Below, piece by piece: positions 1-64,000 of a stretch of 64,000 nucleotides of DNA. The notes under the pieces are model-generated. The model did not search any database. It worked only from the letters and a program-made list of their open reading frames with translations, and was not told the origin of the DNA. Made by a program: the position numbers and the translations under genes. This stretch comes from Phyllobates terribilis (taxonomy: Eukaryota). The stretch is from contig NW_027362771.1 of NCBI RefSeq assembly GCF_046119375.1, forward strand, positions 116,374,001 through 116,438,000. Reading direction: 5' to 3'. Positions within the stretch are counted from its first letter, which is position 1. Every line of letters begins with the position of its first letter.

Positions 1-229
1 ATGACTAAGGACGCAGTACTAGCGCTAGAAACGCGTCAGACTGTTTTTTTTCAACCTTATAAGATGATCCAATAAAGCTTTTTGTTTTTACACGTTAGAG
101 AGCCGACCATCCCTCCTTTCCAATTTTTTGCTATTTGCTGTGCTCACCAGTGGGACAGGCACCCTCCATTGAAGCATGTCTCCTTTGGTGTTGGATTCAG
201 CGTGAAGCTCCCCGACTCTCCCCCTCGTC

Positions 230-356
230 TAATCCAAACACAACTTGACCTGAAATCCACATTTTTAGATCTTTTTTTCTGTTTGCCTCTTGAGATCGAA
301 AGGCTTAAATGAAGTCATCGAGCAACAAAGAGGTGATCAAGATTTCAGTGAAATAA
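230..356 (-). pseudogene. Decayed partial duplicate of the TTC41 coding exon, lying in the following intron
   Basis: gacctgaaatccacatttttagatcttttttt..gtttgcc.cttgagatc and gaggtgatcaag match 1464-1560 in the same orientation; taatccaaaca matches 1413-1423; two internal deletions relative to the exon. Confidence 0.75.
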
Positions 357-460
357 GGATAGGTCATCAATATCATAGAATTGGACAACCTTCTTAACTC
401 CCTAGGCTCTAGCTGTCTTTCCTGTTATGCATGGCATAAGCAACGTTCCAGAGAATACTA

Positions 461-730
461 CTAGTGATGAGCGAGCGTGCTTGTTTAACCCTTTAAATGA
501 GCACACTCGAGTAGTTTTGGCGTGCTCAGCATTTTAGTAACAGCCGCCACGGCTGCATGTATCACATCGGTTAGATAGCTGTGACACATGTAGGGATAGC
601 CTGTCAAATAGGCTATCCCTGCATGTGTCACAGCTGTCTAACAGATGTGACACATGCAGCCGCGGCGGCTATTACTGAAATGCCGAGCTCGTCAAAACTA
701 CTCGGTGAGTAGCCGAGCATGCTCGTTTAA
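461..730. mobile_element. Palindromic MITE
   Basis: Long imperfect inverted arms centred on gggatagcctgtcaaataggctatccc (~594-620); ctagtgatgagcgag-type terminus. Confidence 0.6.
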
Positions 731-891
731 AGGAGTTTCTACTCCTTCATTTTAGTGATCAATGGGAGTCTCTGCACACAGACGCCAAAAGATCAAAACT
801 TTTGACATGTCACTATGACATGTCAAATGTTTTATGAAACAACAGTAACATATTATTTTACATATTATTTGCATATACAAATCCAACTGAC

Positions 892-1693
892 CTATCTTTA
901 CAGGTGTGGTGCTGAGGGGATATAGTTTCTCAATGACATCACACCAGTCTTTAAGAATCAAAGTCCCAAGTTCTTCTTTTGTCTTAAAAAACCTCACGGG
1001 TAACCCTCTGTCAACAATGCTGGCTTTAAGTTCCCATATCCTTAATTCTTCCAATTCATTTTCACTTGCAAAAGACGATAAAACGCTCCACTTGTCATTC
1101 TTATTAGCTTGCTGTAATTTGTCTTCTACAAACTGATAGTCTCTGAAGTAGAAGTATTGAGACTGAGGGTCTTTTAAAAATAAAGCTTGAATAACCTCAA
1201 GTTCTGTAACACTACATGTCTTGTTAATTCCGTCTACAACCCATGGGTAACCCCCATTAGCTGCCACATGAAGATTCTTCTCTACTTCCGATAGACCATC
1301 ATCATTGGATAGACCAGCAGAACCAGTGGATGTGTGGATCTGGCTCTCTTGTACAAACTCTCCATAGGTATGACCAAGTATGCATATAAGAAAGGGAGAA
1401 GAACTGTTAACATAATCCAAACATAACTTTAATTGCTGCTGTGTTATATGATGATGGACGTGAGACCTGAAATCCACATTTTTAGATCTTTTTTCTGTTT
1501 GCCACTTGAGATCCACAGGTTTAAATGAAGTCCCACGGGTAAGACAGAGGTGATCAAGCTGAGGGAATATTGTTTCAGTCAAATAATTTCTCTCTTCTAT
1601 AAAATCTATTGGTGTTGAGCAGACATATGGGCGGATAGGTGGTCTGCTGGTAAAATAATACCGATGACCATTCTTTGTAGTATATGTTGGCAT
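892..1693 (-). CDS. TTC41: Tetratricopeptide repeat protein 41 (GNN), first coding exon (~267 codons); gene continues leftwards out of the window
   Basis: ORF MPTYTTK..RPYVCSTPIDFIEERNYLTETIFPQLDHLC..VDLKW..CLDYVNSSSPFLICILGHTYG (DUF4062-like N-terminus as in TTC41/NPHP3); ACCATG start; GTCAGT donor at 891-886; candidate acceptor before 1737; head-to-head with HSP90B1 as known for TTC41/GNN. Confidence 0.8.
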
Positions 1694-2100
1694 GGTATGT
1701 GCTTACGACTGAGATGATTGGTCCAAATGTACGATAACTAGAGCTTTGGAAAGAGTTTTTTCCACGTTTTTCTTCATTGCCTAAAGAAAACAGTAAAAGA
1801 AAAAAGTTTTACATTAATACTGGGGTAACTAAAGGTTTTCCAAAGGACTATTGCTATGTTCTGCCACCTATTACAGATGTGGTGTGATATCAGCTAAACA
1901 TCTGCTGTAAATAATAAAAAAAATTGAAGGTGACATCTTTGGAGTAAAAAAAAAAGTATGTATGATCTGCAATTGCTTTCCCAGCTTTACTCTGTCTTCG
2001 GGTCAGTAGAATAGGTACACTAGGTGCAGAAGTGACAACAGAGACCCTCTTCCTGGGGATTACTACATGTGATACACAAGAAAAAGGAAGCATTATATAA

Positions 2101-2540
2101 AAACATAGAATAAGTTATCATGCAGATGGTGACAAAGACGAGGGGGCACACTATGCGTCTGGAGGAAAGGAGGTTCCTGCACCAGCATAGAAGGGGATTC
2201 TTTACGGTCAGAGCCGTGAGACTCTGGAACTCTCTGGGAGAGGAAGTGGTGATGTCCAACTCACTTAATGAGTTCAAGAGAGGCCTGGACGCCTTTCTTG
2301 AGAACAATAAAATTACATCTTATGCTTAGTTAATTAATCCAGGGATTTAATCTGACTGCCAGATTGGTGTCGGGAAGTGAATTTTTCCTCAATGATGTAA
2401 ATTGGCCTATACCGCATGGTTTTTTGTTGCCTTCCCCTGGATCAACGCTGCGGAATAGCTGCAGTGCACAAGAAATAGGCTGAACTGGATGGACGCTTGT
2501 CTTTTTTCGGCCTTATAAACTATGTAACTATGTAACTATG
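2101..2540 (+). mobile_element. CR1-type LINE 3' end fragment
   Basis: TRGHTMRLEERRF..RRGFFTVRAVRLWNSL..EFKRGLDAFL is the CR1 ORF2 C-terminus; 3' UTR ggctgaactggatgga followed by a (ctatgtaa)n tail. Confidence 0.85.
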
Positions 2541-3079
2541 CAGATTACACAGCTATGTGATTTTGCTACACAGTTTTGGGTAAATTGTTATGTAAAATGT
2601 AGCCATACACATTTAGAGGGAATCTGTCAGTAAGAAAATTTTTGTTTAAATCAGGTTTTTGTGTTGCACATATTTTTTTTTCCTTTTAATATCATGATCT
2701 TTATAAGAAAAAAAACAGTAATTAGGATTAAAATGACAGATAACACTTCTATACACTGCTGATATACAGGATCCACCATTCACAATAGGTGATGTCACAG
2801 CTGACCCTGCTTCCCCTCCCTTCACAATGACCTTTGCACAAGCTCATTAGAAACTTCAATACAAAAGATAAGGTCTGTTCATTGTGGCCATGTACATGTG
2901 TTGTTTCCTGAAACAACGGGAAGTTAGGAGTCTTGCAAGAGTTCTATTTGTTTTGTTTTTTTTTTAATAAGATTGTGATATGTAGAAAAAAAAAACATTG
3001 CCAAATTTTTAAAAAATACATTTAACACAAAAACTTGATTTAAACAATAGGTCATTTTCTGATGACATATTCCCTTTAA

Positions 3080-3363
3080 GGCCCCTTTCACGTTACGTTC
3101 TTGCTCACGTTCAGTGGTTGCGTCCAAACCAGTCGCAAAACGTGATTCAGGCATATGCACCGATGCGTCCGTTAACTATAATGGTACCGACAGAGTCAAC
3201 ATGTGCTCTGTCATGCATCATTTTCGGGCGTATATGCACGGCACCATTATAGTCAATGGCCAAGTCGGCGCATACGTCTGAATCCCGTTTTGCGGAGGGG
3301 GGTTCAGACACAAGCCCTGACAGGACCATTGAACGTGAGCAAGAAGGCAATGTGAAAGGGGTC
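3080..3363. mobile_element. PIF/Harbinger-type MITE
   Basis: TIRs ggcccctttcac / gtgaaaggggtc, subterminal inverted repeats, TAA duplication on both sides. Confidence 0.75.
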
Positions 3364-4972
3364 TAACGCAAGGCATGATTTTAGCCAGGAATGTTTGTCT
3401 CTGAGGCGTTTCAGAGAAAAACATACTTTAAAAGCCACTGGGGACTGAGTCCACAAGAGACGAATCGGACAGGTGGATCTCTGGTGACTTCACCTCGCCC
3501 CCTGACAGTGACTAGCAGGTGTCTCCCTATACACACAGGAAGAGACCTGTCACTCCAGGACAGCAAGAACTTGCCGGGGACTAGGCCTTTCTGACTGGTT
3601 CCGCATAGACTTGATCTCTGGCGACTTTTAAAGTATGTTTTAATGTGAAATGCCGCAGTGCTTCAAACATATCTGGCTGAGATCATACAGTCAGTGCCTA
3701 ATCCATGTTGCCTGTAGATCAGGCAGCATGTATCAGATGTCAGGTTCCCTTTAAAAGAAGGTTTGCTGAGGCTCTTCATTTGGCAAAATATAGTGTACAA
3801 AAGTAAAAAAAAATGCCTTTTCCTTCATTGACTCTGAAAGAATTTTCTCAACTTATTTGTCTCAATCTAAAGAAGCTGCACTCCTGGTATTCTCCATAAA
3901 GGCACCAGTCATTTCCATCCTAACAGAGGGGAGCTGACTGATGCTTAGTGTGCACTGTATGCAATGACCATGGTCCTTCTCTGACTGATTAGAGGGCGCC
4001 ACCTGTCACCTGAGCTCTAAGTCAGTTCACAGCTGCTGGGCATCCAGGGTGGAGTCACTTGTGACTGATTCGCTGCAGAAATATCTGCGACTCTCCTATT
4101 CATCTGAATGGTGCTAGACACTTAACTCCCCTGTTGCATCGATGTCGGCACTACAACATTATGTCAAGTGACCACTGCAGCCAATCATCAGCAACTGATT
4201 GGCTGCAGCTCTTTAGTATTCCATCAGAGCAGAAGTCCTTAATTAGCGCTTTTATTTTGTGATGGGCACTGTGGAGCAATTAGTAAGGTGTGTCCAGAAG
4301 TGAACAACCCCTTTACTACATCCCAATGAGATGAATGGAACGGATTGACAGTCCCATCCCCCTGGAGACATCCCGCTTCTCCCGTTGCCTCTCGTCACTG
4401 ATCACACACGTCATCACGTCACACAGTTTATGACATTTGACTTTTATCTCCGTCATTCGCTGCTGAGCCCCAGAGGGGTCGGGGACCTCTGCAGGGGGCT
4501 TCTGTGGCTTATGAGTGGACGCTCTAGTGCACATCACACCATAATACTGCATGTTGTGCAGACTGAGCTTTGCCATTACAGGTTAGCCCAGATTACTATA
4601 GTTTTGCCCATCGGTCAGACATTAGGGCCCCTCATGATTACAGAGAAGCACCACCCTATAGCCTACTATGTCTACAGAGGGAAATACCGGCGCATGTCAC
4701 AGCTCACGACCTCCTCTTCCCTCTCCGCTGCCACTTGTGACTCCAGTGAACGCCACTGTCACACACAGGAAGGCGTCCTATCCCCATAGCAACCCCAGCC
4801 GCCATGTAACTATGGTAAACCACACTGCTGCAGCCCCGGAAGCACTTCCGGGTGACACTCCACCCACTCCCTGCACTGTGACTCCTCCCACCAGGCATTT
4901 CCTGCCCTCTTTTTATAACGGGGCCCTGATATCCGCGTTCACCCATTGTGCGGAGAACGCCGGGCACGTCAG

Positions 4973-4991
4973 CCAATCACAGCGAGACACG
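4973..4991 (+). promoter_or_regulatory. ERSE-like element (CCAAT-N9-ACACG) with adjacent CACGTCA CRE/UPRE-like half site
   Basis: ccaat cacagcgag acacg; one mismatch to the ERSE consensus CCAAT-N9-CCACG. Confidence 0.6.
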
Positions 4992-5012
4992 CTCCTAGCG
5001 CTCGGCGCCGTA

Positions 5013-5031
5013 CATGGAGGAAGCCTATTGG
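5013..5031 (-). promoter_or_regulatory. ERSE-like element (CCAAT-N9-CCATG)
   Basis: Plus strand catgg aggaagcct attgg; exact 9-nt spacing, one mismatch. Confidence 0.65.
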
Positions 5032-5075
5032 CCGGCAGTGACAGCGACACAGGAGTTCATTGGCTGCTTATTGTG

Positions 5076-5094
5076 CGTGGTCGGCTGCCATTGG
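5076..5094 (-). promoter_or_regulatory. Perfect ER stress response element (ATF6/NF-Y site)
   Basis: Plus strand cgtgg tcggctgcc attgg = CCAAT-N9-CCACG on minus; upstream of a GC box (~5109) and TATTAAA (5134-5140). Confidence 0.85.
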
Positions 5095-5218
5095 AGGACG
5101 CTTGGAGTCCGCCCGGTGCCTGTCAGGGGAAGATATTAAAGCTTGGAGGCGGTCCATGAGCTGCAGTTGTCTGTGGAGAAGCAGCGAGGCTTGTGTCGGT
5201 GTGTCCGTAGCTGTCACC

Positions 5219-14741
<9,523 letters not shown>

Positions 14742-15235
14742 ATGCCACATTGCAGCTGTTTAGGGGGGGTTGGGTTTTTTGACAGTGTTGGGAGGGTTTT
14801 TTAGTTTGTTTTTGTTTTTTTAAGACATTCCTCATGAATGTAAATTTGTACTATTTATGAGTGTATGGTTGTAACATCTTTCACATGAACACAAGACTTA
14901 GGCAATTCCATTTAACTCAAAGCACTGCACGGTGTAACTTTAACTTGGATGATGGAGGGATATCTCGGACAACCTGCACTTACCAGATATGGACTGGATA
15001 TTTAATCTTTACTGCTCTCCGGTCACCATGCTGATCAAAGGATTGGATTTTGGCACAAATGTGAAACTTACAGCGTAACCGTTATAAATATTTTTTGTGT
15101 GTGTAAATTGTTAATGTCTCATTGGAGAAGAAGCCCTAACTTACCGGCCACAAGATGCAGCATCTTGTATGCCCTTTCCAGTTACCTGTTGTCACAATGT
15201 TGCCGTCAATCTCCACAGCAATCTTGCCTTTCCAA

Positions 15236-15241
15236 AATAAA
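15236..15241 (+). terminator. Probable HSP90B1 polyadenylation signal
   Basis: AATAAA ~495 nt after the stop codon, followed by GT/T-rich downstream sequence. Confidence 0.6.
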
Positions 15242-17122
15242 GTTGTACGTGACTTTGTTATTCAACTGTTTGAGGGTCGAGTGGTTAATTTGTAGTGTTT
15301 TTTGTGAAGGGCCATTTGGCTATTTACACCTTCATTTGCAGGACATACAAAATTTTCAACTTAAAAATTAGCCTGTTATATTTGGTCATACATTTAATTA
15401 CCCTTTGCTCATAATGTGGTGGCTGGAATTGCCTTTCTTTGGGAAGATGTATGATGTTAGGTGATAGTGATTATCCTACTTGCAAGCAACTTCTTTTCCA
15501 GGTTTTGTGTCCTTCAGGCTGGAGCAGTCAACTATTTGCAATGGCAAGCGAGTTGTTCTGACTCTTCTTTCAGGGAATGTCTTGGCAAAGTGGGAACTGC
15601 ATCACTGCTTAAGTAACATTTCTGGAGCTTAAGCAGTAGGTCTGCTGTATACATCCTAAACCATACTGTAGGGGACGGGAGTTGGCAGTGCTAATAAATA
15701 ACCCACATAGCATGTCCTAGCACTGGTAATCTACTGTTGCATGCGGTGTTTATTAGTGAACGCAGCAAATGTGTTCTCATTAAAAAAAAAACTGCTAGGT
15801 GAACTAGGCTGGTGGCCCTAGAACAGCTGCCGTCTAGGAATCTGAGGTCTAACTAAATATTGCAGTTCCTCACACCTGCTGTATAAATTTTAAAAAGTAC
15901 CTGTGTTGTGCAAAACTTCACTGAGACTGAAATTAAACTGTCTCATTTAGTAATGGTTGTAGTACTTTATGAAAGTGACACAAAAGTGCTCTATTTTAAC
16001 AGCTGTGAGTGTGCAGCATGTAGACATAAGGGAGATCTGTGCTGCTGCTTCATGCTTATGCAGTTATGTAAATAGACATACAAGATGAATTTCTATCTAT
16101 TTTGGAGCAGCAGTGAAGCTAAAAAATAACATTCAGCAGCTTCTTGGTTAAAACACACAAACTGTTCATGTTGTGACTCTTAACCATTTACAGGTAGCAG
16201 ATTCCTCTACTTGCAGATGAGACTGTATGAACTAAAATTCTTGCCCCTTATCGAAGATGAGAAGCCATCACTCATTCTGCAAATTTGCTGCCCATCAGGA
16301 TGCATTGGTGAAATATTTCAATATGCGTGTGTTCCTTTATTGGCAAAGTTATAAGAATACAAGTTAAATAAATTCTCATTATATTCTATGGCCCAGGAAG
16401 ATGGCAAGACATGTAAAATCCTGCCAGATCTGGGCACAGCACCATAGCAAAACTACATAGAATCTGCTCCTTAGGGCTCGCTCTCACTTAATTAAATCGG
16501 ATTACATTTGTACCAATTTAATCCTATGATGGTATGCTCAGTGGCTTTATTTTTTTTTTAAGCTCTGATCCAACCAAAAAAAAAAAAAAAAATTGCAGTA
16601 TGAAACATCACACTGCACTCAGATATGACCTGAGTGCAGTGAGATTCCCGCAGATGCCAGCAACAGAGGAGATTGAGAAAGTAACTTCTCAGTCTCCTCC
16701 ACAGTGGTGCTGTGATCCTCTGTGCAAGAGGATCAGAGCACTGCCACTCGGCTTCTGCTCGCAGCAGAGTGTCATTAGCATCTCTCATCTGATGCCATAC
16801 GCTAGCGGGACCCTGGCCTTAGTCTCACATTTGGTGCCTCCCAGAAAAGTGAATCTGAACCTGCAGTACTGCAAGGGCAGCTTCACATGAGTGTATTTGG
16901 GGTCCAAGTGCTGTCCTGGGTTTAAAAAAAAAAAAAAAAAAATTCAATTGGGCTGTTCAGATGTTTGTTTTTCACACTGATTCTTCTCAAGGTGAAAGAG
17001 GGATTTTTGATACTCACTGTAAAATCTTGGAGCCTTCATTGGGGGGCACAGGTAGCCATGGGTGTATGCTGCTGACACTAGGCTACAAAAAGTTAGTGCA
17101 AAGCAGTAGGAGAAGCATAGTA

Positions 17123-18628
17123 CAACCCCTGGCAAAAATTATGGTATCACGAGACTCTGAGGATGTTCAATCAGTTGTTTAATGTTGAAAAAAGCAGATC
17201 ACAGACATGGCATAGGGCTTTAAGGAACACTAAAAGAAAGCAAGATAAAAAAATGTGGTACTCAGTAAGGGTAACTTTTTTCAGACTAAGTAGAGGGGAA
17301 AAAATTATGGAATTAGCCTGCATCTAAAAAGGAGTGATCACACCTTGGAGAGCTGTTGTACCAAGTGGACTGACATGAATCATGGCTCCAACACGAGAGA
17401 TGTCAATTGAAACAAAGGAAAGGATTATCAAACTCTTAAAAGAAGGTGAATCACACTATGTTGCAAAAGATGCTGGTTGTTCAGTCAGCTGTGTCTAAAA
17501 TCTGGACCAAATACAAACATGGGAAGGTTGTTAAAAGGCGAACATACTGGTAGACCAAGGAAGACATAAAAGCGGCAAGACCGGAAACTTTAAGCAATAT
17601 GTCTCCATATTCCACAGGAAATGCACAACAAAACAAATGGGAGGAAACCGGAGTCAATGTCTATGCCCAAACTAACAAACCACCTAAAGGAAATAGGATT
17701 TACATATAGAAACATAATCCATCATTAACACCTAAACCGAAAAAAAACAAGGTTACAATGGGCTAAGGAAAAGCAATCGGTCTGTGGATGACTGGATGAA
17801 AGTCATATTCAGTGATGAATCGTGAATCTGCATTGGGCAAGGTGATGATGCTGGAACTTTTGTTTGGTGCCCTTCCAATGAGATTTATAAAGATGACTGC
17901 ATGAAGAGAACATGCAAATTTCCACAGTCATTGATGATATGGGGCTGCATGTCAGGTAAAGGCACTGGGGAGATGGCTGTCATTACATCTTTAATAAATG
18001 CCCAAGTTTACATTGGTATTTTGGACAGTTATCCCATCAATTGAATGGATGTTTGGGGATGATGACATTTTTCAAGATAATGCATCCTGCCATAGAGCAA
18101 AAACTGTGAAAACATTCCTTGAAAGAAGACACATAAGGTCAATGTCATGGCCTGCAAATAGTCCGGATCTCAATCCAATTGAAAATCTTTGGTGGAAGTT
18201 GAAGAAAATGGTCCATGACAAGGCTCCAACCTGCAAAGCTGATCTGGCAACAGCAATCAGAGAAAGTTGGAGCCAGATTGATGAAGAGTACTGTTTGTCA
18301 CTCATTAAGTCCATGCCTCAGAGACTGCAAGCTGTTATTAAAGCCAGAGGTGGTAAAACAAAATACTAGTGATGTATTGGAGTGTTCTTTTGTGTGTTTG
18401 TCATGATTCCATAATTTTTTCCCTCAGCTTGGTCTGAAAAAAATGACCCTTACTGAGTACCACATTTTTAATCTGGATTTCTTTTAGTGTTTCTTAAAGC
18501 CATAAAGTTGCCATTTGAAATGACTTTAGTTTTGTGCCATGTCTGTGATCTGCTTTTTTTCAACAACATTAAACAACTGAATGAACATCTTTTGAGCCCG
18601 GTGATTCCATAATTTTTGCCAGGGGTTG
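17123..18628 (+). mobile_element. Tc1-like DNA transposon (defective), inserted in the DIRS right ITR
   Basis: TIR caacccctggcaaaaattatgg / ccataatttttgccaggggttg, TA TSD; frameshifted transposase ~17382-18369 with [23 protein letters not shown]. Confidence 0.93.
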
Positions 18629-18764
18629 TATAACATGGCAACGAGCCAAACATCGACCTATAGGCCAAACACTAGTCACACTAGCCAGAAACGAATACAC
18701 TAAAACAGACATAGGCACAAAAACAGGGCGAGTGCTGTGTCTCTCAAAGAAGACTCCAAGAAAG

Positions 18765-18830
18765 ATTTTACGGTGAGTACCAAAAATCCCTCTATCACCT
18801 CATTTGGGGACAAAGGTAACCATGGGACGC
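18765..18830 (-). other. DIRS internal complementary region (ICR)
   Basis: Plus strand gattttacggtgagtaccaaaaatccc|tctatcacctcatttgggg juxtaposes copies of the element's 3' end (17001-17026) and 5' start (36285-36310). Confidence 0.75.
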
Positions 18831-18866
18831 CCCAAGGCGATGAGGGGGTGGGGGGAGCGGCACCAA

Positions 18867-19973
18867 TCAGGTTGGACGACCGGCGATCGCTGCCTGCAGC
18901 ACTTTACCTAGTCTGGCATCCGCCGAGGAGTAGGTGTGAACCTTATAGAATTTTGTAAAGGTATGCAGAGATGACCAGGTAGCCGCCTTGCAAACCTGCA
19001 AGGCTGAAGCCTGATGGCGAACAGCCCAAAATGCACCCAGCGCCCAGGTGAAATGAGTTCTTACGCCCGAAGGGGGCAATTTGTTCTTTACTTGATAAGC
19101 GTACAAGATCGTTGAGCGAATCCAGCGAGCGATGGTGGATTTAAAAGTAGGTAGACCCTTGCGACAACCTTCAGAGATGACGAACAGGGAGTCAGAACAC
19201 CTGAAAGAAGCATACCTTGAGAGGTAGCAACGCAAAGCTCTAACCAAATCCAGGTTATGAGGGCCTTTTCCAGTGGATATGCAGGATAAGGGAAAAGGGA
19301 AGGCAATACAATGTCCTCATTTATGTGGAAGGCACAGACCACCTTGGGCAAAAAAGAAGGTACTGGCCTAAGAACTACCTTATCCTGATGAGAAACGGAG
19401 AACGACAGGAAAGCTGCCAATTCAGAAACCCTTCTGATGGATGTGATGGCTATCAGGAATGTGACCTTCAAGGAAAGTAGGGACAAAGAAATTTCCTGAA
19501 TTGGTTCGAAAGGCAGGGCCTGAAGAACACCTAACACCAAATTCAGATCCAAAGGATCTACTGGCTGACGATACAATGGAGCTAAGTGAGCAACACCCTG
19601 AAGGAAAGTCTTCATCTGAGGCCGAGCAGCCAGATTACACTGAAACAGGATGGAAAAAGCGGAAACCTGACCCTTGAGCGTACTGAGGGATAAACCAGCA
19701 ACAAGGCCCGCCTGAAGAAAGGCCAGGATGGAAGGACATTAGAGCTGAATGGTTCTCCTCACACCATCGAAAAAAGGCTTTCCAGGTACGGTGATATATA
19801 CGAGAAGAAGTGAGTTTTCTCGCACTGATCATGGTCTGTATGACCTGGGGGGAGAAACCCGCCTCCTTCAGCACCATGGCTTCAATGGCCATACCATTAA
19901 ACTGAGATACCGAGAATTCGGGTGGAAAAGTGGACCCTGAAAGAGCAGATCTGCTTGCTCTGGAAGTCTCCAA
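18867..19973 (-). pseudogene. DIRS tyrosine recombinase (frameshifted)
   Basis: SLKVTFLIAITSIRRVSEL (catalytic R region), FLPKVV..FH, IARWIRSTI..AY, ATWSSLHTFTKFY. Confidence 0.88.
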
Positions 19974-21155
19974 GGCATGTCTGCAAGCAGATTGACCAGT
20001 TCTGAATACCAGACCCTTCTGGGCCAGTCTGGGGCCACCAGTAGAACCGGAACTCCCTCCAGCTTGATCTTCTTGATGACTCTGGGAATCAGCAGGAGGG
20101 GCGGAAAGAGATAAGGAAGGTGAACCATGGGATGTCTAGAGCATCGTAACCGATTGTCAGAGGGTCGCAAGACCTGGCTACGAAGTGAGGAACCTTCCAA
20201 TTCACCCATGACACCATTAGATCGACATCGAGAGTGCTCCATTTTTGACAAATCTGAGCGAACACCTCTGGGTGAAGAGACCACTCACCAGAGGATAGGC
20301 CCAGACGACTGAGGAAGTCTACGGCCCAGTTTTCCACAACAGGGTATGTGAACTGCTGATATTGCTGACACTTGGCGTTCGGCCCAGAGTAGAATCCGCG
20401 AGACTTTAGAGAGAGTGGACTTGCTTCGAGTGCCAGCCTGATGATTTATATAAGCCACAGCCGTGGCATTATTGGACTGGGTCCAGACTGGCTGGCCCGA
20501 AAGAAGGTCCTGCCAATGAAGGAGAGAGAGTTAGATAGCTCTGATTTCCAGCAAGTTGTTGGGAAGAGAAGTCTCTAGGGTATTCCAGCGGCCCTGAACT
20601 GTGGGGTGAAGGAAAACCGCTCCCCATCCTAGAAGGCTGGCGTCCGTCGTGACCACTAACCATCTGAGAGGGAGGAAGGACCTCCCGAGGTGGATGGAGG
20701 AGGATAGGATCCACCAAGTCAAGGATTGTCTGACTCGAGGAGGCAAGAAAATGGGATGATCCAAGGAGGAGGTCCTCTTGTCCCAAGCTGACAGGAGAGC
20801 CAGTTGGAGGGGGCGGGTATGGAACTGGGCAAAGGGAACAGCCTCCATGGCCGCGACCATTTTCCCCAGAACTCACAAGCAGAGTCCCAGAGGGATGGGA
20901 GAAGGACGTCTTAGAGCATGGATCCCCACAACTGAGGGCTGTGATTTTGTCCTCTGGGAGAAGAACCTTGGCCTGGGAGGAGTTGAACATCATGTCCAGG
21001 AAGATCAGAGGCTGAGACGGGATAAGGGAAGACTTGGTCCTGTTCACTATCCAGCCGAGACGGGAGAGAATGTTCAAAGTGATCTGGATGCTCTGGTAGC
21101 AGTCGTGGTAGGACAGCCCCTTGATCAACAGGTCGTCCAAATAGGGAATGATGAC
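19868..21155 (-). pseudogene. DIRS RT C-half, RNase H and methyltransferase-like segments
   Basis: PYLDDLLIK, LGWIVNRTKSSLIPSQ, VVTTDASLLGWGA, NLLEIRAI, DFLSR, VDLM, LLIPRV..VAPDWPRRVWY. Confidence 0.88.
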
Positions 21156-22530
21156 TGTCAGGGATTCACAGCGACAGGGGCGACACCGGGGAGATCACAC
21201 AATATCCCACCGCTGCCACCACTTTGTCAGGGATTCACAGAGACAGGGGCGACACCGGGGAGATCACACAATATCTTACTGTTGCCGTCATGCTGTCACA
21301 GATTTCTTCAGGGATAAGCAGGCACACGATCCCGATTACTCACTACGTAGGTATCGCCAAGCGACCAGTGAGCCTTTGGCGTCACACCTCCGGATTCCAA
21401 CACATGGAATATGCGTATACGGCCCCCATACAGTCACTATCAGCTTCACAATAGCCCAATTATTATTTGCTGCCACCACTGGCCAAGTTTGAAATATAAT
21501 GCAGGCCAGACCGGATGCCTGCGTTCTGGTAGCATATATGGCTTCGGGGGAGGGAACGATTACAGGACAAAAGAAACAGAACTATTAAATTTTATATTTA
21601 ATCCAAAAGGGAGGCAGTGTTTAGGAAAAATATATACAAGGATTTTACAAAGGAGACATTACAATACATAAGCACTTACACAAAATAATGATTAAAGCAG
21701 AAACTTACTATCCGATCGCTGAGCCAATTCAATACAGGTGGATGGGAGACACTCTGCTTGATTAGACTGTTACGGAACAGGATCCGTTGCATATAGTACA
21801 TATATCTCCTGCAATGAATATGGATCAACCTTCAATTGGCTCTTTTATGCCTAAGGGGAGATCTGCCCACACACCCCTGTGGTGACACCATGTGGGCTCG
21901 GGCTTCACCCTTCATGTTTTTATTAAAATAACTAACTTCCGCTATAACATCCATGGTTGCTCACAGAAGCCCAAAAGTGATACCATATTTTCTATTATGA
22001 TATTACGTTCATTTAGAGACCACGCATGGCGTACCTGCGATACGTTATTCTGGTGCTTTTGTGCTACAGCTCCAAGGAGGGGTTCACAACGACAGGAAAA
22101 TATCCCTATCGTTCCCTAGCTGACCCTGTCACTAAAAATATGGGTCCCATCATTATCGGATGTATGGAACTTTAGTTATTCCATATTTTGTTTCGGCTCT
22201 GAAGGGCCTAGAGACTTATTAAACTCTCTTTGAAGTTTCAACAGGTATCTGTAGATTTATCGCAAGCCTGCGTCCAATTGTCCCCTGCCTTTACCAGGGG
22301 AAATCTACTCGCATTTTAAGTAGGTTGGTGGCACCTCTCTTGCCAGCATTTGTTTACAGGGCCTTACTCATGAGTGTGTTAATTGGGTTTTTGTGCTGAG
22401 ATTTACATGGAGACAGCTCTTGTACGGACAAGTGGTCGATTGTTGGCTTTTGTCTTGTGACAAAGGTGGATAAGGGAGGGGTGAGAGGGGCTTCAGGTGA
22501 AGAAAGAATATTTTCAATATTTCCCTGACA
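21156..22530. mobile_element. Solo LTR (1375 bp) inserted in the DIRS RT
   Basis: TGTCAGGGA...TCCCTGACA termini; 5-bp TSD ATGAC (21151-55, 22531-35); no coding capacity. Confidence 0.85.
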
Positions 22531-23623
22531 ATGACAATTCCCTTGGAACGAAGAATGGCCATGACGATTGCCATCACCTTGGTGAATACTCTGGGGGCCG
22601 AGGCTAAGCCGAACAGAAGAGCCATAAACTGGTAACGGTTGCTCTGGGTCGCAAATCGGAGAAACCTTTGATGAGACTCACAAATTGGGATATGGAGGTA
22701 AGCATCCTGAATGTCCATTGGGGAGAGGAACTCCTCGGGTTCCATGGAAGAGATAACAGAGCGGAGGGACTCCATCCTGAATTGAAGGAGCCGCACCCGC
22801 CGGTTCAGGAGCTTGAGGTCCAAGATCAGATGGAGAGAACCGTCCTTCTTTGGGTCCACGGAAAGCTTGGAATAAAAACCCTTGAAGCGCTCTTCTGAAG
22901 GAAAGGGAATGATGACTCCTGTTGACAGAAGAGAATTGATGGCTTGGAAAAAAAACTGAAACGTGAGCCGTTTCCCTTGGAGAACGTGGCAAGAAAAAGT
23001 GATAATGAGGAATGGAGGAAAATTCTATTTTGTAGCCTGTGGAGACTATTTCCCTGACCAAGGCGTCATCAATCGCCGCTAGCCATGCGTCCCGGAAAAG
23101 AAGGAGACGGCCACGCACCCTGAGAGGATTCACAGGTGTGGATGTCCCGTCATGCAGAAGAGAATCTGCTAAACGGGATCCTGAGGTCTTGTTGGGGTGT
23201 CCCTTTCTGCGCCAGGATGGAGCAGGCTTGTATGAAGGCTTCCTTCTTTCTCTTTGGACTGGAGATCGGTCGCGCTGAGGTGGGAACCTGGTAGACGAGA
23301 AGGGATGAAAGGAGCGAAACTGCGGAGTCTGCCCAGGGTTGAACGGACGTTTGGGCTTAGGCTAGGGAAGAGAGGTGCTCTTGCCCCCAGTGGCGTCCAA
23401 AATGAGCTGGTCTAGCTGAGCCCAAAGAGTCAGGAACCCTGAAAGGGGAGACTAAAGGGACTTTTTGGAAGGCGGGTCAGCATTCCAGGCCTTAAGCCAG
23501 AGGATCCTATGTATGGCTATGATGTTGCTGCTGGCCCAAGCAGAACAATTGGAGGCGTCTAGGGACACAGATAAAAGATATTTCCCCGCGTGGACAAGCT
23601 GGTCCGCCATCCCCTCTGGAGGG
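22531..23623 (-). pseudogene. DIRS gag C-terminus and RT N-half
   Basis: ILWLKAWNADPPSKKSL; VRGRLLLFRDAW..GYKIEF; PKKDGS..ILDLKLLN..DIQDAYLHIPI..YQF.AL.FGLASAPRVFTKVM. Confidence 0.88.
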
Positions 23624-24243
23624 TGTAATGCAGCGGCATTACTGCAATGGTCAAGGGTGTGTTTTGGCTGACCATGTACCTCCCCCTCAGGTGACTGATC
23701 ACATGACTGTGACATCAGCTCAGTTCCTATGTGCACTGAAAGATATATAAACCCTGGTACTTTTGAAACAGGTGTGTGAGAGGCGTGAGGCCTGATCCCT
23801 GTGTGTGGGACACCATTAGCCAGGAGAAGCTGGAAGTGAGAGGCGTGAGGCCTGATCCCTGTGTGTGGGACACCATTAGCCTGGAGAGGCTGGAAGAGAG
23901 AGGCCTGGTGAAGCCTTAAAGACCCAGCAAGTTGCAGAACTGAGCTGAGTGAAGCAGCTAAAACCCGACAAAGGTAAAAATGCTGCTTGATGTGGACATT
24001 TATATTGTTACCTAGCTGAAGGCTGTATCTGGAGCCAAGTGGACATATCTGTTACTGCAAAGGCTCTTGGACATTATATGTGTAATATGCCGGTGAGCCA
24101 CTGAGATGGACTATGTTATGTGCAGTTTATGATGTGTAATAAACTGCTGGACTGTGAAATACCGGAAAGACGTTGCATGTGTGCTTTAATTGACCCGGTG
24201 AAGCGAGTGTCCCCCAGCGTGATGAATAACGCTACCGTACAAG

Positions 24244-24262
24244 TGGTTAGAGAATGCGGGCA
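24244..24262 (+). other. Primer binding site, tRNA-Ala(AGC)-like
   Basis: tggttagagaatgcgggca vs TGGTGGAGAATGCGGGCA, the complement of the vertebrate tRNA-Ala 3' end as recalled. Confidence 0.7.
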
Positions 24263-24601
24263 ACGGCAGCCTGGTTGCTAGGGGCAACGGCAGCCTGGTT
24301 GCTAGGGGCAAAGGCACAGGACGACGAGTGTGGATGCAAGCATCTTGCTGTGGCTCGGAGGGGTCACGAAGATTAAAGCATCTTGCTGTAACTCGGCGGG
24401 GTTACGAAAATTGTCGTCGCACCCAAACCTGGTTTGCTGTGGCTCGGCGGGGTCACGAAGATTAAAGCATCTTGCTGTAACTCGGCGGGGTTACGAAAAT
24501 TTTCGTCGCACCCAAACCTGGTTTTGCTGTTGCTCGACGGGGCTAAGAAAATTTTTCCGGGGAGAGCGGTGTGAAGTGTCTAGTGTAAACAGCGTACCGC
24601 G

Positions 24602-26640
24602 ATGGCTGTGAACGGAGTAGCAAATGAGACTGAAGCTATTGAGCGATTAAAGTGTCGGTTAAAATCGCAGCAGGTGTTTGAGAAACGTCTACAGGACATG
24701 GTGCAGGAACGGCAGGAGCTGTTGGCACCGTATAGACTGGCGGCAGTGGACCATTCTGTGAACTCTCCGGGGGCGCCAGTATTGTCCCAGACTGCCTGGG
24801 GAGGTGGTAAGAGATGTTGTGAACTGAGTCCTAAGACTGTTGCGGGTTTTTTTGTTAAAGTACCCCCTTTAGGTGTGGTTGTCCAAAAGGGGATTGAGTC
24901 TAAAAAGGGGGCGGATTCTCAAAAGAGCGTGGAGTATAGAAAACCAAAATTTGTTACTGGTTGTGGGTTGGTACGGCCTAAAAATGACAATTTGACCGTT
25001 GATAACGGGGTAGCTCCACTAGAAAGGGTTGACGTCAAGGTGGGAGGTGACTTGTTGGTCCACGACACCATGGGGAGTGACGCAGACCCCACAACTGACG
25101 GTGACGCTATGAAAGTAGAAAGAGAGTTCAGTCAGGAGGGGCTAGACGAGGGGAGAAAGTCCCCCACTCGTCGACTGTGCAAGGGCCACAAAAAGGTTGC
25201 TCCTGTATTCATTGCTGAAAGTGAAAATAAAGAAAATGTAATGCTGTGTGCCTTTGTTCCAAGTGTGGATCCTCCTTTAGAGGCAGAAGAGAAGGTGACG
25301 TTGCCAGTAGCAACCTCCGGTACAGTACTGAGACAGAAGGATCAGGAACCAACAGCCCTGAAAGAGGAGGTGGCCAGTCATGACCAAGAGCTGGAGCCTA
25401 TCAGGCAGCAGTGTCAGAGTGATGGGCAGCAAAAACTGGAGGAAAGCAACGAGGAAATCAACAAATGGAAGGAGATGTTCCAGAAAATTAAAGAGGACCT
25501 CCGCAGAATCCAAGAGGAGGTTGTTCGGTTGCAGTTTGACAAAGCGATGTCTGAAGATGAGCTATGCGAGATGAAAGATCATTTCTCCCTGGTACAGTTA
25601 GAGCTGATGCAGGAGAAGCAAAGGCTGGATGAGGGTCTACACCAGAGGGATAGGGAGCTATCTGCCTTAAAAGGGGCGCTGCAGGATGAAGTTTCTGGAC
25701 GTGATCAAGACCTAGAACGAACGCGCGAACAATTCAACCGGGAGCTGTGTGAATCCAAGAAGGAGCATGGTGAACTCATGAGGGAGCTGCAGCAATTCCA
25801 GGACCAAGTAAAGCCTCTAATGCAGGAGAAGGAGCGGCTGGTGGACTCTGTACCAGCGAGACCGGGAGCTATCCGCCCTGGAAGAGGCAGAAAAGAGGCA
25901 TGAAAAGTTCAATAGGGAACTGCAACAAACTAAGAGAGACTATGAGGATCTCCTCAAGGTTAAGGAAATACTAAAGGATGATAAGGCGGATGCAGAGCAC
26001 AGGCGTCAAGTGATTGAGACCACTCTGCAGGACACGCGTGATGTAAATGATGATCTCCGCAGAAAGACCCTAGGTCTGGAAGCTGAGGTGAAGGAGCTGC
26101 AGACGTTCTATGATAATCTCCAGAGGGCAGAGTCGTGCCTTAAGAAAAGAATCAGCAAGATGGAAGCTGAGCGGAAAAAGATGAAGGAGTCTATCGGAGA
26201 AGCCACAGACCAGGGCCAGGAGTTGGCCAGTGGAGATGGGAGGTATGAAGCAAATACCTCCTCGAATAAGGCGAGCTCGGATGATTCGGTGGATGTTAGA
26301 GCCGAGATCAATGAGCTCAAGGAGACGCTACAAGCCCATTTGAAGCAAGAGAAGTTTGAGAGACTGGCTGTTGAGAGCCGAGTGGGCGCATTGGAGACAG
26401 AGAGGTCTGAGAGAACTCTACTGTTAAAGGAGCAGTTGAAGCAGGAAGAGCTTCAGAGATGGGCTGCTGAGAGGCGAGTAGCTGAGCTAGAGGAAGAAGT
26501 TTTCGAGCTCAAAAGGTCGCCTGGCAAAGTATCACTCAGTGAACGAGGCCTCCTTGGAGAAGGAAAAGGGCAAACAAGTTGCACTTACTCCTTTATACCA
26601 TGAGAAGGTGGACCTGAGGAGAGCTAAGAGAGTGTTAACA
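24602..26640 (+). pseudogene. Cargo ORF part 1: unknown N-terminus plus cingulin-like coiled-coil rod (frameshifts near 25845 and 26590)
   Basis: TALKEEVASHDQELE, EEINKWKEMFQKIKEDLR, QRDRELSALKGALQDEV, RRQVIETTLQDTRDVNDDLRRKTLGLE resemble recalled cingulin/CGNL1 rod motifs; no introns. Confidence 0.75.
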
Positions 26641-27471
26641 GAAGATAAGTATGAAATGGAAGTGGTCAAGATGAAAATTCTTGAAGTGGTAGCTGTGAGT
26701 CCGCTCAGGTGAAGCATACAGGGTGAAGAAGCTGAAAGTCAGTTGCCCCTGAAACCTGAGCCAGATGATCGTTTGGAGACCACTGGTGAGACAGAAACCT
26801 CTCGTTACAAGTGCCTCATAGATGTACCCGAGGATTTGAGAGAAGAATGCACCAGTGAGTCCATGCATTAAGAGTTTAAGAAGGCTGTGGGAGCCCGTAA
26901 GGTGTACTTGACCTCAGAAGCTAAACAGCTGCTGGTCCTGTCCACAACCGAAGTCACAGTGAAGAGGGTGGCTATCCTAAGTGACATGCACTGGCGATGT
27001 ATTCACACGAAGCGGTTTCTCCAGTTGAAGACGGACCAAGCAGTTAGACAACTGGAGCTTATGAGCAAAGCTCAAAGTCTGCATGAAGAGGTCATCCGGG
27101 TGCCTGAGGCTCTGGTAACAAAGCTCATTGGGAGAAATGGCCGAGCCATGCAGATGATGGTAAAGAAGTCTGGTGTGATGAGAGTAAGCAGTCCACGTGA
27201 TCAACAGGACTGGATACCAGATGAAGACGGCATGGTGTCATTCTCCGCTGTAGGAACGGAAGAAAGTCTTGCATATATATGCATGCTGATGGAATACCGA
27301 GTGACCCACCTGCGAGAGGTAGAACAGTTGAATCTCGCTAGACTGCGAGTGGAAAGACAGAATCGCCTGAGCGGCAGAAGGTGGCAGCCGTCTAGAAATT
27401 GTGAGACCAGACAGAGAAAGGGCCCCCTAAATAACAGAACAGCTACAGCTGAAGTTAGGGACCTTTCATGA
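26640..27471 (+). pseudogene. Cargo ORF part 2: FXR1/FMR1-family fragment (KH0, single KH, following helix), with in-frame stops near 26710 and 26868
   Basis: KCLIDVPEDLREEC..H*EFKKAVGA..LSTTEVTVKRVAILSDMH..VPEALVTKLIGRNG..KKSGV..EDGMV..VGTEES..EY.V.HLREVEQL; closest to FXR1 as recalled; no introns. Confidence 0.85.
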
Positions 27472-27846
27472 TGTCCTGAGAGTAGTGGGCATGGGTTGAG
27501 AGGTAGTGAGACCTCCGGTAACTCAGGTTTGAGTGGCCCATACAAACGACCCAATAGAGTACGGGACAGTACGGAGTCTAACCGGACCTTAGATACTAGG
27601 GCGTGTGAGTTACACTGCTGTATTGACCGCTGGGAGCGGTGGAGGTGCGACAAGGTTACGACCTGGAAATGTGACTTGACAAAGTCAGTGACATTGACAA
27701 ATGGTAGGTCCCTAAGGAACAGGCTAATGTCGATGACTAATGTTCCAGGGGCTGAGCAGCGCAATTGTCAAGTACATGGTCTCGGTGTGAACTGTGGGTT
27801 ATAATGTGATTGTGTATATTATGTGTTCAACCCTACAAGTTTGAAC

Positions 27847-27860
27847 AGAGGGGGGGGATA
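27847..27860 (+). other. Polypurine tract
   Basis: agaggggggggata immediately before the 3' LTR. Confidence 0.8.
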
Positions 27861-28476
27861 TGTAATGCAGCGGCATTACTGTAATGGTCCAGGGTGTGTT
27901 TTGGCTGACCATGTACTTCCCCCTCAGGTGACTGATCACATGACTGTGACATCAGCTCAGGTCCTATGTGCACTGAAAGATATATAAACCCTGGTAGTTT
28001 TGAAACAGGTGTGTGAGAGGCGTGAGGCCTGATCCCTGTGTGTGGGACACCATTAGCCTGGAGAAGCTGGAAGTGAGAGGCGTGAGGCCTGATCCCTGTG
28101 TGTGGGACACCATGAGCCTGGAGAGGCTGGAAGAGAGAGGCCTGGTGAAGCCTTAAAGCCCCAGCAAGTGGCAGAACCGAGCTGAGTGAAGCAGCTAAAA
28201 CCCGACAAAGGTAAAAACGCTGCTTGATGTGGACATTTATATTGTTACCTTGCTGAAGGCTGTATCTGGAGCCAAGTGGACATATCTGTTACTGCAAAGG
28301 CTCTTGGACATTATATATGTAATATGCCGGTGAGCCACTGAGATGGATTGGTTATGTGCAGTTTATGATGTGTAATAAACTGCTGGACTGTGAAATACCG
28401 TAAAGACGTTGCATGTCTGCTTTAATTGACCCGGTGAAGCGAGTGTCCCCAGCGTGATGAATAGCGCTACCTTACA

Positions 28477-29283
28477 AGGGGCTAAGGAAGTAAGACCCTG
28501 ACAGAGGAGTTTATCCCAAGCGGAAATAGACTTGGCCACCCATGTGGAAGCGAAGAGAGGGCAGAAGGAAGCACCAGCGGTCTCAAATACTGACTTGGCA
28601 AGGGATTCCACCTGTCAGTCTGTGGTGTCCTTAAGGGAAGAACCATCTGGCAGTGATAAAATGGTCTTAGAGGAGAGACACGGATACCGGTGGGTCGACG
28701 GATGGGGACTCTGACCACCGGCTGACTAGCTCTGAACTGAAGGGATAAAGGATGTCTCGTTGTCTCTTCCCAGAAAAACGCTTGTCAGGATAACCCCAGT
28801 GCTTAGAGTGGACTCCTTCGAATTCCTTATGACTGGAAAACGTCCGAGGGGGACGCTTGTTTTTTTTTGAAGGAGACGGCATGGACCGGAGGGGAGCATT
28901 CGTCCTCCTTGATGTTGAGCATCTGGTTGACAGCTGTGATGAGACTGTCAACCATATTCTGCAGCTTGGAATTTTGGTCCTTATCATAGTCTGACTCGGA
29001 GTCTGACTCAGGAACGAATCCGGGTGACCTCTCAGGAGAGGACAGACCCGAAGGCAACTTAGAAGACGTGGATGGTGATAGAGATCTAAAAGAGGAAGTC
29101 CCCGATTTGTTCCTGTAAGCACGGCAGCTGGGTGCCTGCGAATCTTGCTGAGGAACGCTCAGAGCGGTGGAAGCAACCGTTAGAACGGGTAAACGTTCCA
29201 TAACCTGGACCAAGGATTGTGAAACTTTGGTGAGGTCTGATACGGACTGAGAAAGGGCAACAGCCCACTCTGGAGGAGGGGGT
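28477..29283 (-). pseudogene. DIRS gag middle segment
   Basis: RWSESPSVDPPV, typical of vertebrate DIRS ORF1; bounded by the TSDs of the two LTR insertions. Confidence 0.7.
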
Positions 29284-29571
29284 TGTAATGCACACGCCCG
29301 AACTGACTGGCGTGTGCGTGTTTATGTAGTGATTCCACTGTGCCATGAACCGGAGAGTGCCTGGAGGGGCGTAACTAAGTATCTGCCCGATCCGACCAAG
29401 GTCGTACGACGGCATACGACGGCAGTGCACCAGGGAGGAACCGAGCAGAGGAACCAGGGTCTACTCCAGGTCAGACACTCAGACACGGCTGTTGACCCAC
29501 ACCGGGGAATACAGGAACAGGCAGACTAGAGCACAGGCTGGGTAGGGTCCAGTACAGACTGGGAGACAAAT

Positions 29572-30118
29572 TCGAAACCGCAGACGCGGTAGACAGAGCT
29601 GAGCAAAGCGAAAACCGCAGACGCGGCGGACAGAGCTGAGCAAAGCGAAAACCGCAGACGCGGCGGACAGAGCAGAGCAAAGCGAAAACCGCAGACGCGG
29701 CGGACAGAGCAGAGCAAAGCGAAAACCGCAGACGCGGCGGACAGAGCAGAGCAAAGCGAAAACCGCAGACGCGGCGGACAGAGCAGAGCAAAGCGAAAAC
29801 CGCAGACGCGGCGGACAGAGCAGAGCAAAGCGAAAACCGCAGACGCGGCGGACAGAGCAGAGCAAAGCGAAAACCGCAGACGCGGCGGACAGAGCAGAGC
29901 AAAGCGAAAACCGCAGACGCGGCGGACAGAGCAGAGCAAAGCGAAAACCGCAGACGCGGCGGACAGAGCAGAGCAAAGCGAAAACCGCAGACGCGGCGGA
30001 CAGAGCAGAGCAAAGCGAAAACCGCAGACGCGGCGGACAGAGCAGAGCAAAGCGAAAACCGCAGACGCAGCGGACAGAGCAGAGCAAAGCGAAAACCGCA
30101 GACGCGGCGGACAGAGCT
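29572..30118. repeat. 37-bp tandem array inside the 3' LTR (~15 copies)
   Basis: Unit caaagcgaaaaccgcagacgcggcggacagagcagag. Confidence 0.95.
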
Positions 30119-30759
30119 CTGTTCACACGGAACAGACTAGAAGGGAAAGGCAGAACCAGATACCCACAGGGTACTTGCAGAGAAGTAGCGAGTGGACCAC
30201 AAACTCACAAACGGAAGTACAGTGACAACTAGCAGGAGTTAGGTACGAGTTCAGACTCTGCAGAAAAAGGAAGGGAACGGACATAGAGGCAAAACAGGTA
30301 AAGGATAGGAGAGAGTTCAGACTGGAACTGAGTGTACGGAGGAGACCGACACTGCAGCGGAATACAGGAGCGGGTCTGGGAATACGGCCCCAGAAGGCGG
30401 GAGGAACAGGCTAGGAGCGTGTTCAGACAGGACAGACAAGATACAGGAACGGATCTAGGTAATCGGCCCCTAGAAGGCGGGAGGAACAGGCTAGGAGCGT
30501 CTTCAGACAGGCCTAGAAATACAGCCTCCAGGATAGGCAGACAAGAGAACACAGACAGGACTCAGTTCAGACACGGGAACTGATACCGCAAGGCAGGAGA
30601 CAAAGACAGGACTCAGTTCAGACAGGGGAACTGATACCGCAAGGCAGGAGACAGACAGGACTCAGTTCAGACACGGGAACTGATACCGCAAGGCAGGTAA
30701 CAGACAGGACCTGGCATGTCAGAGACAAAAGCCAACTGACAGGGCAAGATGCTCCGGCA

Positions 30760-33111
30760 TCAGTTAATTGGGGCAGCTGGTTTAAATACCAGGTGACAGA
30801 CAGCAATAGGCTGAGGACGCACAAGGGGTGTGCCTGCAGCAGGTACAAAAAGCAGGAAGTGATCGGGCGCCGCCCTTAAGCAGCAGACACAGAAGCAAAC
30901 AGACAGCATGGAGGGAAGCCAGAGAAACACCCTGGACTGGAGATCAAGTGCGCGCTCTTGCACAGTGGGAGATGGACCACTATGCAAGGACGCCGCCAGG
31001 TATGTTACAGTACCCCCCCCCCCCTTACGCCCCCTCTTCTTCAGGCCTGCCAGAATGTTCCGCAGGGAATTCGAGGGCCAATCCTTTACTTCAAGGAGAT
31101 CACTTCCACTGTCCACTGGAGAAACTGGTCTCATCTGGTTAGCTAGGATGCTACCTCCTATCCAGCCATCCTCAGCAACAGACGAAACGGGTGGAGTACC
31201 AGGAACAGCACACAGGGAAGTCTCTCTCCACTTATTATCAGGTAGCACCCCAGAGGGTTCAGGAGACAACTGGAAGTCCTCCGCCGGGTTGGAGGAGTGC
31301 AGAGACTCGGGGGTAACCTCTGCTTCGGGGTACATCTTGTCAAACTCACAGGATGAAATGGGCGAGGTATCAGGTACAAGGTGTAGAAAAGTCCCTGTTA
31401 CCTTGTTATCTGGTGGCACCCAGGAGGATTCAGAAAACAACTGGGGGTCCTCCGCCGGGTCGGAATAGTGCAGAGACTCGGGGGTAACCTCTGCTTCGGA
31501 GTACACTAGGTCGGACTCGCTGGATGAAGCGGGCGAGGTATCAGGTACCGAATATAGAAGAGTACCTGTCCATTCGTTATCAGGTAGCACCCCGAAGGGT
31601 TCAGGAGACAACTGGAGGTCCTCCGCATGGTCAGAGGGGTGTAGAGACTCGGGGATAACCTCTGCTTCGAGGTACATCTTGTCAAATTCACAGGAAGAAA
31701 TAGACGGGTTATCAGGTACAGGGTGAGAAAAAGTCACTGTCTCTTTGTTATCTGGTGGTACCCCGGAGGAGTCAGGAAACAACTGGAGGTCCTCTGCCGG
31801 GTCAGAAGAGTGCAGAGGCTCGGGGAAAACATCTGCTTCAGAGTACACTAGGTCGGACTCACTGGACGAAGCAAGCGAGGTATCAGATCCAGGATATAGG
31901 AAAGTCTCTGTCCATTCACCACCAGGTGGCACCCCGAAGGGTTCTGGAGACAACTGGAGGTCCTCCGCCTGGTCAGAGGGGTGTAGAGACTCATGGGTAA
32001 CCTCTGCTTCAGAGTACACTAGGTCAGACTCACTGGACGAAGCAAGCGAGGTATCAGATCCAGGATATAGGAAAGTCTCTGTCCATTCACCACCAGGTGG
32101 CACCCCGAAGGGTTCTAGAGACAACTGGAGGTCCTCCGCCTGGTCGGAGGGGTGTAGAGACTCATGGGTAACCTCTGCTTCAGAGTACACTAGGTTGGAC
32201 TCACTGGATGAAGCAGCCGAGGTATCAGGTACCGAGTATAGGAAAGTCTCTATCCATTCGCTACCAGGTAGCACCCCGAAGGGTTCAGGAGACAACTGGA
32301 GATCCTCCGCCTGATCGGAGGGGTGTAGAGACTCAGGGGTAACCTCTGCTTCGGAGAACACTAGGTCGGACTCACTGGACGAAGCGGGCGAGGTATCAGG
32401 TGCAGGGTATACGGAAGTCTCTCTCCAATTGTCCTCAAGTGGTATCCCGGGGGATTCAGGAGGCAACAGGGGGTCCTCCGGTGTGAATTCTGGGTGGGCA
32501 GCAGTCTCTTCGGGCAGGAGAACTGGTGCACTACCCACGCACATTACCCGTTGGGGCTTCTCCGGGATACAGGGAGATGAAGCTTCAGTAGGGACTTCAA
32601 GGTTGGGGTCAGGAGGTCTCAGGGAGGACAGACCCTGGTGTGACGGCTTGCCTCTACGTCTAGCACGTCTGGACTGCCTCTTGAGGTTGGGAGAAGTATT
32701 CCGGAGAGTGTAGTCACCCTGTGAGGATTCTGGGTGGGCAGTAGTCTCATTGGGCTGGAGGACTATTGCGCTACCCACACACATTACCCATCGGGGCTGC
32801 TCCGGGATACTGGGAAGTGAAGCTTCAGCAGGAGCCTCCGGGTTAGGATCATCGAAGACCATTAGAAAGGCCACCAGGAAGGCCATTATGTCCAGGACGA
32901 TAGGATCCTGTGTTTCCCATAGGGGGTTGATCCATTCCAAGGCATCACCCGCTAGGTTAGACATAATGAATCCCACCTTAACCCGATCGGTGGGAAAACA
33001 AAGAGGGTAGAACTTGAAGTGTAGCATGCATTGCTCCACAAATGCACGACTCTGTCTTGGATCCCCATAGTAACGTGGCGGATCCGCAGGAACGAGAGCT
33101 GATAGATCCAT
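30760..33111 (-). CDS. Uninterrupted 783-aa ORF: Ty3/Gypsy Gag N-terminal domain (PEG10/RTL/LDOC1-like) plus ~8 acidic 57-aa repeats; reads into the 3' LTR
   Basis: PPRYYGDPRQSRAFVEQCMLHF..FPTDRVKVGFIMSNLAGDALEW..FL..F..VFDDP; 171-bp repeat unit (31841 vs 32012). Confidence 0.8.
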   Translation of the reverse strand: MDLSALVPADPPRYYGDPRQSRAFVEQCMLHFKFYPLCFPTDRVKVGFIMSNLAGDALEWINPLWETQDPIVLDIMAFLVAFLMVFDDPNPEAPAEASLPSIPEQPRWVMCVGSAIVLQPNETTAHPESSQGDYTLRNTSPNLKRQSRRARRRGKPSHQGLSSLRPPDPNLEVPTEASSPCIPEKPQRVMCVGSAPVLLPEETAAHPEFTPEDPLLPPESPGIPLEDNWRETSVYPAPDTSPASSSESDLVFSEAEVTPESLHPSDQAEDLQLSPEPFGVLPGSEWIETFLYSVPDTSAASSSESNLVYSEAEVTHESLHPSDQAEDLQLSLEPFGVPPGGEWTETFLYPGSDTSLASSSESDLVYSEAEVTHESLHPSDQAEDLQLSPEPFGVPPGGEWTETFLYPGSDTSLASSSESDLVYSEADVFPEPLHSSDPAEDLQLFPDSSGVPPDNKETVTFSHPVPDNPSISSCEFDKMYLEAEVIPESLHPSDHAEDLQLSPEPFGVLPDNEWTGTLLYSVPDTSPASSSESDLVYSEAEVTPESLHYSDPAEDPQLFSESSWVPPDNKVTGTFLHLVPDTSPISSCEFDKMYPEAEVTPESLHSSNPAEDFQLSPEPSGVLPDNKWRETSLCAVPGTPPVSSVAEDGWIGGSILANQMRPVSPVDSGSDLLEVKDWPSNSLRNILAGLKKRGRKGGGGTVTYLAASLHSGPSPTVQERALDLQSRVFLWLPSMLSVCFCVCCLRAAPDHFLLFVPAAGTPLVRPQPIAVCHLVFKPAAPIN

Positions 33112-33539
33112 CTGGACGGGTGCGTAATTCGCCTGGAACTCAGCTAGAGAAAAAAAAATAAATTTTATTTATTTTTAATGCACATATTCGCTGGAAAAAG
33201 TCTCAGAGAGCGAAGGCCGTGGGGCTCAACGGGAACCATGGCCTGAGCATGCTGTAATGCACACGCCCGAACTGACTGGCGTGTGCGTGTTTATGTAGTG
33301 ATTCCACTGTGCCATGAACCGGAGAGTGCCTGGAGGGGCGTAACTAAGTATCTGCCCGATCCGACCAAGGTCGCACGACGGCATACGACGCCAGTGCACC
33401 AGGGAGGAACCGAGCAGAGGAACCAGGGTCTACTCCAGGTCAGACTCCGGACACGGCTGTTGACCCACACCGGGGAATACAGGAACAGGCAGACTAGAGC
33501 GCAGGCTGGGTAGGGTCCAGTACAGACTGGGAGACAAAT

Positions 33540-34118
33540 TCGAAACCGCAGACGCGGCAGACAGAGCTGAGCAAAGCGAAAACCGCAGACGCGGCGGACA
33601 GAGCTGAGCAAAGCGAAAACCGCAGACGCGGCGGACAGAGCTGAGCAAAGCGAAAACCGCAGACGCGGCGGACAGAGCAGAGCAAAGCGAAAACCGCAGA
33701 CGCGGCGGACAGAGCAGAGCAAAGCGAAAACCGCAGACGCGGCGGACAGAGCAGAGCAAAGCGAAAACCGCAGACGCGGCGGACAGAGCAGAGCAAAGCG
33801 AAAACCGCAGACGCGGCGGACAGAGCAGAGCAAAGCGAAAACCGCAGACGCGGCGGACAGAGCAGAGCAAAGCGAAAACCGCAGACGCGGCGGACAGAGC
33901 AGAGCAAAGACCGCAGACGCGGCGGACAGAGCAGAGCAAAGCGAAAACCGCAGACGCGGCGGACAGAGCAGAGCAAAGCGAAAACCGCAGACGCGGCGGA
34001 CAGAGCAGAGCAAAGCGAAAACCGCAGACGCGGCGGACAGAGCAGAGCAAAGCGAAAACCGCAGACGCGGCGGACAGAGCAGAGCAAAGCGAAAACCGCA
34101 GACGCGGCGGACAGAGCT
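33540..34118. repeat. 37-bp tandem array inside the 5' LTR (~15-16 copies, one with a deletion)
   Basis: Same unit as 29572-30118; shortened unit near 33905. Confidence 0.95.
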
Positions 34119-36483
34119 CTGTTCACACGGAACAGACTAGAAGGGAAAGGCAGAACCAGATACCCACAGGGTACTTGCAGAGAAGTAGCGAGTGGACCAC
34201 AAACTCACAGACGGAAGTACAGTGACAACGAGCAGGAGTTAGGTACGAGTTCAGACTCTGCAGAAAAAGGAAGGGAACGGACATAGAGGCAAAACAGGTA
34301 AAGGATAGGAGAGAGTTCAGACTGGAACTGAGTGTACGGAGGAGACCGACACTGCAGCGGAATACAGGAGCGGATCTAGGTAATCGGCCCCTAGAAGGCG
34401 GGAGGAACAGGCTAGGAGCGTGTTCAGACAGGCCTAGAAATACAGCCTCCAGGATAGGCAGACAAGAGAACACAGACAGGACTCAGTTCAGACACGGGAA
34501 CTGATACCGCAAGGCAGGAGACATAGACAGGACTCAGTTCAGACACGGGAACTGATACCGCAAGGCAGGTAACATAGACAGGACCTGGCATGTCAGAGAC
34601 AAAAGCCAACTGACAGGGCAAGATGCTCCGGCATCAGTTAATTGGGGCAGCTGGTTTAAATACCAGGTGACAGACAGCAATAGGCTGAGGACGCACAAGG
34701 GGTGTGCCTGCAGCAGGTACAAAAAGCAGGAAGTGATCGGGCGCCGCCCTTAAGCAGCAGACACAGAAGCAAACAGACAGCATGGAGGGAAGCCAGAGAA
34801 ACACCCTGGACTGGAGATCAAGTGCGCGCTCTTGCACAGTGGGAGATGGACCACTATGCAAGGACGCCGCCAGGTATGTTACAGGGGTGTACTCTCGTCC
34901 CAGGTGGCAGGGGGTTCCAGTGAGGAAAACATGCTGGAAGGGCTGCAGGTTGGATAGATTGCCAAGGCCTGGCCTGTGGGCCACTTTTTATTACAGAGGG
35001 TGCAGGCGTAGTAAGTTATATTGGGAAAGGGACGGGAGGGAGGCTCCCAGAGCCTGTCCATATGTATGTGTTTGAGTGGCTGTGATCTAGCAGTGTCTGT
35101 AATATTTCTGAGGAGAGCTAATACTGTCAGGTATAGCCTGGCCAGAGACTACCTGGTCAGATGGAGGGTCCTGTCCGATGTGGAGTTTCACCAGCAGAAG
35201 TAACTGCGGCCAGCAGGCAGCTGTGGTCCAGTAGAGGAGATATGATGTCTGGAAGCTGATATGGCACTCAAGGAGAGGGCGGTACCGTGCAAAAAACGCG
35301 TGTATAACAGGGCGTTCCCGTGCGGAGTGCGGGAAAGACAAGGGAACCGCCCCCCCTCCCTGACATAGTGGTCCGGAGCATGCGCGGGAACAAACCCCGC
35401 GCTGAAGCGTTTTTTCAAAATGGAGGGGGCATGGTTACCGCCTTCTGCCAGCAACGTAAGAAGGTGGTAGTGGCGTGGGAGGTAAGGAGGGCGGGCCGAG
35501 TGATGCTGGAGCAGGGAGAGTGTCGGAATAAGCCAAACGTCATGTGAGGGGCGTGTCCGGGAGTAGGCCGAAGTCGGGGCCTGGATTTACTGCCGCTGGG
35601 GCCTGAAAGAACAGCCGAGAATGAAGAGCTCTAGGGAGGGGAGGTAGGTCGGTGACACTGCCACTGCGTTGGTGGAGAGGGGAGATACAGTACCTGATGT
35701 CTTCTGCATGTCCGGTCCTCTTCTCCACATCTTGGGACTGCATCAGGAACCCCCGGGCTAGAGAGGGGGTCACTGGTGGGCATCCATCCCGGTCCTGGAT
35801 GGTGTAGAAGATAGGAACACAAGAGAAGGGGGAAGATCACTACTAGTGACCCTGTCTTCCTCCCGGCCCACTTCGAGGAGGGGGCTGGGGATGGGATCAG
35901 AGGCAGGACCGATTCGCTCCAGTCCTCCTGAACACCATAAGGTGACAGGGAATGGGTCCTGCCTCGCAGACCGAGAGTGGGCGACACCACATTGCTCTCT
36001 CGGTCACACCTGTGCGAGAAAACAGGGTGAGACATTACACCCGGTTACCCTGGGAAGGAAAAATCTGAAAGACAGGGAAAAGATTATTAAAAAAAGAACA
36101 ACAGGGTACCTGAAAAGGAAAAAAGACGGATCTGGGATCAGATGCAGGTCCGCCTCCTACTGACACTAAGCTTAAACTGATGAGCTTAGTGCCAGTCATT
36201 GGGTGTATACTGCTGAGGACCAAATTCTTTTTTCTAGCCTAGTGTCAGCCTCCTAGCGAAGCAGAATACACCTATGTTTACCTGTGTCCCCCCCAATGAA
36301 GCGATAAAGAAAATCACAGCATACAGAAATTTCTTCTGTATGTCGAGTGAGACTCTCCTATTTAAGTCTGTGTGTGCAAAGAAAAAAGTCATACAGATAA
36401 CATGTAATAGACTCTAAAACCTATTTCATGTCCTGTTACTCTCGGTTTAAATTCTTCACCTATGTGTTCACCAATAGCGCTTA

Positions 36484-37025
36484 CAGCAAAGATGTCAAAC
36501 TCAAACACACAGAGGGCCAAAATAAGAAAAACTTGGGACAAAGTCGCGGACCAGTATACAGACTAAAGGGCCCCACATAGTCCTCCATACAGACTAATGG
36601 GCCCCACACAGTCCTCCATACAGACTAATGGGCCCCACACAGTCCTCCATACAGACTAATGGGCCCCACACAGTCCTCCATACAGACTAATGGGCCCCAC
36701 ACAGTCCTCCATACAGACTAATGGGCCCCACACAGTCCTCCATACAGACTAATGGGCCCCACACAGTCCTCCATACAGACTAATGGGCCCCACACAGTCC
36801 TCCATACAGACTAATGGGCCCCACACACAGTCCTCCATACAGACTAATGGGCCCCACACACAGTCCTCCATACAGACTAATGGGCCCCACACAGTCCTCC
36901 ATACAGAATATAATGGGCCCCACATAGTCCACCATACAGAATATAATGGGCCCCACATAGGGGTGGCAGTTCTGGCATCACAGGCCAAATATAATCACCC
37001 TGCGGCCCAGAGTTTGATATGTGTG
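36484..37025. mobile_element. hAT-like MITE containing a 31-bp tandem array (~36565-36960)
   Basis: gatgtcaaactc / gagtttgatat termini; unit gggccccacacagtcctccatacagactaat. Confidence 0.7.
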
Positions 37026-38758
37026 GCTTACAGAGATTTGAGCGGTTTTTCTCCAGGAACACAAATCTCTTTACTCTGTCTAACCAGCTACAACACAGCT
37101 GCTCCATTAGGCCACTTTTTTCTTCCATAGTGCTTTACATCTTCCAGTTTAATATCTAGCTGCAACCATTTATGCAGTCTTGCATATTACAGCTACTGTC
37201 CTTCCAAACTGGCTCAGGCCTGGAAGCCATACTTTATAATTGCTTCATTTTTTTTTCTCTATTTGAATCGTCTGAGATTGGGGTCACGTTTTGATATGCA
37301 GATTGGAGTGGTTTTTCAAAGTGATTGGGAAGTTAACTGTTTAATCGCAGCTTAACAACATTTTTCTCCACGGATGTTACCAAACTGCTCTTGGGTACTA
37401 CCCGATTGAAAATCTGATTATTGATCAGCATATTACTGTACTTTTTGCCACACTTTTAATGCAACATGTCAGGCGTTGGAAAACTATTTAGTGATGTTTA
37501 AATGACCTATCCAAATAAGTCACCATAGTTTAAAGCAACAGAGACCAAGTCCTGAGATTAACTGCTCACACTTTCCACAGCAGTCCCCATTGGATGTGAA
37601 GATGGGGCACCGATCTTAAGAGACAGACAGCTGCATGAATGCACCCGGAAGTGTACTTATCACATGTGTGAGGCTACCATTTTTATTCAAGAAAACAATT
37701 GGCAGAAGCACACTGACCCAGTGTTCTGGCAAATGTTTGGTCTGAATTTTCAGGTTGAGACCACTCCCTTTTGCATGGCCACCCTTACAATAAAAATGTG
37801 AGATCTTATGTTTTTAACAAAAACAGTGCTGCCTGCATTATTTACAATGCGGTTCTTAATAGGTACAATGAAATGAAGTCATAGTTACCTAGTTATATCC
37901 TCAGCTGATTTTTCTTTTAAAGTGAGAAATGTGAATAAAAAAAATCCATAAACCATGCGAATGCCCACAGTAAGATTCTCCCTCACAATGTAGCTAGTAA
38001 ATTGTGCATTGCATACGGCCGTACTGCATGTGTGAATTTCCCCAGACATCTACAGTGAATCTAGACAATTTGGCACATCTGTTACAAATCCCCAGGGGAA
38101 AACTGTACTTTCTCACTGCTGCTAAAATGCAAATTTCAAATACAACCATTCACCTGAGCTACTGCTAAAAAAGAAACTTGCATCATCCCCAGTAAAATCT
38201 TGTAACATGGATAGGTAAACTACTAGAATGACACATTGTGCTGGTTTCATTAAAAGTAAAAAAACAAAACAAAACCATGCAATACAAAAAAAAAACAACC
38301 ATTGGCCTCATCTACAAAAACGAAGAGTAAAGCTAGCCTTGCAGTGATGTAGATGAAAATTAAAAGGCTTGTTAGAGTCTAACATTGACGGCCTATCCAT
38401 CAATGCATTTCTCCCGGTGTCGCCTGGAACTGTTCAGGTACGGAGCTGCACAGCACAGGTCCATCTACTGTGTAATGGCCAGGGCCAGGTACCGCACATC
38501 CGCCAACTATTCAAAGCAATAGGGGGTGGATGTGCAGTACTGCAGCAACTATTTCTTCAACTGAGTAGATCCAGCCACCGCTACTACCGGGAACAGCAGA
38601 TCGGCGGGGGAGCCAGGTATCGCACCCCCACCGATCAGATATTGATGACCTATCCAAAGCATAGGCCATCAATATTAAAGTCTCGGACAACCTCTAAATG
38701 AAAACCATACTTAGCACAGCACACAAAATTTTTACAGGTGTGAATTAGTTACACAAAC

Positions 38759-39066
38759 CAGGGCTGTCGAGTCGGAGTCTGAATAAAATGGACCGACTCC
38801 GAAAATATATAATAAATTGGGTGCAGTAGTTCAATGCAGTATGTGCTGTAAATGTTTTCATAACAATTTGGGAAAGTTATGAAAGGTCCTATAAATGTCT
38901 ATTCCTTATCTAAGGATCTCGGCTTTTAGTTGAGATGAATCAGTGCTGCACTTTATGTACACGCTCAGTAGTGAGGCAGGGCTGTGGAGTCGGAGTCGTG
39001 GAGTTGGAGTCAGAAGTCAAGAAAATTGAGGAGTCGGTGATTTGGCTTACCGACTCCACAGCCCTA
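38759..39066. mobile_element. hAT-like MITE (cagggctgtggagtcgg family)
   Basis: cagggctgtcgagtcgg ... ccgactccacagccct termini; related to the split element at 44181/50057. Confidence 0.6.
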
Positions 39067-39929
39067 AATTACAAAACACCAAGTGCTTCCCTGTGGCACC
39101 ATAAAGTAACGCATCTAAGGGCTTATTTTATTTTTAACTCCCTCCTTCTCTGTTTACAATTCATTTGCGTTGTTCACATTCAGTGCATATTTCTGACTAT
39201 ACACCGAAGCAAAATCCAAGGAAGGAAACCAGTAACACCTCTGCAGTAGATATCTGTATACTGTGGGCCTGATTCTGCTGGCATAAAAATCTTTGAAAAG
39301 TTGCATCATTTTTGCACAACTTGAGGCTGCGCTAAAATTTTGCAACTTTTGGCACTTGCATGCAATTTTTGCCCAGCAGCATCAAAATGGGCGGACCTAG
39401 AGTAGGACAGAGGCGGCAGTATTCGGTACCCTCCAAATCTTACACCAGCAAGGACTAGAGTAGAATTTGTGATGGAGGCGCACACAGAGCTATACACCAC
39501 TTGTACTACGCTCTTGATTCCTGAAAAGGCATATGACCATCTCCTCATCAAGACCGGCGTGAACAACGTAGATCTCGATGAATCGGGCCCTGTGTGTATA
39601 TTTTCCACGACAATCCCAACTCCATATTAGGGCCTGCAACTTAAGAAAGAATGAACATCTATGTAAAACGCTGTCATGGAGTCTGCAGGTACTTAGGTAT
39701 AAAGCCACCTTGTCAGCACATCTACTATATACTCATTGTGTGCATGGGCAGGCTTATTTTATAAGGATTCCTCAGTCTATGTAGTGAAATGATTCATATA
39801 GCAGTTTATGTACTTTCAGGTCCTTGTAATGTTTCAGGTTAATGTCCGTTATATACAGTGAAAGTGGTATTACTAGACGTATATACAATAAACAATTATT
39901 TATAAAATGACAAGAATCATATGTGAAGG

Positions 39930-42900
39930 CTAGCTTGTCTGGTTATTTTCTTTCTTTGTCTGTAATCCAAGCAGTTCTGTCCTCAGCTCTCCAGGTTTTG
40001 GGGGAACCTCAGGCACGCTCTGCAACACATAATAAAATTCTCATTAATATGCAATACTAACTTTTTGTTATGATGGTAAACTAGAAGACAGAACCATAAA
40101 AGGGCCTTAAAATCTTTAGTATTAAATTAATGTACAGATGCATAAATACACTCTGTCGCCAATATACATACACGGTGTGCCAGAACACTGCTATATTAAT
40201 GAACACATGAACTCCACTATTGCTACATAAGTTAAAAACATAATTTATTTAGCTAACATCTTTTATCAAAAAGCGTACAGCCATCCAACCATGACCAGGT
40301 GACCTTATTTTGGATTGTGTGCCCTTTTTTTTTTTGCAGTATCCATTGGGGAGGGTGAGGGGGGGTGGCCGCCTCCAGGGCCAAGTACCCATTGGTCCCA
40401 GAAAGATTTTAATCATGAGCTATGCCTGGTTTCTTTTCACTTCCCCAGTTCAGATGAGGCCTCGATGGGCACATGGAAACGTAGGACATTAGTGATAAAA
40501 ATCATCTATATGCGGTCACCTTGTCGTGATGGGCTGGCTCTACGCTTTTTGATCAAAAATGTTAATTAAGTACCTTAAGAATTTTTTTACGTATGTAGCA
40601 AGAGTGGAGTTCATGAATTCATTAATCGCAGTGTGCTAACACATCATGTATGTAAATGATGGAAAACTAGAAAATGTCAGCAAATAACAAGAACGCCTGG
40701 CTTCTAGATTTGTGTAAAAATCCCATCAATAAAAGTGAAATTTTACTGAACAACTAGCATTTCTCACGACTCATTCTCATTCAAGATTCTAAATGTCATC
40801 ACAATATTTGTACACAGCAGTAATAGGGCACCCATAGAAGCCTTTACTGTTCCTCCAATTTTATATTTCAGCATAAGATAGTGTTTATTCTGAGAGTTTT
40901 TTACAAAATGTAACAGGTAAAAACTTTAGTATGTCCCACACATGATCCAATCGAGAATAGTATGACGGCACATGGAGTCCTGCTCAGTACTAGGGAGCCA
41001 GAGTATCTGTGCATCTTCACCACGAAGACATATGCTCTAAATTAGAGGTCTCAACCCCTCCGGCTGCTTCATGCGGCCCGCAGGCACACAGACCCCGTAG
41101 CGATTGCGTCTCGCTCCAGCAGCTGCGGACATCAGCGCTGTAGAGCAGTGTATTGCCGCGCAGAGACCGGCTCTCTGCACAGCAATACGAATGCCAGCCA
41201 CCGGCCTATCAGAGGCCAGCAGCTGACATCTGCGTCCCAGCGCAGTGGCGTATGACGTCACTGCCATGCGCAGATGTCAGCTGCTGGCCTCTGATAGGCC
41301 GGTTGCTGGCATTCGTATTGCTGTGCAGAGAGCCGGTCTCTGTGCGGCAATACACTGCTCTACAGCGCTGATGTCGGCGGCTGCTGGACGGGGCCGCGAT
41401 CATTACGGGGTCTATGCTGCCTGCAGGCCACAGGTGCAGAAAGGATGCTGAGGAAACGAAGGACAGGTGAGAAGATTCTTTTTTTTTTTCTCTGTCATGT
41501 CTACACTGTGTTCCAAATTATTATGCAAATAATATTTTCTCAGATTTTCCCAAATTACCTATATGAATTGCAGTCATTGTAATTTTCCAGTCAAATAACT
41601 ATTAGAATACAATTGAAAGGTTTTTGTACAAACTGCCTATGATAACAGTATATTTTTAAAAAAATAAACTCAAACTGCACTCAAAATGCATGTTCCAAAT
41701 TATTATGCACAGCTGAGTTTTCAACCTTTTCATTTTAATAAAGAACAAAAAAATGGTCATTTTTGAAATTATAAGCATTAGCAGGTTATTACAAACTGAA
41801 ATCAAACAGTTTTCAAATCAAAACTTTATTCTAGGTGATGTTACATTTGCACATAGGACCCCTTGTTCGAAAGGAGCTTCTGAACTCTCTTGTCCATTGA
41901 ATTTGTCAGGTTTTGGATGGTTTCTGCTTCACTTGTTTTGCATAAGGACAGAATACCCTCCCAGAGCTGTTGCTTAGATGTGAACTGCCTCCCGCCATCA
42001 TAGACACTCCTTTTGATGATGCTCCAGAGGTTCTCAATGGGGTTGAGGTCAGGGGAGCATGGGTGCCACACCATAAGTTTGTCCCCTTTTATGCCCATAG
42101 CAGCCAGAGATGCAGATGTGTTATGTGCAGCATGAGACGGGGCATTATCATGCATGAAATGATCTCGATGGTCCAGATGGATGGAGTGGAGGATGGGTGG
42201 TTGATGGACACCCCATGCAAACACGGCTACGGAGCTAACAAGCAGGAGGTGGAGTAATGTTTTGGGTTGGAATCATGGGGAGAGAGATTGTCGGCCCTTT
42301 TAGGATCCCTGAAGGGGTAAAGATGAACTCCATAATGTATGTTGAGTTTCTCAAACAGCACTTCCTTCCATGGTTCAAGAAGAAGAACGCAGCAAGATCA
42401 TTTTTATGCATGATAATGCACCGTCTCATGCTGCACATAACACATCTGCATCTCTGGCTGCTGTGGGCATAAAAGGGGACAAACTTATGGTGTGGCACCC
42501 ATGCTCCCCTGACCTCAACCCCATTGAGAACCTCTGGAGCATCATCAAAAGGAGTGTCTATGATGGCGGGAGGCAGATCACATTTAAGCAACAGCTCTGG
42601 GAGGGTATTCTCTCCTCATGCAAAACAATTGAAGCAGAAACCATCCAAAACCTGACAAATTCAATGGACGAGAGAGTTCAGAAGCTCCTTTTGAACAAGC
42701 GGTCCTATGTGCAAATGTAACATCACCTAGAATAAAGTTTTGAGTTGAAAACTGTTTGATTTCAGTTTGTAATAACCTGCTAATGCTTATAATTTCAAAA
42801 ATGATCATTTTTTTGTTCTTTATTAAAATGAAAAGGTTGAAAACTCTGCTGTGCATAATAATTTGGAACATGCATTTTGAGTGCAGTTTGAGTTTTTTAT

Positions 42901-43942
42901 TTTTATTTTTTTAAATATACTGTTATCATAGGCAGTTTGTACAAAAACCTTTCAATTGTACTCTAATAGTTATTTGACTGGAAAATTACAATGACTGCAA
43001 TTCATATATGTAATTTGGGAAAATCTGAGAAAATATTATTTGCATAATAATTTGAAACACAGTGTATGTGAAATGCAGTATGGGGAAGGGGGACCCGACA
43101 CTGCGCGCAGCACGGGGAAGGGGGACCCGACACTGCGCACGGTATAGGGGGGGGGGGGGGGGAGGGAGGGACATGTCTGCAATATGGGGGACCTGGATGG
43201 GAGACCATGTCTGCAATATGGGGGACCTGGATGGGAGACCATGTCTGCAATATGGGGGACATGTCTGCAAGATGAGGACCAGTTCAAAAGGTGTATAGAA
43301 AATAAAATGGTATCACTAAAAATGTCACTTTGCAAATAATGCAGCCCTCCCAAATTAAATGTTTTTCTGTGTGCGGCTCATATACCAAGCGGAGTTTGAG
43401 ACCCCTGCTCTAAATGTCTATAGTGAGAAACTGAGTAATCTGATGATGACATGCAGCAGAGAGTGGAACTATCAATACAGGAGCTGTCCGCAAACAACAA
43501 CTGCTTCCTATTATCATTTTATAGTAGAGGTTCTGTTCACATTAGTGCTGTTCTCTGTTTCATAAGGTTTGCTGTTGCTTTTTGAGATCATGCATAGTGT
43601 AATGCTGCACTATTCATAAACCCTTTACGTGTTTGCATTACTGCAGGATGTCAAACAACAAGATATACGAGCTGAGAGTTCTACATATACACAGGTCTGG
43701 TCAATTCTAACAGCTTCATGCTAAAATGAATGCACTTACATCTATTTAAGATCTACTTAGGAAATCTGATGCAACTGCTTTGAAATCAACTGCAATGACC
43801 TGTACTATATTACTGAGCGAAGCTGCATTCTTACAAGATCTGGCCTGTAGTATCTGTGCACAACTTCTGCCCCTGCGAACATAGACACAATGGTAGCACT
43901 CAGCATCTTCAAGTATTGGGGCCAGGATACTCCCGCAGGCAT
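39930..43942 (-). CDS. UQCC6: BRAWNIN / C12orf73, mitochondrial complex III assembly microprotein, 65 aa, two coding exons
   Basis: Exon 43942-43835 MPAGVSWPQYLKMLSATIVSMFAGAEVVHRYYRPDL (donor gtaag) and exon 40019-39930 SVPEVPPKPGELRTELLGLQTKKENNQTS* (acceptor ttgcag); expected syntenic position and strand next to HSP90B1. Confidence 0.93.
41043..43411. mobile_element. hAT-like MITE with an internal ~270-bp hairpin (41116-41390), interrupted by a Tc1 derivative
   Basis: gaggtctcaacccc / gagtttgagacccctg termini; long near-perfect inverted arms around gtatgacgtcac. Confidence 0.6.
41504..43064. mobile_element. Fold-back Tc1 derivative made of two inverted right ends (~660-bp arms)
   Basis: TIR cactgtgttccaaattattatgcaaat at both ends, TA TSD; transposase C-terminus [18 protein letters not shown] present on both strands (41841-42160 minus, 42395-42720 plus). 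Confidence 0.88.
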
Positions 43943-44498
43943 AGTGATAGAGCTTCCTTAAAAAGAAGCACAAAGCATATTAGTGGATCTTACAGATTGT
44001 GAGTCATGAGAATTCAATATAATCTAATGGTGCAAAATTCGGAACAACCAAGAATTGAATGATTAAAAATATTTTTTATAGATTAATAGGGAAGAGTTGA
44101 AAAAAAGGGGCCCATTTCATCTAATGTCACACAAACCCAGCACCTCCATTAGGCCACATTCACACGTTGAGTATTTTACACAGGGCAGTAGAGTCGGTAA
44201 GCCAAACCTCAGACTCCTCAATTTTCCTGACTTCTGACTCCACAGCCCTGCCTCACTACTGAGCGTGTACATAAAGTGCAGCACAGATTCATCTCAACTA
44301 AAAGCCTAAATCCTTAGATCAGGAACTGATCATAACTTTCCCAAATTCTTATGAAAACATTTACAGCCCATACAGCATTGTACTACTGTACCCAATTTAT
44401 TTATTTTTTTTAGAGCAAAAAACATCCACAATAATATAACGTATAGCACTTTAAAAATGAACAATTATTTAGCATAGGTTATATCCAGTACCTGGTAA

Positions 44499-45952
44499 CC
44501 TCTAAGAAACACTAAAAGAAATCAAGATTAAAAATGTGGTACTCAGTAAGGGTCATTTTTTTCAGACCAAGCTGAGGGAAAAAATTATGGAACCACTCAA
44601 TTCTGAGGAAAAAAATATGGAATCATGACAAACAAACACACAAAAGAACATCAATCTGGCTCCAACTTTCTCTGATTGCTGTTGCCAGATCAGCTTTGCA
44701 GGTTGGAGCCTTGTCATGGACCATTTTCTTCAACTTCCACCAAAGATTTTCAATTGGATTGCGATCCGGACTATTTGCAGGCCATGACATTGACCTTATG
44801 TGTCTTCTTTCAAGGAATGTTTTCACAGTTTTTGCTCTATGGCTTGATGCATTATCATCTTGAAAAATGATGTCATCATCCCCAAACATCCTTTCAATTG
44901 ATGGGATAACTGTCCAAAATACCAATGTAAACTTGGGCATTTATTGAAGATGTAATGACAGCCATCTCCCCAGTGCCTTTACCTGACATGCAGCCCCATA
45001 TCATCAATGACTGTGGAAATTTGCATGTTCTCTTCATGCAGTCATCTTTATAAATCTCATTGGAACGGCACCAAACAAAAGTTCCAGCATCATCACCTTG
45101 CCCAATGCAGATTCGCGATTCATCACTGAATATGATTTTCATCCAGTCATCCACAGTCCACGATTGCTTTTCCTTAGCCCATTGTAACCTTGTTTTTTTC
45201 TGTTTAGGTGTTAATGATGGATTATGTTTAGCTTTTCTGTATGTAAATCCCATTTCCTTTAGGCGGTTTGTTAGTTTGGGCACAGACATTGACTCCAGTT
45301 TTCTCCCATTTATTCCTCATTTGTTTTGTTGCGCATTTCCTGTGGAATATGGAGACATATTGCTTTAAGTTTCCGGTCTTGACACTTTTATGTCTTCCTT
45401 GGTCTACCAGTATGTTCGCCTTTAACAACCTTCCCATGTTGTTTGTATTTGGTCCAGATTTTAGACACAGCTGACTGTGAACAACCAGCATCTTTTGCAA
45501 CATAGTGTGATTCACCTTCTTTTAAGAGTTTGATAATCCTTTCCTTTGTTTCAATTGACATCTCTCGTGTTGGAGCCATGATTCATGTTAGTGCACTTGG
45601 TACAACAGCTCTCCAAGGTGTGATCACTCCTTTTTAGATGCAGGCTAACGAGCAGATCTAATTTGATGCAGGTGTTAGTTTTGGAAAATTTACAGGGTGA
45701 TTCCATAATTTTTTCCTCAGAATTGAGAGATTCCATAATTTTTTCCCACTGCTTAGTTTGAAAAAAATTACCCTTACTGAGTACCACATTTTTAATCTGG
45801 ATTTCTTTTAGTGTTTCTTAAAGCCATAAAGTTGCCATTTGAAATTACTTTAGTTTTGTGCCATGTCTGTGATCTGCTTTTTTTCAACAACATTAAACAA
45901 CTGAATGAACATCCTCCGAGCCCGGTGATTCCATAATATTTGCCAGGGGTTG
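44499..45952 (-). mobile_element. Tc1-like transposon of the same family as 17123-18628; 3' TIR truncated
   Basis: TIR ..tttgccaggggttg|ta at 45952; transposase MAPTREMSIETKERII.., FSDESRICIG, SPDRNPIENLW. Confidence 0.9.
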
Positions 45953-46094
45953 TATAGTCAGCCTATATCAGTTTCCACAACAGACTCTAGTACTAAGGAT
46001 GTCTAATGCATTAAGTCCATGATAGGACTATGTTTTCCACACTTGCAAACGCCATTTAGTTGAGCTCAGCTACTTAAGAGGAGCTCTGCATGTG

Positions 46095-48476
46095 CAGTGG
46101 TGGAAATAAGCATTATAATTAAGATAAATTTATTTCCATTTTGCAGTGAGAAATAAGTATTTGATCCCTCTGGCAAACAACACTTTAGGCTGAGTTCACA
46201 CGATGCGTTTTTAATGCGTTTCCGCGGCGTTTTTGCAGTTGCGGAAACGCATTAAAAACGCATGGTAGAAGGGCAGCAATGTTCCCCAATTGAAATCCGC
46301 ATGTGCTGTGCCCATGATGCGGATTTTTCCGCAGCGTAAACGCTGCGCTCAAAAATCCGCAGCATGTCAATTAATTTTGCGTAAACGCGGCGTTTTCGCC
46401 GCCATTGACTTGCATTAGAACGCGCCAATTCCGCAAGACTGCATTTGTACTTGCGCTATTGGCGCGTTCTAATGTGCGGATGGTACCCGAGTGTGGAGGA
46501 GAGGAGACTCTCCTCCACACCCAGGTACCATGAAAAAATCTGTAAAAAAAGAATAAAATAAAAAATAAATGTATACTTACCTTCTGTCGGCCCGCGCAGC
46601 GCTCCTGCTTGATTCCCGGCACTTTGCAGTGAGTTGAAGGACCAGCGCTGACGTCAGAGTCATGTGACGGGTCACGTGACGCTGACGTCGGCAGGTCTTT
46701 CAATTCAAAGTTGCCGGCGAGGGAGAACTGAGTGTAAAGCAGGACATCGGGGGCCATCAGAGGGTAAAGTATACATTTATTTTTTATTTTTACCATTCTC
46801 TCGGGTCACACTATATAAATCCATGCTGGTTGCATGGATTTATATAGTGTGACCTAGTTGTCAAGCACTTTCCAGGTGATGCTAAAATCGCCTGGAAAGC
46901 GCTTGTCAATCCGCATGCGGAAACGCATGTGGAAACGCATGTGAATCCGCAGGAAAAACGCATGCACAATCTGCATGCGTTTTTTCTGCCAGGGAGATGC
47001 AGAAATTATGCAGAAATTTTCTGCTTCATTTCTGCATCGTGTGCACATACCCTAATACTTGGTGAGAAATAAGTATTTGATCCCCTACAAACCATTATGA
47101 GTTCTGGCTCCTACAGACCAGTTAGACGCTCCTAATCAACTCGTTACCTGCATTAAAGACAGCTGTCTTACATAGTCACCTGTATAAAAGACTCCACAGT
47201 CCACAGACTCAATTAATCAGTCAGACTCTAACCTCTACAACATGGGCAAGACCAAAGAGCTTTCTAAGGATGTCAGGGACAAGATCAAAGAGCTTCACAA
47301 AGCTGGAATGGGCTACAAAACCATAAGTAAGACGCTGGGTGAGAAGGAGACATCTGTTGGTGCAATAGTAAGAAAATGGAAGAAATACAAAATGGCTGTC
47401 AATCGACATCGATCTGGGGCACCATGCAAAATCTCACCTTGTGGGGTATCCTTGATCGTGAGGAAGGTGAGAGATCAGCCTAAAACTACACGGGGGGAAC
47501 TTGTTAATGATCTCAAGGCAGCTGGGACCACAGTCACCAAGAAAACCATTGGTAACACATTACGCCTTAATTGTTTAAAATCCTGCAGTGCCCGCAAGGA
47601 CCCCCTGCTTAAGAAGGCACATGTGCAGGCCCATCTGGAGGTTGCCAATGAACACCTGGATGATTCTGTGAGTTATTGGGAGAAGGTGCTGTGGTCAGAT
47701 GAGACAAAAATTTAGCTCTTTGACATTAACTCAACTCGCCGTGTTTGGAGGAAGAAGGATGAGCACAACCCTAAGAACATCGTCCCAATCGTGAAGCATG
47801 GTGGGGCAAACATTATAATTTGGGGGTGCTTTTCTGCAAAGGGGACATGACGACTGCACCGTACTGAAGGGAAGATGGATGGGGTCATGTATCGTGAGAT
47901 TTTGGCCAACAATCTCCTTCCCTCAGTAAGAGCATTGAAGATGGGTCGTGGCTGGGTCTTCAGCAAGACAATGACCCAAAACATACAGCCAAGGCAACAA
48001 AGAAGTGGCTCAAGAAAAACAACAGTAAGGTCATGGAGTGGCCTAGCGATTCTCCAGACCTTAATCCCATAGAAAACTTATGGAGGGAGTTGAATCTCTG
48101 AGTGGCCAAGCGACAGCCTCAGAATCTTAATGATTTAGAGATGATCTGCAAAGAGGAGTGGACCAAAATTCCTCCTGACATGTGCGCAAACCTCATCATC
48201 AACTACAAAAAACGTCTGACTGCTTGTGCTTGCCAACCAGGGTTTTGCCACCAAGTATTAAGTGTTATTTGCCAGAGGGATCAAATACTTATTTCTCACT
48301 GCAAAATGCAAATAAATTTATCTAATTTATACAATGTGATTTTCTTGATTTTTTGGGGGATATTCTATCACTCAATGTTAAAATTAACCTACCCTTAAAG
48401 TTATAGACTGTTCATGTCTTTGTCAGTGGTCAAACTTACAAAAACAGCAAGGGATCCAATACTTATTTCCCCACAG
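46095..48476 (+). mobile_element. IR/DR Tc1-like transposon (defective), interrupted by a MITE
   Basis: Direct repeats aaataagtatttgatccc in both IRs; transposase [23 protein letters not shown] (47242-47715) plus frameshifted DDE remainder. Confidence 0.85.
46188..47052. mobile_element. Harbinger-type non-autonomous element
   Basis: ggctgagttcacacgatgc / gcatcgtgtgcacataccc termini; TWA flanks. Confidence 0.7.
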
Positions 48477-48884
48477 TATATATAAACCCCTATGCCTAGC
48501 AATTAGAGCGTTTTTTTCCTTAAAGTTTTTGATCAGACATTGTGCAGTATTTATTCCAAGCACTTTAGAAATAATTGCTACCTCATTTCCAATCAATGGA
48601 ATTTTGTCAATTATATTGCACTAATGGATAATTCAGGTATATAAAGCATTTGGCTTAGCATATCCTTATTTGCACTATAGCACTTTGTTGATAAATAATC
48701 ATTTCACTTTTTTGGAAATGTTCCTGATAATTTTTATATATTATAATTTGATCGTAATGCCATCATAATTGTGCGCATTTTTTAGTGGTACATATGAACT
48801 ATTGTATATATTTATCACCAATTTTCCCTAGGTTGTAATTTATTTACATACCTGTGACTATTTACCAAATCATGGGTAGTTTAA

Positions 48885-49816
48885 CCCCTTAGTGACCAAT
48901 AGACGTCTTTTTACTGACCTGCGATACAAGAGATTAATGTTCCCTGACAGGTGATTATCCTGTACATTATAGCTGACAACTTTCTGCATCAGATCAGTGT
49001 TGTCACCGACCATGCACGTTTAACCCCTTAGATTCTGCTGCCAATAGTGACTACAGAATCTAAATAGTTAAGAGTGTGGGGGCTTCCTCTTTAACCCCAT
49101 CGGTACCCTAAGATCTTAATTGTGTGGTCCTGATGTTTGCCATGGCAGCTCATGGCCAAAAACCAGCCTTGGAGTCTGCCGGCTATAGCGGCCTGTTCAG
49201 AAGTTCTCAAAATTTAGAAGGTAAAAAAACTTTATTCTTCTCATGCCACTTTCCATTACTTCCTGAAAAGAACCAGAAGGGTTAATGAATAATCCAAAAA
49301 CAAATTTTAAATACGTTGAGGGGTGCAGTTTTTAAAATTGTAAGACTTTTGGGTGATTTACCAACATATAGGACCCCCAAAGTCACTTCAAAACTGAACT
49401 GGTCCATATAAAAATACATTTTGTAAATTTCCTTGAAAAAATGACTGCTACATTTTTAAACCTTCTAACATGCTAACAAAATAAAACAGCGCTTTAAAAA
49501 AGGTGCTGAAGTAACGTAGACATAAGGGAAATGTTACTTATTAAGGTTTTTGTGTGGTGTGACTATTGGGATTAAAGGGATAGTCATTCAAAGTTTGAAA
49601 ATTGCAATTTTTAAAACATTTGTCAAATTGCTGATATTTTTATAAATAAGTACAAAACATATCAACCTAAATTTACCATTATTATAAAGTATCATGTGTC
49701 ACAAAAAAAAAAAAAAAAAAACGTAAAATCAATGGGATATGTTGAAACGTTCCAGAGTTATTACTACATAAAGGGACACTGGTCAGATTTCAAAAAATTG
49801 GTCCATCACTAAGGGG
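48885..49816. mobile_element. piggyBac-like non-autonomous element
   Basis: TTAA|ccccttagtgacc ... catcactaagggg termini. Confidence 0.55.
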
Positions 49817-51092
49817 TCATATATGGGTGAACTCCAGTGCTAGCTTACTTTCTTCTTTAATATGTGTTTCTTAATAATTTGTCAATAAAATGTATATTTT
49901 ATAATTTATTCATGTGTCACTTCTCGTACTTAGTAGGTTATATCCAGTACCTGGTAAGTTAGGCTAAATAATTACCCAATTTTTATATAGCTTAGGCGTC
50001 TGAGTCGGTTCATTTCATACTGACTCCATCAAAATAGACACTGACTCCAAAGCCCTCATTTTACATCAGTATTTGTAAGCGAGAACCAGGCGTGGGTGAT
50101 AAATACAGAAGTGGTGACGTGTTTCTATTATCCTTTTCCTCCGATTGTTCCTCTCCTGGTTTTGGCTTACAAATACTGAACATGTGAATATGGCCTTATT
50201 GTCTGGATCTGATATCGTTCCCCTCTAATGGCTATATTGGGCTTTGTTCACACTACATAGTCATGGCATAAAGGAGAGGCATACGAGTGAGTGTATACGG
50301 ATCATGTGACCCAATCATGGACATATGAAGAAAATATGACCATTGAAGCAAAAAACTATTGGAAAACGAAAGAAACACGCTTCAAAAACTGGTCAATTAT
50401 GTCATGAAAAATATTTATTTAATTTTAACAAGCATGGGTGATGTATCACAAGACACAAGAAATAATTAAAAACAATGCAGTAGAGAGGCACCAAAGGCGG
50501 AGGTGCAAATAGTAACCACAAAAACCCTTCTCTATATATGCTGCTGAAAAACAGAGAATGGACTTAATGAGAAATATGCCAGTGCCTAAATGGAAACAGG
50601 TATAATATTCAAAGAGTGCCAAGTGGCAAATACTGTCCAGTCAGGCATAATAGTCAGATCAATAGAGATTATATATGAAGTATACCATATATTATGCTTC
50701 AATCAATAAACACTGCTACATCAATTTATGCAAAAATGTATTGGCTGAATGTACCCGAATCTCACAGTATAATAGAACTGCTACATCAATTTGTGCAAAA
50801 ATGTATTGGCTAAAAATATCCAAATCATACAATATGATAGAATATAAATATTATCTAGATAGAAAAAATACCAAGTGGCAAATGTCTACAGATCATACAT
50901 TCAGGTAGGTAAACCAAAGGCATACCATCAGATATATCTAGTGCACAAGCATAACAAATAAAGCATTGGTACAAAAAATCCTCAGCCAGTGTATTCACCG
51001 CATCTAAATAAAGCAGCAAGAAATTCCTATATTAAGGGGAGTATAACAATCACTCACATCCACTATGGGTATGTATTACCTCCTCAATGGCG

Positions 51093-51140
51093 CATACCCG
51101 ACGCGCGTTTCGGCTCAGCTGCCCTCGTCAGGGGGTGGTC
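51093..51140 (-). ncRNA. Minimal type I hammerhead ribozyme (Penelope/retrozyme-type)
   Basis: Minus strand gaccacccc-CUGACGA-g-ggc agcuga gcc-GAAA-c gcgc g-UC-gggu: intact core, helix I ccc/ggg, helix II ggc/gcc, short helix III with palindromic loop, GUC cleavage triplet. Confidence 0.8.
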
Positions 51141-51566
51141 ACAATAGAAATAGCAGGGGTTTAAAAGGGACCATCTAACCAATAATGTGCGATGGTGTGG
51201 GATCACTACACCAATGTGTGTGAGATGAGCTTGTAGTGACGCATGCAAGTCGACGGCCACCCGCCGTGTCCACGGCAACCCCATCATGTGACCGATGACG
51301 CTCTGATTACATGGGAGTCACATGACCGGGCGCCGCCGGACACATATAGACAAGGCTGACGGAGACACAACAGGACGCCTCGAGAACATGCGTGCAACTC
51401 ATTGCACAGACATGAAGGTATCACAGAAGCATTATCACAAGTGAAACTATAAGCATTCAATAATCAATCAAGTGACTTATTATAGTCAATAGTGTAGAAT
51501 CCCAACGTGATAGTTATAAATATAGCAACAATAATTATATATGGAATAGTAAAGTGATAATGCAAA

Positions 51567-51569
<3 letters not shown>

Positions 51570-51606
<37 letters not shown>
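51570..51606. repeat. (TA)n microsatellite
   Basis: Direct reading; a second (TA)n(CA)n tract lies at 53217-53259. Confidence 0.95.
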
Positions 51607-51607
<1 letters not shown>

Positions 51608-51609
<2 letters not shown>

Positions 51610-53216
51610 TGTACAGACCAAAAGTTTGGACACACCTCATTTAAAGATTATTCTATATTTTCATGACTATGAAAATTGTACATTCACACTGAAGGCATCA
51701 AAACTATGAATTAACACATGTGGAATTATATACTTAACAAAAAAGTGTGAAACAACTGAAAATATGTCTTATATTCTAGGTTCTTCAAAGTAGCCACCTT
51801 TTGCTTTGATGACTGCTTTGCACACTCTTGGCATTCTCTTGATGAGCTTCAAGAGGTAGTCACCGGAAATGGTTTTCACTTCACGGGTGTGCCCTGTCAG
51901 GTTTAATAAGTGGGAATTCTTGCCTTATAAATGGGGTTGGGACCATCAGTTGTGTTGTGCAGAAGTCTGGTGGATACACAGCTGAAAGTCCTACTGAATA
52001 GACTGTTAGAATTGGTATTATGGCAAGAAAAAAGCAGCTAAGTAAAGAAAAACGAGTGGCCATCATTACTTTAAGAAATGAAGGTCAGTCAGTCTGAAAA
52101 ATTGGGCAAACTTTGAAAGTGTCCCCAAGTGCAGTTGCAAAAACCATCAAGCGCGAAAAAGAAACTGGCTCACATGAGGACCCCCCCAGGAAAGGAAGAC
52201 CAAGAGTCACCTCTGCTTCTGAGGATAAGTTTATCCGAGTCACCAGCCTCAGAAATCTCAGGTTAACAGCAGCTCAGATTAGAGACCAGGTCAATGCCAC
52301 ACACAGTTCTAGCAGCAGACACATCTCTACAACAACTGTTAAGAGAAGACTTTGTGCAGCAGGCCTTCATGGTAAAATAGCTGCTAGGAAACCACTGCTA
52401 AGGACAGGCAACAAGCAGAAGAGACTTGTTTGGGCTAAAGAATACAAGGAATGGACATTAGACCAGTGGAAATCTGTGCTTTGGTCTGATGAGTCCAAAT
52501 TTGAGATCTTTGGTTCCAACCAGAAAATGTGAACGGATGGACTCTACATGCCTGGTTCCCACCGTGAAGCATGGAGGAGGAGGTGTGATGGTGTGGGGGT
52601 GCTTTGCTGGTGACACTGTTGGGGATTTATTCAAAATTGAAGGCATACTGAACCAGCATGGCTACCACAGCATCTTGCAGCGGCATGCTATTCCATCCGG
52701 TTTGCGTTTAGTTGGACCATCATTTATTTTTCAACAGGACAATGACCCCAAACACACCTCCAGGCTGTGTAAGGGCTATTTGACCAAGAAGGAGAGTGAT
52801 GGGGTGCTACGCCAGATGACCTGGCCTCCAGTCACCAGACCTGAACCCAATCGAGATGGTTTGGGGTGAGCTGGACCGCAGAGTGAAGGCAAAAGGGCCA
52901 ACAAGTGCTAAGCATCTCTGGGAACTCCTTCAAAATTGTTGGAAGACCATTTCCGGTGACTACCTCTTGAAGCTCATCATCAAGAGAATTCCAAGAGTGT
53001 GCAAAGCAGTCATCAAAGCAAAAGGTGGCTACTTTGAAGAACCTAGAATATAAGACATATTTTCAGTTGTTTCGCACTGTTTTGTTAAGTATATAATTCC
53101 ACATGTGTTAATTCATAGTTTTGATGCCTTCAGTGTGAATGTACAATTTTCAAAGTCATGAAAATACAGAAAAATCTTTGAATGAGAAGCAGTGTCCAAA
53201 CTTTTGGTCTGTACTG
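51608..53216 (+). mobile_element. Tc1-like transposon (defective)
   Basis: TIR tacagaccaaaagtttggacac / gtgtccaaacttttggtctgtactg; [25 protein letters not shown] motifs with frameshifts and deletion. Confidence 0.9.
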
Positions 53217-53220
53217 TATA

Positions 53221-53257
<37 letters not shown>

Positions 53258-53259
<2 letters not shown>

Positions 53260-54872
53260 GTTAGGTCCATAAACAAAGACAAAGACAACATTTTTCTAAT
53301 TTTGGTTCTAGACATTACCACAATGAATTTTAAACAAAACAATTCAGATGCAGTTGAAGTTCAGACTTTCAGCTTTCATTTGAGGGTATCCACATTAAAA
53401 TTGGATGAAGGGTTTAGGAGTTTCAGCTCCTTAACATGTGCCACCCTGTTTTTAAAGGGACCAAAAGTAATTGGACAATTGACTCCAAGGCTATTTCATG
53501 GACAGGTGTGGGCAATCCCTTCATTATGTCATTTTCAATTAAGCAGATAAAAGGCCTGGAGTTGATTTGAGGTGTGGTGCTTGCATTTGGAAGGTTTTGC
53601 TGTGAAGTAAACATGCGGTCAAAGGAGCTCTCCATGCAGGTGAAACAAGCCATCCTTAAGCTGCAAAAAAACAGAAGAAAAAACATCCGAGAAATTGCTA
53701 CAATATTCGGAGTGGCAAAATCTACAGTTTGGTACATCCTAAGAAAGAAAGCACTCGTGAACTCATCAATGCAGAAAGACCTGGGCGCCCACGGAAAACA
53801 ACAGTGGTGGATGATCGCAGAATAATCTCCATGGTGAAGAGAAACCGCTTCATAACAGCCAACCAAGTGAACAACACTCTCCAGGAGGTAGGCGTATCAA
53901 TATCCAGATCTACCATAAAGAGAAGACTGCATGAAAGTAAATACAGAGGGTTCACTGCACGGTGCAAGCCACTCATAAGCATCAAGAATAAAAAGGCTAG
54001 ACTGGACTTTGCTAAAAAAAAATATAAAAAAGCCAGCACAGTTCTGGAAGAACATTCTTTGGACAGATGAAACCAAGATCAACCTCTACCAGAATGATGG
54101 AAAGAGAAAAGTATGGCGAAGGCGTGGTACAGCTCATGATCCAAAGCATACCACATCATCTGTAAAACACGGTGGAGGCAGTGTGATGGCTTGGGCATGC
54201 ATGGCTGCCAGTGGCACTGGGTCACTAGTGTTTATTGATGATGTGACACAGGACAGAAGCAGCCGAATGAATTCTGATGTTTTCAGAGCCATACTGTGTG
54301 CTCAGATCCAGCCAAAAGCATAAAGCCAAAGCAACCCAGGAGTTTATTAAAGCAAAGAAGTGGAATATTCTTGAATGGCCAAGTCAGTCACCTGATCTCA
54401 ACCCAATTGAGCATGCATTTCACTTGTTAAAGACTAAACTTCAGACAGAAAGGCCAACAAACAAACAGCAACTGAAAACCACTGCAGTGAAGGTCTGGCA
54501 GAGCATCAAAAAGGAGGAGGCAGAGCATCAAAAAGGAGGAAACACAGCGTTTGGTGATGTCCATGAGTTCAAGACTTCAGGCAGTCATTGCCAACAAAGG
54601 GTTTTCAACCAAGTACTAGAAATGAACATTTTATTTACAATTATTTAATCTGTCCAATTACTTTTGGTCCCTTTAAAAACAGGGTGGCACATGTTAAGGA
54701 GCTGAAACTCCTAAACCCTTCATCCAATTTTAATGTGGATACCCTCAAATTAAAGCTGAAAGTCTGAACTTCAACTGCATCTGAATTGTTTTGTTTAAAA
54801 TTCATTGTGGTAATGTCTAGAGCGAAAATTAGAAAAATGTTGTCTCTGTCCAAATATATATGGACCTAACTG
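53258..54872 (+). mobile_element. IR/DR Tc1-like transposon (defective)
   Basis: TIR cagttaggtccata / tatggacctaactg; [22 protein letters not shown]; the segment with the second catalytic D is deleted near 54317. Confidence 0.9.
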
Positions 54873-55534
54873 TATATATACGAGATACATCAAAATAAAC
54901 ATAACACTGAATATTAATAAAAAAAAACTATATATATATATGCACAAAGATATATATATGCCATACAGTGTAAAATAAAATAATTAATGACATAAATAGC
55001 ACAAATAGATATAAAAATGCAAAAATATATAAACAAAAAAAGTGTAACCACATATTAAAGTGACAGTGCATAAATAATACATTTCATCACATTATGATAG
55101 ACAGATCCCATACATGTCCGACTTGAGAGGAACATCTCATATAGTATAATTGACATGATACATTTTATTTGTTCACACTACGTCTGAGTCATACGTTTAC
55201 CGTTACACAGGGAAATGCTCCTGGTGTAAGCGTAAGATGCATCCATATGGCTCCATTTACCTAAAGGCTAGAGTTTCCTTTTGGCCTCCTTCGGGTTCAG
55301 ATACATCAATATACACCCGCCCCTTCTTTTTTTTTTTTTAAGTGGTGTAGAATTGGGCAACATATGCCATTGTATACATGTACAGTGGCATAAATCATTG
55401 GCACACATCAGTCAACATTCTTTAACATTAAAAAGATTCCTGCTGTCAGAGCTGTCTTTTGTGGCTGAGATCCCCGGCCTGGAATCCTGGGCGGCTCTTC
55501 TGCTTCATAGACCCCACATCATGACGTCACATTA

Positions 55535-56301
55535 GGGTATGTGCACACATTAAAGAAGTTGTCCACCACTTGGACAACTCCTTGTCATCCCCCACACTTG
55601 GCCCCCGATAAAATAAAAAAAAGCTTATACTCACCTCCCTGCTGGCACTGTTCCCGTGGTGTTGGTACTCGCTCACCATGGGACTCCCGTGTTGTTGTGA
55701 CACGTGACCCCGACGCCCAGTAAGCGCTGGTGTCACTGTCTCCGCCTTCAGACAAATCAAACATGAAGAGGAAGTCTGGGCTGCGGCTGATCTCTCACTT
55801 CCTCTTCATGTTCAATTCGACAGGAGGAGAGGACAGTGACGCCAGCGTTGATTGGGTGCCAGGGTCACGGGTCACAACAACATGGGAGCCCCGGGAAGAG
55901 CGGGTGCTGGAACGGGAGGAGAGTATAGGCTTTTTTATTTTAAACCAGAGCCAAACATCAAGAAGTGGTTGTCCAAGTCATCAACAACCCCTTTAAGTAT
56001 TTGGTGCAAACATTTCAGAACCATTTCTGCATCTCTTGGCAGGAAAAATGCAGGCGCAAAAACGCACATTTTTTTGGTGCAGATTTTTCCCCACTCATTA
56101 GTATGGGTGAAATCTGCTTCGAAAACACTGAATAACATGCTGCAGATTTATATCTGCCCCAAATCTACAAGTCACAGGCAACGTGTGCATGACACTTCAG
56201 GGTTCTCAATCACTTTCTTGGCATCAGGAAACCTTTTAGGTTTTGTGACAAATCTGCACTGAAAAAAAAAAGCAGCAAAAATGTAACGTGTGCACACAGC
56301 C
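55535..56301. mobile_element. Harbinger-type MITE with a nested Kolobok/T2-type MITE (55554-55992)
   Basis: TTA|gggtatgtgcacac ... gtgtgcacacagcc|TTA; inner element flanked by TTAA on both sides. Confidence 0.7.
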
Positions 56302-58258
56302 TTAGGCCTAGTAACTAGGCATCACAAGACGTCCTAACATCAATGAACCCAACAAGTGCAAGAGGATGACGGCAGAAGTGAAGACTGCCCTAGTCTACAG
56401 CGGACCGAACTGAACACCAGACAAGGACAGTGCAAATCTTTTTGCTCAACTCTACTCCTGACGTATACAATGTACAGGAAAACAGGAAAAAAAATTCCCG
56501 GTAGGATGACATGATAAAAAAAATTTGGCAATACCAACACTTTTTTGTATTTTAAATTTTACAGCTTTCATTTTGCAGTAAATAACCTGGAAATAAGATT
56601 GTCAACACGATTACGGCAATACAAAGACAGCATAGATTGATTTTCTTCTAGTTAAGTGATGGAAAAAAATGGCAGAAAAAAAAAAAACACTTTCTTGTTT
56701 TCTTTGTGTCACTATTTTCGGAGACACATAACTTTTATACTTTACCATTGCTAGAGCGGTTTCAGCGCTTGCTTTTTGTGTTGTGAGTCAACAATTTTTA
56801 TCGATTCCAAGTTGGGGTACATATACAATCGCTTTTTATGGCATTTTCTTAGGGCGATGACCAAAAAAAAACGCAATACTGCCGTTTTGATTTTTTTTTT
56901 TTCCTCTTGATTTTATATTTTGATTGAGCCGACTTTTGTTCACTTGGTGAAACCAAATATCTTTTTTTTTAAGTTTAATTATACTTGAACCTGCGATTGT
57001 TTGATCCCTTATACTGCAAAACAACAGTTTTACAGCATATAGTGAAAATCTCAGTCTCCTATACAGCTCAGCCACAGAAGTAACCAGATAGTAGCCATGG
57101 TGGGCTTCAGCAAGTCCCTGGCTGCCAATGTAGCCAATTGGTATCTCATGATTGCGTTCTCGGGGGCCAAAGGACCCCAGTATGTGCACACCAGCAACAG
57201 ATCGGCTGCATCCAAAGAACAACTCTGACTGCTAGACAGATGCCCACTCTAACCTGGCCAACATCTACATCATGTGTGCAGGCTCAGGTCCTGAGCCCCC
57301 TTCACAACTATACGGACCACTGTCCAGGATGTTTACTCACATCCGAATGCATGAAAGGGTTAAACCGTGCACTGGTCATACATGCAGCCTCCATTTGGGG
57401 TTTATGGGACTGATAAAGACAAGTGCAGCACTGGAGTAATAGGGGGATGTGGTCACTATGGGTAATGGAAACACAGTGGCACTCTTTACATGTGGGCAGT
57501 CCTTACCTAGGGTGGCACACTGCAAACTTGTATGTATGGGCAGAATATTTATACCTATCACCGGATAATGCAGGCAGCACATTGCCTTCCACAGGCCGTA
57601 TCTCCACACCGCCCTCACGTACCAGCAGGGGGCGCAGTAATGTCTCACACCCTGCCATGGGTCTACATGTCCTCACCTTCTCCGTAATCCGGCTCGTATA
57701 CACCGTGAGGACGAGCCGTCTTATCTGCCCACTAGCACGGAAGGAATTGGTCACTAGAGGTCCACGTCCGTCTGTCTCCGCACATAAAGAACGCCTTTCA
57801 CAGCAGCAGCCACCTCCCCGGAGTATACAGGCTATACAATACTATAGCAGGACTTCAACAATATGGCTGCCACATACAGACGCTAGCTTTCTGTGCTGCT
57901 CAGTCTCACTATTTTTCGTGTAACTAGGGTTGGAAAAGCATACAGAACTTTTCTTGTAAAATACTCTTTTGGTGTTATGGGTTTTGTTTTGCAATACTAT
58001 GAAGTGAGCTTAGCGTGAAGCTCTATATGAACGTATACATAACATCAGATTTTCTCGGTTCAGTTGAGCTTAAAATCTTCACAAAAATGCCAGGACTAAG
58101 GAATAGTACAATTTGGATGGTTTTCCATTTTATATGTGTATGGGAGCAATGTGGCTGTCTTTATGGAGGAACTATGGTTGTTTTTACGGGGGTACTGTTA
58201 ATGTAATTAAGTAGAAACAGACTTTATGGGAGCACTATAGCTGTTACTATGGGGCTAT

Positions 58259-59930
58259 GTGGCTGTAGCTATGAGGGCACTACCATGGCTGTAATGGGAG
58301 CACTATGGATACCAATATTAGGGTGCTGTTCCTGTGCTTTGTGGCTGTAGTTATGAGGGCACTACCATAGCTATAATGGGACTACTATGACTACCATTAT
58401 TAGGGTGCTGCTCCTGTGCTTTGTGGCTGTAGTTATGAGGGCACTACCATAGCTATAATGGGACTACTATGACTACCATTATTAGGGTGCTGTTCCTGTG
58501 CTTTGTGGCTGTAGTTATGAGGGCACTACCATAGCTATAATGGGACTACTATGACTACCATTATTAGGGTGCTGTTCCTGTGCTTTGTGGCTGTAGTTAT
58601 GAGGGCACTACCATAGATATAATGGGACTACTATGACTACCATTATTAGGGTGCTGTTCCTGTGCTTTGTGGCTGTAGTTATGAGGGCACTACCATAGCT
58701 ATAATGGGACTACTATGACTACCATTATTAGGGTGCTGTTCCTGTGCTTTGTGGCTGTAGTTATGAGGGCACTACCATAGCTATAATGGGACTACTATGG
58801 CTACAATTATTAGGGTGCTGCTCCTGTGCTTTGTGGCTGTAGTTATGAGGGCACTACCATAGCTATAATGGGACTACTATGACTACCATTATTAGGGTGC
58901 TGCTCCTGTGCTTTGTGGCTGTAGTTATGAGGGCACTACCATAGCTATAATGGGACTACTATGACTACCATTATTAGGGTGCTGTTCCTGTGCTTTGTGG
59001 CTGTAGTTATGAGGGCACTACCATAGATATAATGGGACTACTATGACTACCATTATTAGGGTGCTGTTCCTGTGCTTTGTGGCTGTAGTTATGAGGGCAC
59101 TACCATAGCTATAATGGGACTACTATGACTACCATTATTAGGGTGCTGTTCCTGTGCTTTGTGGCTGTAGTTATGAGGGCACTACCATAGCTATAATGGG
59201 ACTACTATGGCTACAATTATTAGGGTGCTGTTCCTGTGCTTTGTGGGTGTAGTTATGAGGGCACTACCATGGCTATAATGGGACTACTATGGCTACAATT
59301 ATTAGGGTGCTGTTCCTGTGCTTTGTGGGTGTAGTTATGAGGGCACTACCATGGCTATAATGGGACTACTATGGCTACAATTATTAGGGTGCTGTTCCTG
59401 TGCTTTGTGGGTGTAGTTATGAGGGCACTACCATGGCTATAATGGGAGCACTCTGGCTACCAGTATTAGGGTGCCGTTCCTGTGCTTTGTGGCTGTAGTT
59501 ATGAGGTCACTACCATAGCTATAATGGGAGCACTCTGGCTACCAATATTAGGGTGCTGTTGTTGGGCATTGTGGCCATAGTTATCAGCCCGCAGTCATAG
59601 CTATAATGTGAGCACTATGGATACCAATATTAGGGTGCTCTTCCTGTGCTTTGTGGCTGTAGTTATGAGGGCACTACCATAGCTATAATGGGAGCACTAT
59701 GGATACCAATATTAGGGTGCTCTTCCTGTTCTTTGTGGCTGTAGTCATGAGGGCACTACCATAGCTCTAATGGGAGCACTCTGGCTACCAATATTAGGGT
59801 GCTCTTCCAGTGCTTTGTGGCTGTAGTTATGAGGGCACTACCATAGCTATAATGGGAGTACTCTGGCTACCATTATTAGGGTGCTGTTCCTGGGCTTAAT
59901 GATCATAGTTATGAGGGCACTACCATAGCC
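58259..59930. repeat. 82-bp minisatellite (~20 copies)
   Basis: Unit gtggctgtagttatgagggcactaccatagctataatgggactactatgactaccattattagggtgctgttcctgtgcttt. Confidence 0.95.
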
Positions 59931-60041
59931 AGCATCACCTGTGCGGCCACACGGGCCCAGGAGGTAAGGGGGCCCATTTCTACCTCCAAAGCAGGTGCAA
60001 TTTTGCATTTTTAGGAGCTCTTGGGCTGCAAAGGGCTCATA

Positions 60042-60300
60042 CAGTTGAAACCAGAAGTTTACATACACTATATAAAAAGACACATTATACCTGTTTTTCT
60101 CGATATCTGAAGTGAAATCAGAATAAACCTTTCCCGTTTTAGGTCAATTAGGATTACGATAATTTTTAATATTTGCCAAATGCCAGAATTATGAGAGAGA
60201 GAGAATGTTTTAAGGCAATTTTATTACTTACTGAAAAGTCAAAAGTTTACATACACTAAGATTACTATGCCTTTAAACAATTCTGGACTGCCCATATGAT
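60042..60300 (+). mobile_element. Isolated left IR/DR of a Sleeping Beauty-like Tc1
   Basis: ta|cagttgaaaccagaagtttacatacact with inner DR gtcaaaagtttacatacactaag; resembles the SB TIR CAGTTGAAGTCGGAAGTTTACATACAC. Confidence 0.75.
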
Positions 60301-60823
60301 GATGTGGCCAGTCACGCTACCGGGGCTGGTTTCTGGCCCGATATAAGTCCCATTATATCTTATAGAAACTGGTGGCAGCTCTACCAGACCGACAATGTTC
60401 TGTTTCACTGGGGTCGGTGGAAGGGGCCTCTCAGAATGTCGGGTGTGAGCGAGTGTGGTGCCACGTCAGTGACTGAGTGGGCCACCTCTTCAAACTCCCG
60501 GTGCCTTCTTGTACCCGGGCGGACAGGGGGTGTCTGTGTAGAACTGTACCAATCTGACCTTACGCATTCCCGAGGGGATGTGGAACGTCACGTTAGTGCA
60601 AAGGGCAGATCCGTATCACGTGTTCCGTCTGACATAATTGTGACGTCAGGCGGGTGGCGAGGTGTGGATCCTTCACAAGTGGTGACAGCGGTGGGATTCT
60701 GCAGGGTCTCTCCGATGCCATTTTTCACAAGTGGTGGCAGCGGTGGGATTCTGCTGGGTCTCTCTGGTGCCATTCTTCACAGTCTTTCTCCCAGAAAATT
60801 GGGAGGATTCACATCCTAACTAA

Positions 60824-61005
60824 GGCCACGTTCACACGTTGAGTATTTAGTCAGTGCTTGACCTTAGTATGTGTAAGCCAAAACCAGGAGTGGGTGATAA
60901 ATACAGAAGTGGTGATGTGTTTCTATTATACGTCTCCTCTGATTGTTCCACTCCTGGTTTTGGCTTACACATACTGATGTAAAATACTGAACCAAATATT
61001 CACTA
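60824..61005. mobile_element. Harbinger-type MITE, same family as the split copy at 44151/50186
   Basis: taa|ggccacgttcacacgttgagtattt; inner palindrome aagccaaaaccaggagtgg / ccactcctggttttggctt. Confidence 0.7.
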
Positions 61006-61179
61006 GGCCCCTTTGACCATGAAATGCACTGGCCAGTTTCTGTGGGTATCTCCTCACGGAGATATTGTCCTCTTATTTCACCACTAGCACAGCAGGCGGG
61101 CATTGGCGGGATTAATGGCGCACATTCCTTGTACCTCAGCCCGAGGTCATGGTCTGTATTACCTCTACAACAACAGCGC

Positions 61180-61380
61180 AGTAAATCCCCGCCCCCTAAA
61201 GCGCTAACTTAACTGTACCAGAGAAAGACGTACTGCGCAAGCGCGGATACTGTTCCCTCTCAGAAGGGTGTGTCTGTGTTTAAATATCAACAAAACATTG
61301 CCCTAGCAACCAAACTCAGAGGGGGTGGCGTGTAACAAGAGTGGCAGATTACTTCCGTAAATATGTGACGTCACAAACAG
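61180..61380. promoter_or_regulatory. Candidate housekeeping promoter cluster (possible UQCC6/TDG bidirectional promoter)
   Basis: GC box ccccgcccc, NRF1-like tgcgcaagcgc, RFX half-site ccctagcaac, ETS acttccg and CRE tgacgtca within 200 bp. Confidence 0.4.
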
Positions 61381-62944
61381 GATCATGCCATTCTATCTAC
61401 TTCTATTTTTATATTAATTTTCATCTGGTTAAAGTGTAGAAACATTAACAATTATATCAAAGACTGCCTGTAATAGAAAAGGACACGTTCCTGTAAGCCA
61501 TTCGTCAGTGAGAGCAAAAAAGAAACCGTGACATATTCGCAGTGGCCCGTGTTCTTTGTTTGACATGTTCCATCCCTCACCCAACAATCAGCTGTGAGCT
61601 GGAGCTGAACAAAAACACCAGACAGGCAGCAAGCCAAGGTGTCCTGGCGGCTATACATGGCGGGTGTCCGCAGCCGGGGGTAAGAGACCTGAGCAGCGCA
61701 CGGATCCGCAGACGGAGCTTCTGACACTCACCTCATCTGTCCCATCACTGCACCATGACAGCAAGCACATGAATGCAGCACCAGAACTACCGTCAACACA
61801 TGAATGCAGTGCCAGAACCACTGTCAGTACATGAATTCAACGCCAGAACCACCGTCAGTACATGAATAAATCATCAAGCTTAGTACAGCGGAATTGCAAT
61901 GTCAGGTCAGCCCCACCTACAATTGTATCACATGAACCTACAACTCCCAGTATGTCTTTAACAATGGTAAGGAGATACTGGGAGTTGTTGTTAACAGTCA
62001 TCATCAGACCATACATGAACCATAGCACTGATGAGATGCAGGAAAGATTACAAATAAACAATTACATCCAGTTACATCTTCTCTGATTGATGTCGTTCCA
62101 ATCCCTTTTTGTCTCTACGTAGTAGATGCCATGATGAAAAGTCATGCCCAGAGCTTGTCTCTGCAGACTTCCCGTCTCCCCATCTTCAGCAGCACTTCCA
62201 GACACGGTGTCCTTAAAAATAAAAGTATAATTATACTGCCCCATGAATAAAAATATCTCCCAAGCTGTGCCTCTGAATACATAATTGTTTGTGCTTCTTG
62301 CACAAAATATCCCACCCCACATTGCCCTTCTCCATAATATCCCCCACACTGCACCTCTGCAAATTGTCCTTGTACACAGCCTTTCTTCAGAATACACCCC
62401 CACACACACACTGACCCTCTTTAAAATATCCCCTACACGGCCCCTCTAAATAAAGTACCATCCTCCACCACTGCCTCTCGCAAAACTGTGCCCTTTCACA
62501 ATTGTCACCCTCATTATGTTCCCTCACAGTAACATTTACCCCCTCTCTCCTTATCCACAATAATAATCTTCAGCTCCTTGATGGAGCACTTACTATTGGC
62601 TGCACCGTCTCTTCTCCTCCGCGGCGCTTCAGTGCCGGTAGCTTTGTGATGACGTCAGCAGTGTGCTGACCTCATCAACCCGCTGCACATCTGAGCTGGG
62701 ATTGAGGGGCGCTCCTCTACCCTGGTCCCGCACCACAGTGTTCAAATGTGTTCGCATCTGAAATATGCAAATACAATTGAATATAAGAAGGGAGTGGCGT
62801 CTCTCAGACGGCTCCACCGGCTGCAGCAAAACCTTTTGCAGGCCACATGTGGCCCGCAGGTCGTATGTTGTGCAGACCTGCCATAGACTATTGCTACTCA
62901 GGGATAGAAACACTGGAGCCTGCTATTTCTGGGGAGCCATCCTG

Positions 62945-64000
62945 ACTATAGGTTTCACCCTATACCTGGGGTGGGCAATTAATTTTCCAGAGGGGCCACA
63001 TGAGAGACCATGACTATTGTGGAGGGGCGAACCGATAGGCTAAAATTAACTCTGCTCAATATTAATATTAACATATTAATTATAATTACTTTATATTAAT
63101 ATTAATTGTATCACTTAATATTGATCAGAATTAAGTATGCAGACATCCCTCTATATACCGTTTGAGCACACACACAGCCCTCTATATACCATAAGAGCCT
63201 CCACACCGCCTCCCCATGTCCAGCAGGAGACCCCCATGGCCTCCCCATGTGCAGCAGGAGACCCCCATAGCCTCCCAATGTACAGCAACTGACCCCCATA
63301 CCCTCCCCATATCCTGCAACTGACCCCCATAGCCTTCCCATGTCCAGCAACTAACCCCTATAGCCTCCCCATGTCCAGCAACTGACCCCCAGAGTCTCCC
63401 CATGTCCACCAACTGACCCCATAGCCTCCCAAAGTCCAGCAACTGACCCCATAGCCTCCCCATGTCCAACAACTGACCCCATAGCCTCCCCATGTACAGC
63501 AACTGACCCCCATTGCCTCCCCATGTCCAGCAGGAAACCCCCATAGCCTCCCCATGTCCTGCAACTGACCCTCATAGCCTCCCCATGTCCAGCAACTGAC
63601 CCCGATAGCCTCCCCATGCCCTGCAACTGACCCACCATAGCCTCCCTATGTCCTGCAACTGACCCCCATAGCCATGAAAAAAAAACCTACACGCACCTTG
63701 CTCCCGTTCCTGTTGCCCCGGCGCTGTGCTTCTGCTAGTGTCTCCAGTGAACAGCTCAGCTGAGCTGATGCGATGACATGACGTCATCGCGTCAGCTATC
63801 TCACTCACTGATTGGTAGAAGAAGGGGCCGGCGGTGCCATCTTCCACCAATGCAATCACCGCTGTCTGCATCCTGAGGATGCAGATAGCGGTGACAGTGG
63901 GCAGCGGCGGACAGGTGGGGGAGGGCGCGGTGCGGCCTGTGAGCCACTGTTTTCAGTCCACGGCTGTCTCAGTTCGCAGGCCGGATGGGGACAGCCACAG
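62945..64000. mobile_element. hAT-like MITE with a ~31-bp tandem array (~63205-63675); runs to the window edge
   Basis: cctggggtgggcaattaattttcc terminus; unit gcaactgacccccatagcctccccatgtcca. Confidence 0.6.

Follow-up and report, generated by a model that had tools for sequence, protein, structure and literature searches.

What keeps a long reading frame of host-gene origin open in an LTR element that encodes none of the proteins needed for its own copying? This question was raised by an element in a 64,000-nucleotide window of the Phyllobates terribilis genome (NW_027362771.1, positions 116,374,001 to 116,438,000; positions below are those of the window, with all element features on the + strand). 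LTR comparison delimited a 5' LTR of 618 bp (23624..24241) and a 3' LTR of 616 bp (27861..28476), both TG...CA and separated by 19 substitutions in 616 aligned columns (3.08%), in agreement with the two ~617-bp repeats, ~96-97% identical, of a preliminary description. The other structural features given there also held: flank comparison placed an AGGG TSD on either side of the element (23620..23623 and 28477..28480), the PBS TGGTTAGAGAATGCGGGC occupies 24244..24261 and is seen family-wide too, the PPT was read at 27847..27858, and a profile scan of four internal ORF pieces of the window copy gave no match to gag, RT or IN families. The PBS is putatively tRNA-Ala-like; no host tRNA genes were present within the 164 fetched loci. 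Between the PBS and the reading frame lies a leader (24262..24601) with tandem duplications of 24 bp and 89 bp, a candidate packaging region.

We then counted exact LTR-PBS junctions in this dendrobatid frog genome and found at least 469 across many contigs; the copy number is estimated at hundreds to ~1,600. Both LTRs were recoverable in 35 of the 92 element loci examined, and at these 35 the 4-bp TSD was exact in 24 and had at most one mismatch in 28. The near-duplicate loci L023, L062, L063 and L108 were left out before counting (L108 was retained for the LTR-pair analysis), as were L068 and L099, which are not element copies; L020, having no end anchor, was left out of the codon tables only. 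All 30 PBS-sampled loci start with the family leader and in none of them does gag come directly after it, nor did the 30 of 469 pattern matches examined include an autonomous partner with the same LTR ends and PBS. With paired TG...CA LTRs, a PBS, a PPT, a short TSD of integrase type and no gag or pol of its own, the element is thus confirmed as a member of a dispersed non-autonomous LTR retrotransposon family mobilised in trans. Its PBS and PPT presumably resemble those of the Ty3/Gypsy (Gmr1-like) lineage, in an element without pol. The multiple copies and mobilisation in trans proposed earlier were therefore borne out, but not the proposal that the LTRs are young and the family is still moving: the 35 LTR pairs are 1.2-7.1% apart, and no young copy, closer than 1.2%, was found among them.

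The family carries a single ORF of ~1,000-1,130 codons, a mosaic of spliced host mRNA pieces. In the window copy it begins with an ATG at 24602, is shifted near 25850 and 26517, and meets premature stops at 26710, 26869 and 27469-27471. The preliminary reading path from 24602 to 27471 had both frameshifts and the first two stops right; its end was the third premature stop, and the family frame continues to 27804, 43 nt short of the PPT. An intact full ORF was present in none of the 92 loci and is known only as a database model of 998 aa (P0039). This model and the largely star-like copy tree (terminal 1.44 vs internal 0.24) would fit host co-option, in which a chimeric gene useful to the host arose at one or a few fixed loci and the dispersed copies inherit its constraint as passive retrocopies. 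We consider co-option quite improbable: several subfamilies differing in cargo, deletions and LTRs have spread, each requiring its own open-frame source, and protein searches gave no such protein from other frogs.

The first ~240 codons (24602..25325), described earlier as being of unknown origin, still have no Pfam or ESM Atlas match; their frame is kept and their residues are unconstrained (inherited dN/dS 0.90-1.17). Downstream, comparison with the host identified a spliced cingulin (CGN) rod piece at 25326..26229, equivalent to host aa ~554-951 from seven exons and containing the frameshift near 25850. A second coiled-coil-like segment (26230..26597, with the frameshift near 26517) matched element copies only. 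For this segment and the N-terminal 240 codons, searches of Pfam, the ESM Atlas and 1.84 billion representatives returned nothing beyond two same-species models, and comparison with the NASP, FXR1 and CGN loci gave no match above shuffles. A spliced LONP1 piece (26598..26729, host aa ~457-501, with the stop at 26710) joins two host exons that lie 41 kb apart, intron-free. It is followed by the FXR1-derived module (26791..27400, with the stop at 26869) and a C-terminal tail (27401..27804) that contains the premature stop at 27469, an additional FXR1 exon piece near 27565-27630 and the family stop at 27802-27804. FXR1 had been placed after the coil, in the frame of the last coil segment; it is indeed present, but the overlooked LONP1 piece sits between the two.

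The cingulin origin of the coil was firm: with a sister copy as the query, the top match was frog cingulin (E 2e-130, 70% over 356 aa), and no CGNL1 or myosin names occurred among the 120 matches listed. The twofold QRDRELSAL motif, described earlier as an internal duplication, was not made by the element: isoform X1 of host cingulin already has it, in two 216-nt exons. Capture of mRNAs by an LTR element, as proposed, was upheld by the precise absence of introns at the exon junctions of CGN (7 exons), LONP1 (2 exons) and FXR1 (adjacent exons), and by microhomology of 8 nt and 6 nt at the two CGN junctions; the pieces have sense orientation and keep the reading frames of the parental proteins. 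In ten copies genome-wide CGN is missing and the slot that it fills elsewhere holds a NASP-like cassette, and the two junction microhomologies indicate that cingulin replaced this cassette in frame by template switching. Junction microhomology was read at CGN only, and pre-capture forms were not found for LONP1, FXR1 or NASP. CGN was present in 19/20 PBS-sampled copies and the NASP-like cassette in 0/20; since CGN-bearing copies dominate over the ten CGN-less ones, the CGN capture preceded the main expansion. The cingulin piece, shortened by in-frame deletions in the window copy, is 78-93% identical to host DNA there and 91-99% in two sister copies, so the large divergence from the host genes claimed earlier applies to FXR1 and not to cingulin. 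Ks to the host is 0.15-0.19 for CGN and 0.84-1.3 for FXR1. As read from these sequences, FXR1 was captured first, NASP and LONP1 next and cingulin last. Instead of two mRNAs fused long ago, the frame thus draws on at least four donors taken up at very different times.

The FXR1-like KH region was verified by a KH_9 profile match (E 6.6e-13), and the named hits among the 120 matches listed were FXR1 or unassigned Agenet-domain proteins. KH0 is present (PF17904, E 1e-25), followed by CC1, KH2 and CC2, with the GxxG at 27130; this loop is intact in 76 of the 81 readable copies. Both N-terminal Tudor/Agenet domains are missing, KH1 has been removed in register so that a single KH with GxxG is left of the tandem KH1-KH2, and the RGG box is mostly lost, a remnant alone aligning. 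The module is ~50-52% identical to FXR1, closest to that of hyloid frogs. The FXR1 protein tree gave no supported placement of the capture and had no FMR1 or FXR2 rows, so the paralogue assignment rests on similarity matches and shared residues. Structure prediction returned KH0-helix-KH-helix, resembling the FMRP KH domains (KH0 against FMRP KH0, rmsd ~1.1), with a pLDDT of 82 that leans on the host-FXR1 alignment; the single-sequence fold (pLDDT 43) was uninformative.

We next asked which parts of the frame are under selection by splitting variants over 90 copies into private and shared (inherited) ones. Private changes were neutral, with a corrected dN/dS of 0.99-1.00 and 123 stops vs 117 expected. 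Among variants common to at least 5 of the 90 copies, stops numbered 9 vs 24.1 expected (p 4e-4). A pairwise NG86 dN/dS of 0.62 overall was rejected as a mutation-spectrum artefact in view of the corrected private value. Indels were called by alignment to the host in the 50 copies with the whole slot, and 15 binned shared rows were merged to 11 events: all 11 distinct shared CGN deletions of at least 9 nt were in frame vs 14/25 private ones (Fisher p 0.015), with a microhomology null of 0.49-0.67 for 3-6 nt. These calls replaced a first count on the multiple alignment (shared 7/10, single 29/56 in frame), where the repeated CGN exon had obscured the result. A fully neutral cargo, its open frames being leftovers of recent capture, would match the overall private dN/dS near 1, and periodic microhomology biases deletions towards staying in frame (null up to 0.67-0.81). 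Yet the depletion of stops among inherited and not among private variants largely refutes the neutral account, and the FXR1 piece has reached Ks ~0.9-1.3 from the host without a fixed stop; we give neutrality almost no credence.

Amino-acid constraint was confined to one region. Shared dN/dS was 0.62 in the FXR1 module (p 1e-4) vs 0.96 elsewhere, a value as low as that of the module arising in 0/500 random 206-codon draws. Between subfamilies, nonsynonymous columns numbered 5/167 in the module vs 61/588 elsewhere (p 0.002), and synonymous columns 5/167 vs 21/588. Judged from these variants, propagating lineages are selected to keep one unbroken frame, with amino-acid constraint in the FXR1 module alone, which agrees with the earlier expectation of a reading frame kept under selection and makes cingulin a replaceable spacer. 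The preliminary description had instead taken the cingulin-FXR1 fusion as the functional unit, the rod oligomerising the RNA-binding part. The prevalence of CGN and absence of the NASP-like cassette in the PBS-sampled copies speak for such a unit, but the CGN residues drift (dN/dS 0.80-0.96 inherited, 1.56 between subfamilies), up to ~40% of the rod is deleted in successful subfamilies, and the CGN-less copies do not support a need for it as an oligomerising module. We therefore hold this version to be very improbable.

RNAs with long 3' UTRs or premature stops are prone to decay. Selection could act on the frame only: translation to ~45 nt from the PPT would protect the RNA, which is unspliced, against nonsense-mediated decay; any open frame would then be kept, and the protein would be junk. 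The family ORF end adjoining the PPT, the dN/dS of 0.95-0.98 across 834/1,040 codons in which stops and frameshifts are nevertheless purged, and the CGN swap that did not cost spread all favour this account. However, it predicts no regional amino-acid constraint, and the FXR1 module shows such constraint among recent shared variants, between subfamilies and against the host (Ka/Ks ~0.3 over a Ks of ~0.9-1.3; assigning half of Ks to the host would put the element branch at ~0.7 or less). The account would have to ascribe this to avoidance of harmful misfolded products or to a relic of an earlier phase. We regard it as unlikely.

The protein-level selection seen in the FXR1 piece alone suggests that the element uses a captured host domain to aid the copying of its own RNA. 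The best reading, which we favour by a narrow measure, is a non-autonomous LTR family in which the FXR1-derived module was translated and aided the RNA that encodes it, probably via host FXR granules. Gag, RT and integrase of a helper element would copy the family, and during reverse transcription the element RNA would repeatedly switch template onto co-packaged host mRNAs. The ORF would be translated, and its C-terminal KH0, CC1, KH2 (GxxG) and CC2 would bind their own mRNA during synthesis, while CC1/CC2 would pair with host FXR1/FMR1, so that the element RNA would enter stable mRNP granules of the germline and encounter helper particles there. Selection could act on such a benefit only if most of it went to the RNA that encodes the module; the upstream segments including cingulin would be exchangeable in-frame spacers whose sole demand is to stay open. 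Copies decay neutrally once inserted, and the window copy is one such dead copy. CC1 and CC2 of FXR1 are reported to nucleate mRNP networks (PMC10635158). More tentatively, and with the chances somewhat against it, the stolen FXR1 RNP-assembly module may have replaced the element's own coding capacity as a cis-acting substitute factor for RNA sorting or packaging, with an upstream in-frame cassette slot that keeps sampling germline mRNAs (NASP-like, then cingulin). If true, the result would be a selfish gene that shuffles exons serially and serves to hijack the host FXR granule network.

Several observations weigh against the granule reading. With host FXR1 the module shares only ~50% identity, and its constraint is moderate (0.6). 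FXR1 network assembly is described as needing intact KH1/KH2 (PMC10635158). The module has lost KH1 along with the two Tudor domains and most RGG repeats. Neither an intact full ORF (0/92 loci) nor a helper (30 loci examined) was found, shared stops are not depleted within the FXR1 part (15 vs 16.9 expected), to which recurrent CpG changes probably contribute, and the CGN part has three small frameshifts that are each shared, by 2, 4 and 2 copies. The retained pairing coils and lost domains are also the anatomy of a poison subunit, and the truncated FXR1 might instead act in trans as a dominant negative on host FXR1/FMR1, weakening germline FXR-linked small-RNA silencing to the benefit of the family and its helper. 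In Drosophila gonads, dFmr1 is reported to work in the piRNA pathway (PMC5454977). Such a diffusible benefit would reach ORF-broken copies too, so the lineage-wise purging of stops is not expected and yet is seen; moreover, the RNA-contact GxxG loop is retained, and for frogs no such role of FXR1 was found. Counter-defence of this kind appears improbable to us.

LARD/TRIM, MaLR and ETn are non-autonomous LTR elements whose internal sequence is non-coding or gag-derived, and LARDs are defined by a large internal region without coding capacity. The frog family shares LTRs, PBS, PPT, a 4-bp TSD, lack of pol and mobilisation in trans with these elements, but unlike LARDs it has a single selected ORF of host exons. 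Compared with FXR1/FMR1 proteins, its product keeps KH0, CC1, KH2 with GxxG and CC2, and differs in the domain losses above and in 600-800 foreign residues in front. The nearest known systems are maize Bs1 and LTR-mediated retrocopies. Bs1 (Elrouby and Bureau 2001, 2010) is an LTR element with three host-gene fragments in one chimeric ORF, reported as transcribed and translated and proposed to have a chimeric host-gene role (PMC13317346). The frog family likewise combines several host genes in one ORF (CGN, LONP1 and FXR1; NASP-like in the older form), but it is known here from DNA, is vertebrate, has at least four donors, hundreds to ~1,600 copies and a surviving pre-capture form, and selection was measured on its propagating lineages and limited to one RNA-binding module. 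Animal LTR-mediated retrocopies (Tan et al. 2016) are described as intronless mRNA pieces between LTRs, in sense and in frame, with microsimilarity at switch points; some are multi-gene and some re-retroposed as non-autonomous elements, and they are young and mostly single or few-copy, with loss-of-function changes in 14/21 older ones (PMC5131818). The frog element has the same joined exons, junction microsimilarity and sense in-frame cargo; in contrast, its captures followed one another over Ks 0.15 to >1 in a single frame that stayed open, and its family is large.

Host fragments captured by transposons are usually viewed as decaying passengers. Here the large family provides an internal control, private changes being neutral and inherited ones selected, and shows that spread of the element involved selection on the frame and on one RNA-binding module of host origin. 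Because both sides of a template switch are preserved with their junction microhomologies, the sequences show directly in which order the captures followed one another and what became of them. As a non-autonomous LTR element in which selection may act on a protein in cis, the family lends itself to experimental test, and it suggests that the germline retrotransposon cycle may pass through FXR granules. In annotation, such copies go under names such as 'cingulin-like' or 'uncharacterized', and in poison frogs they can distort the mapping of reads to CGN, LONP1 and FXR1. A search for RNA data sets containing the element listed none. In four sequencing runs, not recorded as RNA, with strand, level and source not readable, and given no weight here, contigs span all 30 element bins, and the runs also include contigs that join host CGN exons.

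The LTR retroelement that the preliminary description had placed at 23624..28476 (+ strand) was recovered with all its landmarks: a 5' LTR at 23624-24241 and a 3' LTR at 27861-28476, both TG...CA, AGGG on either side, a PBS starting at 24244 and a PPT at 27847-27858. The LTR pair diverges by 3.08% over 616 columns. As had been stated, the internal ORF pieces matched no gag, RT or integrase family. The reported damage to the reading path, two frameshifts (near 25850 and 26517, relative to a sister copy) and two in-frame stops (26710 and 26869), was confirmed; the end set at 27471 was not, since the stop at 27469 is a third premature one and the family frame ends at 27804. The element is nested within an older minus-strand retroelement, presumably DIRS-like, with an RVT_1 match at 22368-23021 (minus strand, E 2.8e-7). 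This degenerate host element covers 18900-23620 and 28481-29320 on the minus strand, is interrupted by further insertions and contains another RT piece, a weak one, at 20472-21194.

The intronless cargo of cingulin (CGN) and FXR1-family sequence was confirmed. The cingulin piece corresponds to host residues ~554-951 and unites, without introns, seven exons of host CGN (contig C6); identity to these exons is 78-93% for the window copy and 91-96% for copy L052. The host sequence matched Phyllobates terribilis cingulin protein at 431/431 tested residues. The QRDRELSAL repeat, previously read as an internal duplication of the element, is a duplicated exon native to host cingulin. The FXR1 piece comprises KH0 and CC1 followed by KH2 and CC2, with KH1 excised in register, and part of a later FXR1 exon is also present. 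A 43-codon LONP1 piece (best match dendrobatid LONP1, E 5.5e-5) fuses exons 41 kb apart precisely at splice sites. No source was identified for the ~240 N-terminal codons or the second coil. A second Lon-protease locus, which we take to be perhaps LONP2 (C14:12675087-12675356 and 12693318-12693485), has 52-63% identity to LONP1. Near-complete Gypsy-type gag/pol elements (L074, L087, L088, L090) with frames of 650-1,130 codons and RT and zinc-finger motifs lie in the neighbourhood of the host CGN and FXR1 genes.

Searching the frog's own genome at the DNA level yielded 4,757 first-look candidates. Forty were scored and 38 loci fetched, and all 39 sequences, counting the window, were colinear with one ORF. 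A cargo-blind pattern of LTR end and PBS had 469 exact matches in the genome and 0 for the reversed control, establishing a family rather than a single copy. The family leader stood at the start of 30/30 pattern matches examined (of 469), and when these were read over 1.5 kb, 27/30 kept to the family sequence and 3/30 were interrupted. Because just 15/53 PBS-bearing copies found by other routes match the pattern exactly, we extrapolate crudely to ~1,600 copies. Both LTRs were recoverable at 35/92 loci, with pair divergences of 1.2-7.1% (group medians 2.9-3.9) and an exact 4-bp TSD in 24/35. The idea of young LTRs in a family still being mobilised was not upheld: the closest of the 35 pairs differs by 1.2%, and no very young copy was among them. 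Nor did any of the 92 loci hold a full ORF without damage; the best-preserved copies carry one or two stops in ~1,125 codons, and an intact 998-aa database model exists in the same species (P0039). In public gene sets, three element copies (P0039, P0253 and P0254) appear as host genes under the names 'uncharacterized' or 'cingulin-like'. Protein searches found element relatives in this species alone, but repeats of this kind are frequently masked, and other species may well have them too. One old copy recurs at L061, L062, L063 and L108 (C9, C122, C306; LTRs ~93% alike, same flank), with similar matches on C637, C886 and C1116; it was multiplied as part of a larger repeat, segmental or tandem, rather than by transposition. 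Locus L013 (C1:49314000-49323999) is a tandem LTR-internal-LTR-internal-LTR array with units 99.8% identical. Older forms (L092, L093, L055, L123) carry ~40 additional N-terminal codons upstream of the usual family start, with a Q-rich helix, possibly a gag relic; Pfam gave no support for gag in these codons.

An ancient fusion of two mRNAs, as originally proposed, could not be maintained: LONP1 was captured as well, and host-element Ks was 0.15-0.19 for CGN, 0.18-0.31 for LONP1, 0.84-0.89 for KH0 and 1.1-1.3 for KH2-CC2 (local-identity filters used; FXR1 values close to saturation). Searching with host LONP1 surfaced CGN-less copies, and a ~290-nt cassette from these returned 11 matches, all scored: 10 element copies (CGN in 0/10) and the large acidic exon of one gene, whose adjoining exon matches NASP (E 6e-21). 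Cassette and acidic exon aligned with a score of 90, against a maximum of 61 over 20 codon shuffles, and on this sequence comparison NASP is likely, though not certainly, the donor of the low-complexity cassette. At the edges of the slot, the CGN-less form and host CGN have AGGAAGAG and TGCCAC in common, and the switch points of CGN-bearing copies lie exactly there. Microsimilarity at switch points is the signature given in the available text of Tan et al. (PMC5131818), and the slot edges show it. CGN therefore displaced the cassette in frame, with LONP1 and FXR1 already in place. PBS-sampled copies contained CGN in 19/20 and the cassette in 0/20, so CGN capture predates the main expansion. 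Frog oocytes contain maternal mRNAs for NASP, cingulin and FXR1. Abundant Gypsy RNA is described for Oophaga ova (PMC6278860, in part).

Variants were divided into private ones, which mostly arose after insertion, and shared ones, inherited via lineages that propagated; expected counts were derived from the mutation spectrum. Private variants (90 copies) were neutral, with dN/dS 1.00 and 123 stops observed vs 117 expected. Among variants in at least 5 copies, 9 stops were observed vs 24.1 expected (p 4e-4; non-CpG, 3 vs 14.7). CGN deletions of at least 9 nt were in frame in 11/11 distinct shared events vs 14/25 private ones; the microhomology null for in-frame CGN deletions was 0.49-0.67 for 3-6 nt. 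Counter to frame selection, the CGN part has three small shared frameshifts, and shared stops in the FXR1 part were undepleted (15 observed vs 16.9 expected). A shield from decay by translation alone, the main rival to the model below and in our view unlikely, accounts for the open frame but leaves the FXR1-specific constraint unexplained. Shared dN/dS was 0.62 over 206 FXR1 codons (p 1e-4) vs 0.96 over the remaining 834, and values below 0.78 arose in 0/500 random draws and 0/11 contiguous windows outside the FXR1 codons. Amino-acid constraint is limited to these 206 codons. Differences between subfamilies agree, with nonsynonymous columns at 5/167 (FXR1) vs 61/588 (rest), synonymous columns at 5/167 vs 21/588, and zero stops. 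Of 81 readable copies, 76 retain an intact GxxG loop in the KH domain. Modelled with a host-FXR1 alignment, the module gave a KH0 and then a KH domain, each followed by a long helix (pLDDT 82), and matched FMRP KH structures; the predicted fold shows compatibility with this architecture, not proof of function.

These data show copying in trans, serial template-switch capture, and selection for an open frame and the FXR1 module. Because the element's enzymes come from elsewhere, selection on the protein would need a gain mainly for the encoding RNA. Counter-defence in trans, which we consider improbable, is consistent with the domains lost from the FXR1 module, and dFmr1 is described as acting in the piRNA pathway (PMC5454977, in part), but it is at odds with the lineage-wise purging of stops. 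The two coiled coils of FXR1 are described as pairing to nucleate a cytoplasmic mRNP network (PMC10635158, in part), and the element retains both coils and one RNA-contact KH. In the simplest model, to which we lean slightly, the C-terminal FXR1 module would bind the mRNA encoding it and, in germ cells, dock that RNA on FXR1/FMR1 granules of the host, which would raise its stability or its access to helper particles. This docking and the decay shield may act together.

The family is real and, within the open-access literature searched, previously undescribed; the available text of the P. terribilis draft-genome paper (PMC12208295) says nothing of retrocopies or chimeras. As in Bs1, for which three host genes in one ORF are described (PMC13317346, in part), several host genes were joined in one ORF. 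On every feature tested the element belongs with the LTR-mediated retrocopies; its protein is not a member of the FXR family, and by the usual definition the element lies outside LARD. The novelty lies in the scale, in the survival of both the before and the after of one capture, and in measurable selection on a single stolen putative RNA-binding module.

Elsewhere in the window, an LTR-like element at ~29284-34884 (minus strand) has terminal repeats of ~1.3-1.7 kb, ~92% alike, containing 37-bp tandem arrays. Its 802-codon stop-free frame (30763-33168, minus strand) opens with a gag-like DUF4939 (E 2.5e-6) followed by acidic 171-bp (57-aa) repeats; no pol was found in it. It is the second non-autonomous element of the window to have a long open frame. 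A 316-codon frame at 755-1702 (minus strand) matches DUF4062 (E 7.4e-6) and is probably a host-gene exon. A Tc1-type transposase fragment lies at 47188-47712 (Pfam HTH_SB and HTH_Tnp_Tc3_2), with similar fragments recognised by eye near 44897-45316 and 52098-52529.
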